64,000 bases of DNA from assembly GCA_964626055.1 (NCBI GenBank), contig CAZVDF010000012.1, positions 4,972 to 68,971 on the forward strand, given 5' to 3'. Below, one piece after another: positions 1-64,000 of this stretch. Each line of letters starts with the position of its first letter. The stretch's first letter is position 1. The translations under genes and the position numbers were made by a program. The notes under the pieces were generated by a model. It did not search any database, was not told where the DNA came from, and saw nothing but the letters and a program-made list of their open reading frames with translations. Source of the DNA: an uncultured Leptospirales bacterium (GTDB lineage: Bacteria > Spirochaetota > UBA4802 > JAFGDQ01).

Positions 1-572
1 TATTAAGCCCTCCCATCGACCAGAAAATAATAGCAGGAAGCTGCTCATAAGGGTCCGCGATGTATTTCAAAAACGACCCCGCAGCCTGAAAAAAAGTGGA
101 TACGATAACGCCTGCAATAACCAGCGTGGTTATTGTATTTATCCCGCGGTTTCCGATCACATAGACCAGGACGACTGCCGTTACTGCCCAGAAGAACGCG
201 AGTGTCTCGATGGAGAACGCAGTTTTACTGACAAATATTATAGCAAGGGAAGCCCCGAAGATAGCTCCCTGCATAATTCCGAGGAACGAAGGAGATACAA
301 GAGGATTCCTCATCAGTCCCTGGAATGTAACTCCGCCGACCGCGAGAGCGGCGCCCGTGAGTATAGCCATAAGAACTCTCGGCAACCTTACCGACCATAA
401 CACCATGGACGGGGTGGCGAGTTCCCCGCCGGCTTCCTGCCCTGTGAGCTTTAAAAATATTATATCCCGGAATGTCTCAAGTTTTATATGATATTGTCCT
501 GTAGTAAGCGCAAATATAATACATAAAACCAGCAGGATGATAATAACTATAAACGCATTTCTCTTTCTCATT
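1..572 (-). CDS. FecCD/BtuC-family ABC permease, N-terminal part (gene continues past the window start); start codon overlaps the stop of the upstream ATPase (ATGA)
   Basis: Hand translation of the reverse strand from 572 down gives MRKRNAFIVIIILLVLCII...LPRVLMAILTGAALAVGGVTFQGLMRNPLVSPSFLGIMQGA. This is the typical FecCD N-terminus with TM helices. It is not in the ORF track because it is truncated at the edge. The + strand ORF 210..491 is antisense noise. Confidence 0.55.
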
Positions 573-1356
573 GCCTGTGATCCGGGAGCACGTATTCTAT
601 GCCGGTATCCGTATTTTCTATTGTCACTCTCATGTCGTACATCGACTCGAGGGATTGTGTATGGAATATTTTATCGCGCAGTCCCTGGTAGACGATGCCG
701 CCGTTCTTAAGCATAATAAGCCTGTTGCAGTACCTGCCGGCAGTATTCGGATCATGAAGCGTTATTAGAGTTGTGAGATTCTTTTCTTTTGTTATTTTTT
801 TTATGAGCTCCATTATTGTGTACTGGCGTTTAAAGTCGAGATGCGAAGTAGGCTCATCCAGAAGCAAAATGCCGGACTTCTGGAATAAAGCCCTTGCTAT
901 GAGCACCATCTGCTTTTCGCCGCCCGAAAGCTCGTTATACCGCCTTTCTGCGAGATGCTCAATACCGAGATCCTCCAGAACCTCGAACGCGTTCAGATAA
1001 TCGTTTTTCTTCGGGATGCCGGAAAATCCGAACCTGCTGTTTCCTGCCATAAGCACGATTTGCAGCACTGTGAAGGAAAACACAACGTTCAGTTCCTGCG
1101 GCACAACAGCTATCAACCCGGCGATCTCTTCACGGGAGAGCCTGGCAATCTCCTGACCGAATATTTTTATCCTTCCCGATTTGCCGTTCAGTATCCCGTT
1201 TATGCATTTCAGGAGAGTGGTTTTGCCGGAACCGTTCGGGCCCAGAAGCCCGCAAATGTCCCCGGCTTTAACCGAAAAGTTAATGTCATTCAGGATTGTC
1301 TTTTCCCTGTAACCGAAATTCAGATCTTCCACAACAAGAATGTCGCCGTTATGCAT
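568..1356 (-). CDS. ABC transporter ATP-binding protein, iron-siderophore/cobalamin (FepC/FecE/BtuD) type
   Basis: Walker A GPNGSGKTT, ABC signature LSGGE, Walker B LLLDEP, H-loop; 262 aa; translationally coupled to the downstream FecCD permease. Confidence 0.85.
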   Translation of the reverse strand: MHNGDILVVEDLNFGYREKTILNDINFSVKAGDICGLLGPNGSGKTTLLKCINGILNGKSGRIKIFGQEIARLSREEIAGLIAVVPQELNVVFSFTVLQIVLMAGNSRFGFSGIPKKNDYLNAFEVLEDLGIEHLAERRYNELSGGEKQMVLIARALFQKSGILLLDEPTSHLDFKRQYTIMELIKKITKEKNLTTLITLHDPNTAGRYCNRLIMLKNGGIVYQGLRDKIFHTQSLESMYDMRVTIENTDTGIEYVLPDHRQ

Positions 1357-1400
1357 TTATATATCCGTTACTTATGTATTAGCTTATTCAAGTAGATAAT

Positions 1401-1523
1401 TCATGCATGATCTGACTGGATAATATCTATTTCGAAACCGCGTAAAAAACATCCTGTTTTATGCGGTTTTGGCGACATCCATGTCGCCGACTCCATAGAT
1501 ATTATCCAGTCAGATCATTATTT
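1401..1523. repeat. Palindromic MITE-like element related to family 1: 23-bp terminal inverted repeats TGATCTGACTGGATAATATCTAT / ATAGATATTATCCAGTCAGATCA and a central hairpin GGCGACATCCATGTCGCC
   Basis: Perfect terminal inverted repeats are visible directly. The core hairpin is homologous to GGCAACATCCATGTTGCC in the copies at 8964-9081 and 15395-15522. Confidence 0.5.
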
Positions 1524-1543
1524 GGCATCTACTGAAAAAAGTT

Positions 1544-2596
1544 CTAAATAGAAAACTCATCAAGAATCCGCCACGATTTCTCTTGCCCTGTTTTCACGAG
1601 AGCCTTCCATGCTACAGTAATTTTTAAGCCTTCAATAGCTACCAGAACATATCCGTGATGATCGCTGTTTGAATACTCTCCCTTCACGCGCATATCTTCC
1701 CTGTATTTCCCCGGCCAGTCTCTCAAACTGCCTCCGCCCGTGCCTAAAATTATCTGTCGGACAGGATTGCCGGTGTCGTCCGGGATCACAGCCCTATTGT
1801 ACATGTGGTCATGCCCGCAAAAATAGATCTTTGCTCCGGCTTTTCCGATGCTGTCCCAGAAAACATCGCGATCTTTATGGAAATAAGAAAGGTTATCTTT
1901 ATGGATCGTTTCGAACGCAGGCTCGTGGCCGAAAATAAAGACATGCGGATTCTTATTTTCCGCAAGCTGCCGGTTAAGCCATTCCTGGTTTATTTTGTGC
2001 TGGCTGATACTATACTGGTCAAGCCCGACAATAAACGCGTTTTTATGGGAGAAACTGTATGTCAGGCATTTTTCTTCAGGCGGCCCGTTCTGCGGAATAT
2101 ATGATTCACAGAACGCCTCTCTGAACGCTTTCCTCAATCTTATAACAGTATCCGGCGGCGGCTCAAGATGGGACGGCAGAGGCGGCAAAGCCAATCGCTC
2201 CGGCCCGCTGTCGTGGTTCCCTCTTACGGGGTATATCCGTATCCCGGCGCGATATACGGCGCCCATAGCTTTTTTCCAGCCTGCATACTGCCCGGTGTAA
2301 TCAATGCCGAAATTTCTGAACCACCCGTTCACAAGATCCCCGGCAACAAGCACAAAATCCGGATTTTCTTTTACAATATCTTCCGCAATTGCTTTTACCG
2401 CTTCATCGTTTATGCAGGATCTGCCGGATTTATTCCGGTTATCGTTCTGGGTGTCGCTTATCACCGCGAACTTCCAGTCTCCGGGTTCCCGGGTGGAAGC
2501 TCCTGCGCAAAAGAAACCAGCGGCGGAAAAAATCAGCAAAGAGAGGGAAATCGCGACAGAAAAAACATTGTATTTCGGCCTGAATACAGACAGCAT
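1544..2596 (-). CDS. Secreted calcineurin-like metallophosphoesterase
   Basis: N-terminal signal peptide. Metallophosphatase motifs GDLVNGW, RGNHDSG, FIFGHEP, CGHDHMYNR. 350 aa. Confidence 0.75.
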   Translation of the reverse strand: MLSVFRPKYNVFSVAISLSLLIFSAAGFFCAGASTREPGDWKFAVISDTQNDNRNKSGRSCINDEAVKAIAEDIVKENPDFVLVAGDLVNGWFRNFGIDYTGQYAGWKKAMGAVYRAGIRIYPVRGNHDSGPERLALPPLPSHLEPPPDTVIRLRKAFREAFCESYIPQNGPPEEKCLTYSFSHKNAFIVGLDQYSISQHKINQEWLNRQLAENKNPHVFIFGHEPAFETIHKDNLSYFHKDRDVFWDSIGKAGAKIYFCGHDHMYNRAVIPDDTGNPVRQIILGTGGGSLRDWPGKYREDMRVKGEYSNSDHHGYVLVAIEGLKITVAWKALVKTGQEKSWRILDEFSI

Positions 2597-2653
2597 TTCC
2601 TTAATATCCTCCGGATCACATCAAATCTGCCGGGACAGGCGTCTAATACCTTC

Positions 2654-2700
2654 CCGTTAAGCAAAAACAGACATAACGTCCGATGTTGTCAAGTAATAAT
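2654..2700 (+). promoter_or_regulatory. Mod-box module copy 1 (degenerate): CGTTAAGCAAAAACAGACATAACG then TGTCAAGTAATAATT, ~120 bp upstream of the porin-like gene
   Basis: Matches the 24-bp palindrome consensus CGTTATGTC-A(n)-CATAACG (right half-site perfect, left with 1 mismatch). Followed at fixed 8-bp spacing by the TGTCAAG box, as in the other six copies. Confidence 0.45.
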
Positions 2701-2823
2701 TCGCTTTTTATCGGAAGAAATTTCTTATAATACCGGAAAAAACAAAGAAATTTATTGACATATATCATGCGTTATATCGATTTTAGCATATCGCAACAAT
2801 ATAATTTTACGGAGGAAAAAATT

Positions 2824-3990
2824 ATGCAAAAAAAAATTTTTATTTTCTTTGTTTTTCTTGTTTTATCTGTTTTTTGTCTGGCCGCGGCAGCTATAGCGCA
2901 GGAAGCGCCCAAACAGGAAGTTCCGAAAGCGCCTGAAAAGCAGTTTGTCGACGTATCCGGGCAGGTGTTTTTCCAATGGGCAAAAGCGCTAACTGTTTCC
3001 GACACTGCGTCGAACGATCATGAGGTTTCGCAATTTTCTTTACAGAGAGCGTACCTGAATTTCAATAAAAAATTCGATGATGTCCTGAGCGCAAAAGTGA
3101 CAACGGACATAGAGAATACCGGGTATGGCACCGATAGCGCGAATACAACTTATAAATTATACATTAAATACGCTTACGCGCAGGCGAAACAGGATTTCGG
3201 GCCGACTAACTTGACCCTGAGGTTCGGGATGATTGATACGCCTGTCATTTCATTTATCGAAAACATAAGCGATGCAAGCTGGATTTACTCTAATTATATC
3301 AGTAAAAGCTCGGATCTTTTTAAAGGCAGCAAGCTCAGCATAGACACCCCGGCCGATATGGGGGCTTCTTTATGCGCCGATATAATAAAGATGGTCAGAA
3401 TTACCGGTCTGTATACGAACGGTAATGGGTACAAATCAACCGCAATGGAAGACAGAAGCAATACAGCCGATAATAAACAATATAAAAATTATGGCAACGC
3501 CTGGCAGGGAATGATAACCGTGACACCGATAGATGGATTATCGGCTTTCGGATTTTACAGGAACCAGGATTGGAATAAAAACACTGACGGGAACTATATA
3601 ATCTATTACGGCGCAGGCGCGGCATATTCGACTAAGCTGATAAAAGCGGGCGCGACATATTCGCTGCCTGAAAAAACAACAAAAAGCACTACAGTTGATA
3701 CAAAAGCCAGGTACTCTTTGCTTGATTCATGGGTTAATGTAAATCTCGATCCTGTTATTCGAATTCCAATTTTACTTTACGGACGTTATGCCGTCGGCAA
3801 AGCCGAGAATAACCAGGCAGAAAAGGACATGGGAACGAAATACGGCAAAAGCACAACCCTTTATGGCATCGGAGCCGGATATGTTGTAAGCGGAAACATG
3901 AGGTTAATGGCCTTCTACCAGAGCACTAAATATAAAGAAGCCAACAAGGCAGATACCGATCTATTTGTTAAAACAGAAATTAAATTTTAA
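2824..3990 (+). CDS. Putative outer-membrane beta-barrel protein (porin-like), secreted
   Basis: RBS GGAGG 8 nt before ATG at 2824. Signal peptide MQKKIFIFFVFLVLSVFCLAAAAIAQ. Alternating amphipathic beta-strand pattern, C-terminal ...KTEIKF with terminal Phe. The ORF-track start at 2755 is probably too far upstream. Confidence 0.5.
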   Translation: MQKKIFIFFVFLVLSVFCLAAAAIAQEAPKQEVPKAPEKQFVDVSGQVFFQWAKALTVSDTASNDHEVSQFSLQRAYLNFNKKFDDVLSAKVTTDIENTGYGTDSANTTYKLYIKYAYAQAKQDFGPTNLTLRFGMIDTPVISFIENISDASWIYSNYISKSSDLFKGSKLSIDTPADMGASLCADIIKMVRITGLYTNGNGYKSTAMEDRSNTADNKQYKNYGNAWQGMITVTPIDGLSAFGFYRNQDWNKNTDGNYIIYYGAGAAYSTKLIKAGATYSLPEKTTKSTTVDTKARYSLLDSWVNVNLDPVIRIPILLYGRYAVGKAENNQAEKDMGTKYGKSTTLYGIGAGYVVSGNMRLMAFYQSTKYKEANKADTDLFVKTEIKF

Positions 3991-4238
3991 TTTTTCAAAA
4001 CAAGAGATCACAGAGGATAACACAGAAAAATCATTGTAACAGATGTAATATTTTTTAAAAAAGGCATTACATTCATGGAATATCAGCTCAAACACATTTT
4101 TCATCGGATGTCCTGCCTTTTTTATATTTGCCATTTTCTGTACTTCTTTCTAAAATTGTCATTCGAATTAATTACATGTATAATTATTCAGAATACAGCA
4201 ACTTTAAATTTTATATTCTTAAATTTTACGAATAAATT

Positions 4239-5093
4239 ATGTTAAACTATATTTCAGATTCAGATATTGAAGGCTTTATAGAAGAAGACGCGCCTTACGG
4301 CGACCTGACCACGCATCTCCTGGGCATTGGAGAAAAAAAAGGCGAGATCGTGTTCTCTTCCCGCGATGAAACAACGCTTTGCTGCACGGAAGAAGCAGGC
4401 AGGCTTTTTGAAAAGCTCGGAGCGAAAGTGATTCTGTCGCTGGCCAGCGGAACAACAGTATCCCCGAACACCGAATTTTTAAAAGTACGGGGTACGGCGC
4501 AGGCCCTGCATTCCGGATGGAAAGCGGCGCTTAATCTTCTGGAATACGCTTCCGGCATATCGAGCAGGACAGCCAGGATAGTAAGATCCGCACGCAAAGT
4601 TAATCCCTCTGTTATGATAGTTTCTACGCGCAAGCTGTTCCCGGGTACAAAGAAGATTGCCGTCAAAGCCGTGGCTGCCGGGGGAGCGCTTCCGCACAGG
4701 CTCGGGCTTTCAGAGACAATACTCGTGTTCAAACAGCATACGGCTTTTCTCGGCGGGCTCGACGTATTTCTTAAAAGCATACCGGAGCTTCGGTCGAGGG
4801 CAAAGGAAACCAAAATAATAGCCGAAGCCGAAAATCCGGAAGAAGCGCTGAAGATAGCATACGCAGGAGCGGATATTGTCCAGATAGATAAAATGAAACC
4901 GGCGGAATTAAGCGAGCTGGTTAAAAAATTACGCGATTCCGCGCCTCAGGTGAAAATATCCGCAGCCGGCGGAATCAACGAATCGAATGCGGCGGAATAC
5001 GCCGCGACCGGGGTAGACATACTCGTCCTTTCTTCCGTCTATTTCGGGAAACCCGCGGACATAGGCGTCCGTATATTACCGATAAAGGAGTAA
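4239..5093 (+). CDS. modD: ModD-like protein (quinolinate phosphoribosyltransferase paralogue found in mod operons)
   Basis: 284 aa with nicotinate-nucleotide pyrophosphorylase fold signatures (…KISAAGGIN… C-terminal TIM-barrel part). Sits immediately upstream of two modA genes. Confidence 0.65.
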   Translation: MLNYISDSDIEGFIEEDAPYGDLTTHLLGIGEKKGEIVFSSRDETTLCCTEEAGRLFEKLGAKVILSLASGTTVSPNTEFLKVRGTAQALHSGWKAALNLLEYASGISSRTARIVRSARKVNPSVMIVSTRKLFPGTKKIAVKAVAAGGALPHRLGLSETILVFKQHTAFLGGLDVFLKSIPELRSRAKETKIIAEAENPEEALKIAYAGADIVQIDKMKPAELSELVKKLRDSAPQVKISAAGGINESNAAEYAATGVDILVLSSVYFGKPADIGVRILPIKE

Positions 5094-5098
5094 TTAAA

Positions 5099-5836
5099 AT
5101 GCAAAAGATTATCTTTTTAATAATATCATTTTTATTTTTTCATCTTTCCGCCAATGCCGCGGAAATAACCTTTGCGGCAGGCGCAGGTTTGAAGGATGTT
5201 CTTAACGACATATCGAACGCATATATGCAGAAAAACCATGATGTTAAAATCACTAAAAATATAGTTGTTTCAGGCATACTTGCCATGCAAATGGACAGCG
5301 GGGCAAAGGTCGATATTGTATTTGTTGCCAATAGAGAATGGATGGATTACCTGAAGGAAAAAAAACACGTTAACAATGAGAGCATTGCGCCGTTTGCCTA
5401 CAATACCCTGGTATTTGTCGGCAAAGGTAAAAATCGCGCGGTGTCGATAGAGGATATTGCCAGGCTCGATAAGATAGCAATAGGAAATCCTAAAAGCGTG
5501 CCGGCCGGTCAATACGCGATTGAAGCTATCAGGAAAGCCGGAATTGAAAATTTGCTCGAGAAAAAGCTCGTAATGTCCCGGGATGTCCGCGAGTGCCTGC
5601 TATACGCCGAGAAAGGCGAGGTGGACGGCGCCTTCGTATATAAGACCGATGCATCGCTCTCATCGAAAGTGACGGTATGGTTCACAGTGCCGCAGAAATA
5701 TTACAGCAGGGTTGTCTATTTATACGCTCTCTCGGCCGACGGGGTTAAAAATAAAAGTGCCGTACAGTTTTTCAATTTCATCCGGAGCGATGAAGCTAAA
5801 AAATCTATTTTAAAATTTGGATTTGAGATCCGTTGA
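5099..5836 (+). CDS. modA: Periplasmic molybdate/tungstate-binding protein, ModA/WtpA family (copy 1)
   Basis: Signal peptide. ModA-family motifs (AAGAGL, …IAIGNPKSVPAGQYA…, FVYKTDA). 245 aa. Confidence 0.8.
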   Translation: MQKIIFLIISFLFFHLSANAAEITFAAGAGLKDVLNDISNAYMQKNHDVKITKNIVVSGILAMQMDSGAKVDIVFVANREWMDYLKEKKHVNNESIAPFAYNTLVFVGKGKNRAVSIEDIARLDKIAIGNPKSVPAGQYAIEAIRKAGIENLLEKKLVMSRDVRECLLYAEKGEVDGAFVYKTDASLSSKVTVWFTVPQKYYSRVVYLYALSADGVKNKSAVQFFNFIRSDEAKKSILKFGFEIR

Positions 5837-5886
5837 TCCGGCGATCAGGACAAAAACAACACACTTGCAAAAGGAGAAAAATTTAT

Positions 5887-6639
5887 ATGAAAAAAAATAT
5901 TATTAAACTAATGCTGGCTTTAGTTTGTGCGATAATATCTGCAGTTCCGGCTTTTGCCGGAGATGTCAATCTGTCGGTTGCCATGAGCCTTAAAGACGTA
6001 ATGACGGACCTGACCCAGCAATTTTCAAAAGAGAATCCGGCCATAAAGTTTCAGACTAATCTCGGCGGATCAGGTGCAATAGCAAAGCAGCTTGAAAGCG
6101 GGGCGCCTGCTGATATGTTCTTTTCAGCCAATATTAAATGGATGAAATTCCTGGAAGAAAAAAAGCTGATTGAAAACAAATACAGTAAAATAATGGCATA
6201 TAACTCCCTTGTTTTTGTAGGCAAACCGGGATTAGATGTAAAAAAAATACAGGACATTATAAAACTCGATAAAATATCGATTGGCAGTCCCAGCAGCGTA
6301 CCCGCCGGCGAATATGCCATGCAGGCTCTAAAAAAAGCCGGTTTTGAAAAACAGCTTGAAAAGAAACTTGTGATGGCAAAGGATGTTCGCACATGTCTTA
6401 TGTATGCGGATAAAGGTGAAGTTAACGGTTCTTTTGTCTACAAAACAGACGCCGAAGAGATGGCAAAGAACGTAAAAATTCTTTTTACTGTTCCCCAGAA
6501 TCTTTACCCGCGCGTAACATATCCGATGGCCCTGACTGTTGCAGGAAGCAAAAATCCGGAAGCTGTTAAATTTTATGAATTTTTACAAACGAAAAAAGCA
6601 AAAACAATTCTTGCGCAGCACGGCTTTATAACAAAGTAA
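5887..6639 (+). CDS. modA: Periplasmic molybdate/tungstate-binding protein, ModA family (copy 2, paralogue)
   Basis: Start refined to the ATG at 5887 (RBS AAAGGAG upstream; signal peptide MKKNIIKLMLALVCAIISAVPAFAG). Same motifs as copy 1 (SIGSPSSVPAGEYA, FVYKTDA). Confidence 0.8.
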   Translation: MKKNIIKLMLALVCAIISAVPAFAGDVNLSVAMSLKDVMTDLTQQFSKENPAIKFQTNLGGSGAIAKQLESGAPADMFFSANIKWMKFLEEKKLIENKYSKIMAYNSLVFVGKPGLDVKKIQDIIKLDKISIGSPSSVPAGEYAMQALKKAGFEKQLEKKLVMAKDVRTCLMYADKGEVNGSFVYKTDAEEMAKNVKILFTVPQNLYPRVTYPMALTVAGSKNPEAVKFYEFLQTKKAKTILAQHGFITK

Positions 6640-6746
6640 ACTAACATACCACTTCTACAATAGTAGGATGTAGATGCTTCCATAAGGCAGGAGGACGAAG
6701 ATTTGGATTCATAACAGCCGTCTATGACGGCGGTTATGAATCCAGA

Positions 6747-6943
6747 GGTCATCTTAAAATTATAAATTCATATAAGTGATTAGCGATAAATAGGGATACA
6801 TTAGAAAATTTTCTGCGGAATCAGACTTTCCTGGTTAATTTTATATGTTTTTGAACGCAACTGCATCAGGTCTGAAAAGCGTCCTCAAAAATTTTCCAAT
6901 GTATCCCTATTTATCAAGAAAGAAAATATAATTTTAAGATAGC
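6747..6943. repeat. MITE-like palindromic element, family 2, copy 1, inserted between modA2 and modB. Nested inverted repeats: outer ATCTTAAAATTATA / TATAATTTTAAGAT, inner AGCGATAAATAGGGATACATTAGAAAATTTT / AAAATTTTCCAATGTATCCCTATTTATC. Core: AAAATTTTCTGCGGAATCAGAC…GTCTGAAAAGCGTCCTCAAAAATTTT.
   Basis: Inverted repeats read directly from the sequence. Homologous copies at 18951-19044, 26547-26800 and 41340-41540. Confidence 0.55.
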
Positions 6944-6964
6944 TTCAATTATATTTTAAAATAT

Positions 6965-7076
6965 AATTTACTCAAGTTGACTGACTTCTTTTATTGATAT
7001 AGTGAACAATAGCGATAAAATGATAAAATTTTATTGCAGATGTTTATACTTTATTTAAAAGAAGTCAGCCAGGTTA
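6965..7076. repeat. Inverted-repeat pair built on the TTACTCAAGTTGACTGAC motif (left arm 6965-6992, right arm ~7058-7076), directly upstream of modB
   Basis: AATTTACTCAAGTTGACTGACTTCTTTT versus AAAAGAAGTCAGCCAGGTT. The same motif forms the outer arms of the 8921-9120 element, and a partial copy lies at 31128-31150 upstream of fliG. It contains a TTGACT -35-like hexamer. Confidence 0.35.
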
Positions 7077-7104
7077 AAAAATAAACTCAGTTTAAATTAA
7101 TTAT

Positions 7105-7791
7105 ATGTTTGAATTTACACAGGCAGACTACTCAGCTATTTTACTTTCTGTTAAGGTAGCGATTACGGCAACCGTTATATCTCTTCCTTTCGGTTTTGCT
7201 GTAGCTTATGTAATGACATATAAACGCTTTCGGGGAATAGTCTTACTGGATGTAATTGTGAATCTCCCGCTTACCCTGCCGCCGGTCGTTATTGGATATA
7301 TTCTGCTTTTGCTTTTAAGCCGGGACGGATTTATAAGCAGAATTCTGCTTCAGCCGCTCGGTATAAGGCTTATCTTTACCTGGAAGGCAGCTGTTATTGC
7401 GACAGCCATTGTTGGTTTCCCCCTCATGGTAAGGTCGATACGTACGGGCATGGAAACTATCGATAAACGGCTTATTCAGGCTTCCCGCACGCTCGGCGCT
7501 GGGAGTATGGACTCGATTATGACGATTATTTTCCCGCTTTCAATTCGCGGAATAATCGCGGGTTCAATTCTTATGTTTGCCCGCGCCCTGGGTGAGTTCG
7601 GGGCCACAATAATCGTCGCAGGCAATATCCCGGGCGTGACCCAGACCATCCCGCTTGCGATTTATGAATATGTAAGCTCCCCAAGAGGAGACCTCATGGC
7701 TATGGCATTATGTACAGTTTCCGTCACAATCTCGGTAATTGTCCTTGTATTTCACGAATGGCTCGGGAGAAAAATGGTAAAGGCCGTCTGA
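7105..7791 (+). CDS. modB: Molybdate ABC transporter permease
   Basis: 228 aa, 5-6 TM helices. Conserved ABC-permease EAA-like loop (…ASRTLGAGSMDSIMTIIFP…). Confidence 0.85.
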   Translation: MFEFTQADYSAILLSVKVAITATVISLPFGFAVAYVMTYKRFRGIVLLDVIVNLPLTLPPVVIGYILLLLLSRDGFISRILLQPLGIRLIFTWKAAVIATAIVGFPLMVRSIRTGMETIDKRLIQASRTLGAGSMDSIMTIIFPLSIRGIIAGSILMFARALGEFGATIIVAGNIPGVTQTIPLAIYEYVSSPRGDLMAMALCTVSVTISVIVLVFHEWLGRKMVKAV

Positions 7792-7792
7792 T

Positions 7793-8845
7793 ATGGAATT
7801 ATCTTTCAACCTTAAAAAGAAATATCATTCATTTTCGCTGGATATCGATTATTCCGCGCATGGCGGCAGAACCGGGGTGTTCGGTCCGTCAGGAAGCGGT
7901 AAATCCACTCTCATGAGCCTGCTCGCCGGGCTTGAGCATCCGGACAGCGGATTTATCAGCCTCGACGGGGAGACGCTTTTCGACAGCGGACATCATGTCA
8001 GCATTCCGCCCGATAAAAGAAGGATAGGCATTGTTTTCCAGCAGCCGCATCTTTTCCCGCATCTTTCGGTTCGGAATAACCTGCTCTACGGATTCAAACG
8101 TTCCGCGCCGGGAGACCGCAAAATAACTCCGAACAGCATTGTAAATGTCCTCCGGATAGAAAATCTTATGCACAGAAATGTGGCCAATCTGTCCGGAGGA
8201 GAAAAACAGCGCGTCGCAATCGGCAGAGCCGTTCTCTCGAATCCCAGGCTTCTTCTAATGGACGAACCTCTGTCGGGCCTTGACGACAAGCTGAAATTCC
8301 AGATCATCCCGTTCATAAAAAAAACATGCGAGACATTCAACATACCGTATATCTTCATATCGCATTCGATACTTGAAATGAGAATAATGACGGACCGCGT
8401 TCTGCCGATCTCCGAAGGCCGCGCCGCGGGAAGCGTCACATCCGATGAACTGGCCCTGGGGCACATGAAGGATTCAGCCGGCTATATCAATCTTTTAAGG
8501 CTTCAAAATCCCAGAAGGATCGACGGCATGTACGCGTACAGATGGGGCGGACAGAACGTTTTAATTTCCGACGGCAGCGATACGGACGAAGCGCTTTTCC
8601 AGATATTATCAACGGATATAATACTTTTTAAACGCCATCCTGAAGCTACCAGCGCGAGAAACCTTCTGAAATGCAGGGTCAAGAATGTTTTTCAAACCGG
8701 ACACAGGCTCGGTGTCGAGCTCGATTGCGGCGGAGAAAAGCTTATCGCTGAAATAGTAAAAGAGTCCGCCGAAGAGCTCGGAGTCCGCGAAGGAGCGGAG
8801 ATATTTGCCGCGATGAAAGCGGTCGCATTCAGGCGGCTGCTGTAG
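7793..8845 (+). CDS. modC: Molybdate ABC transporter ATP-binding protein with C-terminal TOBE (Mop) domain
   Basis: Walker A GPSGSGKST, LSGGEKQR, LLMDEP; C-terminal ~70-aa TOBE-like beta domain; start overlaps the modB stop. Confidence 0.85.
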   Translation: MELSFNLKKKYHSFSLDIDYSAHGGRTGVFGPSGSGKSTLMSLLAGLEHPDSGFISLDGETLFDSGHHVSIPPDKRRIGIVFQQPHLFPHLSVRNNLLYGFKRSAPGDRKITPNSIVNVLRIENLMHRNVANLSGGEKQRVAIGRAVLSNPRLLLMDEPLSGLDDKLKFQIIPFIKKTCETFNIPYIFISHSILEMRIMTDRVLPISEGRAAGSVTSDELALGHMKDSAGYINLLRLQNPRRIDGMYAYRWGGQNVLISDGSDTDEALFQILSTDIILFKRHPEATSARNLLKCRVKNVFQTGHRLGVELDCGGEKLIAEIVKESAEELGVREGAEIFAAMKAVAFRRLL

Positions 8846-8920
8846 TCCGAAAATAATATTTTTATTTGCTTTATTCTCTCCTGCGCATTATAATCCGAAC
8901 ATAATCTTTAAAAATAAACA

Positions 8921-9120
8921 AATTATTTACTCAAGTTGACTGACTTTTATCACACTTAATACTATCGATAGAATGATAGATTATGATCAATTTTCCGCAT
9001 CAAATACCCCATCCGTGGACTCTTCGGCGGTCGGCAACATCCATGTTGCCTTAAAATTGATCATAATCTATCATTCTATCGCAAATGTTTATAAAAAAGT
9101 CAGTCAAGATGAGTTATTTA
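8921..9120. repeat. Composite palindromic element: outer arms AAATTATTTACTCAAGTTGACTGACTTTT / AAAAAGTCAGTCAAGATGAGTTATTTA enclosing MITE-like family 1 copy A (8964-9081: TIRs ATCGATAGAATGATAGATTATGATCAATTTT / AAAATTGATCATAATCTATCATTCTATCG, core hairpin GGCAACATCCATGTTGCC)
   Basis: The core 8985-9052 is the reverse complement of 15425-15495 (copy B, opposite orientation). Confidence 0.55.
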
Positions 9121-9132
9121 AAGGAGGCGCAT

Positions 9133-9339
9133 ATGCAATTAAGCGCAAGAAACCAGCTTAAAGGCAAAGTGCTCAGCGTCGATCTCGGGACCATTATGGC
9201 AAAAGTAAAGATCGATATCGGCGGGGGTAACAAAATAACATCACTGATATCCAAAGAAGCTGTCGAAGACCTGAAAATAAAAGCAGGTGACAGCATCACA
9301 GCTATTATTAAAGCTACCGAGGTTATGGTAGGGAAATAA
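9133..9339 (+). CDS. mop: Molbindin: stand-alone TOBE/Mop-domain molybdate-binding protein (~68 aa)
   Basis: RBS AAGGAGG 6 nt upstream of the ATG at 9133. MQLSARNQLKGKV…ITAIIKATEVMVG matches the TOBE/Mop fold pattern. The ORF-track start at 9085 is probably too early. Confidence 0.7.
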   Translation: MQLSARNQLKGKVLSVDLGTIMAKVKIDIGGGNKITSLISKEAVEDLKIKAGDSITAIIKATEVMVGK

Positions 9340-9386
9340 ATTTTTATTTATAATTAGTAATTCAACAATATTAAAGTATTCATTAA

Positions 9387-9812
9387 TTAAGAATATTTAT
9401 ATAGACTTTCGGTAAAATCTTTCCACGCAGACGCAAATATATAAGATATATCGTTCTCGATAAATTTTACAATGTCGCCAAGCCTCTCTTTCGGGAAATA
9501 AGCCAGCGCGCCCGAATCGAAAGCATATCTTAAAATATTCGGATCGGTAGACTCCGTTGAAAGAACTACCGCGTTAAAATTCCTGACAATAGCGGCTTCA
9601 AGAACGTCAAAGCTGCAAACGTCCGCAATATCCACTATTACAAGGTCATAATATCCGGAATTGACTTTGTCGATCGCAACTTCGTATGAGTCCGCTTTAT
9701 CAAAAAAGCAGCTCGGATATGCATATTTAATTTCCTCTTCCATCACGGATAATATATCCCGGTCATTATCAACCGCCAGTATTCTTCTTCCGTTCAATAT
9801 TGAATCTTTCAT
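9387..9812 (-). CDS. Stand-alone CheY-like response-regulator receiver domain protein
   Basis: 141 aa. Acidic pocket (AVDND) and phospho-acceptor Asp in DLVIVD. No output domain. Mod-box immediately upstream. Confidence 0.65.
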   Translation of the reverse strand: MKDSILNGRRILAVDNDRDILSVMEEEIKYAYPSCFFDKADSYEVAIDKVNSGYYDLVIVDIADVCSFDVLEAAIVRNFNAVVLSTESTDPNILRYAFDSGALAYFPKERLGDIVKFIENDISYIFASAWKDFTESLYKYS

Positions 9813-9885
9813 ATATTTTCCTCCGTAATTTTCAAAAGATCAAATTCAAAAATATTTGATAATTCAATTAAATTGCCCTGAACTC

Positions 9886-9935
9886 CATAACGTTATGTTA
9901 ATAAAAACATAACGATTATTGATGTCAATAATAAT
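9886..9935 (+). promoter_or_regulatory. Mod-box module copy 2: CCATAACGTTATGTTAATAAAAACATAACG (three half-sites) then TGTCAATAATAATT, upstream of the receiver gene
   Basis: 24-bp palindrome CGTTATGTTAATAAAAACATAACG at 9891-9914 with perfect GTTATG/CATAAC half-sites. Confidence 0.55.
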
Positions 9936-10065
9936 TATATATTTTTTTAAACAATTTAGAGTACATATGGAAGCCGTCTCAAAATTATATTTTTATATTG
10001 ATGCCGCTGCCCCGGGAGATATTTACAATACCATTAAGATAAACATTAAAATAATAGCACTTAGA

Positions 10066-10105
10066 ATGAAAAACCCTCCTGATTTTTAATAATACAGGAG
10101 GGTTT
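10066..10105 (-). terminator. Rho-independent terminator downstream of the TBDR1-PBP1 operon
   Basis: 9-bp stem AACCCTCCT/AGGAGGGTT with a 15-nt loop, followed on the minus strand by TTTTCATTC. Confidence 0.5.
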
Positions 10106-10211
10106 CAGAAGGAGAATTTTCGAGTTACTTTTTTAAAAAAATTTTAAAATGTTAATGTTTAAAATTATAAGACATTTAAACCTGTTGCTTTGAAAAATAC
10201 TTTTAATCCAG

Positions 10212-11267
10212 TTATACTGGAGGCAGACACTGCAGTATCCTTTCCGCATCCTTATCCGTTATTTTTTTTCCGTAAATATCGGAATAATATGCTTTCATTT
10301 CTTTTATCATGTCGATGTTTTTAAATAATCCGGGATGGAATATCTTTACCATGTATATCATAAGCAGCACGCCTTCATTGCTTGCGTGATCCCATGCGTA
10401 AACGCCCATAGGCATTCGATACACCCTTTTATTCTTAACAGCCCTGAGATTCGCGAACTCCGGGTTTTTCTTTGCAATATCCGTCGAATCAAAATATCCG
10501 CTGAGGAGAATAATATCCGGGTCCCACGAAAGCACCTGTTGCGCGGATGCCTTTGCATGATTATCATCGATCGCTTCCGGCAGAAAGTTGCCCCCGGAAA
10601 CTTCAACGTTCCAGTGCATTACGCTGCCTTTTCCCTGGCTGCCCATCAGGCTGCCGTGCAGGCCGCCGTAATAAACAGAAGGCCTCTTTTTTCTATCTAT
10701 CTTTGATGTTATCGCAAGGATCTGCTTTACTTTTTTATCGAAATACTTATTGTATTTATCCGCTCTTGCTTTTGCGTCCGACCCCAGAAGGTCGCCGAAC
10801 ATCGTCACCTGTCCCTTAAAGTTTTCGATGTAGTCATTTACATTCATTGGTCTTTTTTCGGCTGAGAAAGCGCATACTGTCTTTAAACCGACAGAGCTGT
10901 ATTGTTCGCCTTTTGTCATGCCGGGCGTATAAAGCACGAAATCGATCTTCTCCTTCAGCAGATCCTCAGGTTTAATGCTTTTATTCGCACAGGCCTTTTT
11001 TATTTCCGGGAACAGCCTGTAAGCCCATGGCGATTGTTTTGCCATATGACTTATCCGGTCTCCTTTGCCCAGCGTCATTATTTTCTCCGGGGAAACACAG
11101 TGCATGCACGCGATCTTTTTCGGATCAGCCGGAATTTCGACCTTGTTTCCACACATGTCAGTTATTATTTTATTTTCTCCGGCATAAAGCGGAGAGCCAG
11201 TCCTGCTCATGCCAAAAGAAATGCCTAAAAGCATTATAATTGAATAAATAAGAATTGTTTTTTTCAT
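10212..11267 (-). CDS. Periplasmic substrate-binding protein of a siderophore/cobalamin-type ABC system (FecB/BtuF, Peripla_BP_2 family)
   Basis: Signal peptide. 351 aa. Family pattern: …DPDIILLSGYF…; C-terminal region similar to the PBP at 17672 and the pseudogene fragment at 21898. Confidence 0.75.
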   Translation of the reverse strand: MKKTILIYSIIMLLGISFGMSRTGSPLYAGENKIITDMCGNKVEIPADPKKIACMHCVSPEKIMTLGKGDRISHMAKQSPWAYRLFPEIKKACANKSIKPEDLLKEKIDFVLYTPGMTKGEQYSSVGLKTVCAFSAEKRPMNVNDYIENFKGQVTMFGDLLGSDAKARADKYNKYFDKKVKQILAITSKIDRKKRPSVYYGGLHGSLMGSQGKGSVMHWNVEVSGGNFLPEAIDDNHAKASAQQVLSWDPDIILLSGYFDSTDIAKKNPEFANLRAVKNKRVYRMPMGVYAWDHASNEGVLLMIYMVKIFHPGLFKNIDMIKEMKAYYSDIYGKKITDKDAERILQCLPPV

Positions 11268-11382
11268 TTTATAAAAGCTCCACGTATATTTTCCTGTTCA
11301 TTTATAAAGATATCCGGGTGAGGAAAAATTTATAAAATCATTGTTTTATTATCCCCACCAAGGATAAATTTATATTTTTAAG

Positions 11383-13818
11383 TTATAACTCCGCACTTAA
11401 ACCGAAGAAGAACTGCCTTCCGGGGCCCGGGTTGAACGGGTCAATATCATAATCATCTAAAATATTTCTGCAAAGCACGTAAGCCTCATATTTATCTAAT
11501 ACTTTTTGTGAAATTTTTACATTGAACATTATCGGATCATGCAGCTCGACTTTTTTATAATATGCCGTTGAAAAAGAATTAGACGCCGTAGGATTACTTG
11601 CCATTGCATATCTCACAGCTTTAGCCATATATTCTCCGAATATATTCAGAGAAGTTTTCGTAAAGAAATCGAATCTTAAATCCGCAACAAATTGATGCTG
11701 AGGAACGGAAGTCGTACCATTTGTGCTTGTAGGTATATCGCCTTTATTTATTGCCGAATTAGCGCTGTTTTCCAAATTCTTAAGCCTGAGGTATGTGTAA
11801 GTAAGACTGATATTAAGATCCATTACCCTGTCTATTAAGTCTTTAAGTTTTCCGTTTGCGATTAATTCAACACCCTGATGAGTTTCTCCCTTTGTATTTG
11901 TATAAAGCTTGTTCCCGGTTACATTAGGATCATATATTGTAGCCAGCTTATCCTTAAATTTTGTGTAAAAGTAATCGGTGCGTAAGCTAACTGTCCTTTG
12001 CAACAGGAAAAATTCAGGGCCTATATTTGTATTATATGATTTTTCAGGTTTTAAACCGTCGTCCGTAACTTCCGAAGCCACATTGGCATATTGCGACATG
12101 GTCGGAAGCTTGGTCTTCTGTGAGAAGGAACCGCGCAGCAATAGAAAATTCTTAAGAGGTTCATAAGTGACTCCGACTACAGGATTAAATGAATCCCTCG
12201 TCCCCCATATAGCCGAATCCTCTTTGGCGATGTACTGGTCTTCCATATTAGGATAAAAATATGTTACGCGTCCGGCTGTCCTTGTAACATTTCTTTTCTT
12301 ATAATCCATGAATTTTTGGGCGTCGTAAGATATTCCGGCGCTTATGTTAACCGGCAAACTTAAAGCCGGATTGAGATTAATTTCATCCTCCAGTGCGACC
12401 GTGAGCTGTTCCATGGTCATGCGTTTTGTGTCGAAGTAGTCATAACCGGCTAATGCATATGCTGCGTCAGCGCTGCCTAATCCTGTTCCGACAAATCTTT
12501 TATCAGCCTGTTCCCTTTCAACATGTTTATCCCATCGGAAAAGAATAGAATTATTGAGTTTATTCCAGTTTGCAAGCTTATAAGAGGGAAAAATATTAAA
12601 ACCGGCAGATGTATTTTTCCAATTGGAATGATCGCCTCCCCAGCTTGTTACGGGCGTGGTCTCATCGGCGTCTATATAACCATCAAGAACTTCATTATTA
12701 TAAGTATAAAATACATTTCCTTTTAAAGAAAAATCTTCTTTTTCATAATTTAAATAAGGTGCCGCAGTTATTGAATATACGTCCCGCCAGTTAAATGCAG
12801 TTGCGCTCAATTTAAAGGTATTTGAAGAAGCTGAGTTCGACCATGCGCCGTTAGATGTCTCTTCAGTATTAGTCAGTGAATTGCTGTATCTCTTTGATTC
12901 ACTCTGAGTATAATTTGCCGTAATACCTGTTTCAAGGCCTTTAAAAAAAGAATATCCGGTTTTTCCTGAAATATTATATTTAAACATTTCCTGATGAGGC
13001 CATTCGCCGGTATCATTTAAATATTTATCGAGCGCGTACTGGGAGGCTGCAGAAGAATCCATTGTGTATCCCAGGGATGGATATAACTTATTGAACCATT
13101 TTAAACGTTCCGATTTATCCAGCTTTTTGGAGACTTCAAAAGAAGCTTCTTTTGAGACATTGGCTGTCAGCCAATAATAGAAATCATTTAAAGCCATTCC
13201 CTGGGCTGCATTAATAGTATAATCCCCATTAATACCATACTCGATACCTCCTTTTGCGTATAAATCCGTAGGCCTCTTTGAAATTATATTTATTGATCCG
13301 ACCGTCCCCAGACTTCCATATAGGGCGGAAGAGGTACCGCGATTAATAATGATTTCCGAAGCATCCATTACAGGGATTTTTGAAATATCGACATTTGCCT
13401 CATAAACATCGGCTATCGGAATACCGTCGACCAGCAGGGCGACATAAGGCATTTCAAATCCTCTCAGGTAAAAACGTTTATGACCTTTTCCATGTTGAAA
13501 TGTAATAAAACCCGGAACTAATTTCAGTGAATCGCTAAGATCTCTGTCACCATGCGCTTTAATATCCTCCGCTGTCAATATTGAAGTAGTGGTCGCGTTT
13601 TCGATATTTGCGATCCTTTTCTGTTTTACCACGATCTCGCCAATGGTAAACGGCTCGGTTTTTTGTTTTTCGGCTTTCGTCGAATCTGTTTTTTTCTCTT
13701 CTGTCTGTATTTGCGCAGGCTGATCCTGTACTGCCTGTGCATCCAGATTCATTACTGAAATTGACAGAAGAAATAAAGAACTCAATAAAAATGCTGAAAA
13801 TCTCTTCATAATCAACAA
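11383..13818 (-). CDS. TonB-dependent outer-membrane receptor (TBDR1)
   Basis: 811 aa. Signal peptide. TonB-box-like EPFTIGEIVV near the N-terminus. Plug then a long beta-barrel with amphipathic strands. Mod-box directly upstream. Confidence 0.8.
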   Translation of the reverse strand: MLIMKRFSAFLLSSLFLLSISVMNLDAQAVQDQPAQIQTEEKKTDSTKAEKQKTEPFTIGEIVVKQKRIANIENATTTSILTAEDIKAHGDRDLSDSLKLVPGFITFQHGKGHKRFYLRGFEMPYVALLVDGIPIADVYEANVDISKIPVMDASEIIINRGTSSALYGSLGTVGSINIISKRPTDLYAKGGIEYGINGDYTINAAQGMALNDFYYWLTANVSKEASFEVSKKLDKSERLKWFNKLYPSLGYTMDSSAASQYALDKYLNDTGEWPHQEMFKYNISGKTGYSFFKGLETGITANYTQSESKRYSNSLTNTEETSNGAWSNSASSNTFKLSATAFNWRDVYSITAAPYLNYEKEDFSLKGNVFYTYNNEVLDGYIDADETTPVTSWGGDHSNWKNTSAGFNIFPSYKLANWNKLNNSILFRWDKHVEREQADKRFVGTGLGSADAAYALAGYDYFDTKRMTMEQLTVALEDEINLNPALSLPVNISAGISYDAQKFMDYKKRNVTRTAGRVTYFYPNMEDQYIAKEDSAIWGTRDSFNPVVGVTYEPLKNFLLLRGSFSQKTKLPTMSQYANVASEVTDDGLKPEKSYNTNIGPEFFLLQRTVSLRTDYFYTKFKDKLATIYDPNVTGNKLYTNTKGETHQGVELIANGKLKDLIDRVMDLNISLTYTYLRLKNLENSANSAINKGDIPTSTNGTTSVPQHQFVADLRFDFFTKTSLNIFGEYMAKAVRYAMASNPTASNSFSTAYYKKVELHDPIMFNVKISQKVLDKYEAYVLCRNILDDYDIDPFNPGPGRQFFFGLSAEL

Positions 13819-13843
13819 ACCTCCCTAAATGTTAGTAATCATT

Positions 13844-13890
13844 CGATATGTCCAAAAAAACATAGCGTTTATATATGTCAATATATATTT
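13844..13890 (+). promoter_or_regulatory. Mod-box module copy 3: CGATATGTCCAAAAAAACATAGCG then TGTCAATATATATTTT, 26 bp upstream of the TBDR1 start
   Basis: Matches the module consensus (2 mismatches in half-sites). Confidence 0.55.
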
Positions 13891-13984
13891 TGTTATTTTT
13901 GACATTTTTAGTAATTTTGCAGATCTGAAGGCGCAAAAAAATAGCAGGGAGTGGAATTCATCTGTCCGGAAATAGTCAAAAAGG

Positions 13985-14025
13985 GACCTCCCAGGCCGGG
14001 GGATGTCCCTTTTAAAAAGAGATAA
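13985..14025. terminator. GC-rich hairpin GGGACCTCCCAGGCCGGGGGATGTCCC flanked by T/A runs on both strands, between tonB (end) and the TBDR1 promoter region; possible bidirectional terminator
   Basis: Stem GGGAC/GTCCC plus an inner CCC/GGG pairing, followed by TTTTAAAAAG on the plus strand and TTTTGAC on the minus strand. Confidence 0.35.
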
Positions 14026-14254
14026 CAAAATGAGATTCATTTATCATTATGTAAAATTTAACATATCGCGAATTCCTGTCGACAAATTTTTTAAAAAATA
14101 TATTTAAAACTTATGTTCTGTACGCGATGTATTGTAAAAACGGAATTGGGCGATCAGGCTTTTCTGGTAATCGCTTTCCTCAGCATGGGCGGAAGCGTCC
14201 GGAAATAAAAGCAGCAGGCAGAATATCTGTTTCATCGGTATGTTCTCCTTTATT

Positions 14255-14914
14255 TCAGTCCTGCAGCGTGAACACTATAGGAAGGCGCACCACCATCTTT
14301 ACGGGTTTACCGCTTTTTTTACCGGGCCGAAAGCGCATTCTCGCGAGCACTTTCATCGCGGCGTCGTCGAATCCGTATCCGGCGTTCGCGGACAGGACTT
14401 TTGACTTGTTGATCGCTCCGTTGTCGTTGACCTGGACTTCCACAATAACCGTGCTCCGCGTAATGTTCGCCGATCTGGCCGCTTTCGGGAAATATTCGTC
14501 GGGATTGAAATCAATGATAGGCACAGGCGGACGCTCCGCCAGGTCCGCGAACATGTATCCGTCCTGGTCTGTGCCTGTACCCGAAAGCTTGTTTATGTTC
14601 ACATCGACATTCTCCGCGTCAGCCTTGCCTTCGCCCGTGCCCTCGACCCATTCTTCCTTCTGTACCGGCGCCGGGTTAGTGTCGCCGCCAAGGATTATCG
14701 ATTCCGGAATATCGATAAAATCGACTTCTACATTTTTATTCGCGAGTTCGCTTCCGTCGAAAACCATTTCTTTATTGGACGCGAAAGCGACAATTGCAGG
14801 AAAATAATATATAATAATAATTATAACATGAAGCGCGAACGAGCCGGTAAAGCACCGTTTAAAAAGATCCATTTTTTTGAACCGCCGAATTATTTTTCCG
14901 ATCTTATTATTCAT
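14255..14914 (-). CDS. tonB: TonB energy-transducer protein
   Basis: N-terminal TM anchor, Pro/Glu-rich spacer, C-terminal TonB_C-like domain (…AMKVLARMRFRPGKKSGKPV…). 219 aa. Follows exbB/exbD. Confidence 0.7.
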   Translation of the reverse strand: MNNKIGKIIRRFKKMDLFKRCFTGSFALHVIIIIIYYFPAIVAFASNKEMVFDGSELANKNVEVDFIDIPESIILGGDTNPAPVQKEEWVEGTGEGKADAENVDVNINKLSGTGTDQDGYMFADLAERPPVPIIDFNPDEYFPKAARSANITRSTVIVEVQVNDNGAINKSKVLSANAGYGFDDAAMKVLARMRFRPGKKSGKPVKMVVRLPIVFTLQD

Positions 14915-14930
14915 AATTCAACCCCCGGAA

Positions 14931-15332
14931 TTAACGTTTTACGGACAGGGCTATCCTCGTAACGCCCGCCTGGCGGATCAATCCCATCGCGTACGCTATT
15001 TTGCCGTATGAAAGCCTTTCGTCCGCGGAAAGCGTCACCCTCATGTTGGGCCTGTATTTCGCTTCCTGAGTAAGCTTAACAAGCATTCTGTCTTCCGTGA
15101 TCTCGCTATCTTCCATCAGCAGTTTGCCGTTTACCGTCAGGGCGATCTGCACCGACTTCTGAATGTTCGGATCGGCCGCGTTGGCCTTTGGAAGATTGAT
15201 GTTTACGGATTCCATTTTCAGGAAGTTGGCCGTTACCATGAATATTACGAGAAGCACGAGAAGAACATCTACCATAGGAGTAATATTGATATAACCGATC
15301 TCGTCGCTCTCGGAGTTTGAATACATTGCCAT
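14931..15332 (-). CDS. exbD: ExbD/TolR biopolymer transport protein
   Basis: 133 aa, single TM (…PMVDVLLVLLVIFMV…), ExbD periplasmic domain. Confidence 0.8.
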   Translation of the reverse strand: MAMYSNSESDEIGYINITPMVDVLLVLLVIFMVTANFLKMESVNINLPKANAADPNIQKSVQIALTVNGKLLMEDSEITEDRMLVKLTQEAKYRPNMRVTLSADERLSYGKIAYAMGLIRQAGVTRIALSVKR

Positions 15333-15394
15333 AATTTATTACCTCCTTATTAAAATAATAGCTTATCCGATATATTTTTATATAATGGATAAAC

Positions 15395-15522
15395 ATTAAT
15401 GATAGAATGATCAGATTTAATTAATTTTAAGGCAACATGGATGTTGCCGACCGCCGAAGAGTCCATGGATGGGATATTTGAGGCGGAAAATTGATTAGAT
15501 CTGATCATTCTATCAACAGTGT
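15395..15522. repeat. MITE-like palindromic element, family 1, copy B, inserted between exbB and exbD (TIRs CATTAATGATAGAATGATCAGAT / ATCTGATCATTCTATCAACAGTG; core hairpin GGCAACATGGATGTTGCC)
   Basis: The core is the reverse complement of the core at 8985-9052. Confidence 0.6.
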
Positions 15523-15552
15523 TAAAAAATTAATGTAATAAAAGTTAGTATA

Positions 15553-16185
15553 TCAGTTTATTTTCTTCCCCTTCGCACTGAGATTGGCGCTGATCTCTTT
15601 TGAAAATATCTCAAGGTGCTGGATAATGACCTTTACTTTTTTCGAAAAATAGTTGTTTGCCATGACGACCGGTATGGCTATAAAAAGCCCGAACGCTGTC
15701 GCGTACAGCGCCTTGGAAATGCTCCGCATCACCACTTCCGCGCCCGTGCTCCCCAGAGTTCCCAGCCCGTAGAACGCCTTGATGACTCCAAGCACCGTGC
15801 CCAGAAGACCTATGAACGGGGCGTTATTCCCCAGCGTGTTCAGGATCGTCAGCCTCTTTTCCATAAATATCTTCTCTTCAATAATTTTTCCGGACATGAG
15901 CTCCGGTAGGCTGCCCTCGTCATTTTTAGCATGATCTATTGAAAATTGCGCGAACCTGGTATACGCGTTATCGCCTGCCGCTTTTATCAGATCGGCTGAT
16001 GTTTTAAGATCGCGCTTTCTGAAAAGAGCTATCAATTCCTCCGCGAATGCGGTAATCTTTTTATTGGAATTCTTATTGAATACCATTGCTCTTTCAATTC
16101 CGACGGCAAGCGCAACTATGCTCGCGAGAATGAGCATTGAGAAAACAATTATTTCGCCGTAATCCACTAATATCAATTCGTACAT
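15553..16185 (-). CDS. exbB: ExbB/TolQ/MotA-family proton-channel protein
   Basis: 210 aa, three TM helices, conserved MotA_ExbB region (…LGTVLGVIKAF…). Confidence 0.8.
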   Translation of the reverse strand: MYELILVDYGEIIVFSMLILASIVALAVGIERAMVFNKNSNKKITAFAEELIALFRKRDLKTSADLIKAAGDNAYTRFAQFSIDHAKNDEGSLPELMSGKIIEEKIFMEKRLTILNTLGNNAPFIGLLGTVLGVIKAFYGLGTLGSTGAEVVMRSISKALYATAFGLFIAIPVVMANNYFSKKVKVIIQHLEIFSKEISANLSAKGKKIN

Positions 16186-16233
16186 GTCGTTCTTCCTTAA
16201 ATTTGACTTATATAGTTTTATATTGCCATCTCA

Positions 16234-17568
16234 TTAAATAATGGGGTGCTCCTGCCGCCAATCCAGAGGCAGAACTTTTATTGTATCCCCGGCTTTTACC
16301 GCGGAACCTGCCGGAATGATAGCGAGCGAGTTTGCGGCCGCCATTGAAGCTATCATGCCCAGTCTGTCGCCAAGTCCAAGTATTACCCGGTATTCGCCCT
16401 TAACTTTTTCCAGGCGTGAATACTTTACAAATGCCATGCCCATTCTTTGAGGCGTCGAATCCATGGCCGTTGCGTCCACCGCAGGATGTCCTGTTTCCGC
16501 GATACCTCTCATTTTAAGAAGAGCGGGCCTTACAAGAGTCTCGAAATTGATTATACAGCCCGCAGGCGGGCCTGCAAGGGAAAAGACCGGGATTGCTTTT
16601 TTCCCGCCATCCCGGGAAAAATTACTGATTACGCCGAACGCTACCGCCGCTCCGGGGCCCATTTTAATTTTGGAAAAAATTACTTTACCAAGTTTCCCAA
16701 CTACAAGCCTTACCAGGTCGTAATCGCCCTTGGACACTCCGCCGCTTGTGATCACGACATCCGCCGTTACCCCGGTCGGGATTTTCGATAAAATAGCGTC
16801 TTCTTTATCCCGTGCGATACCCAGTATCCTTGGTATGCCTCCGTAGTGCGAGACAAGAGAAGAGATCGTAGCGGTATTGGAATTATAAGTTTTACCGCGT
16901 GACAACGGCCTGCCGGGTTTGATAAGTTCGTCCCCCGTGGCTATTATGGCAACAACCGGACGACGCACTACTTTAATCCAGGCCTTTCCGATGGACGCAA
17001 GCGCGGAGATCTGTGTCGGGCCGATAACCGTTCCTTTCTGCACAATAAGGGCGCCTTTTTTTACATTGCTTCCTGCAGGACGAATGCTGTCCCCGGGATT
17101 CGCTTTCACATAAATCTTTACGTATGAGGGCTTATTTCTGTTGGGCCCGTTTTTATTACCGGGCTCGTCGGTATCCTCAAAACGCACCACGCAATCCGCT
17201 CCTTCCGGGACTACCGAACCGGTCATGATACGAATGGCCGTCCCGGGAGTGACTTCAGTCCGGATGAGGCGCCCTGCCCGCGCCGTAGCCGCTATTCTCA
17301 ATACTGCTGGATTCTGCGCGGAGGCATCTCCGATATCTTCCGACCTCACCGCATAGCCGTCCGGGCCGGAAATGGAAGCCTGGGGCAGATCGAAATTGGA
17401 ATAAATATTTTCCGCGAGCACCTGGCCTGCGGATTTGACAATCGGCCTCTCCTCTTCTCCTATGACGAATGTATTCTTTAAAACAATTTCCAGCGCGTCT
17501 TCATAATTTATGGCGGTCTTTTCTTTACCCTTCCGAATTGTTTTAACGACATCCCGTGATTTTGTCAT
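16234..17568 (-). CDS. moeA: Molybdopterin molybdotransferase MoeA (Moco biosynthesis, Mo/W insertion)
   Basis: 444 aa. MoeA N/linker domains, MoCF_biosynth domain with GGVSKGDYD, MoeA C-terminal domain. RBS GGAGG. Confidence 0.85.
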   Translation of the reverse strand: MTKSRDVVKTIRKGKEKTAINYEDALEIVLKNTFVIGEEERPIVKSAGQVLAENIYSNFDLPQASISGPDGYAVRSEDIGDASAQNPAVLRIAATARAGRLIRTEVTPGTAIRIMTGSVVPEGADCVVRFEDTDEPGNKNGPNRNKPSYVKIYVKANPGDSIRPAGSNVKKGALIVQKGTVIGPTQISALASIGKAWIKVVRRPVVAIIATGDELIKPGRPLSRGKTYNSNTATISSLVSHYGGIPRILGIARDKEDAILSKIPTGVTADVVITSGGVSKGDYDLVRLVVGKLGKVIFSKIKMGPGAAVAFGVISNFSRDGGKKAIPVFSLAGPPAGCIINFETLVRPALLKMRGIAETGHPAVDATAMDSTPQRMGMAFVKYSRLEKVKGEYRVILGLGDRLGMIASMAAANSLAIIPAGSAVKAGDTIKVLPLDWRQEHPII

Positions 17569-17590
17569 GCTGCCTCCATTATAATATATA

Positions 17591-17638
17591 CGTTATGTCA
17601 AAAAAAACATAACCTGGATGCTTGTCAAGGTATTTTTA
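17591..17638 (+). promoter_or_regulatory. Mod-box module copy 4 (best consensus): CGTTATGTCAAAAAAAACATAAC then CTTGTCAAGGTATTTTTAAA, 23 bp upstream of the moeA start
   Basis: Perfect inverted half-sites GTTATG/CATAAC. Resembles the E. coli ModE operator architecture (from memory: CGTTATATT…TACATAACG). Confidence 0.6.
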
Positions 17639-17671
17639 AATAAATTTTAGAACATTTATTGAGTGAAAGGC

Positions 17672-18724
17672 TTATTCTATTCCGCCCGCAAGAATAGTCT
17701 TAATATCGCTATCGGAAAGTTTATAGTCAAAAAAACGCCGGTAAAAAGACCGTACCTCATCTTCAATGCTGATATGTCTGAATCTATCCGGATAAAACAT
17801 CTTTGCTGCCCATAAAACGGTTAATGCCTGTTCGACTGTTCTCTGCCCCCATGAATGAGCCCCCATCGGAATAGAATATACCTTCTTATTTATTACTGCA
17901 TGCGTTCCTGAAAGCCTTTTATCTTTATATATTTTTGATATCTCCGACGGTGAAGCGACTATCATAATATCCGGATTCCAGATTAGCACTTGCTCATGTG
18001 AAAAAGACACTTTCCCTGTTCTTTTAATTCCAGCAGTCACACTTATTCCTCCCGCTTCCTTGATCCACCAGTCAGCGATGAGTAGCGGCGTTGTTAAAGT
18101 ATCCGGGCTAAAATACAGCACCACGGGCATCTCATTTTTCGAAATTCCGCTTAAACGATTCCTGATATTTTTCATCGATACTTCAAAATATAATAAATAC
18201 TCTTTCGTCCTTATCATACGATCCAGCAGGTTTCCCAAAATTTTCATATTCGATAAAATTTCCGAAGAGTCTCTCCATTCTATAAAAACAACCGGCATCC
18301 TGTAACGTTCCAGCATATTAACCATAAACATGTCCATGGTAATAACCACATCCGGATTCAACTTAAACAAAACTTCCATATTGAGATCGCGACTCTGCCC
18401 CTGGATCATCGGCTGTTTTGCCAGATGAGGCGCAATAGCAGTCTGCATATTGTATCTATTCGATTTTGCAAATAATGGGAGACCGTTAACAATTTTTTTT
18501 CCTTCACCGAGCGCAAATAGATAGCTATTAATTACAGGGACTGAACCTACGGTTGCGATCCGGGAGATTTTATACGGTACAATGACTTTTCGTCCCGCCA
18601 TATCTATGATGGATTTACTGTGCGGGATTTCTTCCGTAATCAATTCATTTGCCGATAATCCATTGTGCCACAGGCTGCATATGCATGTAAGCGTAAACAG
18701 CAATTTTAAAAAAACAGCTTTCAT
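17672..18724 (-). CDS. Periplasmic substrate-binding protein, FecB/BtuF (Peripla_BP_2) family, second copy
   Basis: Start refined to MKAVFLKLLFTLTCICSLW (signal peptide). C-terminal …IPMGAHSWGQRTVEQALTVLWAAKMFYPDRF…; the ORF-track N-terminal extension to 18820 is unlikely. Confidence 0.75.
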   Translation of the reverse strand: MKAVFLKLLFTLTCICSLWHNGLSANELITEEIPHSKSIIDMAGRKVIVPYKISRIATVGSVPVINSYLFALGEGKKIVNGLPLFAKSNRYNMQTAIAPHLAKQPMIQGQSRDLNMEVLFKLNPDVVITMDMFMVNMLERYRMPVVFIEWRDSSEILSNMKILGNLLDRMIRTKEYLLYFEVSMKNIRNRLSGISKNEMPVVLYFSPDTLTTPLLIADWWIKEAGGISVTAGIKRTGKVSFSHEQVLIWNPDIMIVASPSEISKIYKDKRLSGTHAVINKKVYSIPMGAHSWGQRTVEQALTVLWAAKMFYPDRFRHISIEDEVRSFYRRFFDYKLSDSDIKTILAGGIE

Positions 18725-18950
18725 GTATTTATCCCATATACTCTTTATAATGCATGGCAGAGACGGGTTTATTATGAAATAAAACCATCGCTTTTGGCTG
18801 TGGTCCACCGGTCTTTTCAACGGTGGAAATACGGGTTATGCCCGTATTCTTTTCATAACAAACGACCAAAATTGTCATCTTGAAAGAAATGTATTTTAAT
18901 AATGCTTTTAATAGGGGCTGTCTTAAAACAAAGCCTGTTTAATATGTAAT

Positions 18951-19044
18951 ATCGAAATTCGATTATATTAGTAAAATTTTCTGCGGAACTCGGCCTTCGG
19001 GCTCAGACAGTCCTCGAAAATTTTACTAATATAATCGAATTTCT
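18951..19044. repeat. MITE-like family 2, short copy, between TBDR2 and PBP2 (IR ATCGAAATTCGATTATATTAGTAAAATTTTC / GAAAATTTTACTAATATAATCGAATTTC; core CTGCGGAACTCGGCCTTCGGGCTCAGACAGTCCTC)
   Basis: Shares the AAAATTTTCTGCGGAA…TCCTCGAAAATTTT core with the other family-2 copies. Confidence 0.5.
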
Positions 19045-19198
19045 TAGAACCAAGACATTTTGGGACAACCTCTTGTTTATAATAGAACTGCGACCTCTAA
19101 AATTATTTAATTGTAAAGTCAGCTGCCGGCACAAGGCTGCGCAACATCCGAGTTGTTGCCGGCGGCTGCTTACATAGGATGAGTTATTTATACTCCTT

Positions 19199-21544
19199 TT
19201 AAACTTTTCCTGAAACAGTGAATATAACGGTTAATGGAGCAGCTGGAGCGTATGTGCCGCTGCCGTCGTATTGATATTCAGTCCAGTTGATAGTTCCTAC
19301 ATATTTTCTGTTGAAAAGATTCGTAACAGATATGCCTGCCGTAAAATCCTTGATCCCGAACAAAGAATCTTTTTTATACGCAATATTCAGATCCGCAGTA
19401 ATATAGCTTGGAACCCATTGATTATTTTCCATATTGCCATATCTGAGATCAACGTATCTCGCTATCGGCGATACTGATATATCCCATATCTTGTATTCAA
19501 GCCCCGCTGTTGCTGACCATTTCGGGCAGTCCGGCACCTGGTTGCCTTTTGCGTGTACAACATTGCTGGATGATGTTTTTACGTCATCTGAAAAGGTATA
19601 GTTGTCATACGCGCCTGAAGAAAAGATTGTGAAGTTTTTAGCCGGTGATACACCTGCCGTGAGTTCTGCGCCGTAAGATCGCGCTTTTGCGGAGCTCTCA
19701 AAATAATAGACGCCGGTACCGATGGTCGGGTCATAGATTTTAACTTGTTTATGACGATACATGGCATAAAAAACGGAAGGCTCGACATACCAACTTTCTT
19801 TGTTATATCTCATGCCTAAATCGAAGTTGTCTACGATTTCAAGTCTCAGCTTTCTCCATAGATCCTGGAAAGTAATACCGGCAGCATTAAATTGGCTCTC
19901 AAATGCGTAGTATGTTGCCGGAACAGATCCCCAGTTCTGACGGCCGTATCCGCGCGCGTAATTTGCGCGTACGACTGCGTCGCTGCCGAAGGAGTAGCTG
20001 ACACCCGCGTTCGGGAGCCATTCACGGAATGTCTTCCCGTCGCATATCATACCTCCTCTAATTGATGGATTCTGATCCCATACGTCGTCGCCGTTCGCAT
20101 CTGCCAGATCGCGGCCATCGTAATATTTGTAAGAAGGTTCACGATAGATAAGATAACGTACTCCGCCGGTTAGCATTAAATTACCGATATTGCTTTCGAG
20201 ATTCACAAAAGGGCTGTTGCTTTTATGATCTGTAAATTTAGCGAGGTTATTCCAGCCTGCGAATGTCAGTGATCCGTTGTTTTGAATTCTATAAGCTTTT
20301 TGATTGCTTGGGGGGGGCGGCGGCTGCATTGATTGATACCAGTGTCCAAGGCTGACGCTATGGCCTTTAAAAGTATGATCATAGCTCAATACTCCCCCGT
20401 ATGTATCATGTTTTTGATACCAATAGGTTACTCCGGGTCGATTAAGATCTGCAGCTCTTACGTTGGATAGCTTGCTGGTCCCGGATATTGATAAACCGTC
20501 TTCCCGTATGTAATAAGGTTTCAAAAACAGTTTACCGTTATCAAAAACAGATAATACGGCTTTTCCGAAAACAGCCTGTTCCGTATATCTCTGCTTATTG
20601 TAATCTTTATAAGCCCAATCCTGTGCCGAGTAAGTCTTTTTATCATTATAGCTATATTTGTAGTTGTCGGAATCTGAAATATTTTTTGCTTGTTCATATG
20701 TTAGATTTCTGTAGTTATGCCCATTGTCCCTGCTCCATATTCCATATGCTTCGATATAGAGCCTGCTTAATATAGTCTGTGTTAAGCCTATTTCTGCGTT
20801 CTGACGCTGCTGAAAACCATCGCCGCGCCATTGATTCGCGTAAGTATAAGAACCGGAAGCGAAAATGCTGGTACCCCACGGCATTTTACCGGAATCAACC
20901 CTAGCATAAGTTTTGGTGAAATCGTAAGTGCCGACGGATTGTTTTACCTGTGTGGAGAATGTGTCGGACGGCTTCAGCATAATCATGTTTATAACTCCTC
21001 CGGCATTTGAAAATCCGAATCCTTTGTTTGCCGGCACAGCTCCGCTGTAAAGCGTAGTGCTTTCTATGTTTTCCAGATCGATAATATCGCCCTGTGCTCC
21101 GAAATAATGACCTCCCTGAATCGGTACGCTGTCAACGTTTCGGCATAGATGATAGGAATTTTTCCCTCTGATATTGACAGCCTGGCCTTTATCCAAACCA
21201 TATGCATCCGGGCTTTGTATATTGACTGATGGCAGAGTTTGTAGCGGCATTAACGAATTTGTCTGACTTGCCCCGCCAAGTCGTTCGATGCCTTTTTTAT
21301 TCACTGTTCTTTCCTGATATGGCTCCTTTCCTTTTCTTTCGAAAAAATTTTCGCGTTTCCCTTTTACGACGATCTCGGCTGAAAGGGGCACTTCGTTTCC
21401 GCTTTTCTCTTTTTCAACATCCGCTTCTTTTTTATCGACGTCTTTAGATGAATCCAGGGCATTGACGTCATTAAAGGCTATAAAGCAGAATAGCAACGAT
21501 AAAAAAAGTATTGTTTTACTTAATGGATATTGCTTGCATTTCAT
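19199..21544 (-). CDS. TonB-dependent outer-membrane receptor (TBDR2), paralogue of TBDR1
   Basis: 781 aa. Signal peptide. TonB-box-like AEIVVKGKR. Plug plus barrel architecture. Mod-box upstream. Confidence 0.7.
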   Translation of the reverse strand: MKCKQYPLSKTILFLSLLFCFIAFNDVNALDSSKDVDKKEADVEKEKSGNEVPLSAEIVVKGKRENFFERKGKEPYQERTVNKKGIERLGGASQTNSLMPLQTLPSVNIQSPDAYGLDKGQAVNIRGKNSYHLCRNVDSVPIQGGHYFGAQGDIIDLENIESTTLYSGAVPANKGFGFSNAGGVINMIMLKPSDTFSTQVKQSVGTYDFTKTYARVDSGKMPWGTSIFASGSYTYANQWRGDGFQQRQNAEIGLTQTILSRLYIEAYGIWSRDNGHNYRNLTYEQAKNISDSDNYKYSYNDKKTYSAQDWAYKDYNKQRYTEQAVFGKAVLSVFDNGKLFLKPYYIREDGLSISGTSKLSNVRAADLNRPGVTYWYQKHDTYGGVLSYDHTFKGHSVSLGHWYQSMQPPPPPSNQKAYRIQNNGSLTFAGWNNLAKFTDHKSNSPFVNLESNIGNLMLTGGVRYLIYREPSYKYYDGRDLADANGDDVWDQNPSIRGGMICDGKTFREWLPNAGVSYSFGSDAVVRANYARGYGRQNWGSVPATYYAFESQFNAAGITFQDLWRKLRLEIVDNFDLGMRYNKESWYVEPSVFYAMYRHKQVKIYDPTIGTGVYYFESSAKARSYGAELTAGVSPAKNFTIFSSGAYDNYTFSDDVKTSSSNVVHAKGNQVPDCPKWSATAGLEYKIWDISVSPIARYVDLRYGNMENNQWVPSYITADLNIAYKKDSLFGIKDFTAGISVTNLFNRKYVGTINWTEYQYDGSGTYAPAAPLTVIFTVSGKV

Positions 21545-21744
21545 TGTAAAAACCTCCTGAAAAATTAAATGATGTATTTATTTAATTATTTTTTTGTGAT
21601 ATCCGGACGAGTAATGGCATCCGGAATATTTTTTTGGGGGGAATTGATTAGGATGTTATCTGTTTCCCTTACTCAATACTTTATACTTATCCTTTCATTA
21701 TCAATAAGCAGCCTCCTTTTTGTACATGTTATCCAAAAAATATT

Positions 21745-21790
21745 CGCTATGTCTAAAAAAACATAACGTATATTCGTGTCAATAATTATT
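21745..21790 (+). promoter_or_regulatory. Mod-box module copy 5: CGCTATGTCTAAAAAAACATAACG then TGTCAATAATTATTTATAT, upstream of TBDR2
   Basis: Matches the module consensus. Confidence 0.55.
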
Positions 21791-21897
21791 TATATATTTT
21801 AACTAATTTATTATAGAGTATTATTTTGATGACCCAGGATACGGAGGTTGCATATGTATTAAAATTAATTATGAACCGGCCCTATATAGGTCAAACA

Positions 21898-22105
21898 TCA
21901 GATATCCTCGCTCAATATCTCCAAAACTTCATTCTCGGACATTTGATAACGGAAGAAGTGTTTATAAAAATACTGCATCTCTTTGATCAGATTTAAATCT
22001 GTAAACTTATCGGGGTGAAGTATTTTTGCTGTACGAAGCACCATAAGAGGCTGCTCCGCGGTCCTGCTCGCCCATGAATGAGCCGCTGTGGAGCGGTAAA
22101 TATTT
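21898..22105 (-). pseudogene. C-terminal remnant (~68 codons) of a FecB-type periplasmic binding protein gene, without an N-terminal part
   Basis: Hand translation gives …IREKIQLNIYRSTAAHSWASRTAEQPLMVLRTAKILHPDKFTDLNLIKEMQYFYKHFFRYQMSENEVLEILSEDI*. This aligns residue-for-residue with the C-terminus of PBP2 (…INKKVYSIPMGAHSWGQRTVEQALTVLWAAKMFYPDRFRHISIEDEVRSFYRRFFDYKLSDSDIKTIL…). The frame runs into the 3' end of the 22129 gene in a different frame. Confidence 0.5.
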
Positions 22106-22128
22106 AACTGTATTTTTCGCGGATTATC

Positions 22129-23091
22129 CTATTTCGCGTTCCTGAAAATATCCGCAAGGTTTTTCTTTAACCGGTGAATGTCGTTATTCCTTATGAAATC
22201 CCATCCGACCCATTTAAACCCGGCTCCTTCAGGCAACCTGTTGTCGACATCTATGTGCTGGCTTGGGAATCCCATTCCCGCAGCCAGTTCCCCGAAATCT
22301 TTTCCGGTTATATATAAAGCTAAAACCTCCGCCCTTTTGAGCCCGATTTTTTTAACAAGCATGTATACCGGTTCAAGTATGGCGCCGTCTTCAGGCCAGA
22401 TAAGCTCCATCCCGTCATTCGTTGAGTCTTTCAATGCAAAATGATAGGGTATTGCATACACGGCCGGTTTGTCTTTTTTGCCTGCCATGTCGTTCACAAT
22501 TTTCGAATACCCTTCCACTGCTATAACATTACGGGCCAGCTTTTTTATTCCGTCTTCTCCGAAATATTTGAATATTGTAAATAACACTGCGTCATTCGCG
22601 ATGCCGTCTTTCCCGCTGACTGCGATCTTTTTTGTGTATTTATCATCAAGGATATCCGTCCATCCGGCAGGCGCAGGCAGCTTCCCCAATTCTCTCCTGT
22701 CCGCCAGGAATACATAAGGGAAGGAAGAAACAAGCCTGTAACACCCTATTTTATCGATATATCCGTCATTTTGAAAATTTTCATTCATCCGCTCATCGGC
22801 GAATCCCGCGAAATTCTCCGTATTTGCGAATTTTTTTATGAATTCGGATTTCATAAAATCTCCGAATCCCATTGAAATGATTACATCAGGCAGCATTTCC
22901 ATGCTTTTAATGTCAGTAAAATTATCGTATTTCGCTCTGTCCTCTGAAAAAGAAGGCAAGACAACCACTAGCTCCTCTCCCGTCTTCAATTTATGCTCTT
23001 CCAGCAAAATGTTCAGTCGTGCCAGCAGCGGTCTTTCCATGGGGCACGGAGCAAATGCAATCATATTTATTTCCCTGTTATCAACGATCAT
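22129..23091 (-). CDS. Substrate-binding-protein-like (type-2 PBP fold?) protein lacking a signal peptide; function unknown
   Basis: 320 aa. No hydrophobic N-terminus. 12-nt gap after the ATPase gene, so no room for a leader. Weak resemblance to Fe3+/thiamine-type solute-binding proteins. Low certainty. Confidence 0.35.
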   Translation of the reverse strand: MIVDNREINMIAFAPCPMERPLLARLNILLEEHKLKTGEELVVVLPSFSEDRAKYDNFTDIKSMEMLPDVIISMGFGDFMKSEFIKKFANTENFAGFADERMNENFQNDGYIDKIGCYRLVSSFPYVFLADRRELGKLPAPAGWTDILDDKYTKKIAVSGKDGIANDAVLFTIFKYFGEDGIKKLARNVIAVEGYSKIVNDMAGKKDKPAVYAIPYHFALKDSTNDGMELIWPEDGAILEPVYMLVKKIGLKRAEVLALYITGKDFGELAAGMGFPSQHIDVDNRLPEGAGFKWVGWDFIRNNDIHRLKKNLADIFRNAK

Positions 23092-23103
23092 GATGTTATC
23101 CTC

Positions 23104-23937
23104 CTAAATATCATTCTCCTTAAAATTTTTCTTATTATTTTTTCCTGAAATCCCGCATACGGACTTAGGTATGCATACCCTCAGAGAATCGTTCAACTTC
23201 AATACATTCACGCTTGCGTTATAAAGGTCGGATAGGCTCTCACTGTTAATCACGTCGTCGCTTTTGCCGTCGGCCGCTATGACGCCGTTTTTAATCATGA
23301 TCGCGCGATCGGCTATCCAGAGCGCATGCTCCGGGGAATGCGTCGATTTAATGAATGTATAGCCTTCCTTCGACAGCTTGACTATTTCTTCGAGCAGCTT
23401 TAGCTGATTCCCATAATCGAGTCCGCTTGCGGGTTCGTCCATAATGACTGTTTTTGCTCCCTGTGCGAGTGCCCTTGCGATTATTGTAAGCTGTCTTTCA
23501 CCGCCGCTGATTTCAGTGTATGGCCTTTCCGCAAGATGCAATATTGACAGCCTTTTCATGGCTTCATGCGCGATTCGCACATCGTCTTTAGTGTATTTAT
23601 AAAAAAAATTTTTATGCGGGATCCTGCCCATAAGAACGACATCAATAACACTGTAAGGGAAAACCGTTTTATGAATCTGCGGGACATAAGCGATTTTTCG
23701 CGCAAGCTCTTTGATGCCGATGTCGCTGATATTTTTTCCGTTAACATATATGTTGCCTCTGGCCGGGTTAAGGAATCTAAGCATAATCCTGATCAGCGTT
23801 GTTTTGCCGCTGCCATTCGGGCCGAGAATAGTTACGATTTCTCCCTCAGTAACATTAAAATTAATTTGCTCGAGAATAATTCTATTTGTGTATCCGAATG
23901 AAATATCGCTTACACTGATATGCCGCTTTAGCTCCAT
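23104..23937 (-). CDS. ABC transporter ATP-binding protein, FepC/FecE type
   Basis: GPNGSGKTT, SGGERQ, IMDEP motifs; 277 aa; overlaps the permease gene. Confidence 0.85.
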   Translation of the reverse strand: MELKRHISVSDISFGYTNRIILEQINFNVTEGEIVTILGPNGSGKTTLIRIMLRFLNPARGNIYVNGKNISDIGIKELARKIAYVPQIHKTVFPYSVIDVVLMGRIPHKNFFYKYTKDDVRIAHEAMKRLSILHLAERPYTEISGGERQLTIIARALAQGAKTVIMDEPASGLDYGNQLKLLEEIVKLSKEGYTFIKSTHSPEHALWIADRAIMIKNGVIAADGKSDDVINSESLSDLYNASVNVLKLNDSLRVCIPKSVCGISGKNNKKNFKENDI

Positions 23938-24947
23938 CCCTTCCTCGCCTTTCTTAATATAAGCACAAAGAACGGTATGCCTATAATAGATGTGATTATT
24001 CCGATTGGTATCTCGACATCAAAAAGAAGCCGTGAAAAATTGTCGACTATGATAAGATAGGAAGCCCCGATAAGAGCGCTTGCGGGGATTAATACTTTGT
24101 TGTCCGGTCCTATTAACATCCTGGCGATATGCGGAATGATAAGCCCTACCCAGCCTATCATTCCAGCCATAACAACCGTCATTGCGCTTATTACTGTCGA
24201 GATCAAAATAAGCAGCATTCGAATTTTGCCGACAGGAACTCCGAGAGCCTGCGCTTCATCATCTCCAAGGCTCAATGCGTTTATGTAACCGGAAAGAAGG
24301 ATGATAATGATTATCCCGGTAGTTTGAGTTACAGCAGAAAAAAAAGCCGTATGTTTGTCGCAAAATGATAGACTCCCCATGAGCCACTGGGTTATGGCCG
24401 GGAGCTGGTTATATGGATCTGCGACATATTTCATGATCGAAAGCATCGCTGTAAAAAATGCGCCGCTTATTACGCCTCCAAGTATTAAAAGAAGAACAGA
24501 ATTTCCCCTGTACATCTTTGCGATCCCGACTGAGATCATGACTGCCGCGAAACCGAAACTGAATGTAAGCACCTGCACCGTAAACCAGCTTTTTGCAGTA
24601 ATCATTCCCAGAGCGGCGCCAAAGGAAGCACCTGCGAGAACACCCAGAATGGACGGGGAGACAAGCGGATTAACGAATATAGCCTGGTACGTTGCCCCTG
24701 AAACAGCCAGAGAGGCTCCTATTACAAGACCCGCCACAATCCGAGGCATCCTTATTTCAATTAAAATATTATTCAGAAGCTGAAGCCTGCCGGCATCCAT
24801 ATCGCATACGTTAAACAGTTTGTTTAAAAAAAAACAGACTGTGTCTCTGACAGGGACCGGGTACTTTCCCATTGTAAGTGAAACAACCACTGTACAGACC
24901 AGTATTAAACCAAGCAGGATGAATAATTTTTTCTTGTGAAATATCAT
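23928..24947 (-). CDS. FecCD/BtuC-family ABC permease
   Basis: 339 aa, ~9-10 TM helices, conserved FecCD core (…RIVAGLVIGASLAVSGATYQAIFVNPLVSPSILGV…). Confidence 0.85.
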   Translation of the reverse strand: MIFHKKKLFILLGLILVCTVVVSLTMGKYPVPVRDTVCFFLNKLFNVCDMDAGRLQLLNNILIEIRMPRIVAGLVIGASLAVSGATYQAIFVNPLVSPSILGVLAGASFGAALGMITAKSWFTVQVLTFSFGFAAVMISVGIAKMYRGNSVLLLILGGVISGAFFTAMLSIMKYVADPYNQLPAITQWLMGSLSFCDKHTAFFSAVTQTTGIIIIILLSGYINALSLGDDEAQALGVPVGKIRMLLILISTVISAMTVVMAGMIGWVGLIIPHIARMLIGPDNKVLIPASALIGASYLIIVDNFSRLLFDVEIPIGIITSIIGIPFFVLILRKARKGWS

Positions 24948-25267
24948 ATGGAATTATTTATCTTTTAAATTTCTTCTTTATTATTTGCCTTAAATCCCGC
25001 CTTTCTCTGCTGAATGACAGCAAACACTACTCAAAAAAAATCAGCCCTGATAATCCGATTAATTTTTTATTTAAAAGTTAACAGAGAAAGATACTTTTTA
25101 AATATCTTCCCGCTTACTTGATCTTCCGCAATTCGGTTACAGTAACAGTTATTGAATTTACATTATTAATATATGGAACAACATATTACTTGTTACCTTG
25201 TGTTTGCATTTCGCACAATACCTGTTATAAAAGTTATAATTATTTTCTAAAACTATTATAAGTTGCT

Positions 25268-26137
25268 TTACCGTTTGTCCATAACAGGCAGTTTATTCCG
25301 GCTGATCACTACCCGCTCTGCCGATTTGCCGTAAAAGTGATAACCGGAACCGGCTTCCATAAGCGTGTCCAGAAGCGCGTCCGGATTTGTTACCATAATA
25401 CCGCCGATTTTATTTACTCCACGCCTGAAAAAAGCTTCGGGGAGCATGCTGGCGGTAGGCCATACCAGTATAACTTCCGCTTCAGGGCGCGCAAGTTTCA
25501 GTATATCCTGCAGCGTATCGTTGATCAGCGTAGTGCCAGTAATAATGAGAAAATCCGACTTACTTATGCATTCATTCGCTTTTTCCGGAGGACAATAGTA
25601 TTGGAGCTCATTGGCTTTGAGAGTACGCGTATCCTTCTCCAGGATATGAAACGGACGCCCCCGTGTTTTAAGCAGTCTGATATACGGTATAAGCGCGCCT
25701 ATCACTGTAACATCCGCGTCATCCGGAATAATACTGTTTTCCACAGGGTCTGCATTGTATATAATAAAATATGCTTCGGGAGATACCTTTTTCCAGTATG
25801 TCTCTGAAAGCGCGTTTAAAACCGCGATTCCCAGCGCTGCCTGCAAAGGACTTTCCTTTCTCAGATTCTCAATATATTCGGAAACCGGACGCTCTATCAA
25901 TTTTCCGCACTCCGGCATTGCCCGAAGTGAACTCGGGCAGCAGACGGCCTCAGGTATTTCCTTTACAGGCGTAAAACATATTCCGCCCTCTCCGTTGGAA
26001 AGTTTAACGCCGGAAAAAAATAATCCAATTACCGCCCTCTCAACTTTAATCGAATCCATTTCCGGCCCCAGTACAGTCCGCAGATGGTCCGCTGTCTCCA
26101 TCAGGATCTCTCGCTTTAAATTTTGTTTTAACTCCAA
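25268..26137 (-). CDS. DUF4213/DUF364-type protein (Rossmann-like 'putative heavy-metal chelation' domain family)
   Basis: 289 aa. Domain-family resemblance recalled from memory, not searched. First gene of an operon with FecCD/FepC. Mod-box 37 bp upstream. Confidence 0.45.
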   Translation of the reverse strand: MELKQNLKREILMETADHLRTVLGPEMDSIKVERAVIGLFFSGVKLSNGEGGICFTPVKEIPEAVCCPSSLRAMPECGKLIERPVSEYIENLRKESPLQAALGIAVLNALSETYWKKVSPEAYFIIYNADPVENSIIPDDADVTVIGALIPYIRLLKTRGRPFHILEKDTRTLKANELQYYCPPEKANECISKSDFLIITGTTLINDTLQDILKLARPEAEVILVWPTASMLPEAFFRRGVNKIGGIMVTNPDALLDTLMEAGSGYHFYGKSAERVVISRNKLPVMDKR

Positions 26138-26173
26138 AATAGCAACCTCCGGCTTTTTTATTAAAATGCACTG

Positions 26174-26221
26174 CGATATGTCAAAAAAAACATAACATAG
26201 CTGCCTGTCAAGGGTATTTTT
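26174..26221 (+). promoter_or_regulatory. Mod-box module copy 6: CGATATGTCAAAAAAAACATAACA then CTGTCAAGGGTATTTTT, upstream of the DUF364 operon
   Basis: Matches the module consensus. Confidence 0.6.
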
Positions 26222-26464
26222 ATAGTATTAAATTTTAATTGAAAATTTATCCGGCAGGAAGAATATATGGCAAAAAAATGGGCGCACCTTGCCGGATGCA
26301 CCCATAATATCAATGGTTTTGAGAATATACCTGAAATTTACGCACGGCCTTTTTTGGGGGGGGAAGGCCGGTTATAAATCCAGGCAGGATATAAAGGTAA
26401 CGAATTAACTTTCTAATCTATGCGTTACAATTACGTTAAGTCTAAAAAGATTATCGGAAATATT

Positions 26465-26512
26465 CGTTATGTCAATTTAAACATAACGAATATTTCCTGT
26501 CAAGTATTTATA
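26465..26512 (+). promoter_or_regulatory. Mod-box module copy 7: CGTTATGTCAATTTAAACATAACG then TGTCAAGTATTTATAAT; no adjacent minus-strand gene; nearest plus-strand gene is the ModE-like regulator 600 bp away
   Basis: Perfect half-sites. Confidence 0.6.
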
Positions 26513-26546
26513 ATATTTTTTTAAAAAATTTTTTAGTGTCTACAGA

Positions 26547-26800
26547 AACCATCTCGAAATTACAGATTTAAGTAAGTAATTAGCGATAAAGCGGGATACA
26601 TTACAAAATTTTTGAGGACGCCTTTCAGACCTGATGCAACAGTCTTCGAAAGTATGAAAAGTTAACCAGAAAGTCCGACAGCCACGGATGGCTTAGTGCC
26701 GGGTGCGGGCAGGAAGCCCGTTTGTACCCGGCTGATTCCGCAGAAAATTTTGTAATGTATCCCGCTTTATCGACAAATAAAATATAATTTTGAGGTGAGT
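26547..26800. repeat. MITE-like family 2, long copy (outer IR CATCTCGAAATTA / ATAATTTTGAGGTG; inner IR GCGATAAAGCGGGATACATTACAAAATTTT / AAAATTTTGTAATGTATCCCGCTTTATCG) with an extra ~110-bp GC-rich structured insert
   Basis: Inverted orientation relative to copies 6747 and 41340. The insert 26660-26745 forms long stems (CCGGGTGCGGGCAGGAAGCCCGTTTGTACCCGG). Confidence 0.55.
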
Positions 26801-27115
26801 TCGAATTTAACTATCCCGCATCCCGTAAAATCCGTAATACCGGAATTTTTTTACTTTTGGATTTTTTAATTTAATAAAATTCCCCGGGGCAAGCCTCCGG
26901 TACTAACGTACCGGCCGCCACCTTCGGTGTCGGCGGGGTATTATGTTTCAAGGCGTTATCGATTTGCTCCGCAAATCGATAGGCTTACATCCTCGACGCA
27001 AGCGTCAAGGTATTACGCCTTGAAATAAAGGATTCGCTTACGGCTTTTTAATAAAGCCTTCATCAAAGGCTTTATTAACTTGACAAATTATAAAAATATC
27101 GAGATCTTAGCAATC

Positions 27116-27466
27116 ATGATAAGGAAAAACTTCGACATCGGATATAAAATCTGGCTTGATAAAAACGGCATGGCTTTCGGATTGGGTCCGTACATGCTTT
27201 TAAAAAACATTCAGATCACATCCTCTTTAAGCCAGGCGGCTCTTGAACTGAAAATGTCGTACCGCCAGGCATGGGGGCTTATAAAAGAATGCGAAGAAAG
27301 ACTGGGCTTTGACCTGATCGAGCGCCAGGCAGGCGGCGCATCCGGCGGATACTCCCTCTTGACTCCGGAAGGTGAAAGATTTATTTTCTGGTTTGAAGGC
27401 CTGCACGATGAAATTGCTAAAACAATCGATAAAATATTCAAAAAGAGGCTGGAAAAACTCAGTTAA
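27116..27466 (+). CDS. ModE N-terminal-domain-like winged-helix transcriptional regulator (no TOBE domains)
   Basis: …ITSSLSQAALELKMSYRQAWGLIKECEERLGFDLIERQAGGASGGYSLLTPEGERFIFWF… matches the ModE HTH domain pattern (E. coli …ISQGAKDAGISYKSAWDAINEMNQLSEHILVERATGGKGGGGAVLTRYGQRL…). The ORF-track start at 27080 is a TTG; the ATG at 27116 is preferred. No clear RBS. Confidence 0.6.
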   Translation: MIRKNFDIGYKIWLDKNGMAFGLGPYMLLKNIQITSSLSQAALELKMSYRQAWGLIKECEERLGFDLIERQAGGASGGYSLLTPEGERFIFWFEGLHDEIAKTIDKIFKKRLEKLS

Positions 27467-27696
27467 GGTTCATTATTTCCCCCCTATAATATTTTTATTC
27501 CGCAGTATACGTAACCCTTTATTAGTTCATGGTGAATAATTCAGTTTAATAATTCAAAAGTTTAGCCTCCCCCATGTCCGTCGAAAATTTATGTCACATA
27601 AAAAAATGTATTATGCTTTTTGAAATTATACCGATCAATATAACAGGTGTACTTCTATGGATATTATAGAAGAAAATTAGCAAAAGAAGGGAAAAT

Positions 27697-28128
27697 ATGT
27701 TCGAATCAAGCAGTTCGTGGCGCATTAACAATCTTCTGGAGAAAGCGCTGGATGTTGAATCGCTGAGAAGAAAAGTGATCGCGAACAATGTCGCGAATGT
27801 CGATGTGCCTCACTTCAAAAGAAGCGAAGTCAACTTTGAGAGCGAATTAACAAGAGTGCTGATGGAGCAAAGCAATCCGGATAATAAACTGCCGGCAAGG
27901 CTGACCGACCCAAGGCATATACCTTTCTATATCCCGCGGGAAATTGAAAGCGTGCAGCCGAGAATAAATCTCGATTATAACACAACAGCAAGAAATGACG
28001 GCAATAACGTCGATATTGAAAAAGAAATAGTCGATTCGGCAAAAAACCAGTTAAGATACAATGCATATATTACAATGCTGAATACCAATTACAGAAATCT
28101 TAAGAACGCGATGAGGCCTGTGCCGTAA
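27697..28128 (+). CDS. flgB: Flagellar basal-body rod protein FlgB
   Basis: N-terminal rod motif (…IANNVANVDVPHFKRSEV…), 143 aa, first gene of the cluster. Confidence 0.85.
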   Translation: MFESSSSWRINNLLEKALDVESLRRKVIANNVANVDVPHFKRSEVNFESELTRVLMEQSNPDNKLPARLTDPRHIPFYIPREIESVQPRINLDYNTTARNDGNNVDIEKEIVDSAKNQLRYNAYITMLNTNYRNLKNAMRPVP

Positions 28129-28149
28129 ACGATATTAAGGAGATAATTT

Positions 28150-28608
28150 ATGGGAATGTTCACTGAATTAAATATAGCCGCAACAGGACTGACAGCACAG
28201 AGACTCCGCATGGATCTCATAAGCAGCAACCTGACAAACGCAGGAACTACCCGCACGCCCGAGGGCGGGCCGTACAGAAGAAAACGGGCAGTATTTGCTC
28301 CCGTTAATGTTCGCCCTTTCTACAAATCCCCATTAGTGCCCGGCAGGGTCGACCATGGACCGGGGCAGGGAGTGAGAGTAGTTAAGATAGAAGACGACCG
28401 GAAGCCATTCCGGCTTGTATACGACCCCACACATCCGGACGCCATAAAGATCGGCGAAAAAAAAGGCTATGTTGAAATGCCGAACATCGATGTCGTGACA
28501 GAAATGGTGGATCTGATTTCGGCATCCAGATCCTATGAAGCAAATGTTATGATGATCAACAACACCAAGGCGATGTTCGGGAAAGCGCTGGAAATCGGCA
28601 GAGCGTAA
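28150..28608 (+). CDS. flgC: Flagellar basal-body rod protein FlgC
   Basis: …AATGLTAQRLRMDLISSNLTNAGTTRT… and C-terminal …SRSYEANVMMINNTKAMF…. Confidence 0.85.
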   Translation: MGMFTELNIAATGLTAQRLRMDLISSNLTNAGTTRTPEGGPYRRKRAVFAPVNVRPFYKSPLVPGRVDHGPGQGVRVVKIEDDRKPFRLVYDPTHPDAIKIGEKKGYVEMPNIDVVTEMVDLISASRSYEANVMMINNTKAMFGKALEIGRA

Positions 28609-28674
28609 TACCATTTATCCCAACCCCCCCCTTAAGGGGGGTTTGGGGGGCCAGTTAATAAAAGGAGAAAAAAT

Positions 28675-28818
28675 ATGAATAAAGAAAAAATAGGAGAAAA
28701 GGAAATAAATCTTTCGCATGATATTTCCGGAAGAAAAAACGTAAGAAAGGAAAGACTCGAGCCGCGTGAAGGGCATTATCAGAAAACTTCAGTCTGGCAG
28801 AATTTAAAATCGGCATAG
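28675..28818 (+). CDS. Small hypothetical ORF (47 aa, basic/hydrophilic) between flgC and fliE
   Basis: Strong RBS AAAGGAG 7 nt upstream of the ATG. Not in the ORF track (<60 aa). No recognisable family. Confidence 0.25.
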   Translation: MNKEKIGEKEINLSHDISGRKNVRKERLEPREGHYQKTSVWQNLKSA

Positions 28819-28865
28819 GGATCATCACAGGCCAATAATAATATTAGAAAAATCGAGGTATTTAA

Positions 28866-29204
28866 ATGAATACGATCGCAAATAAGGCAATGGGCAGTAT
28901 AGTAACTATGAAGACGACCCACCCGCTTCATTACACAGGCATAAATGAAGAACAAAAAACCGAAAGACAGGCGGATGATGTAACGGGTACTTTCGCGGAT
29001 GCCCTCATGAAAGCCGTCGGGAACGTTAACAATCTATTGTCCGAGTCCGACGAACTGAGCCAGAAGATGATACACGACCCGGCATCGGTCGATATACATA
29101 CTGTAATGATCGCAGCCCAGAAAGCCGAGATAGCTCTCAACTTTACAAAAGCAGTCAGAGATGAGGCGATAAGATCATACAGGGATTTAATGAACTTAAG
29201 GTAA
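28866..29204 (+). CDS. fliE: Flagellar hook-basal body protein FliE
   Basis: 112 aa, C-terminal …ALNFTKAVRDEAIRSYRDLMNLR typical of FliE. Confidence 0.8.
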   Translation: MNTIANKAMGSIVTMKTTHPLHYTGINEEQKTERQADDVTGTFADALMKAVGNVNNLLSESDELSQKMIHDPASVDIHTVMIAAQKAEIALNFTKAVRDEAIRSYRDLMNLR

Positions 29205-29355
29205 CATAGTCATGATGTATACCGAACATCCGAAATTTCCGGCGAAATTTACGAAACTGTATTTTTTTTATATAACTAAAATTTTACTTTACAAATTTTT
29301 TTATTTGTGTGAAAAATGTATTATGTCGCATATCATGAATTTGGAGGGATAATTC

Positions 29356-31056
29356 ATGGGTGAATTCCTAAAAAAGATATATACTCAGCTGAAAGACGTT
29401 TTTTCCAAGCTCGATAAAACAAAAAAAATAATAACCTTCGCGGTTCTCGGAGTAGTCCTTATTTCATTTATAGTGCTTTTCTCCGTTTCAGGCAGCAAGG
29501 GAAACGTGCTTCTCTTCAGCGAACTTACATCGGAAGATTTCGGCCAGGTGACCAAAAAGCTGGAAGAAATGGGCTATTATTACACTACCTCCGGGACAAC
29601 GAACATCTTTGTCCGTCCCGAACAAAGGGAACTCTTAATGACGCGACTTGCCCAGGAAAACATGATCCCTAAAGGCATACCCGGATGGAAACTCTTTGAC
29701 CTTTCGAACTGGACGGAAACCAACAGGGAACTGGACGTCAAATACATGAGGGCCCTCCGCGATGAGATCAAAAAGCATATCGAGTCCTTAAAAAATATCG
29801 ATAAAGCCGATGTCGACATCGCTATAACACAGGACGAGCTTTTCAAAGACAAAGACAATCCCTACACCGCCGCCGTTACCGTTCATCTCGCGCCCGGTTA
29901 TGACAAGCTGAGCAAAAAAGAAATAAAAGGCATAATGTACCTGGTTTCAAGAGCCGTAGGCGGAAAACTGAAACCGGAAAATGTGACAGTTACGGACGAT
30001 CACGGAAATATCATTTCAGAATTCGACGATGATATGGATAAGGCAAAAGCCGAATATTCGCTTGTGGAAAGCCGCAGGAAGATAGAAGAAAAAGCCAGGG
30101 TGCAGCTCTTAAAAGACATCAGGGACGGCCTTGAAAGGATATATTCGCCCGACAGAATTCAGGTTGTAAGACTCAACATGGGATTCAACTGGGATGTCGT
30201 CGCGGAGGATAAGGAAGAGTACACTCCAATTGAAATGGAACCGGACAATCCGACAACCCCGTATTCCGAACGAAAAGTAAAAGACTCTTTCGTGGTTTCC
30301 GAGAAATCCACAGCGGAAGATTTCCAGGGGCACGGCTGGAATCCTCAAGGGCCGGCAGGGACTGAAAGCAACACTCCCCCGGGATACAAGGCGAGCGATG
30401 ACCAGTTCTCAAAATACAATAAACAGGAGAATGTCAGAAATTACGTTGTAAACAAGTCGTTAAAAAAGATACAGCGCGAGCCATATAATATCACGAGCCT
30501 GTCGGTGGCAATAGCCATTGACGGCAACCAGAGCCTGCCTAAAACGCTGGATGGCGACGTAGATACCGATCCGTCAAAACCTCCTGTTCAGGTTGCTCTT
30601 ACAAAAGAAGAGCTCAAGCAGGCGGAGAACATTGTAAAAAAATCCATAAACTTCAAAGAAGCCCGCGGAGATCAGGTTGCTGTGGAAAATATAATGTTCG
30701 ACAGGACAAAACAGTGGCAGGACATGCGCGAAGAGTTCCTTAAGAAAGAAAGGCTAAGAAAAACGCTTCTCGCAGCTTTGATCGGAGTTTTTGCCCTTGT
30801 TCTGGGTATAATATTATTCAGGTTCATATCCAGAGAGCTTACAAGAAGAAGAAGATTAAGAGAAGAGCAGCTGGCTCTGGAACAGCAAAAAATGCGCGAA
30901 GCTGCTCTCAGGGCTGCAGAGGAGGAAGGAGTCGATGTCGAGCTCTCGCTTGAAGAAAAAGCAAGGCTCGAGCTGCAGAAGAACGCGGTTAATCTTGCAA
31001 AAGAAAGGCCGGAGGAAGTCGCTCAGCTGTTAAAGACATGGCTGGCTGAAGAATAA
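29356..31056 (+). CDS. fliF: Flagellar M-ring protein FliF
   Basis: 566 aa, N-terminal TM, periplasmic YscJ/FliF domain, second TM near the C-terminus, charged C-terminal tail. Confidence 0.9.
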   Translation: MGEFLKKIYTQLKDVFSKLDKTKKIITFAVLGVVLISFIVLFSVSGSKGNVLLFSELTSEDFGQVTKKLEEMGYYYTTSGTTNIFVRPEQRELLMTRLAQENMIPKGIPGWKLFDLSNWTETNRELDVKYMRALRDEIKKHIESLKNIDKADVDIAITQDELFKDKDNPYTAAVTVHLAPGYDKLSKKEIKGIMYLVSRAVGGKLKPENVTVTDDHGNIISEFDDDMDKAKAEYSLVESRRKIEEKARVQLLKDIRDGLERIYSPDRIQVVRLNMGFNWDVVAEDKEEYTPIEMEPDNPTTPYSERKVKDSFVVSEKSTAEDFQGHGWNPQGPAGTESNTPPGYKASDDQFSKYNKQENVRNYVVNKSLKKIQREPYNITSLSVAIAIDGNQSLPKTLDGDVDTDPSKPPVQVALTKEELKQAENIVKKSINFKEARGDQVAVENIMFDRTKQWQDMREEFLKKERLRKTLLAALIGVFALVLGIILFRFISRELTRRRRLREEQLALEQQKMREAALRAAEEEGVDVELSLEEKARLELQKNAVNLAKERPEEVAQLLKTWLAEE

Positions 31057-31255
31057 CATTTTGAAATTGTCAAATACTGGATAATAATAATATCCAATTG
31101 ATTATATAAACGAAGATTGTATTTTAAAAAACTAAGTTGACTGCTGAATCATCCGATATATATTATTATAAAGGAATATTTTAAAATAATATTTGTTTTT
31201 TTATTTAAAAGCAATTATAATTATAAATGCCGGATTGAAAAAATGAGGTAGAAGG

Positions 31256-32272
31256 ATGCTTCAATCCAAAAAATCACAGCTGACCGGAAGGCAAAAAGCC
31301 GCGGTATTCCTTGTCTCTCTGGGCTCCGAAGTATCATCCGAAATCTTTAAACACATGCGCGAAGATGAGATCGAGCAGCTCACTTTCGAGATCGCGAGGC
31401 TGGACAAAGTTGAGTCGGACGATAAAGATAAGGTCCTGATGGAATTCCAGGAAATGATGATGGCGCAGGGCTTTATATCCTCGGGGGGGATCGATTACGC
31501 GCGCGAAGTGCTCGAAAGAGCCCTGGGGACACAGAAAGCCATTGACATTGTAAACAGGCTCACATCGTCGCTTCAGGTAAGGCCGTTCGATTTTATCAGA
31601 AGAACGGATCCGAGCCACCTGCTGAACTTCATCCAGGGAGAGCATCCCCAGACGATCGCCCTCATATTATCGTACCTGGAGCCCAACAAGGCGGCGCTCA
31701 TACTCGGAGGGCTGAGCCATCAGATACAGGCGGACGTAGCCAGAAGAATAGCGACAATGGACAGAACTTCGCCCGACGTTCTCCGTGAAGTTGAAAGAGT
31801 ACTTGAAAGAAAACTATCGACACTCGCAAGCGAAGATTACACTTCGGCAGGCGGTATCGACGCAATAGTTGAAGTTCTTAACCAGGTTGACCGCGGTACC
31901 GAGAAAATAATCATCGAAGCTCTTGAAGAGGAAGATCCGGAACTGGCGGAAGAGATCAAAAAGAGAATGTTCATATTCGAAGATATCGTGCTTCTCGACG
32001 ACAGGTCTATCCAGAAGGTTCTACGCGAAGTCGACAACCAGGATCTCGGCAAGGCGCTCAAGGGGGTCGATGCCGAAGTCCAGGAAAAAATCTACAGGAA
32101 TATGTCCAAAAGAGCCGCATCCCTGCTCCGTGAGGATATGGATTTTATGGGTCCCATCAGGCTGCGTGACGTTGAAGAAGCACAGCAGAAGATCGTCAAT
32201 ATCATAAGAAAGCTTGAAGAGGCCGGAGACATTATAGTGGCGAGAGCCGGCGAGGAGGAATTGATTGTCTAA
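31256..32272 (+). CDS. fliG: Flagellar motor switch protein FliG
   Basis: 338 aa. N-terminal (…AAVFLVSLGSEVSSEIFKHM…), middle and C-terminal domains with the charged torque helix. Confidence 0.9.
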   Translation: MLQSKKSQLTGRQKAAVFLVSLGSEVSSEIFKHMREDEIEQLTFEIARLDKVESDDKDKVLMEFQEMMMAQGFISSGGIDYAREVLERALGTQKAIDIVNRLTSSLQVRPFDFIRRTDPSHLLNFIQGEHPQTIALILSYLEPNKAALILGGLSHQIQADVARRIATMDRTSPDVLREVERVLERKLSTLASEDYTSAGGIDAIVEVLNQVDRGTEKIIIEALEEEDPELAEEIKKRMFIFEDIVLLDDRSIQKVLREVDNQDLGKALKGVDAEVQEKIYRNMSKRAASLLREDMDFMGPIRLRDVEEAQQKIVNIIRKLEEAGDIIVARAGEEELIV

Positions 32273-33191
32273 GTTAGTTTTTAAACCGAAAGAAATCAAA
32301 TATGTCCAGAGTTTTAAACAGATTGAACTTCCGGAAAAATATCAGAAAAACGTCATTTCAGATGAAGAATATAAAGAGTTCGAAGTAGACGAGCAGGGCA
32401 ATCCAATCGACGTTTATCAGGGCCCCTCAATCGAGGAAATGGAAGCCGAACTCGAGCGTTACAGAAGAGAAACCGAAGAAGAAGTCCGCAAACTGCTGGC
32501 AGAAGCGAAGGAAAAAGAAAAAGCCATTATTGAGAACGGCAAAGCATCCGCGTTCAAAGAATTGCAGGAAGCCAAAGAACAGATAAAGGCGGAAAGAGAA
32601 AAATTCAAGATAGAAACCGACCAGGAAATCGAGCGTGGAAAATACGAAGCCGAAAAAATGATAAAGGAAGCCGAGCTCAAGGTCTCGGAGATAGAACACC
32701 AGGCGTATAAAAAAGGATACGAAGCGGGCCGCGAAGAAGGTTACAAGGAAGGCCAGGCGGAGGTCATGAGACTTATCGACAGGCTCGGTACCATAGTTTC
32801 AACGGCGGTCGACATAAGGGACGACATTATAAGATCATCCGAAAAACTCATGACGGACATGATACTGATGATATCGAGGAAAGTAATTAAAGACGAAATA
32901 GTTGAAAGACGGGAAGTCGTCATTAATAACATCAAGGAAGCCATTCAGAGAGTCAAGGACAGAGACAGGATAGATATACGGGTTAATTTCGCCGACCTCG
33001 ACATGACCACAGCCCATAAAGACGAGCTGATTAAAATGATGGATTCACTGAAGAAAGTAAATATATACGAAGACAACAGGGTAGACAGAGGCGGCTGCAT
33101 AATCGAAACGGACGTAGGCGCCATTGACGCGAGAATTTCGACTCAACTCGATGCCGTTGAAGAGTCGATCAGGAGCGCAATAACTCTTTAA
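32265..33191 (+). CDS. fliH: Flagellar assembly protein FliH (export ATPase regulator)
   Basis: Glu/Lys-rich coiled-coil N-terminus, C-terminal FliH domain, position between fliG and fliI. Confidence 0.7.
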   Translation: MSKLVFKPKEIKYVQSFKQIELPEKYQKNVISDEEYKEFEVDEQGNPIDVYQGPSIEEMEAELERYRRETEEEVRKLLAEAKEKEKAIIENGKASAFKELQEAKEQIKAEREKFKIETDQEIERGKYEAEKMIKEAELKVSEIEHQAYKKGYEAGREEGYKEGQAEVMRLIDRLGTIVSTAVDIRDDIIRSSEKLMTDMILMISRKVIKDEIVERREVVINNIKEAIQRVKDRDRIDIRVNFADLDMTTAHKDELIKMMDSLKKVNIYEDNRVDRGGCIIETDVGAIDARISTQLDAVEESIRSAITL

Positions 33192-33253
33192 AAGATAATT
33201 CCCGCGGCCGGCCGCGGGGTTTCTTTTAATGCATAATGAGACATAACGCCCTC

Positions 33254-33357
33254 ACCCCCCCCCCTAACCCCCGGAGGGGGCATGCGGTCTCTGAAATTTT
33301 GATTGCGAATTATAAAATTTATAACAAGACGGTGCCCCCTCAGGGGGATAGGGGGTC
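33254..33357. repeat. Inverted pair of GC-rich palindromic units (CCCCCTAACCCCCGGAGGGGGCATG … GGTGCCCCCTCAGGGGGATAGGGGGTC) in the fliH-fliI spacer
   Basis: The unit GTGCCCCCTCCGGGGGATAGGGGG recurs at 34971-34997, 39082-39109 (rc) and 39374-39398. Confidence 0.5.
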
Positions 33358-33469
33358 GAAAAGACATCCGCGATAAAATGTAAGTATTGCCGCTGGATGA
33401 GAATATAAGTAGCTGACCCAAAGTTGCAATTAGCAAAATTGTGCCAGTTAAGTTAATAGGGACTAAATA

Positions 33470-34870
33470 ATGATACAAATTCTTCCACATGAAAAAATCG
33501 ACATACTCTCAAAGTATAAAGACCTGATAAACCAGACGGAGGTCATTAAATTCACAGGGAGGGTCGAAAGGATTGTGGGGCTCACCATCGAATCCAGGGG
33601 CCCGGTTGTCAAACATGGAGAGCTGTGCAGAATAGAGATCGAAAACGGCGAACCTTTATATGCCGAGGTAGTCGGCTTTAACAAGGACAGAATTGTACTG
33701 ATGCCGATAGGCGAAATGAAAGGGGTCATTGCGGGGGCCGAAGTTATTGCCGCAGGATCATCTCTCTCCGTGCCTGTAGGCAATGAACTCCTCGGCAGAG
33801 TTATAAACGGGCTGGGCAAGCCTCTTGACGGTAAAGGAGAGATATTCACTAAGGAAAGGTATCCGGTTATCGGTAAAACACTGAACCCCCTTGTCAGGAG
33901 CATTATTGATAAACCGCTTTCTGTCGGCATAAGAGCAATAGACGGTCTTATCACCGTAGGCAAGGGCCAGAGAATAGGTATTTTTTCCGGCTCAGGCGTC
34001 GGTAAATCCATTCTGCTGGGAATGATAGCCCGTTATACCTCAGCCGATATAAACGTGATCGTTCTGATAGGAGAACGAGGCCGAGAGGTAAGAAATTTCG
34101 TTGAAAGAGAGCTGGGCGAAGAAGGGCTGAAACGCTCCGTAGTAGTCGTGGCGACATCCGACCAGCCTCCCATGCTGAGGATAAGGGGCGCTTTTCTCGG
34201 ACATGCGCTTGCAGAATACTTCAGGGACAAGGGCAGAGACGTCAACCTTATGATGGACTCTGTGACAAGGTTCGCGCTTGCTCAAAGGGAAGTCGGCCTT
34301 GCCGCAGGCGAACCTTCGGCAACCAGGGGCTTTCCTCCGTCTGTATTCTCCCTGCTGCCCAGGCTGCTCGAACGTTCCGGCACCAGGGAAGGGCACGGAA
34401 GCATAACAGGTTTCTACACAATACTCGTCGAGGCCGACGATATGAACGAGCCCATCGCAGACGCGGTGAGAGGAATTCTGGACGGGCACATAGTGCTCGA
34501 CCGCAACCTGGCCAACAGGGGTCATTACCCTGCTATAGATGTTCTGGGCTCGGTATCGAGATGCATGCGCGACGTAATCGACAAAGAACACCAGAAATCG
34601 GCAAGCCAGTTCCGGGAGCTTATGGCCGCCTATAAAGATGCGGAAGACCTCATAACGCTCGGCGCGTACGCGAAAGGATCGAATGCATTGATAGACAGGG
34701 CGATAGAAATGATCGGGAACATAAACGCGTTTTTAAAGCAGGATATGTATGAGAGAGATACGTTCAATGAAATTATAAAAAAATTAAAAGGATTATTTGT
34801 TCAGGAAGCTCCGCGGCCAAGGTCAGATCTGGCAAATCAGAGGCGGCCGTTTGCCCCTGCGAAAAGATAG
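33470..34870 (+). CDS. fliI: Flagellum-specific ATP synthase FliI
   Basis: Walker A GSGVGKS, Walker B, F1/T3SS ATPase core, 466 aa. Confidence 0.9.
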   Translation: MIQILPHEKIDILSKYKDLINQTEVIKFTGRVERIVGLTIESRGPVVKHGELCRIEIENGEPLYAEVVGFNKDRIVLMPIGEMKGVIAGAEVIAAGSSLSVPVGNELLGRVINGLGKPLDGKGEIFTKERYPVIGKTLNPLVRSIIDKPLSVGIRAIDGLITVGKGQRIGIFSGSGVGKSILLGMIARYTSADINVIVLIGERGREVRNFVERELGEEGLKRSVVVVATSDQPPMLRIRGAFLGHALAEYFRDKGRDVNLMMDSVTRFALAQREVGLAAGEPSATRGFPPSVFSLLPRLLERSGTREGHGSITGFYTILVEADDMNEPIADAVRGILDGHIVLDRNLANRGHYPAIDVLGSVSRCMRDVIDKEHQKSASQFRELMAAYKDAEDLITLGAYAKGSNALIDRAIEMIGNINAFLKQDMYERDTFNEIIKKLKGLFVQEAPRPRSDLANQRRPFAPAKR

Positions 34871-35059
34871 ATAGCTATTTTAACTCATCCGCCTAATCCC
34901 GTGCGGAGCCTCCCCTTGGGACAAAGGAGACAGCAGTTATGAAGATTAAATGATGAACTTTTTCCAAGATGGTGCCCCCTCCGGGGGATAGGGGGTCAAA
35001 AGTCAATGATTAAAAAAGAAGAATATATTTTAATAATATAAAAGGTCAACCAGATCTTT

Positions 35060-35524
35060 ATGAAAAAATTCCAGTTTAAACTGTACAGGCTTCTGGATAT
35101 ACGCGCGGCAAAGGAAAAACAAATAAAGAACGAACTCGCGGAGCTTGTGAATATTCAGAATAAAGAAAGGACAAAACAGCTGGAATTGCGTCAAAAAATG
35201 GCACAAAGAAAAAAAGCCTTAAAAGAGACCATGGAAAAGAAAATTTTTTCCTATAATGAAGTAATAATTTACGAAAAATTTACCGACAACGCGAACAAAG
35301 CTATAAATATTGCGGAAACAAAAATACAGCAGATGGAGCCTGCGATTCAAAAGGTAAGGGAAAGACTTATTGAAGCTTCTAAAGAGAAAAAGGTAGTCGA
35401 GAAACTCAAGGAAAGAAAATACAGGGAATATTTATATAAGCTGAACAGGGAAATAGCAAAAGAAAACGACGATATGAACCAAAAAATCTACCATAAAAAA
35501 ATGGCAGACGATTTATATCAGTGA
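35060..35524 (+). CDS. fliJ: Flagellar export chaperone FliJ-like coiled-coil protein
   Basis: 154 aa, all-helical coiled coil, position after fliI. Confidence 0.5.
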   Translation: MKKFQFKLYRLLDIRAAKEKQIKNELAELVNIQNKERTKQLELRQKMAQRKKALKETMEKKIFSYNEVIIYEKFTDNANKAINIAETKIQQMEPAIQKVRERLIEASKEKKVVEKLKERKYREYLYKLNREIAKENDDMNQKIYHKKMADDLYQ

Positions 35525-35613
35525 AATGATAATTTAGTTCGGAAGAACTTAAAACTGATGAAAAATATTTTTAAATCCTAATTCCATTTTATTTAAGAGA
35601 GGAGGGACATTTA

Positions 35614-36165
35614 ATGCTTCAGGACCTTAATAAAGTATTGGACAGGATCAATGAGATCCAGAGACGCTTTAATCATAAAAGGAATTACTCTTTTAATATT
35701 GAAAATCATGCTGCAAATAAAAATTTCTCCGAGACATTAAACGATCAGATATCGAACAACAATAATAAAGAGATGCCTGCTTCTATGATAAAGGATATAG
35801 CAAAAGGTTATGCGGTAAAAAACGGCCTGCCGCCGGCCCTGGTTGACGCTGTAATAAAGGTGGAATCGGGATACGATCCCAAAGCGGTTTCGAAAAAGGG
35901 AGCTGCCGGTCTTATGCAGATTATGCCGGAAGCCTTAAAGGACATGCGGATATCCAATCCTTTCAATGTTGAAGACAATATTCAGGCAGGGGTTAATATT
36001 TTAAAAAAACTGATGAATAAATACGATTGGGATCTCAAAAAGGCTCTTGCTGCTTACAATGCGGGCGAAAAAGCCGTGGATAAAAACGGAGATATTCCTC
36101 CGATAAAAGAAACAAAGGAGTATGTACAGAAGGTTTTAGACGCATATATACAAAATATAAAGTAG
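35614..36165 (+). CDS. Flagellum-associated lytic transglycosylase (SLT domain)
   Basis: SLT motifs: VESGYDP (catalytic Glu), AAGLMQIMP, AYNAG. Confidence 0.7.
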   Translation: MLQDLNKVLDRINEIQRRFNHKRNYSFNIENHAANKNFSETLNDQISNNNNKEMPASMIKDIAKGYAVKNGLPPALVDAVIKVESGYDPKAVSKKGAAGLMQIMPEALKDMRISNPFNVEDNIQAGVNILKKLMNKYDWDLKKALAAYNAGEKAVDKNGDIPPIKETKEYVQKVLDAYIQNIK

Positions 36166-36179
36166 AATGGAAGTGAGTT

Positions 36180-36779
36180 ATGAAAATCACAACTGAAAAA
36201 GCAAAAATCATTTATCTAATTATTCTGATAATATTTATCATGGTAGTCGGCGTATTCTGGCTCGATTATATAGGCATGATCAACATGAATAAAGTCATAA
36301 GATCATATACCGATCGCGACGCCGCTTCGGTAGTGAACGCATCTGATGACGAGCCGTCGCTGATAGAGCGCGAAGAATTCGAAAAACAGAAAGAAAAAAT
36401 GAATGAAAGGATTGAAGAGCTGGATAAACGGGAAGCGAAAATCGAACAGACGGAAAAAGAGCTTGATAAAGAAAAGGAGAAACTCCAGGAAATAAGAAAA
36501 GGGCTGAACTTAGAAAAAGAGAAGATAGAAAAAGAAAAGAAAATGTATTCGGGCTACAGGAAAAATGTGGTAGACCTGGCACAGAAGATCTACAGCATGA
36601 GGCCCGACGAAGCGATACAGATAATCCTTAACTGGGAAGATCCTCTGATTATTGATGTCCTGAGGCAGATAGACGCGGACGCGGCGGACGCCGGCAAAAT
36701 GAGTATTTCATCTTACCTTATTTCACTGATGCCCAGGGACAGGGCCAGCAGGGTAATGTATTTGATGACACAGCTGTAA
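36180..36779 (+). CDS. Membrane-anchored coiled-coil protein of the flagellar operon (YlxF/MotE-like, MgtE-N-like C-terminus?)
   Basis: N-terminal TM, E/K-rich coiled coil, C-terminal helical domain. Assignment by position and composition only. Confidence 0.3.
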   Translation: MKITTEKAKIIYLIILIIFIMVVGVFWLDYIGMINMNKVIRSYTDRDAASVVNASDDEPSLIEREEFEKQKEKMNERIEELDKREAKIEQTEKELDKEKEKLQEIRKGLNLEKEKIEKEKKMYSGYRKNVVDLAQKIYSMRPDEAIQIILNWEDPLIIDVLRQIDADAADAGKMSISSYLISLMPRDRASRVMYLMTQL

Positions 36780-36786
36780 TTCCGGA

Positions 36787-37548
36787 ATGCGACCTAATTC
36801 ATTTATTTTTATCTCGTTAATTATTGTCAATATACTTTATACTGCCTCATCTGCGGCGGATACCGACCTTGCGCTTTTCAAAGAAATAATCGATGCAAAC
36901 ACAGGCATAAGATCGATAGATGCGGAAATAATCCAGTATATAAATACGCCGGAACATTCAAGGGAAGTTTATAAAGGAAGATACATCGCAGATGACAAAG
37001 GACGTTTCAGGATCGATTATAATATCCCCTCCCGTCAGGTTGTTTTGAATACCGGGAAATCAGTTTACTGGTTTTTCCCCGGGGATAATATTCTCTATAT
37101 AATAGGGAACGAGAAAGCAGCCCCGAAAGAACCAAAAGTCAATCCGCTTCAGGAATTTAAAAACAGGGAGTTCGAAAATCAGTTTAAAGTAAATTACCGC
37201 GGCAAGCGTTTTTACGGATTTTTCAATACCGCGTATGAATTCAGGATTGAAGACATTAAAAACGAACTGAATTTTGAGATACGCGTCGACCCGAAAAATA
37301 AAGTGCTGCTTTCCAAGATCGTCACGAACAGATCCGGCCAGGAAATAATCAGGGAATTATACGAAAACTATAAAAATATAAAGGATACGTTTTTTCCTGC
37401 GAGGGTAGATGTTTTCGCAAGAACCGGTGAAGGCATTACCAGAAACACTACCGAATATTCAAATATACGCTTGAATTATTCAGTACCTGAAAATATATTT
37501 CATATAAAATTCCCCGAAAATGTAAAGAAAAAATATCTACAGCAATGA
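36787..37548 (+). CDS. Secreted protein, LolA-like/outer-membrane lipoprotein-carrier-like fold (tentative)
   Basis: Signal peptide. 253 aa. Beta-rich with alternating pattern. Weak resemblance only. Confidence 0.3.
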   Translation: MRPNSFIFISLIIVNILYTASSAADTDLALFKEIIDANTGIRSIDAEIIQYINTPEHSREVYKGRYIADDKGRFRIDYNIPSRQVVLNTGKSVYWFFPGDNILYIIGNEKAAPKEPKVNPLQEFKNREFENQFKVNYRGKRFYGFFNTAYEFRIEDIKNELNFEIRVDPKNKVLLSKIVTNRSGQEIIRELYENYKNIKDTFFPARVDVFARTGEGITRNTTEYSNIRLNYSVPENIFHIKFPENVKKKYLQQ

Positions 37549-38996
37549 GAATATCAAAAATCCTTCCCGGTTATTTTCGCAGAATATCAATTTTAATATT
37601 TTTAATGAGCTTTAATCTTATATTCAGCGCCGCCATCTCCGCCATTGAAATTAAGCAAATGGAAATTATTGGAAGCACGATTGACCTTGATATAAAAAAA
37701 TATGTAAAAACCATTAAAGGGGATCTATCGGAGAAAGATATTGAATCGATCGGAATAAGAGTTACCAACGAATATCATAACAGGGGCTATACGACCAGTT
37801 ATGTTGAAAAGCTTGAGGTCAGCCGGAACGGAATCCTCGAAATATATGTTAAGGAATCAAAAATTGCCGACATCAGCATAACCGGCGTCGGAGGCAGGGA
37901 AAAAAGCGAGATCGAATTTTTACTGAATTCGTTAAATGGTTCTATTTACAATCGCAATGAACTTCAAAAAAAAGCGGAAACATTAAAACGGCTTTACAAT
38001 CTCGGATCAGTTCAGATTTATCCCGTAAATTACAAAGACAGCAGTGATGTCTTTCTGTCGGTAAAAATAAATAAAAAAAGCTCAGGCGATTTCTACGGCG
38101 GCATCGGATTTGAACCGATCTACGGTTTATCTCCGTACCTCGGTTATTATCATCCTTTTTCGGATACCGCGATTGACCTTTTCGCGAAAGCCGGTTACAG
38201 GGAAGGCAAATTCAGAAGAGCGGAAGGTGATGTAAAATTTTTTCTGTTCACGGACAATGAACCCAGAGGATTTTACATGGGCTCAAATGCTGCAATGTTC
38301 CTGGAGCATTGGGAATCATACGGAAGGGATTACAGAAGAATATCATTAACTCCTGCTCTCGGATACAGGGCGATATACCGGTATCTGATCATGGATATAT
38401 ACGCGAATGAAATTATTTCAGAAATTTCCGATTATAAAACCGAAGGAGAAAATTTCCGCGATTACGACACACGCATTACACTTGAAATCGAGATAACAAA
38501 CAAAATAAATCTACTTTCTAAAAAGGATGCTACCGGCCTTAAGCTCGCTGCTTCTTCCGGCAAAAGCGATCTAAGCAAAAAAGTATATGTTATCTCGTCC
38601 TGTGAGTTGAAAAGCCCTTTCTTGCCATTCAGCCGGCTCAGAATCACCCCCGGACTTTACTCATACTATACGACAATGAAAGAACGTTACTTCTGGCAGT
38701 ACGTATACGATAAAAGACTGCTGGGATTTTACGGCGATTTCACCGCGTCGAAATGGAAAAATACCGCGGGGCTCGATTTTGAATTCGAATTTATACCGCA
38801 GTTTCTTTACGCAGGTCCGTTTGTAAATACGGGATATTTCCAGGATGAAGAGCTTAAATGGAAAAGCAGGACAGGCGGCGGTATGATGGGCACACTGGAA
38901 TTTAAAAATTCTTATATCGGAATTTATTTTGCATGGGATCTCTCAAAAGGCCCGTCCAATGGCGGAGTCTCGGTAATTGCCGGCGGAAGCTTTTAA
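37545..38996 (+). CDS. POTRA-domain outer-membrane beta-barrel protein (Omp85/TpsB/ShlB-like)
   Basis: Signal peptide. POTRA-like N-terminal domain (…IGIRVTNEYHNRGYTTSYVEKLEVSRNGILEIYVKESKI…). Beta-barrel with C-terminal …VIAGGSF (terminal Phe). 4-nt overlap with the upstream gene. Confidence 0.55.
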   Translation: MRISKILPGYFRRISILIFLMSFNLIFSAAISAIEIKQMEIIGSTIDLDIKKYVKTIKGDLSEKDIESIGIRVTNEYHNRGYTTSYVEKLEVSRNGILEIYVKESKIADISITGVGGREKSEIEFLLNSLNGSIYNRNELQKKAETLKRLYNLGSVQIYPVNYKDSSDVFLSVKINKKSSGDFYGGIGFEPIYGLSPYLGYYHPFSDTAIDLFAKAGYREGKFRRAEGDVKFFLFTDNEPRGFYMGSNAAMFLEHWESYGRDYRRISLTPALGYRAIYRYLIMDIYANEIISEISDYKTEGENFRDYDTRITLEIEITNKINLLSKKDATGLKLAASSGKSDLSKKVYVISSCELKSPFLPFSRLRITPGLYSYYTTMKERYFWQYVYDKRLLGFYGDFTASKWKNTAGLDFEFEFIPQFLYAGPFVNTGYFQDEELKWKSRTGGGMMGTLEFKNSYIGIYFAWDLSKGPSNGGVSVIAGGSF

Positions 38997-39081
38997 GACA
39001 AATTTTATATTATTATACAAATTGGACTCCTCCAGAAATATTGGAGAAAATAAATTATATTGAAATAATGCATGTTGCTAC

Positions 39082-39398
39082 TCCCCCCCTATCCCCCGGA
39101 GGGGGCACAGATATGAAACAACTAGTAATAATATAAAACAATGCTCACGATTTATGTCATTGAACTATATGTGGCAAAATATAACAGAAGCAGTAGAGAG
39201 ATAATGGCGGACAATAAACACAAAACAAATGAATAGTCTGATATTCTGTTGTCGGCATCCGGTCAGTCGAAAACTACTGGATCTTTACTTTTATGAAAAA
39301 TAACTTGTAATTTAAGTCAATGGGAAAGTGTAAAAAAATTACGAATAGAATGGATGCTGTTTTTTTTAAAATATAATATGAATTTCAATGAAGGTGCC
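39082..39398. repeat. Pair of GC-rich palindromic units in inverted orientation (39082-39109 CTCCCCCCCTATCCCCCGGAGGGGGCAC; 39374-39398 GGTGCCCCCTCCGGGGGATAGGGAG) flanking ~265 bp of non-coding AT-rich DNA
   Basis: Same unit as in the flagellar-operon spacers. Possible small non-autonomous element or REP-like pair. Confidence 0.45.
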
Positions 39399-39460
39399 CC
39401 CTCCGGGGGATAGGGAGTGGAGGCATTTCCAGACATACCGGAAAGAGCAAAAATAATATA

Positions 39461-40252
39461 TTACTTTAGCTCCGCAGTGTATCTTCCGCCTTTTTTATAT
39501 GTTTTAACGTTCATAGAATAAAGCTGCGACATATTGGAATCCGTCAATATTCTATCGCATTTGCCGTCCAGGAACACTTTCCCATTATTAAGCACGACTA
39601 CTCTTTTAACAGCAGGGATAATATCTTCAAAATTATGAGTAACAACAATTATGCCTGTTCCGTGTTCAGCCAGCCTGTTTAAATTTTTCCTGAAAAGATG
39701 CGAAGCTTTTATATCCAGCCCGCTTGTGGGTTCGTCAAGCACAAGCGCATTCGGTTTATGGATAAGAGCCCTTGCGATCAAAGCAAGCCTGGCTTCCCCG
39801 GTTGACACTTCAGTCATAAGATGCTCTGAAAGCCCGGCAATCCCGAAAAACTCCAGAGATTCCCGTGCTTTCTTAATCATAGCAGGAGTAATATCATCTT
39901 TATTCATTATGCCGATGCTGGAAAAAAATCCTGAAAGTACGGTGTCCATAACTGTTGTTTCAATGCCGGTCTTCTGCTGGAAACCGGGGGTTACTATCCC
40001 AAGGTGCGATCTCAATTCAAAGACATCCCACCTTTCTTTGCCGTAAATTCTGCATATGGTATTTTCCTCCGGTTCCGGGTAGAGCTCTTTTGCTATAAGA
40101 TTTATCAGTGTCGACTTGCCCGAACCATTCGGACCGATTATCGCGACATTCTCGCAATGTTCTATCACAAGCTCCTTGATATCCAGAGCTTTAATGTTTG
40201 CAGCAAAATCATAAATAACGCTTACGTTTTTAAATTCGATAGCCGGTTTCAT
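39461..40252 (-). CDS. ABC transporter ATP-binding protein
   Basis: GPNGSGKST, LVLDEPTSGLD, 263 aa; no adjacent permease in the window. Confidence 0.8.
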   Translation of the reverse strand: MKPAIEFKNVSVIYDFAANIKALDIKELVIEHCENVAIIGPNGSGKSTLINLIAKELYPEPEENTICRIYGKERWDVFELRSHLGIVTPGFQQKTGIETTVMDTVLSGFFSSIGIMNKDDITPAMIKKARESLEFFGIAGLSEHLMTEVSTGEARLALIARALIHKPNALVLDEPTSGLDIKASHLFRKNLNRLAEHGTGIIVVTHNFEDIIPAVKRVVVLNNGKVFLDGKCDRILTDSNMSQLYSMNVKTYKKGGRYTAELK

Positions 40253-40291
40253 ACTGTAAGTTTTTTAAATCATCTTAAAAAATAACCACTG

Positions 40292-41308
40292 TTATTTTAC
40301 TATAATTTGCTTCAATACTTTCCTGATCCCATCCTCAAGGTCTTCCCTTGAATGAGTATACCCGAGCTCGCGCGCCGCCTTACCGGAATCAATGTAATGG
40401 AAGGCGCCCCCGAGAAGCACCTGCTGCCAATTGAGAATTCCGATTAATCCGATAGCCTTTGCAACAGCATCCGGCAGCACAATAAGCGGGATTAGCGGTT
40501 TACTTTTTAAGCCGAACTCTTTTTTTGCTATCGCCTTCACCAGCTGTGCGAATTTCTTCATCGACATGTTCTCGCCCCCCAGAAGATAACTCTCCCCTGC
40601 CCTGCCTCTTTCAAGTGCTAGCACTATTCCCTCTGAAACTCTGGACGCGGACGTATAGCTTGCGCCTCCGCCGAGCACAGGACTTCCGTGCATGATCTTG
40701 CGGATAAGGCCGACGTTCGTGGTTGTCATACCGTCTATTTCTTCGCCCATAAGAGAGCCGGGCTCTGCAATTACTGCCGGAATTCCCGATCGCTTAACGG
40801 ACTCCCTGATAATATCTTCCATCTCATGTTTTACATCGCAGTAAACCGAAACGCCTTTTGCGTAATGATCCGATAATTCGTCTATAAGTTTCGGAGCGCC
40901 GGAGCCGGGAGAAATAAATCCGCGCGAAGCGACGCTGCCTAAAAATACAAGCTTTTTAAGCTTTAACTTTGAGTGCATCCTTTCAGCTATTTCCAGGAAA
41001 TTTTCTACTATATCGACATTATAACGTTTCGATGTCGCATAATCCATGTGGTAATTGACAGCGCCAGCCGAGAAGATAATGCGATCAATTGAATTTTTCA
41101 AGAGATGGTTATAGATTTTAGTGCAGTCTTTCCGGTTCAAAAGATCGCCTTTCAGAAAATACTTAACCTGTTTTTTTATTAGAGGATCGGGCGCGCCGGC
41201 TTTCACATATGCATGGGCATGCACTTCGTATCCCCTGCGGATAAGTTCGTTGCAGACCCTTATGCCTATAAAACCGGAAGCCCCGGCTACAAAGACAGAC
41301 TTTGCCAT
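40292..41308 (-). CDS. NAD-dependent epimerase/dehydratase (extended SDR) family protein
   Basis: N-terminal GASGFIG Rossmann motif, 338 aa. Confidence 0.8.
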   Translation of the reverse strand: MAKSVFVAGASGFIGIRVCNELIRRGYEVHAHAYVKAGAPDPLIKKQVKYFLKGDLLNRKDCTKIYNHLLKNSIDRIIFSAGAVNYHMDYATSKRYNVDIVENFLEIAERMHSKLKLKKLVFLGSVASRGFISPGSGAPKLIDELSDHYAKGVSVYCDVKHEMEDIIRESVKRSGIPAVIAEPGSLMGEEIDGMTTTNVGLIRKIMHGSPVLGGGASYTSASRVSEGIVLALERGRAGESYLLGGENMSMKKFAQLVKAIAKKEFGLKSKPLIPLIVLPDAVAKAIGLIGILNWQQVLLGGAFHYIDSGKAARELGYTHSREDLEDGIRKVLKQIIVK

Positions 41309-41339
41309 TTATTTTCCATCCTGTAATTATGATAATTAG

Positions 41340-41540
41340 AAACCATCTCAAAATTATAAATTCATATATGTGACTAATGATAAATTGGAATACATTACAA
41401 AATTTTCTGCGGAATCAGACCTTCCTGGTCAGTTTTTCATGTTTTCGAACGCATTCACATCAGGTCTGAAAGGCGTCCTCAAAAATTTTGTAATGTATTC
41501 CAATTTATCATAAAATAAAATTTAATTTTGAGATGTCTTC
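41340..41540. repeat. MITE-like family 2, copy in the divergent intergenic region (outer IR AAACCATCTCAAAATTATAAATT / AAATTTAATTTTGAGATG; core AAAATTTTCTGCGGAATCAGACC…GGTCTGAAAGGCGTCCTCAAAAATTTT)
   Basis: Near-identical to the 6747-6943 core. Confidence 0.55.
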
Positions 41541-41802
41541 TAATGACTAAATTTTAGAACTGCTTTCATTATCCTAATAAAATAAGATATGCTCTTAATA
41601 ATTTTATAAAATTAATTAAGCTGACAACTCTTTTTTACCGGTAAAACAGCTCATTTTCTAATGTGACATAAAATAATAATTGACAATTTCGCATAAGTAT
41701 TTAATTTCTATTAGTTAAATATAATTTTTTATATATATTTCGAAAATAACGGAAAATCTATAATCGGCATACCAGTAATGCACCGCTTACCGGAGGTATG
41801 AA

Positions 41803-44106
41803 GTGATATTAAACATAATTACCCTCTTTTCATGCTTTTTGATGATAATCTTTTTCAGAAGGCTTGACCGTTCCAACCTTAAAATGACAAAGCTGAAACG
41901 CTATTCCATGAAAATATTCAGCGATTTTAAAAAGCTCACTGAAAACGAATTCAGGAAATATAACGACGCAACCATAGAAATGGATATCCTGGTAAAAAAA
42001 TCCAATACGAATGCTCAGCAGTTAAAAGACACCATCTCTATAATCGAAAACAAACTTCAGACGCTCGATAATGAAAAAGAAATCCTTGTGAAAGCGGAGA
42101 ACGGCCTTAAAATAATTTCGGATTCGGCCAAAGACGTCAATAAGCAGATCGAGTTCATCGCCGGCGCGAAGGCTTCCTTTGACGATATGAGCATCCGGAT
42201 AAAATCCCTGAACGAGGATATATCACGGGTGGAAAGGGAAATATCCTCGGTGCTGCAGGCTTTTAACGAAAAAATACGCGAAAAATCGCGCAATCTTTCG
42301 GAAGAAATCGCACATAACCTGAACGAAATGAAGGAATCGATCAGGGAAAAAGAAAATTCCATGCTGGAATCATCCAGAGAGAAGATCGAGATACTGAGCA
42401 ATCAATACTTAAATACGATATCCGAAATGGAAGAAAAAATAACCAAATCCGGCGGTGCCATAATCGAAGATATGAACTTAAAACTCGAGGAAACCGCCCG
42501 GACGATAAATTCGTTTGAAAAGAAAATAGAGCTTGCCGAAAAACGCGTTACTTCGGAATTCAGCTTAAAGATAAATAAATTCGAAAAAACCCTCAATAAT
42601 ATTGAACATATCGACGACAATATCGAGCACCTTAATAACAAACTCAGAAGCGTCGAAGATGACGTGAACGAATCGACCTCAAGGCTGATTTCCACCTTCG
42701 ACGAAGAGGTCAAGAAAGCCAGACAGGAGCTTAACAATCTCGACATACATACGATCGCCAAAAAAGACGAGATCGTTAAATCGGTGCGTAAAGAAGCCGA
42801 AGAGATGAGAAACAAAATAGATAACTTTGATGATAAATATGCGGAGATAGAAAATAAAATCATTGATACCATCGATAAGGAAACGGACAGGATTAAACTG
42901 ATGATCGACAGGATCGATGAAAAATACGCAGAAACTGTCGATAAGCTGAATGAATCCGCGGAAGAAAAACTGGAAGATATACACTCCGAATATCAGACGA
43001 TGGAGATCAACTTTAACGAATTATCAAATAAAATTTCCTCGTTCGAAGACGGTTTAAAGGACTACATAGCCGAACAGACCGAAAAAACCAGGAAAGACTT
43101 TATCTTTATGGAAGAAAAGCTCACAAATATGAAGACCGAAATACTTCAATATGAAGAAAAACAGAACATATTCTCCAGAAGCGATTTGATGATCACGAAG
43201 GTGGATGATGCGGTAAACGAGTTCAACAGAATACTGAAGGAATCGAAAGAAGAAGCGAAAAAACTGGAGCAGTTCATGGAAGACGCCGATAAATTCAAGG
43301 TAATAAGCAGGGTAATCGACAAAGAGATAAAAAAATACGAGGCAAAGCAGAGCAAACTCGCGGGCTACGAGAGCGAGATCAAGGCTCTTATGGAGCTTAA
43401 CGATATTGCGGTAGCAAAAGCCGAGTCCATGGAAGACAGCATCTCGAACATAGATAAAGTGAGCACAAAAATAGACGCCCTGATGGGAACATACTCCAGC
43501 CTCGAATCAAGGATAAACGAACTTCATGAATATGAAGATTCTATTTCAAAAAATCTCGAATCTATTCAAAAGACCGATGTTGTAATAAAATCCATTGAGA
43601 GCAGAATACAGGCATTCAAGAACAATACCGAGAGATCCGAAAAGCGCGTTCAGAAGCTAATTGAATACCTCCAATCCATAGAAGAGAATACTCTGATATT
43701 AAAATCCAGGGAGCAGGAGATAAGGGACGTAAAGGACAAATTCAATGAACTTGACGGCCTTACTCGTCATATAGAGAAACGCATTGATCAGATACACGCG
43801 ATGTTCCAGAAGACGGAAGCGATGAGAGATGAGATCGACGAAACAGACGACAGGTTGAAGAAAATGTTCGACGAAACGGATAAAAAGATAAAACAATTCG
43901 CGGATATTCTTTCATCCGTTGAAGGGAACAATTTGATCGCCAGGCAGATTAAAAGCGACTACAAATTGGGAAAGAACATAAATGACAGTATGGTTAAAAC
44001 GGTAAGAGAACTTTCGAATAAAGGCTGGACTTCAAACGAGATATCGCAGAAGCTTTTAATAGACGAGAATTCCGTGAGATTTATTATAAACACTTCATCA
44101 TTGTAA
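41803..44106 (+). CDS. Large membrane-anchored coiled-coil protein with a C-terminal HTH-like segment
   Basis: GTG start with GGAGG 6 nt upstream. N-terminal TM (ILNIITLFSCFLMIIFF). ~650 aa of continuous heptad-type E/K/I/L-rich sequence. C-terminal …RELSNKGWTSNEISQKLLIDENSVRFIIN resembling sigma-70 region-4/LuxR-type HTH. Confidence 0.5.
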   Translation: MILNIITLFSCFLMIIFFRRLDRSNLKMTKLKRYSMKIFSDFKKLTENEFRKYNDATIEMDILVKKSNTNAQQLKDTISIIENKLQTLDNEKEILVKAENGLKIISDSAKDVNKQIEFIAGAKASFDDMSIRIKSLNEDISRVEREISSVLQAFNEKIREKSRNLSEEIAHNLNEMKESIREKENSMLESSREKIEILSNQYLNTISEMEEKITKSGGAIIEDMNLKLEETARTINSFEKKIELAEKRVTSEFSLKINKFEKTLNNIEHIDDNIEHLNNKLRSVEDDVNESTSRLISTFDEEVKKARQELNNLDIHTIAKKDEIVKSVRKEAEEMRNKIDNFDDKYAEIENKIIDTIDKETDRIKLMIDRIDEKYAETVDKLNESAEEKLEDIHSEYQTMEINFNELSNKISSFEDGLKDYIAEQTEKTRKDFIFMEEKLTNMKTEILQYEEKQNIFSRSDLMITKVDDAVNEFNRILKESKEEAKKLEQFMEDADKFKVISRVIDKEIKKYEAKQSKLAGYESEIKALMELNDIAVAKAESMEDSISNIDKVSTKIDALMGTYSSLESRINELHEYEDSISKNLESIQKTDVVIKSIESRIQAFKNNTERSEKRVQKLIEYLQSIEENTLILKSREQEIRDVKDKFNELDGLTRHIEKRIDQIHAMFQKTEAMRDEIDETDDRLKKMFDETDKKIKQFADILSSVEGNNLIARQIKSDYKLGKNINDSMVKTVRELSNKGWTSNEISQKLLIDENSVRFIINTSSL

Positions 44107-44137
44107 ATATTCCTGCAGTTTCGCGGCTGCCGCGCCG

Positions 44138-44596
44138 TTACTTAAGTCCCAGTATTTCCAGGGCGGCAGCCGGATCGATCCGGAACCTGTTCCCTGCGCC
44201 CTGAAAAAATTTATGTTCTTTGATGAGATGTATCGCCAGCCTTGTAATGATGATCTCTTTCCCCCTGATTTTATCTGTCAGAACGACTTCGCCTTTCGCG
44301 AACGCGCTGTGCCCCCTGAACGGGCATGGGATGCTCCCCCTCGATTCGTAATAGGTCGCGAATATGCCATCCCCGACTTCCGTGATGTTTCCGGGCGCAT
44401 TTACAGTCCTGTCGAATATCCCTGACAGAGCATCGGCCATGATTTCCGATGTAACGCCGGCGCTGTGCAAAAAATGTTCATCTGCGGATATAATTTCTTC
44501 AATTGTCCTGGTATCTGACCCCATAAATCCGCTGCCGGAAAATTTTGATGGCTTAAAATTGTTAAAAAGACTGCTGTCCTGGGGTGATTTTTTCAT
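44138..44596 (-). CDS. Hypothetical protein (152 aa), downstream of nqrF
   Basis: ORF with reasonable composition; no recognisable family. Confidence 0.3.
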   Translation of the reverse strand: MKKSPQDSSLFNNFKPSKFSGSGFMGSDTRTIEEIISADEHFLHSAGVTSEIMADALSGIFDRTVNAPGNITEVGDGIFATYYESRGSIPCPFRGHSAFAKGEVVLTDKIRGKEIIITRLAIHLIKEHKFFQGAGNRFRIDPAAALEILGLK

Positions 44597-44609
44597 ATTG
44601 ATGACCTGC

Positions 44610-45719
44610 TTAAAATTTATCGTAAAATATCTTTTCTTCTTTAATGCCTCCGGAAGTCAGTACTTTTATGCACGCGTTAATCATTCCCGGAGAGCCGCAG
44701 AGATAGCCTTCAAAGCCCGTCATATCCGGCAGAATTTTTTTTACTGTCTCGGTTATGAGTCCGCGCTCGCCGTTCCAGCCTGTGCCTTCGGGTTCGTTTG
44801 AGAGCGCGGGAATAAACTTAAAATCGGGCAGACTACTTTCCATCTTTTTAAGATATTCATAATAAAAAAGATCTTTCTGAGTGGCGGCACCGAAAAAATA
44901 ATATGCTTTCCTTGTGCTTCCTTTTTCCTTCATGTCCGTCAGCATGCTCAGGATCGGGGCCATCCCGCTACCTCCGGCGATAAAAACAGCCGGCGCAGTA
45001 TCGCCTGTTAAAATAAATTTCCCGTACGGGCCGGAGAAGCGGACTTCATTTCCTTCTTTCAGGTAATCAAACACCCATGTCGTGCAGATACCGTCCGGGA
45101 CCTTCCGAATTACAAGGTTGATCGAATTTATGTTTGAAGGAGAGGAAGAGACCGAATACGCCCGGATCACGCTTTCTCTTCCTTTATATTCCTCTGATTC
45201 AAGCTGAACATACTGGCCGGCCGTAAAGTCGATCTCCGCGGGTTCCTTAAGCTCAATTGTCAGTTCCAGTATATCGTGGGTAAGCGGTTTTTTTGACTTG
45301 AGGACGCCTTTAAAACGTTTTACCGAAAAGAGCTCATCCGGTATTACGATATTTATGTTTTCCCGGACTTTAACCTGGCAGGAAAGACGTATATTTTTTT
45401 TTACTTCTTCATCTGACAACGACGGCGCTTCAACCGGTCCGATCATTCCGGCGCCCGAAACAACCTGCACCTTGCAGAAAGCGCATGTACCCCTGCCTCC
45501 GCACGCGGACGGGATGAATATATTATTTTCGGCCAGAGTGGATAAAAGCGAATCCCCACCCCTGACATTAAGCTTTTTTTTGCTGTTGTTTATATCTATT
45601 GAGCATTCGCCGTAATTCAGTATCTTCTTTTCAGCCAGCAGAAGCAGCACTGAAAGAATAATGCCCATAAAGCAGATAAATCCCGCCGATATGATTATTT
45701 GTGTCCATGCGATAGTCAT
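44610..45719 (-). CDS. nqrF: Na+-translocating NADH:quinone oxidoreductase subunit F-like (TM anchor + 2Fe-2S ferredoxin + FAD/NAD-binding FNR module)
   Basis: N-terminal TM. Plant-type ferredoxin cysteines CGGRGTCAFCKV. FNR-like RAYS FAD motif and GGSGMAP NAD motif. 369 aa. Confidence 0.85.
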   Translation of the reverse strand: MTIAWTQIIISAGFICFMGIILSVLLLLAEKKILNYGECSIDINNSKKKLNVRGGDSLLSTLAENNIFIPSACGGRGTCAFCKVQVVSGAGMIGPVEAPSLSDEEVKKNIRLSCQVKVRENINIVIPDELFSVKRFKGVLKSKKPLTHDILELTIELKEPAEIDFTAGQYVQLESEEYKGRESVIRAYSVSSSPSNINSINLVIRKVPDGICTTWVFDYLKEGNEVRFSGPYGKFILTGDTAPAVFIAGGSGMAPILSMLTDMKEKGSTRKAYYFFGAATQKDLFYYEYLKKMESSLPDFKFIPALSNEPEGTGWNGERGLITETVKKILPDMTGFEGYLCGSPGMINACIKVLTSGGIKEEKIFYDKF

Positions 45720-45737
45720 ATTATTTACTATTTAAAA

Positions 45738-46343
45738 TCATATCTTTATCATTCCGGAAAACGCGACAAACGCAAGCGCCATGATGCCTATTGTTATCAG
45801 GGTAATTCCTGGCCCTGCGAGCCCGGGCGGCAGTTTGCTTTCATCGATCTTTTCGCGGATGCCCCCGATAAGCACGATAGCCAGGAACCAGCCGAATCCT
45901 CCCCCGAAACCGAACACCAGCGCCTGTATAAAAGTGTACGGCTTGCTGAGCATGAATAGCGAAATGCCCAGAATAGCGCAGTTAACAGTTATCAGAGGAA
46001 GGAAAATCCCGAGCGCGTTATAAAGCTTTTCGGAGAAGCGTTCAATTACCATTTCCAGCAGCTGGACAATGCAGGCTATCATTACAATGAACGTTATAAG
46101 GCGGAGATACTCAATGTTTAACGGCACCAGTATATATTTATAAGCCAGAAAATTAAACGCGCTCGTTAACGCGGTAACAAAGGTTACTGCAGCGCCGAGG
46201 CCGATGCTCGTATCGATTTTATTCGATACGCCTATAACCGAACACATGCCCAGGAACCTTGCGAGAAGCACGTTATTGGTCAGCGCTGAAGATATAAAAA
46301 TCAGAAGGATTGAAACAAAGGAATTCATCCCGGAAATTTCCAT
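45738..46343 (-). CDS. nqrE: NqrE/RnfA-family membrane subunit
   Basis: 201 aa, six TM, Rnf-Nqr family. Confidence 0.85.
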   Translation of the reverse strand: MEISGMNSFVSILLIFISSALTNNVLLARFLGMCSVIGVSNKIDTSIGLGAAVTFVTALTSAFNFLAYKYILVPLNIEYLRLITFIVMIACIVQLLEMVIERFSEKLYNALGIFLPLITVNCAILGISLFMLSKPYTFIQALVFGFGGGFGWFLAIVLIGGIREKIDESKLPPGLAGPGITLITIGIMALAFVAFSGMIKI

Positions 46344-46346
46344 TTT

Positions 46347-46955
46347 TTATCCCTCCTTTTTCATCTGGCGGCTGCGCGCGAACCACGTAATGACGCCCAG
46401 CATAAAAAAAGCGCCCGGCGCCATGACCATAATCGTCCACTGATGCCACCATGCGTCCCTCGCAGGAAGAGGAATCCCCAGAATAGTGCCGAAGCCGAGC
46501 GGCTCCCTTACCAGAGCTATAATTATCAGTATCATCGAGTATCCGAGCCCTGAAGCTATTCCGTCTATTAAAGATATCAGCGGTTTCTGCCTGCTCGCGA
46601 ATCCCTCGGCGCGTCCCATTATTATGCAATTGGTTATGATCAGCCCCACATACGGGCCGATGAACCTGTGTATATCAGGGCTTACCGCTTTAATGAAGAT
46701 ATCGACCATCATTACATAGCAGGCAATTATCAGCACCTGAACTATCATACGGATGCGTTTCGGTATATAATTTCTCATCGCGGAAATAGTAAGGCTGGAA
46801 AGCGCCGTGGTGAATGTGACTCCCAGGCACATGAACAGCGTATTTGCCAGCAGGTTTGTGACTGCGAGCGAAGAACAGATGCCGAGCACCTGCATGAACA
46901 CGGGGTTTTCACTGATAATATCCCTGATCATTACTTTTCCGGGGGTATTTTCCAT
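46347..46955 (-). CDS. nqrD: NqrD/RnfE-family membrane subunit
   Basis: 202 aa, six TM, Rnf-Nqr family. Confidence 0.85.
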   Translation of the reverse strand: MENTPGKVMIRDIISENPVFMQVLGICSSLAVTNLLANTLFMCLGVTFTTALSSLTISAMRNYIPKRIRMIVQVLIIACYVMMVDIFIKAVSPDIHRFIGPYVGLIITNCIIMGRAEGFASRQKPLISLIDGIASGLGYSMILIIIALVREPLGFGTILGIPLPARDAWWHQWTIMVMAPGAFFMLGVITWFARSRQMKKEG

Positions 46956-46958
46956 GTC

Positions 46959-47594
46959 TTATCTATCCTTCCTGTTCTCGTAGGATTTTTTAAACATTTC
47001 AAGTTCAGAATTGATCGCGTCCATCAGGGCAAGTGACGTCTGAGTGGCTCCCGTAATTGCATCGACCCTGTTCTTCGCGTTTACGTCCGGAGACTGGCCT
47101 ATTATTATCCGTTTTTCTGCCGGTATTGCCCAGTTAAGGTTAAGAGATCTGAACTGATCTGTGAACCATTTCTCTTCTATCCTGGATCCGAGGCCGGGAG
47201 TTTCATGCTGTTCGAGGAATACAATATTTCGTATCTGGCCCAGATCGGAAGACATGACAAGTATACCTGTTATTCTGTCCCACAGTCCGAATCCGCTGAA
47301 CACAAAACCGATATCTCCGTTTCCCCGGTTCAAGTACGTCTCAATTCTTCTTCCTTTGTACTCCAGCTCACGCGGTTTCAGCGCATACGCAACTGTCTTT
47401 TCATATTCTTCCGCGGTTGCCTCGCTGCCGATCTTAAGCAGAAAAGCCTCGGACAGAACTTTATTTTTGTGAAGAGCCTCGTTTTTCATTAAAAGCGGAA
47501 GCGTGGCATAATTGACCAAGGAAATCCCAAAGCCGAACACCATGCACAGGGAGAGTATAAATATCAGCGTATATGCCGGGGACTGCTTATTCAT
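46959..47594 (-). CDS. nqrC: NqrC/RnfG-family FMN-binding subunit
   Basis: N-terminal TM, FMN_bind domain with the covalent-FMN threonine motif …DAITGATQTS…. Confidence 0.8.
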   Translation of the reverse strand: MNKQSPAYTLIFILSLCMVFGFGISLVNYATLPLLMKNEALHKNKVLSEAFLLKIGSEATAEEYEKTVAYALKPRELEYKGRRIETYLNRGNGDIGFVFSGFGLWDRITGILVMSSDLGQIRNIVFLEQHETPGLGSRIEEKWFTDQFRSLNLNWAIPAEKRIIIGQSPDVNAKNRVDAITGATQTSLALMDAINSELEMFKKSYENRKDR

Positions 47595-48673
47595 TGATTT
47601 TCCGCCATTTTCCGTGTTTTATATCTTCTTATCCAGAGATCGAGAGACGGCGAGAATATATTGCCGAACAGTATTGCGAACCCGACCGCTCCTGCGAATA
47701 CTGATTTATATCTGAAAAAAACAATTAATGCGCCTATTAAAGAACCGTATACCCATTGCGATAATTTTTCTTTCGGCGCGCTCACCGGATCCGTTGCCAT
47801 GAATACCGCTGCGTACAATAATGCGCCCGAGAAAAGCGTAAACGGAAGGGGAGGCACCTGCGATATGCCTGCGATATTGCGCAGGATCAGATTCAGGACA
47901 ACTGCTCCTGCAATTGTTGACAGCATAAGCCGCCACTGGGCCGTCTTTGTAACCAGAAGGAAGACGCCCGCAAGTATTATGATAAAAGCGCTGACTTCGC
48001 CGATAGAACCCGCGGTAAGTATCTTCGCATATCCCTGGAATGAGAACTGACCGCCGATATTTCCAAAGAAAAGACTGCTTATATCGGCTTCAAATCCGAA
48101 GTCCCTTCTGGAAAAGATAGGAGTAGCGGCCGATATGGCGTCCGCAACCTTTACCGACGACGCAGCGGCAAGGTCTGCAGCCTGCCCGGATGAAGAGTAA
48201 GCCCACTCGGCGAGTCCTCCGGGAAATCCGCTGAATGCGGGTACAAAACTGGAAGTCATTTCAACCGGAAAAGCCACATATATAAAAGTCCTTCCTACGA
48301 TAGCCGGATTAAAAACATTTCTCCCGAATCCGCCGAACACTTCCTTCCCGAATAGTATTGCCGTAACCGCGCCTGTAAACACTATCCAGAGCGGGATAGT
48401 CGGGGGCAGCGAAAGTGCAAAAATCACTGCAGTAACAAAACACGCATAGCTGATCTTCGATTTTCTTGCAGCAGTCATTATCCATTCGGTGATAAATGCA
48501 GCCAGGATGGAGACAGCAAGGATCGCGGACACCCTCCAGCCGAAAAAATAAACCCCGGCAACCGCAACCGGCGCGAGCGCGAATATAACGCGCAGCATTA
48601 TTTTTTGTTTGAGAAATTCCGGTCTTTTCATATTTGTTTTTTTTGCGATATGTTTACAAAGAGTGCGCCCCAA
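47591..48673 (-). CDS. nqrB: NqrB/RnfD-family membrane subunit
   Basis: NqrB/RnfD helices, conserved FMN-attachment SAAT threonine motif. Start uncertain: TTG at 48673 or ATG at 48631. Confidence 0.8.
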   Translation of the reverse strand: MGRTLCKHIAKKTNMKRPEFLKQKIMLRVIFALAPVAVAGVYFFGWRVSAILAVSILAAFITEWIMTAARKSKISYACFVTAVIFALSLPPTIPLWIVFTGAVTAILFGKEVFGGFGRNVFNPAIVGRTFIYVAFPVEMTSSFVPAFSGFPGGLAEWAYSSSGQAADLAAASSVKVADAISAATPIFSRRDFGFEADISSLFFGNIGGQFSFQGYAKILTAGSIGEVSAFIIILAGVFLLVTKTAQWRLMLSTIAGAVVLNLILRNIAGISQVPPLPFTLFSGALLYAAVFMATDPVSAPKEKLSQWVYGSLIGALIVFFRYKSVFAGAVGFAILFGNIFSPSLDLWIRRYKTRKMAENQ

Positions 48674-48738
48674 AAACTATATTAATCAAAAGGCAATCAA
48701 AGGCAATATCAATTCATGATAGGTAATCGGACGCACTC

Positions 48739-49308
48739 TCAGTCGCTCCTGCTTTTTTTTTCCTCTTCTTTTTTTACTTTTTCCATGACTTCTTTCATAA
48801 TATCTTCATCGGACTGCATTTTCCTGAGAATAACCCTGTATTTTATATCGAAGCTGGCGGGTTCATTAATATTCTCCGCAAATTTGAAATTCCATCTTTT
48901 CAGATCATCGACAATCAAGCTGTTGACTTCAGAAATAGGCGCGAGGATCTTCGGCCTGATTTTCATGATCCTGCCGGTGTTATAAAGCGATACTGTTAAA
49001 ACTCCGTCGCAGGTTTCGTTTATTTTGTCATACTCTTTGAGTTTTTCCAGGACAGTTTTATCGCCTTCTTTATCCTCAATTTTTGAAAGCTTTTCCTGAA
49101 ATTTCATTTGAGAACTCTCGTACCGGTCCGACAGGATCAGTACCCTGAAGACTTCGGACGAGTCGGGATCAGGCTTAAAAAAATTCTCATACTTGCCTGC
49201 CGCACGGTCTTTAAACGACGTACTGCAGGACGGCAGAAAAGACATTGATAATACCGAATTTATTATAAGAAATACTTTAAAAAAGCTTGTATTAATTACA
49301 TGGTTCAT
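48739..49308 (-). CDS. Hypothetical secreted/lipoprotein-like protein upstream of nqrB (not NqrA)
   Basis: Signal peptide with a possible lipobox (…SFLPSC…). K/E-rich, ~190 aa. Start refined to the internal Met before the hydrophobic stretch. Confidence 0.35.
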   Translation of the reverse strand: MNHVINTSFFKVFLIINSVLSMSFLPSCSTSFKDRAAGKYENFFKPDPDSSEVFRVLILSDRYESSQMKFQEKLSKIEDKEGDKTVLEKLKEYDKINETCDGVLTVSLYNTGRIMKIRPKILAPISEVNSLIVDDLKRWNFKFAENINEPASFDIKYRVILRKMQSDEDIMKEVMEKVKKEEEKKSRSD

Positions 49309-49434
49309 GATCTTGTCATCCCTGAAGCAGCGTAATTTTATTCCTGTGAAAAGGCCCAATTATTTTTAGAATGATATAATTATTAAATATAATTTCAACA
49401 ATTTTTTATTTTAATCCGATAAGGAAGATCCCGG

Positions 49435-50064
49435 ATGGAAAATTTTTTAAACGACTTAATTAATTTTTTACTGCCGCTAAACAACGCTTTTCTGTATATT
49501 TTTTTATTTTTAAGCTCGGTGATAGAAAATCTTTTTCCGCCCATCCCGGGAGACACGATCACCGTTTTCGGAGCTTTTCTCGTAGGGATAGGGAGGCTGA
49601 ACTTTTTCGGAGTTTACATATCAACAACGATCGGAAGCGTCGCAGGATTCATGATCTTATTCCTCTTCGGAAAATATCTCGGCAAAAAATTCTTCCATGA
49701 AAAAAACTATAAACATTTCTCGATTGAAAAATTAGAGAAAACCGAAAGATGGTTTCAAAAATACGGAAGCTGGGTTATAATCGCCAACAGATTTTTACCT
49801 ACCGTCAGATCAGTCATTTCACTTGCAGCCGGTATTTCGGAGCTCAATACTACGAAAGTATTGAGCTACTCCCTCATCAGCGCTTCGGCATGGAACCTGA
49901 TATGGCTTTATACCGGATACCTTCTCGGCCACAGATGGCAGACAGTGAAAGATAAATTTTCGGATATCATTATGAAATACGATATTGTCGCCGGCATAAT
50001 TATTCTTTTAGCGATAATAATTATTCTGATATATAAAAAATTTATAAAGAAAAAGATTGACTGA
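49435..50064 (+). CDS. DedA/SNARE-associated (TVP38) family membrane protein
   Basis: 209 aa. DedA signatures (…GDTITVFGAFLVG…, …RFLPTVRSVISLAAGIS…). Confidence 0.8.
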   Translation: MENFLNDLINFLLPLNNAFLYIFLFLSSVIENLFPPIPGDTITVFGAFLVGIGRLNFFGVYISTTIGSVAGFMILFLFGKYLGKKFFHEKNYKHFSIEKLEKTERWFQKYGSWVIIANRFLPTVRSVISLAAGISELNTTKVLSYSLISASAWNLIWLYTGYLLGHRWQTVKDKFSDIIMKYDIVAGIIILLAIIIILIYKKFIKKKID

Positions 50065-50127
50065 ACTCATTATTTATTGTAATATAATAATATAACGATA
50101 TATATTTCATGGAGAGAGATTTCCCTT

Positions 50128-50403
50128 TTGAACAGGTCATTAAATTTTAAACACGACAGCGAAGTACTGAAAGCTCTCGGCCACCCGGTGAGGCTGAAAA
50201 TGGTCTGCGGACTGATCGACAGCTATGAATGTAATGTGAATAAAATGGTTGAAGAACTAAAACTTCCTCAATCGACCGTTTCACAGCATCTCGCTATTTT
50301 AAAGAATAAAGGCATAATTGCTTTCCGCAAGGAAGGCGTTAAAGCGTGTTACAAGGTCGTGGATAAAAAAGTTCTGGAGATAATCGAGCTTTTAAAGAAA
50401 TAA
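50128..50403 (+). CDS. ArsR/SmtB-family metalloregulator (winged HTH)
   Basis: 91 aa, …ECNVNKMVEELKLPQSTVSQHLAILKNKGII… HTH typical of ArsR. Confidence 0.8.
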   Translation: MNRSLNFKHDSEVLKALGHPVRLKMVCGLIDSYECNVNKMVEELKLPQSTVSQHLAILKNKGIIAFRKEGVKACYKVVDKKVLEIIELLKK

Positions 50404-50462
50404 TTTTTTTTGCGTTAATATATCGTATTATTATGATAATATAATATAAAACAACCGATGTA

Positions 50463-50493
50463 CTGAATGCCTTTCCACCGATGCGGCATTCAG
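50463..50493. promoter_or_regulatory. Perfect 9-bp inverted repeat CTGAATGCC-N13-GGCATTCAG between arsR and the HesB-like gene; candidate operator or RNA hairpin
   Basis: Seen directly; no T-run, so not a classical terminator. Confidence 0.3.
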
Positions 50494-50529
50494 CGTGGAA
50501 TAGACATTCGATAAAAAAAGGAGGCAGAT

Positions 50530-50832
50530 ATGCAGATCAGCATTACAGATGAAGCGAAGAACCAGATTAAAGGAATACTGGAGAATTCGAATTTTAAAGA
50601 GCCGGCACTGAGGGTAACGATCGCGGGAATGGGCTGAGGAGGCCCCAGGCTGGGGCTGGCTCTGGATGAGTCAAAAGACACAAAAGACAATTTAATCGAT
50701 GTCGACAGAATTAAAATACTTATTGGAGAAAACGTAATATCCCTAATGGGAGAAAGCACTCCTTTAAGCATAGAATATCACGATAATTCCTACGGGAAGG
50801 GTTTTATCGTCAACACCGGATTCGGATGTTAA
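50530..50832 (+). CDS. HesB/IscA-like (Fe-S biogenesis family) protein with in-frame UGA at codon 36: candidate selenoprotein (100 aa if UGA = Sec)
   Basis: Strong RBS AAAGGAGG 7 nt before the ATG. Translation MQISITDEAKNQIKGILENSNFKEPALRVTIAGMG[U]GGPRLGLALDESKDTKDNLIDVDRIKILIGENVISLMGESTPLSIEYHDNSYGKGFIVNTGFGC* keeps the Fe-S_biosyn family pattern through and beyond the UGA, with U at the position of the first conserved Cys. A GC hairpin starts 4 nt after the UGA. The ORF track missed it because of the UGA. Confidence 0.55.
50635..50657 (+). promoter_or_regulatory. UGA codon plus bacterial-SECIS-like hairpin (GGCCCC-AGGCU-GGGGCU) immediately downstream
   Basis: UGA at 50635-50637. Stem GCCCC/GGGGC (+G.U) with a 5-nt apical loop at 50641-50657. 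Confidence 0.45.
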
Positions 50833-50849
50833 TATAAAGAGGTAAAATA

Positions 50850-50939
50850 ATGCGTTCATGGATTCTATTTATAGTTATCATTATCGGATGGATCATATTG
50901 AATAAATGGATTTTACCTAAACTCGGAATTTCCACCTGA
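50850..50939 (+). CDS. Tiny hydrophobic peptide (29 aa, single TM: MRSWILFIVIIIGWIILNKWILPKLGIST)
   Basis: RBS AGAGG 7 nt upstream; directly follows the HesB-like gene; below the ORF-track size cut-off. Confidence 0.25.
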   Translation: MRSWILFIVIIIGWIILNKWILPKLGIST

Positions 50940-50992
50940 ATGAGCCAGAGCTGCTCTCTGGATGAGAGGGAAAATAAAATCAAAAAAGATAT

Positions 50993-51030
50993 AAAAAACG
51001 ATGCTTTGTAAAAAGCATCCTTTTTATTTA
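50993..51030. terminator. Bidirectional rho-independent terminator between the convergent selenoprotein operon and the 1436-aa gene
   Basis: Stem GATGCTTT/AAAGCATC with loop GTAA, followed by CTTTTTATTT on the plus strand and a T-run on the minus strand. Confidence 0.5.
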
Positions 51031-51074
51031 TCTTATATTCTATTCTAGCAGATATTCATCGATGATCTGAGCGA

Positions 51075-54000
51075 TTACCGCATAATTTTTCTGTCGACCC
51101 CGACAGTCTCCCTGCCGTGTCCTTCTATCATTGCGTCTACTTTCAGGTCTTTTCCGAACCTGAGCACGTTCAGCATGAATATTTCGAGTTTGTTTACAAC
51201 ACCCGGAGGGAAAAGGTTGCCGTCTATCTCGATTGACATTACCGGGTAATTGCGCTCCCTTGCCCACGGCGTGTACAGGCCTTCTATGACCCTGCCTATC
51301 AGGCAGGCGAACGGAGATATATTGACAATACCCGAGTAACTGTCTTCCATGGCAGTAGCGGCTACTCCGCTTGAAATATTGATCTCCGAATAGAGCTCGT
51401 GGCTCGCAAAATGTTTCTCGCTGTTATCCATTATATGATGCATGTGATGCGGCGATTCAGGTATCATTTTCGAAGCGCTCAATGCTTTCTTTACTTTTTT
51501 CTCAACGCTGTGTTTGTACATCTGCTCGATATTCCAGTAAATCAGATCCTTGAATTCCTTCGAGAAAAGTTTTTTATACCACGGTATCAGCTTCAGTCTC
51601 TTTTTAAGATCGTACTCGCGAACGAAATCGCAGTAGTAAAACCATTCCGTGACGCCGGATACCTTGCCTATAATGCCGCGCCTGCTGAAGTGCTGAATGA
51701 GTTCGTCAACCGCGAAATCATCCCTGCGGACATATATTTCGCCCACTATCAGAACCTTCGGTGATTCCGCAAGGGTCTTCTTCAGAGGGATCTTGGCAAT
51801 TTCTGATGCAATTTCCCTGAGAGTGGGCAGCATCTTTGTGACATCCTTCTCTGCTACCGCGAGCATCCTGTGCCAGAGCGCATCGTACCTGTCCATAGCG
51901 GATACAGGATCGGCGGCGCATGTGCGAAGCGATGTCTCTATATCCTTCATAAAGTCCGCAATAATTGCTCCCCACCACAGACACTTTGTGAAAGTCGGAC
52001 CGAGTTCCGTATACGAGTTGTCGGAATCCATTGTGAAAACAACGACATTATCCAGGCGAAGATCTTTAAACAGGTTCTCATAGAACACAAAATACTGACC
52101 GGTTCTGCACGGCCCGGTTGTTGTGGGCACGAACAGAAGATATATCTCATCTTTCCTGTATTTCGGCGAAGAGAAATACTTAAGAGCCTCGCCGAGAACG
52201 AGATGCGAAGGAAGGCACTCTTTGCCTGATGCATGATTGCGCGCAAGCTGAAGCGTATGCACATCCGGGACGGGCATTGCCTCCGCGTTCACGTTAATAG
52301 AGTTGAGCGCGGCAGCTACTAGCTCTACCGACAGCCTTCCCATGTTCGCGAGCAGTAATTTAACCTGGGGATTATTGAATATCTCTATCCTCTCGTTGGT
52401 AATGACATTTTTTATATGAATTTTCTCTTTGCCGTTATTGATAAATCTGAGACCGTTATCGTATCTCTCGGCACTCTTCTCAAGAAACTTGCTCCTGTAG
52501 CCTTCAATAATGTCAAGGAAAGCCTCAACGCGCGTATCTATGCCTGCGTCGGCTGAATGAGAGTCGAGTTCCAGGATAAGGAAAGGTTTTGTTCCCATTA
52601 TCCATTTAAGGTAATGCAGCATGAATGAGTCCGGCGCGCATGAGAAATTGCTTATGTAGGTTACGTACACATTATCCTCATTCTTGAGCAGCATGGAGGA
52701 TTTCATATCCATCTGTCCGTAATACCAGTACATGTTCGGATAGATATCCATACCGGCAAAAGGCAGAATGTCGAACGGAATTACAGAATATCCTCTGGTT
52801 GTGAACTTCCTCGGGATGCTCATGTTTGCGTCCGACGTAAAAGCATTGTACGGCCTGCCGAGAACCGCTATCACGGGTCTTTTCGCTTCACGGGCTTCCG
52901 CGAGCGCTTTTTCTCCAAGCTCCGCCGCTTTTTTGAAATATTCATTCTGCTTTTCAAGCGCTACCTCGAAGGCCAGTCTTGCTTCCCTGGCGGAAAATCC
53001 GAGCTGTTCCCCGAGTTCAATAAAAGATTCCAGGGCTTTTTCGTTTCCGTATTTAAAGGTTACAACCGGTCTGAGGATTTTTTCATCCGGAATTTCAGGA
53101 AATGCTTTCTGAATATAATACGGAAGGCTCTGGGTTATGGGGCAGAAGCAGGCATGCGTATCTTCTTCAAAGCTTTCCATATCCCTGTAATGCGGGAGGA
53201 AGATATAATCCACGCCGTGATCGAAAATATCCTGCACCGCTCCGTGGGCTATTTCCGCAGGGAAACAGTACGCGCTCTCCACCCGGGCGGTGCCTTCATG
53301 TGAAATATTTTTCGACAGGATAGTCTCAATGCCGAGCGAATGGAAAAACCATGAATAGAACGGCCACATGGTATAGACGGAAAAGCAGTTCGGGATGCCT
53401 ACGACAAAATCTTTCTTTCTGTTAAGCATGGCCGGATCCGGCGTAAAATCTTTGAACATAAGTTCATTTCTTTTTTCAACATAATCGAAGATCTCGGCTT
53501 CGTTAAAGACTTTCTTCTTTCTTATATTCGCATATTTATTGCATCTGCCGCCGAACATGTATTTGTTATCGTTAACTTTTAATATGCGTATCGGGCAGAA
53601 ATTCTCGCAAGCTTTACAGTTGAATTCGCTTTCATAAACAACATTGGTGTTTATAATTTTATCAATATCGTATTCCGATTTCGCTATTATACCGTCCGCA
53701 AATTTCTGCCTTACCAGCAATCCGACTCCGAAGCATCCCATAAGCTCCGGGTCCGGCGGTACAAGTATATTCTTGTTAAGAAGCATTGCAAAAGCAAGCG
53801 GCACCGCTTTGTTCTTCGCAACCCCGCCCTGGAGTACAATATGATTGCCTATAGTTCTGTTGCCGACTACCCTGTTCAGATAGTTCGAAACGATCGATGT
53901 TACAATACCCGCGGTGATGTCCTCGCGCGATGCGCCCTGGTGAATAGCGTTCCGGATGTCGGAATTAATGAAGGCCGAACAGTGCTCGCCGAATTTGAGC

Positions 54001-55385
54001 GGGTCTTTGGCCTGTATGGCTATATCGCCTATCTCGTGAGCGTGCATAATGTTAAGGTCGCCCTGCGCGGACTCTTCGAGGAATGAACCCGTGCCTGCGG
54101 AGCATGCCTGGTTCATCGCGTAATCGATAGGCACGATGTTCTGGAGATATATGTACTTGGCATCCTGCCCACCTATCTCGAATATTGTATCGATATCCTT
54201 TTTGTAATATGTGGTGCCAACTGCATGGGCAATGATCTCGTTATACACGGCCGGGGTTTCCAGAAAAACACCGAGAATTTCCCGCGATGAACCCGTTGTA
54301 GAACACAGTGTGATCTTTATCTTTTGATCGCCTATGTCGGCCTTTATCTGTTTTTTCATTTCAACAAGGCAGTTCTTCAAGGCAAGTACCGGATCTCCGT
54401 GCGTGCGTCCGTAAAAGGACGCAGCTACTTCGTTGGTCTCTATGTCGATAAGGCACGCTTTTGTGGTTGTCGAGCCGCCGTCTACGCCGAGGATATATTC
54501 TTTTCCGGCTTTAACCTTCGCCTTCTTGGAATCTATATATGTAACCTTTCCCTCTGCCGTCTTAAGGCTGTTAAATCTCTTAAAGTGTATCTCGGCAGGC
54601 TTGAAAAGGTTTTTGAGCGGCGGCAGAACGGTTCCCATATTCTTTGCCAGCAGCGCTGCCCCGAAAGCCTCAAAATAAGCGGCCTGTTCCGGGACAATAA
54701 AATTTATTTCCGGCAGCCTTTCGCGGATAAAAGGAACAATATATTTATTCAGCGTCACTCCGCCTGTAAGAAGAACGCTTCCTTTTGTTATTTTCGCTCT
54801 TTTCAGGAAATCGATTACCTTGGTTGCCATTACGTCGCTAAGCGAAAGAACGATGTCGCCCTTTGTCGCTTCGCCCTTGTTAAGCCTGTGCGTGCAGTCG
54901 CTTTTCATAAAGACCGAGCATCTCGATGAAAGCCTCAGCACCTTGCAGCCTTCGGGTATATGATCGATGTCATCCAGCTTCATGTCCATGCGTGCAAGCT
55001 GCTGTTTAAAAAACTCGCCCGTGCCGGACGCGCATTTGTTGCCCGAAAAATTCGTTACTATCTTTTTGTTCTCATCGATGGTGTAAACCACAAGGTCTTC
55101 GCCTCCGAGAGAAACTACCGCGTCGACATCGTACCTTATGTGCTTAAGCGCTTCCTCGATGCAGAGCGGCTCAATTACGCTGTTTACGTTCAGGAGATGT
55201 CTTCCTTCCGTGCCGGTAGCCAGCGTTTTCAGATCGGCCGGGACTTCCTTTTTTGAAAGGATGCCGTTAAGCGTATGTATAAAATTTCCGTCGTGGGTAA
55301 CGACCTCGCTCCAGAGTATTGACGTACCCTCGAGCATCGTTACCTTAACATTGGATGATCCTATATTAATACCAAGACTGTGCAT
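51075..55385 (-). CDS. Giant fusion protein: two BadF/BadG/BcrA/BcrD (HgdC-type activase) ATPase modules fused to a 2-hydroxyacyl-CoA dehydratase (HgdB/DUF2229-like) region
   Basis: 1436 aa. N-terminal GINIGSSNVK… and a second ILGVDGGSTTTKACLID… ASKHA-fold ATPase module. The C-terminal ~700 aa resembles the dehydratase D-component / CoA-substrate-specific enzyme activase-associated domains. Confidence 0.75.
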   Translation of the reverse strand: MHSLGINIGSSNVKVTMLEGTSILWSEVVTHDGNFIHTLNGILSKKEVPADLKTLATGTEGRHLLNVNSVIEPLCIEEALKHIRYDVDAVVSLGGEDLVVYTIDENKKIVTNFSGNKCASGTGEFFKQQLARMDMKLDDIDHIPEGCKVLRLSSRCSVFMKSDCTHRLNKGEATKGDIVLSLSDVMATKVIDFLKRAKITKGSVLLTGGVTLNKYIVPFIRERLPEINFIVPEQAAYFEAFGAALLAKNMGTVLPPLKNLFKPAEIHFKRFNSLKTAEGKVTYIDSKKAKVKAGKEYILGVDGGSTTTKACLIDIETNEVAASFYGRTHGDPVLALKNCLVEMKKQIKADIGDQKIKITLCSTTGSSREILGVFLETPAVYNEIIAHAVGTTYYKKDIDTIFEIGGQDAKYIYLQNIVPIDYAMNQACSAGTGSFLEESAQGDLNIMHAHEIGDIAIQAKDPLKFGEHCSAFINSDIRNAIHQGASREDITAGIVTSIVSNYLNRVVGNRTIGNHIVLQGGVAKNKAVPLAFAMLLNKNILVPPDPELMGCFGVGLLVRQKFADGIIAKSEYDIDKIINTNVVYESEFNCKACENFCPIRILKVNDNKYMFGGRCNKYANIRKKKVFNEAEIFDYVEKRNELMFKDFTPDPAMLNRKKDFVVGIPNCFSVYTMWPFYSWFFHSLGIETILSKNISHEGTARVESAYCFPAEIAHGAVQDIFDHGVDYIFLPHYRDMESFEEDTHACFCPITQSLPYYIQKAFPEIPDEKILRPVVTFKYGNEKALESFIELGEQLGFSAREARLAFEVALEKQNEYFKKAAELGEKALAEAREAKRPVIAVLGRPYNAFTSDANMSIPRKFTTRGYSVIPFDILPFAGMDIYPNMYWYYGQMDMKSSMLLKNEDNVYVTYISNFSCAPDSFMLHYLKWIMGTKPFLILELDSHSADAGIDTRVEAFLDIIEGYRSKFLEKSAERYDNGLRFINNGKEKIHIKNVITNERIEIFNNPQVKLLLANMGRLSVELVAAALNSINVNAEAMPVPDVHTLQLARNHASGKECLPSHLVLGEALKYFSSPKYRKDEIYLLFVPTTTGPCRTGQYFVFYENLFKDLRLDNVVVFTMDSDNSYTELGPTFTKCLWWGAIIADFMKDIETSLRTCAADPVSAMDRYDALWHRMLAVAEKDVTKMLPTLREIASEIAKIPLKKTLAESPKVLIVGEIYVRRDDFAVDELIQHFSRRGIIGKVSGVTEWFYYCDFVREYDLKKRLKLIPWYKKLFSKEFKDLIYWNIEQMYKHSVEKKVKKALSASKMIPESPHHMHHIMDNSEKHFASHELYSEINISSGVAATAMEDSYSGIVNISPFACLIGRVIEGLYTPWARERNYPVMSIEIDGNLFPPGVVNKLEIFMLNVLRFGKDLKVDAMIEGHGRETVGVDRKIMR

Positions 55386-55515
55386 AAATTAGACTCCGGA
55401 TTAAATTCTTAGATGCAGGATAAGTAGTATCCGTATGCCTATTTTGTCTATAATTTTTTCGTGAATTTTAAAAAGCAGTTTAGCGGCTGAAAATGCCGAT
55501 ATAAACAAAAAAAAT

Positions 55516-57549
55516 TTATGTAAATCTGCTCTTTAAATAAAATGAAATTATAACAAGATACAAAAATACAAGCAGTACGGCTTTATGTTCATAAACCGGC
55601 TTTTCTTTTTCTATATGTTCCGATACGCGAACCGGACCTGCCATGCTGATGCCTTCAAGCGCAGCGGCGAATGTGTTTTTATCCGCTTCTACAAATTTGC
55701 CGCTTCCTCTCTCCGCAAAATTCCGCAGGTACTCCTTTCCGGCCGGAAGATATAAATGTTCATGCCATTTTTTCTCGTGATAATTTAAAAGCTGATATTT
55801 ATCTATAATCCGGCCGTTCTGCTCGATCGAAATATTTACAAGCCTGCCGTCGCTTTCCGTGAACGGATAAGGATTTGACGGTTTCAGGACAATATCCTTC
55901 AAAATCCTGCCGTCATAATCCGTCAACTGTATCTTCGCGTAAATATCGTTTTCGGAATTGATATAATTATTCTCAAAGGCAACGCTGCCGTTGCTGACAG
56001 CTACGGGCATAGAAGAGATCCCCAGAACATAGCGTACCAGCGACTTCAGGGCGGTTTCATTCGGTATTCGCGCATTATACGAAAATTTCCAGAAAGAATC
56101 CGTCAGTACGGCGAGCACTCTTGCCTTTTCCCTGATGCCGCCGGTAATAACCGGAAGACCGTTCCCCGTGCTGTAAAAAACATTTGCCCAGCTTTTCAGC
56201 TTAACCCTGTTAAGACCTTTGATTTTTATTCCGTGAATGGCATTCAGACCTGCGAGAGGCGTGTAACCGGACTGTACGTTCCGTATTACGTCGAATTCCC
56301 TGTTATCGTAATTCTCTCCTGCCGGGGGCACAAACGGCAGCACGGATTCGAATTTATTTGAAAGATAATCTTCGCGCTTGAACGATTCCGGGCCGCCTAA
56401 AAGCAGAAGTCCTCCGCCCGATTCAACGAATTTCACGATATTATTTATATAATATACATTTAAGAACCGGGTTAATTGAAAATCGTTTATAATGATCAGA
56501 TCGAAATTATCAAGCTCGTCCCTGAAAAGCTGATCAGTCGGGAATGGGATCAGGCTGAGCTCGCTATCCTTTGTCTTGAAAACCTGAACATTTGTCCGAA
56601 GGATATAGAAGGATATCATGTCAACGCCGGGTATGTTCTGAAGACCTCTCCTGATGAACGCAGTGTCCGGCGAAGGATGACCGCTTATATGAAGCACCCT
56701 GAATCCCCTGTATATCCCTTCGATCACGGCGAAGTCTTTATTGTTGGCCGTTACAATTTCACGCGAATCGACCGCGACCGAAGCTTCAAGCAAATTCACT
56801 CCTGTATTTTTGATTACAAGCTCAATGCCGCCCTGGCCGTAACCGTCTTTAAGATGCACAAGCGCCGCGCCCGTATTCTTGCCGTTAAGCTTAATATCCA
56901 CGGGGACGGTTTCAAGTCCGGTGCCGGGCGCGCTCACTGAAAAATATATTTTCTCTTTTGAATATTTCGGAATAAACCTCGGCGCCTTTACGATAGAAAC
57001 CGATTTATCGAACCTGACCGCGCTATTGCCGGTATTTAAATAGACGACATTATAAGGATATTCCCCCGGCAGACTCATATTATTTTTAAGTTCATCAATA
57101 TTCTCAGTCTCGTTGCCGTCCGTTATCAGCACAAATCCGGAAATGTTTTCCCCGCTATAGTTGCCGGATATATACGCGAGGACGTTTTTTAGAGATTTGA
57201 TAATGGCTGAAGACTCCGCACCCTCAGCACCGCCGGCCCGATCAGAGAAGGGAATAATGTCCAAATTATAATCTTTCCAGATTCTATCTGCGATATCCCT
57301 GAAATCGTGCATTTTCAATCCGGCGCCGGCCACGCTGGCGGAAACGTCAAAGGCGGCAACGACAGTCCTTCTTACGGCTGCCTGTTGCTTTATGCTGATC
57401 CTGTATTGAAGCCCGAATAAAATCAGTAAGACAATAATAATAAGCGTATCTGCCGCGAAAGCAATTCTGGCCCAGGACTTATCCCAGGGAAGCCTTAACA
57501 CATAAACCGAAAGTACGAGCGCAATTGCGGCTGTTATGAAGAATATCAT
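55516..57549 (-). CDS. Membrane protein with N-terminal TM helices, vWA-like segment and class-I glutamine-amidotransferase-like (DUF1355-type) domain; BatA-like cluster member
   Basis: 677 aa. …VVAAFDVSASVAG… then …VLHISGHPSPDTAFIRRGL… and …ESGGGLLLLGGPESF… GATase1-like motifs. Confidence 0.45.
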   Translation of the reverse strand: MIFFITAAIALVLSVYVLRLPWDKSWARIAFAADTLIIIVLLILFGLQYRISIKQQAAVRRTVVAAFDVSASVAGAGLKMHDFRDIADRIWKDYNLDIIPFSDRAGGAEGAESSAIIKSLKNVLAYISGNYSGENISGFVLITDGNETENIDELKNNMSLPGEYPYNVVYLNTGNSAVRFDKSVSIVKAPRFIPKYSKEKIYFSVSAPGTGLETVPVDIKLNGKNTGAALVHLKDGYGQGGIELVIKNTGVNLLEASVAVDSREIVTANNKDFAVIEGIYRGFRVLHISGHPSPDTAFIRRGLQNIPGVDMISFYILRTNVQVFKTKDSELSLIPFPTDQLFRDELDNFDLIIINDFQLTRFLNVYYINNIVKFVESGGGLLLLGGPESFKREDYLSNKFESVLPFVPPAGENYDNREFDVIRNVQSGYTPLAGLNAIHGIKIKGLNRVKLKSWANVFYSTGNGLPVITGGIREKARVLAVLTDSFWKFSYNARIPNETALKSLVRYVLGISSMPVAVSNGSVAFENNYINSENDIYAKIQLTDYDGRILKDIVLKPSNPYPFTESDGRLVNISIEQNGRIIDKYQLLNYHEKKWHEHLYLPAGKEYLRNFAERGSGKFVEADKNTFAAALEGISMAGPVRVSEHIEKEKPVYEHKAVLLVFLYLVIISFYLKSRFT

Positions 57550-59165
57550 TTGAACAGCTCCCGTTTTTTGAGCCTGTTCAGTATCTGGCGGGTATGTATC
57601 TGGTCGCTCTTGTAGTTCCCGCTGAGCATATAAAGAACGATATTAACACCGGCTTTCAATGCATCTCCGCTGCCGTTCAATATCTTCCGATTTAAATTAT
57701 TGTCTGACATAATAACAGCCGTGCGCCTTGTCGTAACGGATACATCGGCGCCGCTGAAATTCTGCTGATTCATAAGAAAAAAGGATTTATATACTGGATG
57801 GTCGGCAGGCAGACGTGAAAGACCCGGGCTGCCCGCGATCTTTAACGACAGCCCGTCGAAGAAGCGGCGGCAGGGGCTGCCCGCGCCCGCAGCATCGACG
57901 AATATTATGCCGCCTCTCTCTATGAAATCCGACAATGCAGCCGAGAGCTTTTCCGGCGATCCGCCTGTATCGGCGCAGCCGATTATCCAGAGATAAGGCT
58001 GATCGGGAAGCCTTCCCCGGATGAGCGAATGGGCTGAATGCGCCGCATAATAGTCCCGGGCTATCCTGACCGATGTCTTTTCTTCGAGCTCCCTCTTAAT
58101 TATCCGGAACATCGCCGCATTGTCTGTCTTATCGCTAAAAGTCAGCTCGATGAACTTAAAGTCTTCCGCGTAAAGATTCCCGCCGATCATCAGAATAAAT
58201 ATTAAAGACAATATTTTTTTAAAGCGTATTTTTCTATACAGGAAAAGAATCAGTTCAAAAATAAAAATAAAGCATGCGATCCCCAGCATCATATTAAGGG
58301 AAAGAAGGCTTTTCACTTCGCCGATACCCGGCACATTATCCTTCCCGGCATTCTTTGAAATTTTTTTCCCGGATTTTTCCGCAGCAGGAATATTATTAAT
58401 AAAGCCGTCAATTATTTCGGTAAAATACCCGGATACGCCCAGATCGCCCCAGAAGCCGGATACGCCCGCACCGAACAGAAGAATTCTGGCGTTATTATGC
58501 GTAAACGATACCGCTATCGCAGTGCCGTCCCACAGCTCGGCTCGTTTATGCACCTTATCGCTCGCGATAATTATCGGATAGTACGACTTTAAAGTAATGT
58601 CCGTATCCTTAATCTTTTCTTCCTTAACGCGGATCGGGGAAAAATCGAACAGCTCAATCCATTTAAGAAACGCATTGCCTGCCTGTTTTCTGTGAGGAAA
58701 AATTATCACATCACCGCGCAGTGAATTGATCGTCTTTTCGGATGGATTGTAGACAATGCTCACGCCTGCAGATCCTGTTTTGTAATTTTTTACAAAGGCT
58801 TCAAGAAAAAACCTGTCTTCATCGAATCTGTCAGTCGCCTGAGCCTGCGCGATCAGCTTCAGTCTATATTCTGCTCCAGCCGTATTTGCTTTATCGGCAG
58901 GCTCATGAAAGAACGTATTTCTCCCGGGCATGCCTACTTCCGAAGGATCGAATATAATCAGGATAATAATTATTGCGAATACAAGCCTTGCCGACAGCAG
59001 AGGAACATCTTTAAAGCTTCTCACTTTCAGGAAATCCGATTTGAGTTTCCTGATAACAAAGAACGAACCCAGTCTCTGTTCTGTGCCGCTGGAAATTCTC
59101 AGGTACATGGTTAAAAATACGAAGGGCACGGCAGCAAGCGCAAGTATATAATAAAATATATTCAT
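57546..59165 (-). CDS. Membrane protein, DUF4159-like C-terminal domain (aerotolerance/BatA-like cluster)
   Basis: 539 aa. Several TM segments. C-terminal …YLWIIGCADTGGSPEKLSAALSDFIERGGIIFVDAAG… region. Confidence 0.4.
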   Translation of the reverse strand: MNIFYYILALAAVPFVFLTMYLRISSGTEQRLGSFFVIRKLKSDFLKVRSFKDVPLLSARLVFAIIIILIIFDPSEVGMPGRNTFFHEPADKANTAGAEYRLKLIAQAQATDRFDEDRFFLEAFVKNYKTGSAGVSIVYNPSEKTINSLRGDVIIFPHRKQAGNAFLKWIELFDFSPIRVKEEKIKDTDITLKSYYPIIIASDKVHKRAELWDGTAIAVSFTHNNARILLFGAGVSGFWGDLGVSGYFTEIIDGFINNIPAAEKSGKKISKNAGKDNVPGIGEVKSLLSLNMMLGIACFIFIFELILFLYRKIRFKKILSLIFILMIGGNLYAEDFKFIELTFSDKTDNAAMFRIIKRELEEKTSVRIARDYYAAHSAHSLIRGRLPDQPYLWIIGCADTGGSPEKLSAALSDFIERGGIIFVDAAGAGSPCRRFFDGLSLKIAGSPGLSRLPADHPVYKSFFLMNQQNFSGADVSVTTRRTAVIMSDNNLNRKILNGSGDALKAGVNIVLYMLSGNYKSDQIHTRQILNRLKKRELFK

Positions 59166-60013
59166 GCGACAGCCCTTATAAATGCATTGAACGGGTCCTC
59201 GTTCGTGTATACTTTTGCGACCCTTGCGCCGAAGGATTTTCCTGTTCTGGTTACCGAATGAATATGCTCGTGGAATAAACGATGATATCTGTCGCTTATA
59301 TCGACGGTTTCCGCAAGCAGCGAAGCGCCGGATTCCGGATCGAGGAATTTAAAGCGTCCGCTGAAATTGAACTTTTCTTCATACGGATCGTTTATACTTA
59401 TCATGAAAATATTTTTTGTTTTATGCGAGAGCGTTTTCAAATAATTTGCGAGGATATCGGTTTCAATGAAAAAATCGCTAAGCATAAAGACATTGGCGGA
59501 TGAGTCCATCGCGGAATCGATAAAAGCTTCCTCTGCGCCGCGCGTTTCAATATCCGTAAGCAGATCGATTAACGAGTGCTCGGTTTCGGCGCGCAGCCTT
59601 TCGCCCGCGTACGAGACATATACCCTGTCCCTGCTTTTCAGGGCGGATCGTCCAGCAATATACGCGAGAGTAAGCGCGGTCGTGAATTTCGACACGCTGT
59701 CATTATACGACGCCCTCATGGACGCGGAGCCGTCCGGTATTATTACAAAATCGGTCTGCCTGTAGCCCTCGCGTATCTTAACGTAAAGCCTCTCCGTCCT
59801 GGCGGAGAGCTTCCAGTCAATGTCTTTTACGGCGTCGCCTTTACGGTAATACCTGTAATCCATTATTACCGGGCTGTATCCGGGTTTTGAGGAAATTCTT
59901 TCCCCCATTCGCATGCCTGTGCCTTTTACGGAGACAAGGCTTTTGCCGATTCTCGAATTAAGCCCGTAGCGGGCTATATTATTCAGAAACTGTGATTTTT
60001 GCGATAAGCTCAT
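59162..60013 (-). CDS. DUF58-domain protein (vWA-like; MoxR partner)
   Basis: 283 aa, DUF58 pattern (…DWKLSARTERLYVK…FVIIPDGSASM…), overlaps the moxR gene. Confidence 0.65.
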   Translation of the reverse strand: MSLSQKSQFLNNIARYGLNSRIGKSLVSVKGTGMRMGERISSKPGYSPVIMDYRYYRKGDAVKDIDWKLSARTERLYVKIREGYRQTDFVIIPDGSASMRASYNDSVSKFTTALTLAYIAGRSALKSRDRVYVSYAGERLRAETEHSLIDLLTDIETRGAEEAFIDSAMDSSANVFMLSDFFIETDILANYLKTLSHKTKNIFMISINDPYEEKFNFSGRFKFLDPESGASLLAETVDISDRYHRLFHEHIHSVTRTGKSFGARVAKVYTNEDPFNAFIRAVA

Positions 60014-60947
60014 CTATATCCTTGCCTGTTCTCGTGAAGATCGCCGACGGGATTATCCTGTGCCGCATTACGCTCCCGAACACGGCTTTTACATCGCGTT
60101 CGGTCACTACGCCCTCGCCGAAAAGGAGAGCGTGCGCCCTGGATGCGTGGATGAGATGGTAAGCGGCGCGCGGACCCGCCCCCCATTCGAGCATCTCGCG
60201 GACTTCGGATGAGGACGAGGGATCGTCAGGCCTTGTTTTCCTGACAAGCGACACAGCTCCGGACATCACGCTTTCCGGCACAGGCACATCGTCGACAATA
60301 CTTTGGTATTTCAAAAGATCTTCTTTCGCGATCACGGGGCTTATTCTTTCGAGGGCTTTCGAATGATCCTTTGACGCGATGATTACTTCGTCGTTAAAAC
60401 CCGGATAGTCCACCAGTATCTCCATGATAAATCTGTCGAGCTGGGCTTCCGGGAGGGGATAAACCCCTTCATAATCTATCGGGTTCCTTGTCGCAAATAC
60501 AATGAAAGGCTCGTCAAGCTTATAAAGCTCGCCTCCAAGCGTCACGCTCTTCTCCTGCATGGCCTCGAGCAGAGCGCTCTGGGTTCTCGGAGTGGCCCTG
60601 TTGATCTCATCCGCAAGAAGGATGTTTGTGAATACCGGGCCTTTGATATACCTGAAGCTCTTCTTCCCGGATTCATCCATATCGAGGATCTCGACTCCCA
60701 CAATGTCCCCCGGCAGCAGGTCCGGCGTGAATTGAATTCTTGAATTCTCGATCCCGAGCGCCATTGCCGCAGCTTTTACCGCAAGCGTCTTTGCCAGGCC
60801 GGGGGCGCCTGTTATGAGAGTATGCCCGCACGCCAGCAGAGCCGTGCTGATCTGCCTGATTATCCCGCTCTGCCCCACAATTACCTTGCCGATCTCCTGC
60901 GCAGCTTTTTCGAAGTCGTCTTTCAGCTTATTTATTAATTCCTGCAT
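59979..60947 (-). CDS. MoxR-family AAA+ ATPase
   Basis: Walker A GAPGLAKT, Walker B, AAA lid; 322 aa. Confidence 0.9.
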   Translation of the reverse strand: MQELINKLKDDFEKAAQEIGKVIVGQSGIIRQISTALLACGHTLITGAPGLAKTLAVKAAAMALGIENSRIQFTPDLLPGDIVGVEILDMDESGKKSFRYIKGPVFTNILLADEINRATPRTQSALLEAMQEKSVTLGGELYKLDEPFIVFATRNPIDYEGVYPLPEAQLDRFIMEILVDYPGFNDEVIIASKDHSKALERISPVIAKEDLLKYQSIVDDVPVPESVMSGAVSLVRKTRPDDPSSSSEVREMLEWGAGPRAAYHLIHASRAHALLFGEGVVTERDVKAVFGSVMRHRIIPSAIFTRTGKDIDELIAKITVSE

Positions 60948-61146
60948 TATTCCTCCGATCAGAACTCGCTCCGGTTTTCAATTATTGTTTTCAGGACGTT
61001 ATACAGCTCTTATATCCCGAATCTATCGGCCTAGTTGCAAAAATTTTTTCTGTCAATTAAAAATAACGATATTGTTATTTCTGTCCTGACTTATGAAGAT
61101 GTTTAAAGTGCGAGAAAATCACTCAACATTAAAGAAAACCGATTTC

Positions 61147-62769
61147 TTACGACATTTTTATCAGATTTTGCATGCTAAACACAAGCATCCGTGCGGACTG
61201 GGTCATATACCGGTTAGCCAGAAGCAGCCGTGTAACTTCATTTTCTAGAATTCTTCCTTCAGACACAGCTCTTGCGCATGCATGTATGAATTCCTTATCC
61301 ACGTCTTCAATTGATTTAAAATATGATGATAGATATTCCGTAATAGCAGAATCATTCAGTGCCCCGCAGACTTTTACGGCCGTTCCGCAGAGCTTTTCCA
61401 GACGTTTCAGGAAACCGGAATGAGCTTCGATCATAAAAGGCTGATCATCCTGCCCAATTTCTTCTATCTCCTCAAAAAGCTCATAGAGATTCCTTACGGC
61501 ATTCATAATGCTGCGGCTGGATCTTACCAGCAATTCCAGCTGCACAGCTTCCCGGCTGCTGATTTCAAAGGCCTGTGCTTTTGCATAGAAAGAGAATATT
61601 TCAGCATGCAGGCCGTCAATATCCCTGTAACCGATATCTTCCTCCTGCAATCCCAGTAAGCTGCCGGATACAATATCGGGGGGATTCAGCCTGTACTTTC
61701 TTCCGATATACAATGAAGATAAATACAGCTGATTTATGATCTCATTTTTAATAGCGGTAATTGCAGCTTCCGGTACCTGTGCATTTGTATTCTGGATAAA
61801 ACGAGTAAGCGCCGCTTGTTTCTCAGAGAATAAACGTTCAAGCTTACTGGAAAGAACGGGTAGTATCGGGAAAAAAATAACTGCGCCAGCTATATTAAAA
61901 AGCGTATGGAAAGCGGCTATACCAAGAACAGGATTGCCGGACAAACCGAAAATATCGTCTAATAATTGCGTTATAAAAGGTATAAGCGGATAAATTACAA
62001 TTGAAGTTCCCAGCGTAAATGCAAGTGAGCTTACCGCGGTTCTTTTCTTCGCTGGTATTCCCCCGATAGAGCCGATAAAAATAGTTACCGTAGTTCCGAT
62101 ATTCGCGCCGACAACCATTGCCGCGCCCTGCCCGAAGTTTATTATCCCGGAAAATATCGCGGTGAGGACCACCGCTATGGTTGCGGAACTCGACTGCATG
62201 AGAGCTGTCAGGAGTATACCGGCAATAGCGTATATCCATAAGCCGAAATGCCGGATGGACGACGGATCAAACAATACCGTAAATTTTTCCACGCTTGTTT
62301 TCATAAAATCAAGCCCCAGGAAAAGAAAACCGAATGCCGCTATCAGCTTGCTGATATTGGCATAACGCGCGGAATTGGAAAGAAAAATAAGTCCCAGGCC
62401 GCCTATTCCGATCATCGGGAAGGCAAATGCATCAATTTTAAATTTGAATCCGAACAAGGCTACGATCCATGCAGTTAGCGTAGTCCCGATCTTGGCCCCG
62501 ATTATCACTGCGATGGCATTTGAGAGAGTCATAAGACCCGCCCCTATAAAAGCCAGAATCATAAGAGATACCGCCGAACTGCTCTGTAATATGGCCGTAC
62601 TGATAAAACCGGTTATAATACCGTTAACGCGCGTTCCGGTATACCGGCGTATCAATACCTTGAAAGTGCGTCCGGCCAGTTGCTTTACGGACTCTTCCAT
62701 CATGTATATACCGAGCAAAAAAATCCCGAGCCCGGCTAAAAATTTCCATTCATCGAATAATTCCAGCAT
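61147..62769 (-). CDS. Na+/phosphate cotransporter (NptA/PNaS family) with C-terminal PhoU-like regulatory domain
   Basis: 540 aa. Duplicated Na_Pi_cotrans repeats (…ILQSSSAVSLM… / …LMQSSSATIAV…). Helical cytoplasmic tail. Confidence 0.8.
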   Translation of the reverse strand: MLELFDEWKFLAGLGIFLLGIYMMEESVKQLAGRTFKVLIRRYTGTRVNGIITGFISTAILQSSSAVSLMILAFIGAGLMTLSNAIAVIIGAKIGTTLTAWIVALFGFKFKIDAFAFPMIGIGGLGLIFLSNSARYANISKLIAAFGFLFLGLDFMKTSVEKFTVLFDPSSIRHFGLWIYAIAGILLTALMQSSSATIAVVLTAIFSGIINFGQGAAMVVGANIGTTVTIFIGSIGGIPAKKRTAVSSLAFTLGTSIVIYPLIPFITQLLDDIFGLSGNPVLGIAAFHTLFNIAGAVIFFPILPVLSSKLERLFSEKQAALTRFIQNTNAQVPEAAITAIKNEIINQLYLSSLYIGRKYRLNPPDIVSGSLLGLQEEDIGYRDIDGLHAEIFSFYAKAQAFEISSREAVQLELLVRSSRSIMNAVRNLYELFEEIEEIGQDDQPFMIEAHSGFLKRLEKLCGTAVKVCGALNDSAITEYLSSYFKSIEDVDKEFIHACARAVSEGRILENEVTRLLLANRYMTQSARMLVFSMQNLIKMS

Positions 62770-62847
62770 TTAAAAAATCCTTTCGATTAGGCTCTACGAT
62801 AATCATAACAAACCAAATATCCCTCCCGGCCTGTGGCCGGCTTTCCA

Positions 62848-62900
62848 CCTTAACGGGGGGAACTAACTATGCAGTACCGGTTGCTCCCCCTGTTAAGGGG
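62848..62900. repeat. Inverted pair of GC-rich units CCTTAACGGGGGGAA … TCCCCCTGTTAAGGGG; same theme as CCCCCCTTAAGGGGGG at 28625-28650
   Basis: Seen directly. Confidence 0.4.
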
Positions 62901-62955
62901 AGTGGCTGCGTTTCGCGGCCGAAGGGGTTTCCCTGCAAGACCGTGGGATAAGTTA

Positions 62956-64000
62956 TCAAATAATGCATCCCACATTAAATCCATCCATTATTGCCTCGTC
63001 GATGCGGCCCGGTTCTTTGCATGAACCCACAAGATAATATTCCACTCCTTTTATTGCGATGCTGTTCGCAAGATCGCGGACGCTTTCCATTCCAGTTGCG
63101 AGCACCACGGATTCGGCCGGGATTTCCTGCTCAGCATTATTTTTATCAAGCACAAGCACGCTGTTCCCGCGTATCAGGAGAACCCGGGCGGATGAAAGGA
63201 TTTTCATCTTCCGCCTGATCCTTGAAACGAACTCCCAGCGCGTTGTCTGTCCGATATCCGACGCGATCCTGTCTATTTCAATTACAGTGATATTTTTGCC
63301 TTTATCGGAAAGATATTCGGCAGTTTCCAGGCCGACCATCCCTCCTCCTATCACCGCAATATTCTTCCCGACAGGATCCGTGCCCTTTAAAATTTCGAGC
63401 GCTGTAAATAGGTTATTGCCCGAAGTGCTAAAATTCGAACTGACTATTTTTGCCCCGGTCGCCAGCACAACAACGTCGGGCCTGGCCTTGACCATTTCAT
63501 CGATATCGAATTCGGAGGAAAGCTTTATATCAATATTATTAATTTTCAATTGATGGGAATAATAATCGGCAATATTTTTTAGTTCATACTTATGAGGAGG
63601 CACCAGAGAAAGGTTTACCATCCCTCCGATCCTTGAATCTTTTTCGTACATTGTTACTTTGTGGCCGCGTATGGAGGCTACGCGCGCAGTTTCAAGTCCG
63701 GCCGGACCTGCCCCTATCACTGCGACATGTTTCGGCCGGTCCGTTTTCTTTATAAGATTTTCCCCTTCTCTCCCGACCTCGGGATTTATTGCGCAATAAA
63801 AATTCGTTTGGCCGCCTGTTTTCATTCCGGCGAGTATGCAGTCAAAACAATGACAGCAGGCCGTACATCGCCTGATCTCATTCGTCCTGCCTTCGCGAGT
63901 TTTGTTTACAAAGTCCGCATCGGCAATAAGCCCCCTGGCAAGCCCTACCAGATCGGCTTTGCCCTTCGCAATGATCTCCGCGGCTATCTCCGGATAATTG
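62956..64000 (-). CDS. NADH:flavin oxidoreductase (OYE-like TIM barrel, C-terminal end) fused to an FAD/NAD(P)-binding pyridine-nucleotide-disulfide oxidoreductase domain (2,4-dienoyl-CoA-reductase/NADH-oxidase-like); N-terminus lies beyond the window end
   Basis: Minus-strand translation of 63826-64000 continues the frame: …NYPEIAAEIIAKGKADLVGLARGLIADADFVNKTREGRTNEIRRCTACCHCFDCILAGMKTGGQ… (OYE C-terminus with a Cys cluster). Then GXGXXG motifs VAVIGAGPAGLE and IAVIGGGMVGLE. Confidence 0.75.
   Translation of the reverse strand, partial: NYPEIAAEIIAKGKADLVGLARGLIADADFVNKTREGRTNEIRRCTACCHCFDCILAGMKTGGQTNFYCAINPEVGREGENLIKKTDRPKHVAVIGAGPAGLETARVASIRGHKVTMYEKDSRIGGMVNLSLVPPHKYELKNIADYYSHQLKINNIDIKLSSEFDIDEMVKARPDVVVLATGAKIVSSNFSTSGNNLFTALEILKGTDPVGKNIAVIGGGMVGLETAEYLSDKGKNITVIEIDRIASDIGQTTRWEFVSRIRRKMKILSSARVLLIRGNSVLVLDKNNAEQEIPAESVVLATGMESVRDLANSIAIKGVEYYLVGSCKEPGRIDEAIMDGFNVGCII

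Follow-up and report, generated by a model that had tools for sequence, protein, structure and literature searches.

The window analysed here is a stretch of 64,000 nucleotides from an uncultured Leptospirales bacterium. On its minus strand, a Pfam search gave the gene order DUF4213/DUF364 protein, FecCD permease, ABC ATPase, SBP_bac_6 protein and Peripla_BP_2 remnant. The original prediction had read an operon of this content and order from 26137 to 22129, and the search agreed with it: the 289-aa protein matches DUF4213 plus DUF364, and the 320-aa protein, called SBP6 in the following, matches SBP_bac_6. The features of the operon and of the molybdenum genes around it are as follows.

4239..9339, plus strand: modD, modA, modA, modB, modC (TOBE) and a Mop molbindin, the adjacent classical high-affinity molybdate system
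10212..13867, minus strand: second module, made of a Mo box (13844-13867), TBDR811 and PBP351 (motif scan, sequence searches)
10212-11267, minus strand: intact Peripla_BP_2 receptor PBP351 of the second module, with signal peptide
11383-13818, minus strand: TonB-dependent receptor TBDR811 of the second module, 811 aa
16234..17568, minus strand: MoeA molybdopterin molybdotransferase (Pfam, NCBIfam), with a Mo box at 17591-17614
17672..18820, minus strand: intact Peripla_BP_2 receptor PBP382 (Pfam; match to MolA HI_1472, E 1e-18)
19199..21544, minus strand: TonB-dependent receptor TBDR781, 781 aa (Pfam)
21745..21768, no strand assigned: Mo box with a -35-like TAGACA, ahead of the TonB-dependent receptor gene (motif scan)
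21898..22128, minus strand: remnant of a MolA/FecB-type (Peripla_BP_2) binding-protein gene (alignment to PBP382)
22129..23091, minus strand: SBP6, cytoplasmic SBP_bac_6-fold protein, 320 aa, TAG stop at 22131-22129 (Pfam 1.9e-55)
23104..23937, minus strand: ABC ATPase, MolC-like, 277 aa (Pfam ABC_tran 8e-31)
23928..24947, minus strand: type II ABC importer permease, MolB-like (FecCD), 339 aa (Pfam FecCD 6e-79)
24948..25267, minus strand: AT-rich, non-coding gap of 320 nt between the DUF364 and permease genes (no ORF)
25268..26137, minus strand: DUF4213/DUF364 protein, 289 aa (Pfam DUF4213 3e-21, DUF364 7e-40)
26174..26197, no strand assigned: ModE-type operator (Mo box) over the promoter of the DUF364 gene, 1 mismatch to CGnTATGT-N8-ACATAnCG
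27080..27466, plus strand: ModE N-terminal (DNA-binding) domain protein, 128 aa (Pfam HTH_1; TIGR00637 ModE_repress 1e-17)

Operon layout and the molybdenum island

The permease and ATPase genes overlap by 10 nt, and 12 nt separate the ATPase stop from the SBP6 start. The DUF364 gene starts with TTG and has the ribosome-binding site GGAGG 8 nt upstream. The 320-nt gap that follows it has a fold z-score of -1.2 and weak promoter-like sites in or near it (25196-25168 and 25281-25252), and it has no conserved sequence in common with the gap in locus L085. It may be a recombination joint or the site of an internal promoter, and because of it the Mo box may not directly control the transporter genes. 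At the other end, no terminator-like site was seen between 22129 and the promoter of TBDR781, so PBP382 may be co-transcribed with the operon. A frameshift had also been considered there; in a second assembly (run SRR8925802), which possibly comes from the same reads, the sequence is identical over 6856 bp, TAG and remnant included.

It had further been predicted that a Mod box precedes the operon, and the motif scan bears this out. With up to 3 mismatches, CGnTATGT-N8-ACATAnCG was found at 11 sites against 2.3 expected, and none of 100 shuffles reached 11; the site at 26174-26197 encloses a -35-like TTGACA (26184-26179, minus strand). Seven boxes have 0-1 mismatch, and at least seven Mo boxes lie within 9.8-26.5 kb. 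Those with 0-1 mismatch precede the genes of the DUF364 protein, TBDR781, MoeA and TBDR811, and a -35 hexamer sits within three of the Mo boxes. When compared to the E. coli ModE consensus, atCGnTATATA-N6-TATATAnCGat (PMC545781), the motif shares the palindrome, but one position per half-site departs from CGnTATAT-N8-ATATAnCG.

The 128-aa ModE N-domain protein, which is without Mop domains, is a candidate regulator of these boxes. The island resembles the E. coli-type ModE/ModABC regulon in having modDABC, mop and moeA together with a ModE N-domain protein. The differences are that the regulator here is a DNA-binding domain only, with the Mop domain on a separate protein (the molbindin at about 9133-9339, assigned from reading the sequence MQLSARNQLKGKV), and that TonB-dependent receptors and a type II importer are included. 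Two intact MolA-related binding proteins, PBP382 and PBP351, are encoded 3.3 and 10.9 kb from the operon within the same regulon, while the operon itself has only a remnant of 62-76 codons. Both carry signal peptides, that of PBP382 beginning at M33 (MKAVFLKLLF...), which is probably its true start. MolA (3psa) is among the top 3-4 solved relatives of both proteins, and the best ones of PBP382 are the unannotated structural-genomics PBPs 4ovk and 4pag, not MolA.

The SBP6 protein and the receptor remnant

SBP6 had been described as an SBP-like protein without a signal peptide, and this description holds. No n/h-region of a signal peptide was found in its N-terminus, MIVDNREINMIAFAPCP, and an upstream in-frame extension is impossible because the ORF already begins at the earliest possible start codon, the stop that precedes it being located within the ATPase gene. 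The AlphaFold model (pLDDT 92) places the first beta-strand at residues 10-12 and the start of helix 1 at C16, the first residue of an invariant Cys16-Pro17; the fold begins at about residue 8, leaving no room for a signal peptide. By Foldseek it is a complete class II SBP similar to FbpA/AfuA/FutA/PotD (TM 0.6-0.68), and the protein is full length, with an end that matches that of its 320-340-aa homologues (to within 2-5 residues for the close ones). No NCBIfam model matches SBP6, and there is no close solved structure for the family. When compared to periplasmic FbpA, AfuA, FutA and PotD, SBP6 shares the Pfam SBP_bac_6 domain and the fold, but the identity is only 10-16%, the signal peptide is missing and the Cys-Pro is invariant. 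Some family members also carry DUF1858, and the family is accompanied by a GTPase and a soluble ATPase rather than by a type I permease. Such a permease (BPD_transp_1) is likewise absent from the operon, whose FecCD permease is type II.

Neighbourhoods of the SBP6 family were counted over 80 genome loci. About 85% of the copies adjoin a HypB/CobW-like G3E GTPase and a soluble ABC ATPase, FecCD/PBP genes are near in 14 loci, and ModA lies within 8 kb in 10. The homologues are either leaderless or have an N-terminal DUF1858, a cytoplasmic domain found in about half of the copies, and conservation of the family without a signal peptide extends over many anaerobic phyla. On sequence grounds, it is a widespread, uncharacterised and conserved cytoplasmic family. 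The cytoplasmic molbindins (Mop/ModG), which hold Mo/W, and the G3E metallochaperones (HypB, UreG, CobW), which deliver metal to a target, are analogies only, with folds unrelated to SBP6. Members of the family typically occur with a HypB-like GTPase, whereas the window has neither a G3E GTPase nor the soluble ABC ATPase partner.

Behind the SBP6 gene, the predicted C-terminal remnant of a FecB-type gene was recovered by alignment. It comprises 76 codons and a native TGA stop, has no start codon at its 5' end, and shows clear similarity over 21901-22086, where its 62 aa are 42% identical to residues 320-381, the extreme C-terminus, of PBP382 (pairwise E 1e-17; tblastn against the whole window, 6e-13). 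PBP382 is its closest paralogue within the window. The remnant is 44% identical to a Desulfuromonadaceae PBP, and 42-46% to the C-termini of PBP382 and the L019 PBP, which are 55% identical to each other. Partial family similarity, the missing start and N-terminal part, and the intact paralogues elsewhere mark it as a pseudogene fragment; no other PBP fragments were found within the whole window. It had been placed in a different frame from the 320-aa ORF, which is wrong: translated from 22128 downward, it follows directly after the TAG at 22129-22131 in the same frame, frame 1.

The position of SBP6, after the ATPase gene and directly before the remnant, had led to the reading that this gene without a signal peptide took over from the periplasmic receptor, whose job it now does, or is a decaying receptor itself. 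This is already largely ruled out, and we regard it as very improbable. SBP6 is class II and the remnant is class III Peripla_BP_2, so SBP6 is not a decayed receptor. Its full length, the DUF1858 fusions and the partners of its conserved cytoplasmic family also contradict the reading, as do the intact paralogues in the regulon and the intact Peripla_BP_2 genes that coexist with the family in at least seven loci (L002, L019, L023, L036, L048, L050, L055). In the closest permease relatives, moreover, the receptor gene precedes that of the permease instead of following the ATPase gene. From the predicted replacement or decay of the original receptor, the loss of the receptor gene with its 3' end left behind was retained, and the SBP-like gene as its replacement was not. 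A further alternative is that the TAG is not a true stop but was misread in sequencing, arose recently by nonsense mutation or is passed by programmed read-through, and that SBP6 and the receptor tail are produced as one 397-aa fusion protein. The remnant is indeed in frame and open over 76 codons, as would be about 1% of random sequence of this composition (0.94^76). Nevertheless, the prior of being in frame is 1-in-3, and a young deletion explains the open frame equally well. None of the close homologues ends more than 2-5 residues away from this position, TAG is the stop of 5 of the 49 long ORFs in the window, and the second assembly has the same base. We consider such a fusion extremely improbable.

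We account for the remnant by a routine deletion: with two intact, signal-peptide-bearing receptor paralogues in the same regulon, it is what is left of a third receptor gene that was redundant. This gene would formerly have stood just downstream of SBP6 and have been deleted to about codon 305, and the 62-76 codons left would have come in frame behind the TAG by chance. The nearest relatives for which DNA is available, L084 and L003, have no PBP and no remnant behind the SBP6 gene, and the ancestral order with the PBP after SBP6 therefore stays a proposal. The receptor tail is ordinary, and it is the SBP6 family that is worth study.

The importer, its cargo and the cytoplasmic proteins

Among solved structures, the best relative of the permease is HI1471 MolB (2nq2_A; E 1.2e-63, 219 bits), about 50 bits above the next when compared to FhuB (167), HmuU (147) and BtuC (125 bits), and that of the ATPase is HI1470 MolC (2nq2_C; 8e-42). 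MolBC-A is a type II molybdate/tungstate importer repressed by molybdate (PMC4031551). It adjoins modA and modD, and the H. influenzae molABC genes have the receptor ahead of the permease rather than behind the ATPase (PMC3928620). Haemophilus influenzae MolBC-A (HI1470/HI1471/HI1472) and the operon are thus alike in permease and ATPase, in the probable Peripla_BP_2 type of the cognate receptor, MolA being among the top matches of both intact PBPs, and in the adjacent modA and modD; MolBC-A expression is Mo-repressed. They differ in that the order here is DUF364, permease, ATPase and SBP6, with the receptor gene deleted from the operon and receptors encoded elsewhere behind TonB-dependent receptors. 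There are also two additional cytoplasmic proteins, and the substrate is putative.

The explanation that we favour, and hold to be somewhat better than an even bet, is that the region is a ModE-regulated MolBC-type Mo/W importer island with two cytoplasmic helpers and a deleted receptor gene. It would be part of a Mo/W acquisition island under a ModE-type repressor, and the operon would give rise to a MolBC-type (type II, BtuCD-fold) importer of molybdate/tungstate or a Mo/W chelate. The periplasmic receptor would be of the MolA/Peripla_BP_2 type, and its role may now be filled by PBP382 and PBP351, each encoded behind a TonB-dependent outer-membrane receptor with the same operator. In the cytoplasm, the most probable role of SBP6 is to take up the imported Mo/W species where it leaves the transporter, or close by, and it could then hand this species on, e.g. 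to MoeA. The substrate of the DUF364 protein is probably a small molecule, SAM-derived or pterin-like, that is tied to metal handling. The original suggestion that both cytoplasmic proteins may act on the ligand after import is plausible and fits the context.

The DUF364 protein has PDB relatives 3npg and 3l5o and contains both Pfam domains, enolase-N-like and then Rossmann-like, an architecture shared with Dhaf4260 (3L5O), MMP_RS02675 and Orf5. Azetidine-type cyclisation of SAM derivatives is a chemistry common to nicotianamine-type metallophore synthesis. The one DUF364 enzyme with a known reaction is Orf5, a methyl-azetidine-carboxylate synthase of a Streptomyces pathway, which converts a SAM derivative into an azetidine amino acid by ring closure (PMC12930334); transporter-linked members have no known activity. 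The occurrence of DUF364 near Mo/W/Fe ABC transporters was observed in 2010, and the M. maripaludis gene (MMP_RS02675) is in a modABC operon and cofit with nifH. Locus L084 holds an orthologue with 65% identity, and DUF364 and SBP6 are also neighbours in L002, L047 and L084.

A variant of the favoured explanation is a metallophore route, in which a Mo/W-organic chelator would pass through the TonB-dependent receptors, the MolA-like PBPs and the type II importer, with the DUF364 protein making or dismantling the SAM-derived chelator and SBP6 receiving the chelate. Two TonB-dependent receptors have Mo boxes, and chelates are the usual cargo of type II importers. The closest permease homologues adjoin TonB-dependent receptors, radical-SAM enzymes and methyltransferases, which suggests a ligand larger than a free oxyanion. 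DUF364, TBDR and (probably) PBP genes are consecutive in L084, homocitrate-synthase-like genes are near SBP6 in 3 of 20 loci, and the reaction of Orf5 (PMC12930334) points the same way. On the other hand, neither an exporter nor additional biosynthetic genes could be recognised in the island, a literature search found no TonB-dependent Mo/W receptor, and MolBC-A itself transports the free oxyanion; we find this variant unlikely, though worth keeping in view. The FecCD/FepC annotation would instead point to an iron complex, haem or corrinoid as cargo, with the Mo boxes reflecting a loose coupling to molybdoenzyme synthesis. The NCBIfam top matches are indeed BtuC, haem and corrinoid ATPases, but all are below the cutoffs; TBDR811 weakly resembles BtuB, and CobW-like GTPases, methyltransferases and radical-SAM enzymes are found beside relatives. 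Against this, among solved structures MolB and MolC come closest, a ModE-type box stands on every transcription unit of the island, the neighbours are modDABC, mop, moeA and ModE-N, related clusters contain FmdE-domain genes, and no riboswitch, cobalamin or other, was found. We judge such a cargo decidedly unlikely.

The route of Mo/W from transporter to cofactor synthesis is little known. Here one ModE-type operator covers a MolBC-type importer, two pairs of TonB-dependent receptor and binding protein, MoeA and two uncharacterised cytoplasmic proteins, and the island thus provides concrete candidates for Mo/W delivery. Once the ligand of this widespread cytoplasmic SBP-fold family is defined, many genes could be annotated. 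A more speculative extension, quite unlikely in our estimation, is that the family is the ligand-holding core of an undescribed cytoplasmic trafficking machine for Mo/W (or a metal chelate) fed by BtuCD-fold importers, and that the island with DUF364 and TonB-dependent receptors is a complete molybdophore/tungstophore uptake-and-delivery pathway in an anaerobe. ModE-type boxes also occur in the SBP6 loci L009, L019 and L029 (7 matches against 1 in the shuffle), and in L009 the box is immediately upstream of the SBP6 gene.

The operon and its relation to MolBC-A

Four minus-strand genes make up the operon, each recognized with a strong Pfam score.

25268-26137 (-), DUF4213/DUF364 protein gene
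23928-24947 (-), FecCD permease gene
23104-23937 (-), ABC ATPase gene
22129-23091 (-), gene of the 320-aa SBP_bac_6 protein (SBP6)

The gene content and order of the original prediction were borne out by this Pfam assignment. Its observation as a whole was confirmed after correction of one reading frame (see below), and its interpretation was supported in part. The last three genes are tightly packed: the permease and ATPase genes overlap by 10 nt, and a spacer of 12 nt separates the ATPase gene from the SBP6 gene. The DUF364 and permease genes are 320 nt apart, and the gap is AT-rich. A fragment of a TonB-dependent receptor (TBDR) was sought in this gap and none was found. Comparison with the corresponding gap in L085, a locus of another genome, revealed no conserved sequence, and the folding of the gap is not unusual, so a conserved RNA is unsupported.

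When compared to all solved structures, the permease is closest to HI1471, the MolB permease of H. influenzae (219 bits, with FhuB at 167 and BtuC at 125), and the ATPase matches HI1470 (MolC) best. In H. influenzae, MolBC-A serves as the type II ABC importer of molybdate/tungstate; it is repressed by molybdate and adjoins modA and modD (PMC4031551, PMC3928620). The two intact Peripla_BP_2 receptors of the same Mo island, PBP382 (17672-18820, -) and PBP351 (10212-11267, -), both carry a signal peptide, and for each of them MolA (3psa) ranks among the top relatives of solved structure. The operon is a variant of the MolBC-A kind and includes one member of a widespread, uncharacterised family of cytoplasmic binding proteins.

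Anaerobes very commonly have permease homologues at 65-81% identity, and the nearest named ones are from Spirochaetes MAGs. In the closest permease relatives with readable contigs the gene order is TBDR, FmdE-domain protein, Peripla_BP_2, FecCD and ABC. The receptor gene thus stands before the permease gene and not after the ATPase gene, as it also does in H. influenzae. Two of the Spirochaetes MAG loci contain further genes, and the gene set gives a hint that the ligand is organic or modified.

L086 5848-14337 and L087 400-8889, Spirochaetes MAGs: TBDR, FmdE-domain protein, Peripla_BP_2, FecCD, ABC, 600-aa radical-SAM enzyme, methyltransferase

For DUF364, a neighbourhood of Mo/W/V/Fe transporters was reported with the first structure (PMC2954201), and the sole characterised member forms an azetidine amino acid by cyclising a methylated SAM (PMC12930334). 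A DUF364 gene of M. maripaludis sits inside modABC and is cofit with nifH. DUF364 and SBP6 genes adjoin again in three loci of other genomes (L002, L047 and L084).

The 320-aa protein and the receptor-gene remnant

The 320-aa protein ends at the same point as its homologues of 320-340 aa, and Cys16-Pro17 is invariant. Its AlphaFold model (pLDDT 92, pTM 0.91) shows a class II binding-protein fold that is complete and in which the first strand is already reached at residues 10-12, leaving no space for a leader. Among solved structures, the folds most like it are those of FbpA, AfuA, FutA and PotD, with TM of 0.6-0.68 and identity of 10-16%. Cys16 was also considered as a lipoprotein site and ruled out, since a hydrophobic leader is lacking and, in homologues with a DUF1858 fusion, the Cys lies inside the chain. 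We reject the reading of this protein as a decayed or substituted receptor. That the SBP-like gene had replaced the receptor, as originally proposed, is unlikely and was not borne out, because the protein is full length, folds completely without a leader and belongs to a conserved family.

Beyond the TAG that ends the 320-aa ORF, reading on in the same frame meets no stop for another 76 codons, up to a TGA at 21898-21900.

21898-22128 (-), remnant (tail) of a Peripla_BP_2 gene

The last 62 residues of the remnant align with residues 320-381 of PBP382, its extreme C-terminus, with 42% identity (E 1e-17 pairwise and 6e-13 when the whole window is searched), and a Desulfuromonadaceae homologue aligns with 44-46% identity. 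These significant C-terminal alignments establish the remnant as real. The claim of a FecB-type gene remnant therefore stood when the alignment was checked against the window's own Peripla_BP_2 protein, while the statement that it lies in a frame different from that of the 320-aa ORF was wrong, as the frames are identical. Such agreement with the upstream gene has a prior of one in three, and the remnant is an ordinary one. No further piece of the lost gene was found by tblastn of 16 PBPs against the window in all frames and the three non-coding gaps, and a word-based search for the closest relative with the 62-aa core as query gave no match.

Read-through of the TAG would join the two reading frames, which are open in the same register, and is unlikely; a recoded or erroneous stop was ruled out by the lengths of the homologues, the normal use of TAG and a second assembly that is identical. 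The latter is a differently assembled contig (run SRR8925802), identical over 6.9 kb, which may rest on the same reads.

Neither an intact PBP gene nor a remnant was found 3' of the SBP6 gene in L003 or L084, the nearest relatives with readable DNA. The order in L084 is SBP6, 345 nt, DUF364 and TBDR, and that in L003 is different again. The cluster is therefore prone to rearrangement, and we infer its ancestral order rather than see it. Most likely, a third MolA-type receptor gene formerly stood 3' of the SBP6 gene and has lost all sequence before about codon 305. The relatives, which are 43-46% identical to the remnant, are 55% identical to each other. These identities, along with 76 codons free of stops, indicate a fairly young scar rather than old decay.

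The SBP6 family and a proposed pathway

The cytoplasmic SBP6 family is the part of the finding worth follow-up. A scan of 185,579 species genomes confirmed 111 loci, of which the best 80 were kept, containing 91 copies. The hosts of these best 80 of 111 loci include Deferribacterales, Clostridia, Negativicutes, Desulfobacterota, Bacteroidales, Fusobacteria, Dehalococcoidales and others. Of the copies in them, roughly half have a DUF1858 domain at the N-terminus, and about 85% adjoin genes for a soluble ABC-type ATPase and a HypB/CobW-like G3E GTPase, without an accompanying permease. No G3E gene is present in the window. NCBIfam models gave no match at cutoff for SBP6, DUF364, the G3E GTPase or the soluble ATPase. 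Across many anaerobic phyla a three-gene cluster recurs, consisting of (DUF1858-)SBP_bac_6, the GTPase of about 230 aa and the ATPase of about 340 aa (L004-L083; for example, L018 7713-10739). At L085 914-4807, two tandem SBP6 paralogues precede this cluster and a MolB-like importer lies behind it.

FecCD or Peripla_BP_2 genes occur in 14 of the same best 80 of 111 loci, where an intact receptor gene often touches the SBP6 gene (L019, L023, L055), and ModA lies within 8 kb in 10 of them. ModE-type boxes were found in L009 (directly 5' of the SBP6 gene), L019 and L029, with 7 matches against 1 in the shuffle. From a Pfam census of 139 neighbour genes in 20 diverse SBP6 loci, FecCD, Peripla_BP_2 and SAM methyltransferases each appear in 5 loci, and homocitrate-synthase-like genes in 3.

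In the pathway we propose, a Mo/W species would enter across the outer membrane through the TBDRs, be bound in the periplasm by PBP382 or PBP351, and cross the inner membrane through MolBC. For the chain beyond MolBC, we infer that the SBP-fold protein would receive the species in the cytoplasm and hand it on towards MoeA, and that the DUF364 protein would act on an associated small molecule. A serious variant of the same import pathway is that the species is a chelate ("molybdophore"), for which the presence of TBDRs and of a type II importer speaks, as does the SAM chemistry of DUF364. Iron or a corrinoid as the substrate is less likely, given the similarity to MolB and MolC and a context that is uniformly of Mo type.

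Mo boxes and the rest of the island

Besides the operon, the Mo island encodes the following.

ModE N-domain protein, 128 aa (27080-27466, +)
Mop molbindin
modD, modA, modA, modB, modC
MoeA
TonB and ExbB/ExbD

The palindrome CGnTATGT-N8-ACATAnCG has 11 sites in the window at up to 3 mismatches when 2.3 are expected, and 0 of 100 shuffles reached 11. Seven have 0-1 mismatch, all located between 9.8 and 26.5 kb, including these:

26174-26197, before the DUF364 gene, 0-1 mismatch
21745-21768, before the 781-aa TBDR gene, 0-1 mismatch
17591-17614, before moeA, 0-1 mismatch
13844-13867, before the 811-aa TBDR gene, 0-1 mismatch
9891-9914, perfect, about 80 nt 5' of the start of a CheY-like gene

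In each half-site a single base sets the motif apart from the E. coli ModE consensus as quoted in PMC545781. Three of the promoters have their -35-like hexamer within the box, which fits repression. With this count and consensus, the description of the operon as Mod-box-controlled is well supported at the sequence level. Control of the transporter genes by the box may not be direct, as the 320-nt gap holds weak promoter-like sites. No terminator-like site was found between the operon and the next promoter, and so the PBP382 gene may be co-transcribed with the operon.

The CheY-like gene (9387-9812, -) encodes a single-domain receiver protein of 141 aa, the receiver being assigned by reading the sequence. 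Between the operon and the ModE N-domain gene, about 940 bp (26138-27080) are without ORFs, which is unusually long, and contain several GC-rich perfect hairpins (e.g. 26957-26981 and 27048-27078). Within 26272-26510 (-), there is a second Mo box (26465-26488), itself perfect, that overlaps a good promoter, TTGACA-18-TAAATT. About 170 nt downstream follows a hairpin that resembles a terminator and has a T-run (26305-26272). This element, which matches no Rfam family, may represent a leader upstream of the operon's own box or a short transcript under Mo regulation.

As for riboswitches or leader RNAs, the whole window gave no Rfam match at the gathering threshold except TwoAYGGAY (RF01731), and a permissive search of 21400-22200 and 26100-27100 gave only noise. 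TwoAYGGAY is present in two copies, at 15383-15532 (+, 51.3 bits) and 8956-9091 (-, 42.2 bits; gathering score 43), which are 88% identical over 139 nt. Both lie within the Mo-regulated island, one in the exbB-exbD spacer and the other between modC and mop, and each is antisense to its flanking genes.

A second FecCD permease gene, in the 2-2793 region (-), is cut by the window edge and has an ABC ATPase gene beside it (568-1356, -). A calcineurin-like phosphoesterase gene (1544-2596, -) and a divergent porin gene (2755-3990, +) follow, and between these minus-strand genes and the porin gene there are Mo-box-like sites at 2655-2678 and 2770-2793, each with 2 mismatches.

Follow-up and report, generated by a model that had tools for sequence, protein, structure and literature searches.

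A widespread six-gene relative of the NQR operon that lacks NqrA and is predicted to serve rubredoxin-type acceptors

The locus described here raises the question of where electrons would be delivered by an NqrF-bearing complex whose operon holds neither NqrA nor RnfC. The DNA analysed, a stretch of 64 kb referred to as the window, contains five same-strand ORFs running from 48673 to 44610 on the minus strand, which encode homologues of NqrB/RnfD, NqrC/RnfG, NqrD/RnfE, NqrE/RnfA and NqrF. An earlier note on this DNA had placed five genes at 44610-48673; the ORFs were found exactly there, and their Pfam domains agree. Subunit B (47591..48673, minus strand) comprises 360 aa when read from a TTG codon, while a start at the alternative ATG (48631) would shorten it to 346 aa, the family median being 347. 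It is followed on the minus strand by subunits C (46959..47594; 211 aa, with an N-terminal membrane anchor), D (46347..46955; 202 aa), E (45738..46343; 201 aa) and F (44610..45719; 369 aa, with an N-terminal TM helix). The genes had been called consecutive and overlapping; consecutive they are, but only B and C overlap, by 4 nt, and the remaining gaps are 3, 3 and 18 nt.

The ORF upstream of B (49359..48739, minus strand) was rejected as a candidate NqrA or RnfC. It carries a lipobox (LPSC) and a weak match to the Leptospira LA_2219 lipoprotein family (65 bits, cutoff 285), consistent with the lipoprotein-like character already ascribed to it. A Pfam scan of the 30 window ORFs of 209-1436 aa returned no ApbE, NqrA or RnfC domain, and tblastn searches of the whole 64-kb window gave no match to NqrA, RnfC, RnfB, ApbE or NqrM references. 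The reported absence of ApbE from the window therefore holds in both searches.

As judged from sequence alignment, the redox core is intact, with every cofactor ligand retained in B-F. Subunit B (PF03116, NQR2_RnfD_RnfE; E 8e-79) passes the NCBIfam cutoff of the rnfD subfamily only (216.8 bits, cutoff 207.05; nqrB 200, cutoff 414), and matches RnfD (7zc6_D, 125 bits) and Vibrio cholerae NqrB (123 bits) equally among PDB entries. Its architecture in the alignment is RnfD-like, as it lacks ∼ 30 aa of the NqrB N-terminus and a ∼ 50-aa insertion after TM1; in V. cholerae NqrB the N-terminal stretch provides the NqrA anchor and the quinone/inhibitor pocket (10.1101/2022.04.19.488743). Subunit C (PF04205, FMN_bind) scores 71.6 bits against nqrC (cutoff 144) and 46 bits against rnfG (cutoff 102), and its PDB matches are weak (Acetobacterium woodii RnfG 41 bits, NqrC 33-38 bits), with the flavinylated threonine aligned. 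The covalent-FMN motifs DxxSxAT in B (DAISAAT) and DxxTGAT in C (DAITGAT) are intact, both at residues 178-184 with Thr184 as the acceptor residue. The earlier remark that B and C are nearer to Rnf in size is borne out by the RnfD-like length and architecture of B and the RnfG-like size of C.

Both D and E belong to PF02508 (Rnf-Nqr). D scores 227 bits against nqrD (cutoff 235), exceeding its rnfE scores of 163-169, and the same preference is seen in the PDB (NqrD 174.5 bits, RnfE 127.8 bits). In a residue-level alignment its Cys27 and Cys110 correspond to the intramembrane 2Fe-2S ligands Cys29 and Cys112 of V. cholerae NqrD, and Asp131 aligns with NqrD Asp133. E matches rnfA (222 bits, cutoff 229.3) and nqrE (214.7 bits, cutoff 247.55), with RnfA at 189 bits and NqrE at 182.6 bits in the PDB; its 2Fe-2S ligands are Cys34 and Cys122, which match the ligand pair of V. 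cholerae NqrE, and Glu97 lies inside an LEMV motif. Subunit F combines Fer2, FAD_binding_6 and NAD_binding_1 domains and scores 269 bits against nqrF (cutoff 295), with MmoC second at 177. Its plant-type 2Fe-2S ferredoxin domain (CGGRGTCAFC at 73-82) supplies Cys73, 79, 82 and 114 as ligands, and its FNR-like FAD/NAD(P)H domain carries RAYS at 186-189 and GGSGMAP at 249-255; two NqrF-specific insertions are missing. Every motif quoted in the note for B, C and F was located in the translations. All five subunits score under the NCBIfam Nqr equivalog cutoffs.

Distance trees place the NqrA-less clade as the sister of canonical NQR, outside RNF. In a paralogue-rooted neighbour-joining tree of D and E with four NQR and four RNF references, the clade and canonical NQR formed a group that left out RNF (bootstrap 99 and 92), and canonical NQR was recovered as monophyletic (95 and 98). 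The F subunit falls with NqrF and apart from oxygenase reductases (100/100 bootstraps), and every subunit forms a clan apart from canonical NQR. Taken with the RnfD-like B, the RnfG-sized C and the F subunit lacking two insertions, this position makes the cluster look like a basal, Rnf-like form of the NqrF-bearing pump. The label of an Rnf/Nqr intermediate type is thus partly right. NqrA and RnfC are homologues, NqrA descending from RnfC; if RNF is taken as the outgroup, this subunit should already have been present in the common ancestor. The absence of NqrA would therefore be explained more parsimoniously by loss or replacement than by an ancestral pre-NqrA stage.

The complex had been described as the product of five genes; however, a sixth gene, X (44138..44596, minus strand; 152 aa, soluble), starts 13 nt past the F stop codon. 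The check in related MAGs that the note had proposed showed the order B-C-D-E-F-X on one strand in 62 of the 66 related loci with sufficient upstream sequence, in more than 10 phyla and with a median F-X gap of 15 nt. Hosts include Spirochaetota, Fibrobacterota, Brocadia, Pirellulales, Sedimentisphaerales, Neomarinimicrobiota, Desulfobacterota, Verrucomicrobiota, WOR-3, Thermotogota, Clostridia and Cloacimonadota, as well as the cultured Ilyobacter polytropus. Across 84 related loci, no NqrA, RnfC or NqrM was found at a distance of up to 10 kb. The locus is a member of a widespread six-gene, NqrA-less relative of NQR.

X has no Pfam or NCBIfam match, and DUF7919 is weakly touched by only 3 of 50 family members. 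The family is nevertheless large (1594 matching clusters at 50% identity, E ≤ 1e-3) and well conserved, Spirochaetota and Ca. Brocadia orthologues sharing 49% identity. An AF2 model (pLDDT 84.5, pTM 0.79) has no fold match in the PDB, and hhalign against NqrA/RnfC gave a probability of 0.2%. X contains no hydrophobic segment (maximum KD19 0.88) and no conserved Cys or obvious cofactor motif, which leaves it unable to carry electrons itself, unless a flavin or metal is bound in an unseen way. Soluble F proteins, devoid of a TM helix, occur paired with X without BCDE at loci L029, L036 and L063, one such pair adjoining a flavodiiron protein, and these F proteins nest within membrane-type F clades. 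Such pairs suggest that F and X work together. X is probably a physical subunit, and is proposed to be a putative acceptor-docking or output subunit.

Genomic association and gene fusions tie X to rubredoxin-type acceptors. X is fused to rubredoxin on two independent contigs, in the slot after E-F, and further fusions join it to a nitroreductase after E-F and to a rubrerythrin-like domain after F. A canonical rubredoxin gene lies 26-130 nt past X on the same strand in seven loci and directly upstream of B in one; at one locus (L083) rubredoxin immediately follows X although F is non-adjacent. Pfam-confirmed neighbours include desulfoferrodoxin, flavodiiron-type proteins, rubrerythrin, ferritin, Fur-family proteins and Tpx. 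Up to 4 kb from the operon, such genes reach a density of 13.3 per 100 kb, as against 4.8 at 4-10 kb, the control being this distal flank of the same loci rather than whole genomes. At least one such gene is nearby in 25 of 84 loci (∼ 30%), from many phyla, and rubredoxin is in the operon in only ∼ 10%; in the present window no oxygen-defence gene or rubredoxin adjoins the operon.

These data led to the prediction, for which the chances are put at about even, that the complex is an ion-translocating NADH:rubredoxin-type oxidoreductase with X docking the acceptor. NAD(P)H would be oxidized at F, by FAD and then 2Fe-2S, and electrons would pass to the D/E 2Fe-2S cluster, to covalent FMN in C and to covalent FMN, presumably with riboflavin, in B. 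This transmembrane path would probably drive export of Na+ or H+. The output would be a soluble or tethered acceptor protein instead of a quinone at an NqrA/NqrB site, primarily rubredoxin feeding superoxide reductase, flavodiiron O2/NO reductase and rubrerythrin, with X as a cofactor-less docking subunit replacing RnfC/NqrA. The partner of X among the subunits and the acceptor in the window organism are both putative. The truncated N-terminal stretch of B and the absence of NqrA, RnfC and NqrM near the loci count in favour of the model. Against the model stand the missing cofactor motif in X, the limited fractions of loci with stress genes or rubredoxin, the lack of such genes beside the present operon, and the soluble F-X pairs, which suggest that electrons could leave F directly, bypassing the membrane path and pumping. 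Some hosts, namely Brocadia and Pirellulales, make menaquinone and might use the complex to reduce quinone.

Continued function as an NADH:quinone (menaquinone) oxidoreductase, with reduction at B and X as a structural NqrA substitute that might anchor the soluble domain of F, is rather unlikely. In canonical NQR, NqrA is cofactor-free and the NqrB riboflavin reduces quinone directly (PMC12174285); NqrA is anchored to the NqrB N-terminus and holds the NqrF soluble domain (10.1101/2022.04.19.488743), and a small F-binding protein could do the latter. The co-occurrence of F and X even without BCDE would fit such a role, as would menaquinone in the hosts just named and the ETF and ETF-quinone oxidoreductase genes near the Brocadia operon. 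However, the quinone/inhibitor pocket of NqrB is formed by the N-terminal stretch and the insertion, and B has only part of the former and none of the latter; the X fusions and in-operon rubredoxin would be left unexplained. Many hosts also belong to groups generally regarded as quinone-free (Thermotogota, Fusobacteriota, Clostridia and fermentative Spirochaetota). The same conclusion was drawn for published genomes (PMC4148951; PMC5924567).

X could instead serve the assembly or maturation of F or of the whole complex, as a functional analogue of NqrM or ApbE-type accessory genes and not as a subunit, with something else as the acceptor. In keeping with this, X is a small soluble protein without a cofactor motif or PDB fold match, and its gene occupies the 3′ end of the operon, the usual place of apbE and nqrM in canonical nqr operons; moreover, no NqrM homologue was found near any NqrA-less locus. 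This reading is nonetheless improbable, as repeated fusion to various electron-acceptor proteins at one and the same operon position would be surprising for a maturation factor, and so would a rubredoxin gene kept immediately downstream even at a locus with a non-adjacent F. A third alternative, an ordinary Na+-NQR with its nqrA rearranged to another part of the genome, or a decaying remnant, is very improbable. The 64 kb inspected leave room for nqrA elsewhere in the genome, but neither nqrA nor rnfC lay within 10 kb in any of the 84 related loci, complete genomes with the cluster are reported to have no nqrA (PMC4148951; PMC5924567), and both the sub-cutoff scores and the separate clans point away from canonical NQR. 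Likewise, the conserved ligands and intact ORFs across phyla indicate a cluster under selection. The phylogeny that the note had called for thus gives no support to a canonical NQR with displaced nqrA.

An NqrF complex without NqrA had been thought unusual; however, NqrBCDEF without NqrA has been described in Pseudothermotoga thermarum and P. lettingae (as Thermotoga thermarum and T. lettingae; 2014, PMC4148951) and Clostridium ultunense (2018, PMC5924567), and nqrB-F in Miniphocaeibacter (PMC9558581). These clusters are apparently of the same kind: the five genes agree in content and order, and nqrA is missing from complete genomes. Thermotogaceae, Kosmotogaceae and Clostridia loci (L057, L062, L069) belong to the family of the window cluster. 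The papers list five genes without mention of X and leave the acceptor unknown; judging from related MAGs, X is probably present in the published Thermotogae and Clostridium genomes. What is new is the sixth gene and the functional lead, namely that NADH electrons probably reach rubredoxin-type oxygen-defence proteins of anaerobes and not quinone.

With canonical NQR the cluster shares the NqrF-type entry module (TM helix, 2Fe-2S, FAD/NADH), the four D/E Cys ligands, the B/C flavinylation threonines, the B-C-D-E-F order and the placement of D, E and F beside their NQR homologues instead of RNF or oxygenase reductases. It differs in lacking NqrA and a nearby nqrM, in the extra gene X, in the shortened B and F, in a C subunit ∼ 45 aa shorter, in its sub-cutoff scores and in an acceptor that is probably not quinone. 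RNF (RnfCDGEAB), the ferredoxin:NAD+ oxidoreductase represented here by C. tetanomorphum 7zc6, A. woodii 9eri and A. vinelandii 8ahx, resembles the cluster in the form of B and C, in an E equally similar to RnfA and NqrE, and in its mostly anaerobic hosts, whereas the cluster has no RnfC or RnfB polyferredoxin, an NqrF-type entry module and D/E branching with NQR.

Meheust et al. (2021) described an "NQR/RNF-like" flavinylated system, mainly from Actinobacteria and CPR, which is likewise a partial derivative of NQR/RNF that includes an NAD-binding module; it is a single NqrB/RnfD-NAD-binding fusion protein proposed to export electrons one way (PMC8238504). NQR was defined there by the presence of NqrF alone, so NqrA-less clusters were presumably counted as NQR (PMC8238504). 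Soluble NADH:rubredoxin oxidoreductase (NROR) of Clostridium, Thermotoga and Pyrococcus shares the proposed NAD(P)H to rubredoxin reaction, the supply of superoxide reductase, flavodiiron proteins and rubrerythrin, and the type of gene neighbourhood. NROR is a single soluble flavoprotein of unrelated fold, whereas a membrane complex of RNF/NQR type could conserve energy; the soluble F-X variants at L029, L036 and L063 would be its closer analogue.

ORF calling on the minus strand of the window identified five tightly packed ORFs, B, C, D, E and F (48673..44610; 360, 211, 202, 201 and 369 aa), which Pfam assigned to NQR2_RnfD_RnfE (B), FMN_bind (C), Rnf-Nqr (D and E) and Fer2, FAD_binding_6 and NAD_binding_1 (F). 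These ORFs and their assignments agree with the operon described in an earlier note on this DNA, and the motifs quoted there are all present. The genes had been described as five consecutive overlapping genes; they are consecutive, but the sole overlap is that of B with C (4 nt), the remaining gaps being 3, 3 and 18 nt. In addition, the view of a five-gene operon had missed a conserved sixth gene, X (44596..44138, minus strand; 152 aa), which starts 13 nt past the F stop codon.

The F protein is an NqrF entry module comprising an N-terminal hydrophobic helix (KD19 2.74), a 2Fe-2S ferredoxin domain and an FAD/NADH domain, and Cys73, Cys79, Cys82 and Cys114 are all kept together with the RAYS and GGSGMAP motifs. 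Its best named matches are from Spirochaetota and share 64-68% identity. D Cys27 and Cys110 are aligned with V. cholerae NqrD Cys29 and Cys112, and D Asp131 with NqrD Asp133, while E retains Cys34, Cys122 and the Glu of the LEMV motif. ApbE-type flavinylation motifs are kept in both B (DAISAAT) and C (DAITGAT). Because the redox ligands and motifs of F, D, E, B and C are intact, a path from the 2Fe-2S cluster of F through that of D/E to the FMN of C and then the FMN of B would be expected, on sequence grounds, to work. In window B (residues ∼205-220) and in Brocadia-type B, 14 extra residues, GGQFSFQGYAKILT, stand ahead of the conserved GSIGE motif; this insertion is absent from the other aligned B proteins of NqrA-less relatives and from the NQR and RNF references.

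Pfam searches of 30 further window ORFs (209-1436 aa) identified no NqrA, RnfC or ApbE, and NqrA, RnfC, RnfB, ApbE and NqrM references gave no tblastn match in the whole window, a search that a very divergent NqrA may escape. The lack of ApbE in the window, claimed previously, was thus borne out by both approaches; apbE must be encoded elsewhere than beside the window operon, and ApbE adjoins the operon in just three of 84 loci. Within 10 kb of any of these 84 loci, no homologues of NqrA, RnfC or NqrM were found by tblastn, which a very divergent NqrA may again escape, and RnfB-like matches in the related loci were limited to small 2x[4Fe-4S] ferredoxins encoded on the opposite strand in Brocadia loci. 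Compared with canonical Na+-NQR, therefore, the NqrF-type entry module, the four Cys of D/E and the FMN Thr residues of B/C are shared but NqrA is absent. Compared with the RNF complex, there is neither RnfC, with its FMN, 2x[4Fe-4S] and NAD+ site, nor RnfB, with its poly-[4Fe-4S] ferredoxin site.

The ORF upstream of B (49359..48739) has a lipobox and matches the LA_2219 lipoprotein family of Leptospira below threshold, as fits its earlier description as a lipoprotein-like gene that is not NqrA or RnfC. It was rejected as a member of the system, a counterpart being found in 0 of 83 related loci. A promoter/terminator scan around the operon performed no better than on shuffles, so the lipoprotein gene may or may not be co-transcribed; in Rfam, neither a riboswitch nor any other RNA family matched near the operon.

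None of the five subunits reaches its NCBIfam Nqr equivalog cutoff (bits/cutoff: B 200/414, C 71.6/144, D 227/235, E 214.7/247.55 and F 269/295). The only NCBIfam cutoff passed is that of the rnfD subfamily, by B (216.8 vs 207.05); E falls below rnfA (222.1 vs 229.3), D below rnfE (163 vs 213) and C below rnfG (46 vs 102). D and E, which are ancient paralogues, were placed in a joint tree in which each half roots the other (neighbour joining, 56 sequences, 28 loci, 185 columns, 100 bootstraps); this tree and the others were built from distances and include four references each for NQR and RNF. The NqrA-less proteins formed a monophyletic clade (bootstrap 92 for D, 69 for E), as did canonical NQR (95 and 98), and the two grouped together to the exclusion of RNF (99 and 92). 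The D/E phylogeny, a check proposed in the earlier note, hence places the clade outside canonical NQR and with NQR against RNF. The B tree resolved three clean clans (NqrA-less, NQR and RNF; support 100 each), with the NqrA-less clan approximately equidistant from the other two; in all 100 replicates, F fell with canonical NqrF rather than with the BenC, AntC, phenol-hydroxylase-type and MmoC-type reductases. The window proteins are 45-79% identical to members of the NqrA-less clade, as against 28-50% to NQR/RNF references.

Several features of the window proteins are Rnf-like. B is RnfD-like in architecture and C is RnfG-sized, in line with the earlier remark that their sizes are nearer to Rnf, and F lacks two insertions that are common to all canonical NqrF. 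In an alignment with canonical NqrB from Klebsiella, Neisseria and Prevotella, window B has 29 residues before TM1 as against 59, and is without the post-TM1 insertion (∼50 aa). In V. cholerae, the N-terminus of NqrB (Phe34-Leu54) anchors NqrA, NqrB's N-terminal region forms the pocket for quinone-site inhibitors, and NqrA holds the soluble domain of NqrF (10.1101/2022.04.19.488743). The B proteins of the clade are ∼30 residues shorter over the stretch corresponding to NqrB Met1-Lys54, and this shorter N-terminus fits the loss of NqrA along with that of the canonical quinone site. Together, the alignments and trees indicate that the NqrA-less clade is a sister lineage of NQR with Rnf-like features retained, a placement that partly supports the idea of an Rnf/Nqr intermediate put forward in the earlier note. 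The missing subunit, however, fits less well: NqrA is a homologue of RnfC (PMC4014512; PMC12174285) and RNF is the outgroup, so the ancestor should have had a subunit of this type, and its absence from the clade would most simply be a loss. The clade also constrains the evolution of NQR from RNF, placing the gain of NqrF ahead of the insertions in NqrB and NqrF and of the origin of the quinone site.

RNF and NQR count as the two functional forms taken by a single ancient family of redox pumps. As a bare observation, the NqrA-less cluster is not new: NqrBCDEF without NqrA has been noted in C. ultunense and P. lettingae (PMC5924567), and nqrB-F is listed in Miniphocaeibacter (PMC9558581), but the genome papers that noticed this form left its acceptor unknown. 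A 2025 review of RNF and NQR includes no NqrA-less form (PMC12174285), and Meheust et al. took NqrF by itself as the mark of NQR, the 'NQR/RNF-like' fusion that they described being a different one (PMC8238504). A literature search, which covered few subscription journals, found no account of the sixth gene, of the clade phylogeny or of a link to rubredoxin or oxidative stress.

Two F homologues, from a Spirochaetota genome and from Ca. Brocadia respectively, both lie in B-C-D-E-F operons followed by an unannotated gene for a 154-155-aa protein with 49% identity to window X. A scan of one genome per species yielded 139 relatives, of which 80 loci, mostly from MAGs, were retained. Comparison of the operon across related genomes, likewise proposed earlier, showed B-C-D-E-F-X to be colinear on a single strand in 62 of 66 loci, counting those whose upstream sequence is long enough; F and X are separated by a median of 15 nt. 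The hosts include Spirochaetota, Fibrobacterota/Chitinivibrionales, Ca. Brocadia, Pirellulales, Sedimentisphaerales, Neomarinimicrobiota, Desulfobacterota, Verrucomicrobiota, WOR-3, Thermotogota, Clostridia, Cloacimonadota and others. Among cultured organisms, Ilyobacter polytropus DSM 2926 has the same six genes, annotated with a mixture of Rnf and Nqr names plus a 'hypothetical protein', and the window itself has the layout of this clade, namely six colinear genes and no NqrA- or RnfC-type subunit. In one Ca. Brocadia MAG (L017, 5700-8250), two opposite-strand ORFs (459 and 231 aa) replace B, C and D, and E-F-X is retained; this stretch includes 21 Ns, and the operon has either been disrupted there or been misassembled.

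X itself has no match in Pfam or NCBIfam. With Pfam at E≤1, 50 members of the X family gave just three weak DUF7919 matches, and X is not assignable to that family on this basis; a remnant of NqrA or RnfC was ruled out (hhalign probability 0.2%). An exhaustive profile search delimited a family of 1594 clusters at 50% identity, nearly all of them stand-alone proteins of ∼150 aa. Three long proteins without Pfam domains contain three or four X-like stretches (P0140, 885 aa; P0256, 2506 aa; P0269, 945 aa). The AlphaFold model of X is confident (pLDDT 84.5, pTM 0.79) and shows a six-stranded sheet with two helices before it and two after it, and X has no fold match in the PDB and no hydrophobic segment. 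The N-terminal 20 residues are modelled with low confidence but are strongly conserved (MK.SP..., PSKFS..GFLG.D.R). Among 50 diverse members, F24, D28, D39, G87, P92, K101, L120, H123, H128, F130, G133, R139 and P142 are invariant or nearly so, and there is no invariant Cys. These features fit a docking protein that has no cofactor and binds a partner through its conserved tail, but a flavin or metal may be bound to X.

Clues to function come from the genes around the operon, which were clustered into families within 4 kb and assigned with confirmation by Pfam. Recurrent neighbours are desulfoferrodoxin (10 loci), flavodiiron-type proteins (eight loci), several rubrerythrin and ferritin-like families, Fur-family regulators, thiol peroxidase, thioredoxin, Hsp20 and glucose-6-phosphate dehydrogenase. 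Within 4 kb, genes of oxidative-stress type have a density of 13.3 per 100 kb, as against 4.8 per 100 kb at 4-10 kb in the distal flank of the same loci, which served as the control. At least one such neighbour is present in 25 of 84 loci, which differ in arrangement and belong to many phyla. In seven loci, a canonical rubredoxin gene follows X on the same strand at a distance of 26-130 nt, and in an eighth it lies directly upstream of B. Beside the window operon there is no rubredoxin or oxidative-stress gene, and no rubredoxin gene was found in the window.

Fusions join X directly to candidate acceptors, namely rubredoxin, nitroreductase and a rubrerythrin-like domain, and there is also an N-terminal peroxiredoxin-X form (L101 1786-2418, L104 2080-3081, L103 463-1395 and L105 25-771). 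The X-rubredoxin fusion, on two independent contigs, and the X-nitroreductase fusion occupy the slot after E-F, and the X-rubrerythrin-like fusion follows an F gene with the typical ...YDKF end; the peroxiredoxin-X fusion was found on a short contig. Moreover, at three loci X directly follows an F gene where BCDE are absent (L029 8700-10184, L036 8968-10453 and L063 3570-5206). These F proteins (337-344 aa) are soluble, being without the N-terminal TM helix, and arise twice in the F tree, nested inside membrane-type F clades; a flavodiiron protein adjoins the pair in L063. At a further locus, L083, X lies between ferritin/rubrerythrin-like genes and rubredoxin with no adjacent F. The in-operon rubredoxin genes, the fusions, the soluble F-X pairs and L083 show that X is persistently tied to F and to rubredoxin-type acceptors. 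Glucose-6-phosphate dehydrogenase is near X in six loci, mostly downstream on the same strand (for example L078 10644-12188 and L083 1639-3315), and from this link the donor could be NADPH and not NADH. A DUF2400 protein recurs in seven loci, in five of them downstream on the same strand (for example L051 10630-11484).

The model that we favour, with moderate confidence, is as follows. NAD(P)H would be oxidised at F, and electrons passing through the conserved transmembrane loop would drive the export of Na+ or H+. They would then exit on the cytoplasmic side, to rubredoxin or a different tethered acceptor that X holds, and this acceptor would supply superoxide reductase, flavodiiron O2/NO reductase and rubrerythrin. 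The gene set, its ligands, its synteny and phylogenetic place, and the ties and fusions of X to acceptors are observed, whereas we infer that X is a subunit, where it binds, that ions are pumped and, for the window organism, that rubredoxin is the acceptor. The likeness to NADH:rubredoxin oxidoreductase is one of functional analogy, not homology, and is drawn here from genomic context, namely the rubredoxin gene in eight operons and the X-rubredoxin fusion. The span from NADH to rubredoxin (∼0.3 V from textbook potentials) is comparable to that from NADH to menaquinone in Prevotella-type NQR, so pumping would be energetically plausible.

A different, somewhat unlikely explanation is that the complex is still a menaquinone reductase in which X serves as a mini-NqrA holding F. 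Since NqrA is itself without a cofactor (PMC12174285), a small substitute for it is plausible; however, this explanation accounts neither for the fusions of X nor for the hosts reported to be quinone-free. The same repeated fusions to acceptor proteins are hard to reconcile with X being a maturation factor, which we consider improbable. That the operon is a canonical NQR with nqrA elsewhere, or the remnant of one, is very improbable indeed, as it is contradicted by the separate clade, by the conserved ligands and by published complete genomes that are free of nqrA.

Taken together, the findings turn an annotation oddity, in fact a large cross-phylum clade sister to NQR whose unannotated sixth protein recurs in linkage or fusion with rubredoxin-type acceptors, into the testable hypothesis that many anaerobes couple O2/ROS detoxification to ion gradients without quinones. 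A bolder and rather doubtful reading is that BCDEF-X makes up a third functional branch, and a widespread one, of the RNF/NQR family: an NAD(P)H:rubredoxin (acceptor-protein) oxidoreductase that translocates ions independently of quinone, in which X is a new adaptor subunit that plugs rubredoxin, rubrerythrin-like and nitroreductase acceptors into the pump. If this is true, then with flavodiiron protein, superoxide reductase and rubrerythrin as terminal reductases, quinone- and cytochrome-free 'strict anaerobes' would gain a short energy-conserving chain to O2/ROS. Cultured carriers (Ilyobacter polytropus, Pseudothermotoga and C. ultunense) make biochemical tests feasible.

Other features were recorded in the window. 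A TwoAYGGAY RNA motif (RF01731; 15383-15532, plus strand) scores 51.3 bits in Rfam against a gathering score of 43, covers the full-length model (1-168) and lies just upstream of an ORF on the opposite strand (15553..16185); we know of no established function for this family. The surrounding region (10212-26137) encodes two TonB-dependent receptors, two Peripla_BP_2 binding proteins, a FecCD permease, an ABC ATPase, a DUF364/DUF4213 'heavy-metal chelation' protein and MoeA, and appears to serve the uptake of a metal, a corrinoid or a siderophore. The plus strand of 29356-38996 carries the flagellar genes fliF-fliG-fliH-fliI and, after them, several small ORFs and one of 483 aa without a Pfam match (37545-38996). 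A Glu/Lys/Ile-rich, coiled-coil-looking ORF of 767 aa (41803-44106, plus strand) is convergent with X and marks the 3' end of the operon. On the minus strand, 51075-55385 encodes a 1436-aa protein with two BcrAD/BadFG ATPase domains and DUF2229 ('CoA enzyme activase'), a large fused activase of the radical dehydratase/benzoyl-CoA reductase type. A row of genes at 55516-60947 (minus strand) encodes a MoxR-type AAA ATPase (PF07726), a DUF58 protein, a DUF4159 protein of 539 aa and a 677-aa protein without a Pfam match, and may resemble the Bat/'aerotolerance'-type clusters of Bacteroides and Leptospira; 7 kb from the Nqr-like operon, this row may be relevant to the oxygen-defence reading. Finally, a Na+/Pi cotransporter lies beside a thioredoxin-reductase-like Pyr_redox_2 protein (61147-62769 and 62956-63825, both minus strand), and the cotransporter hints at a sodium cycle in the window organism.
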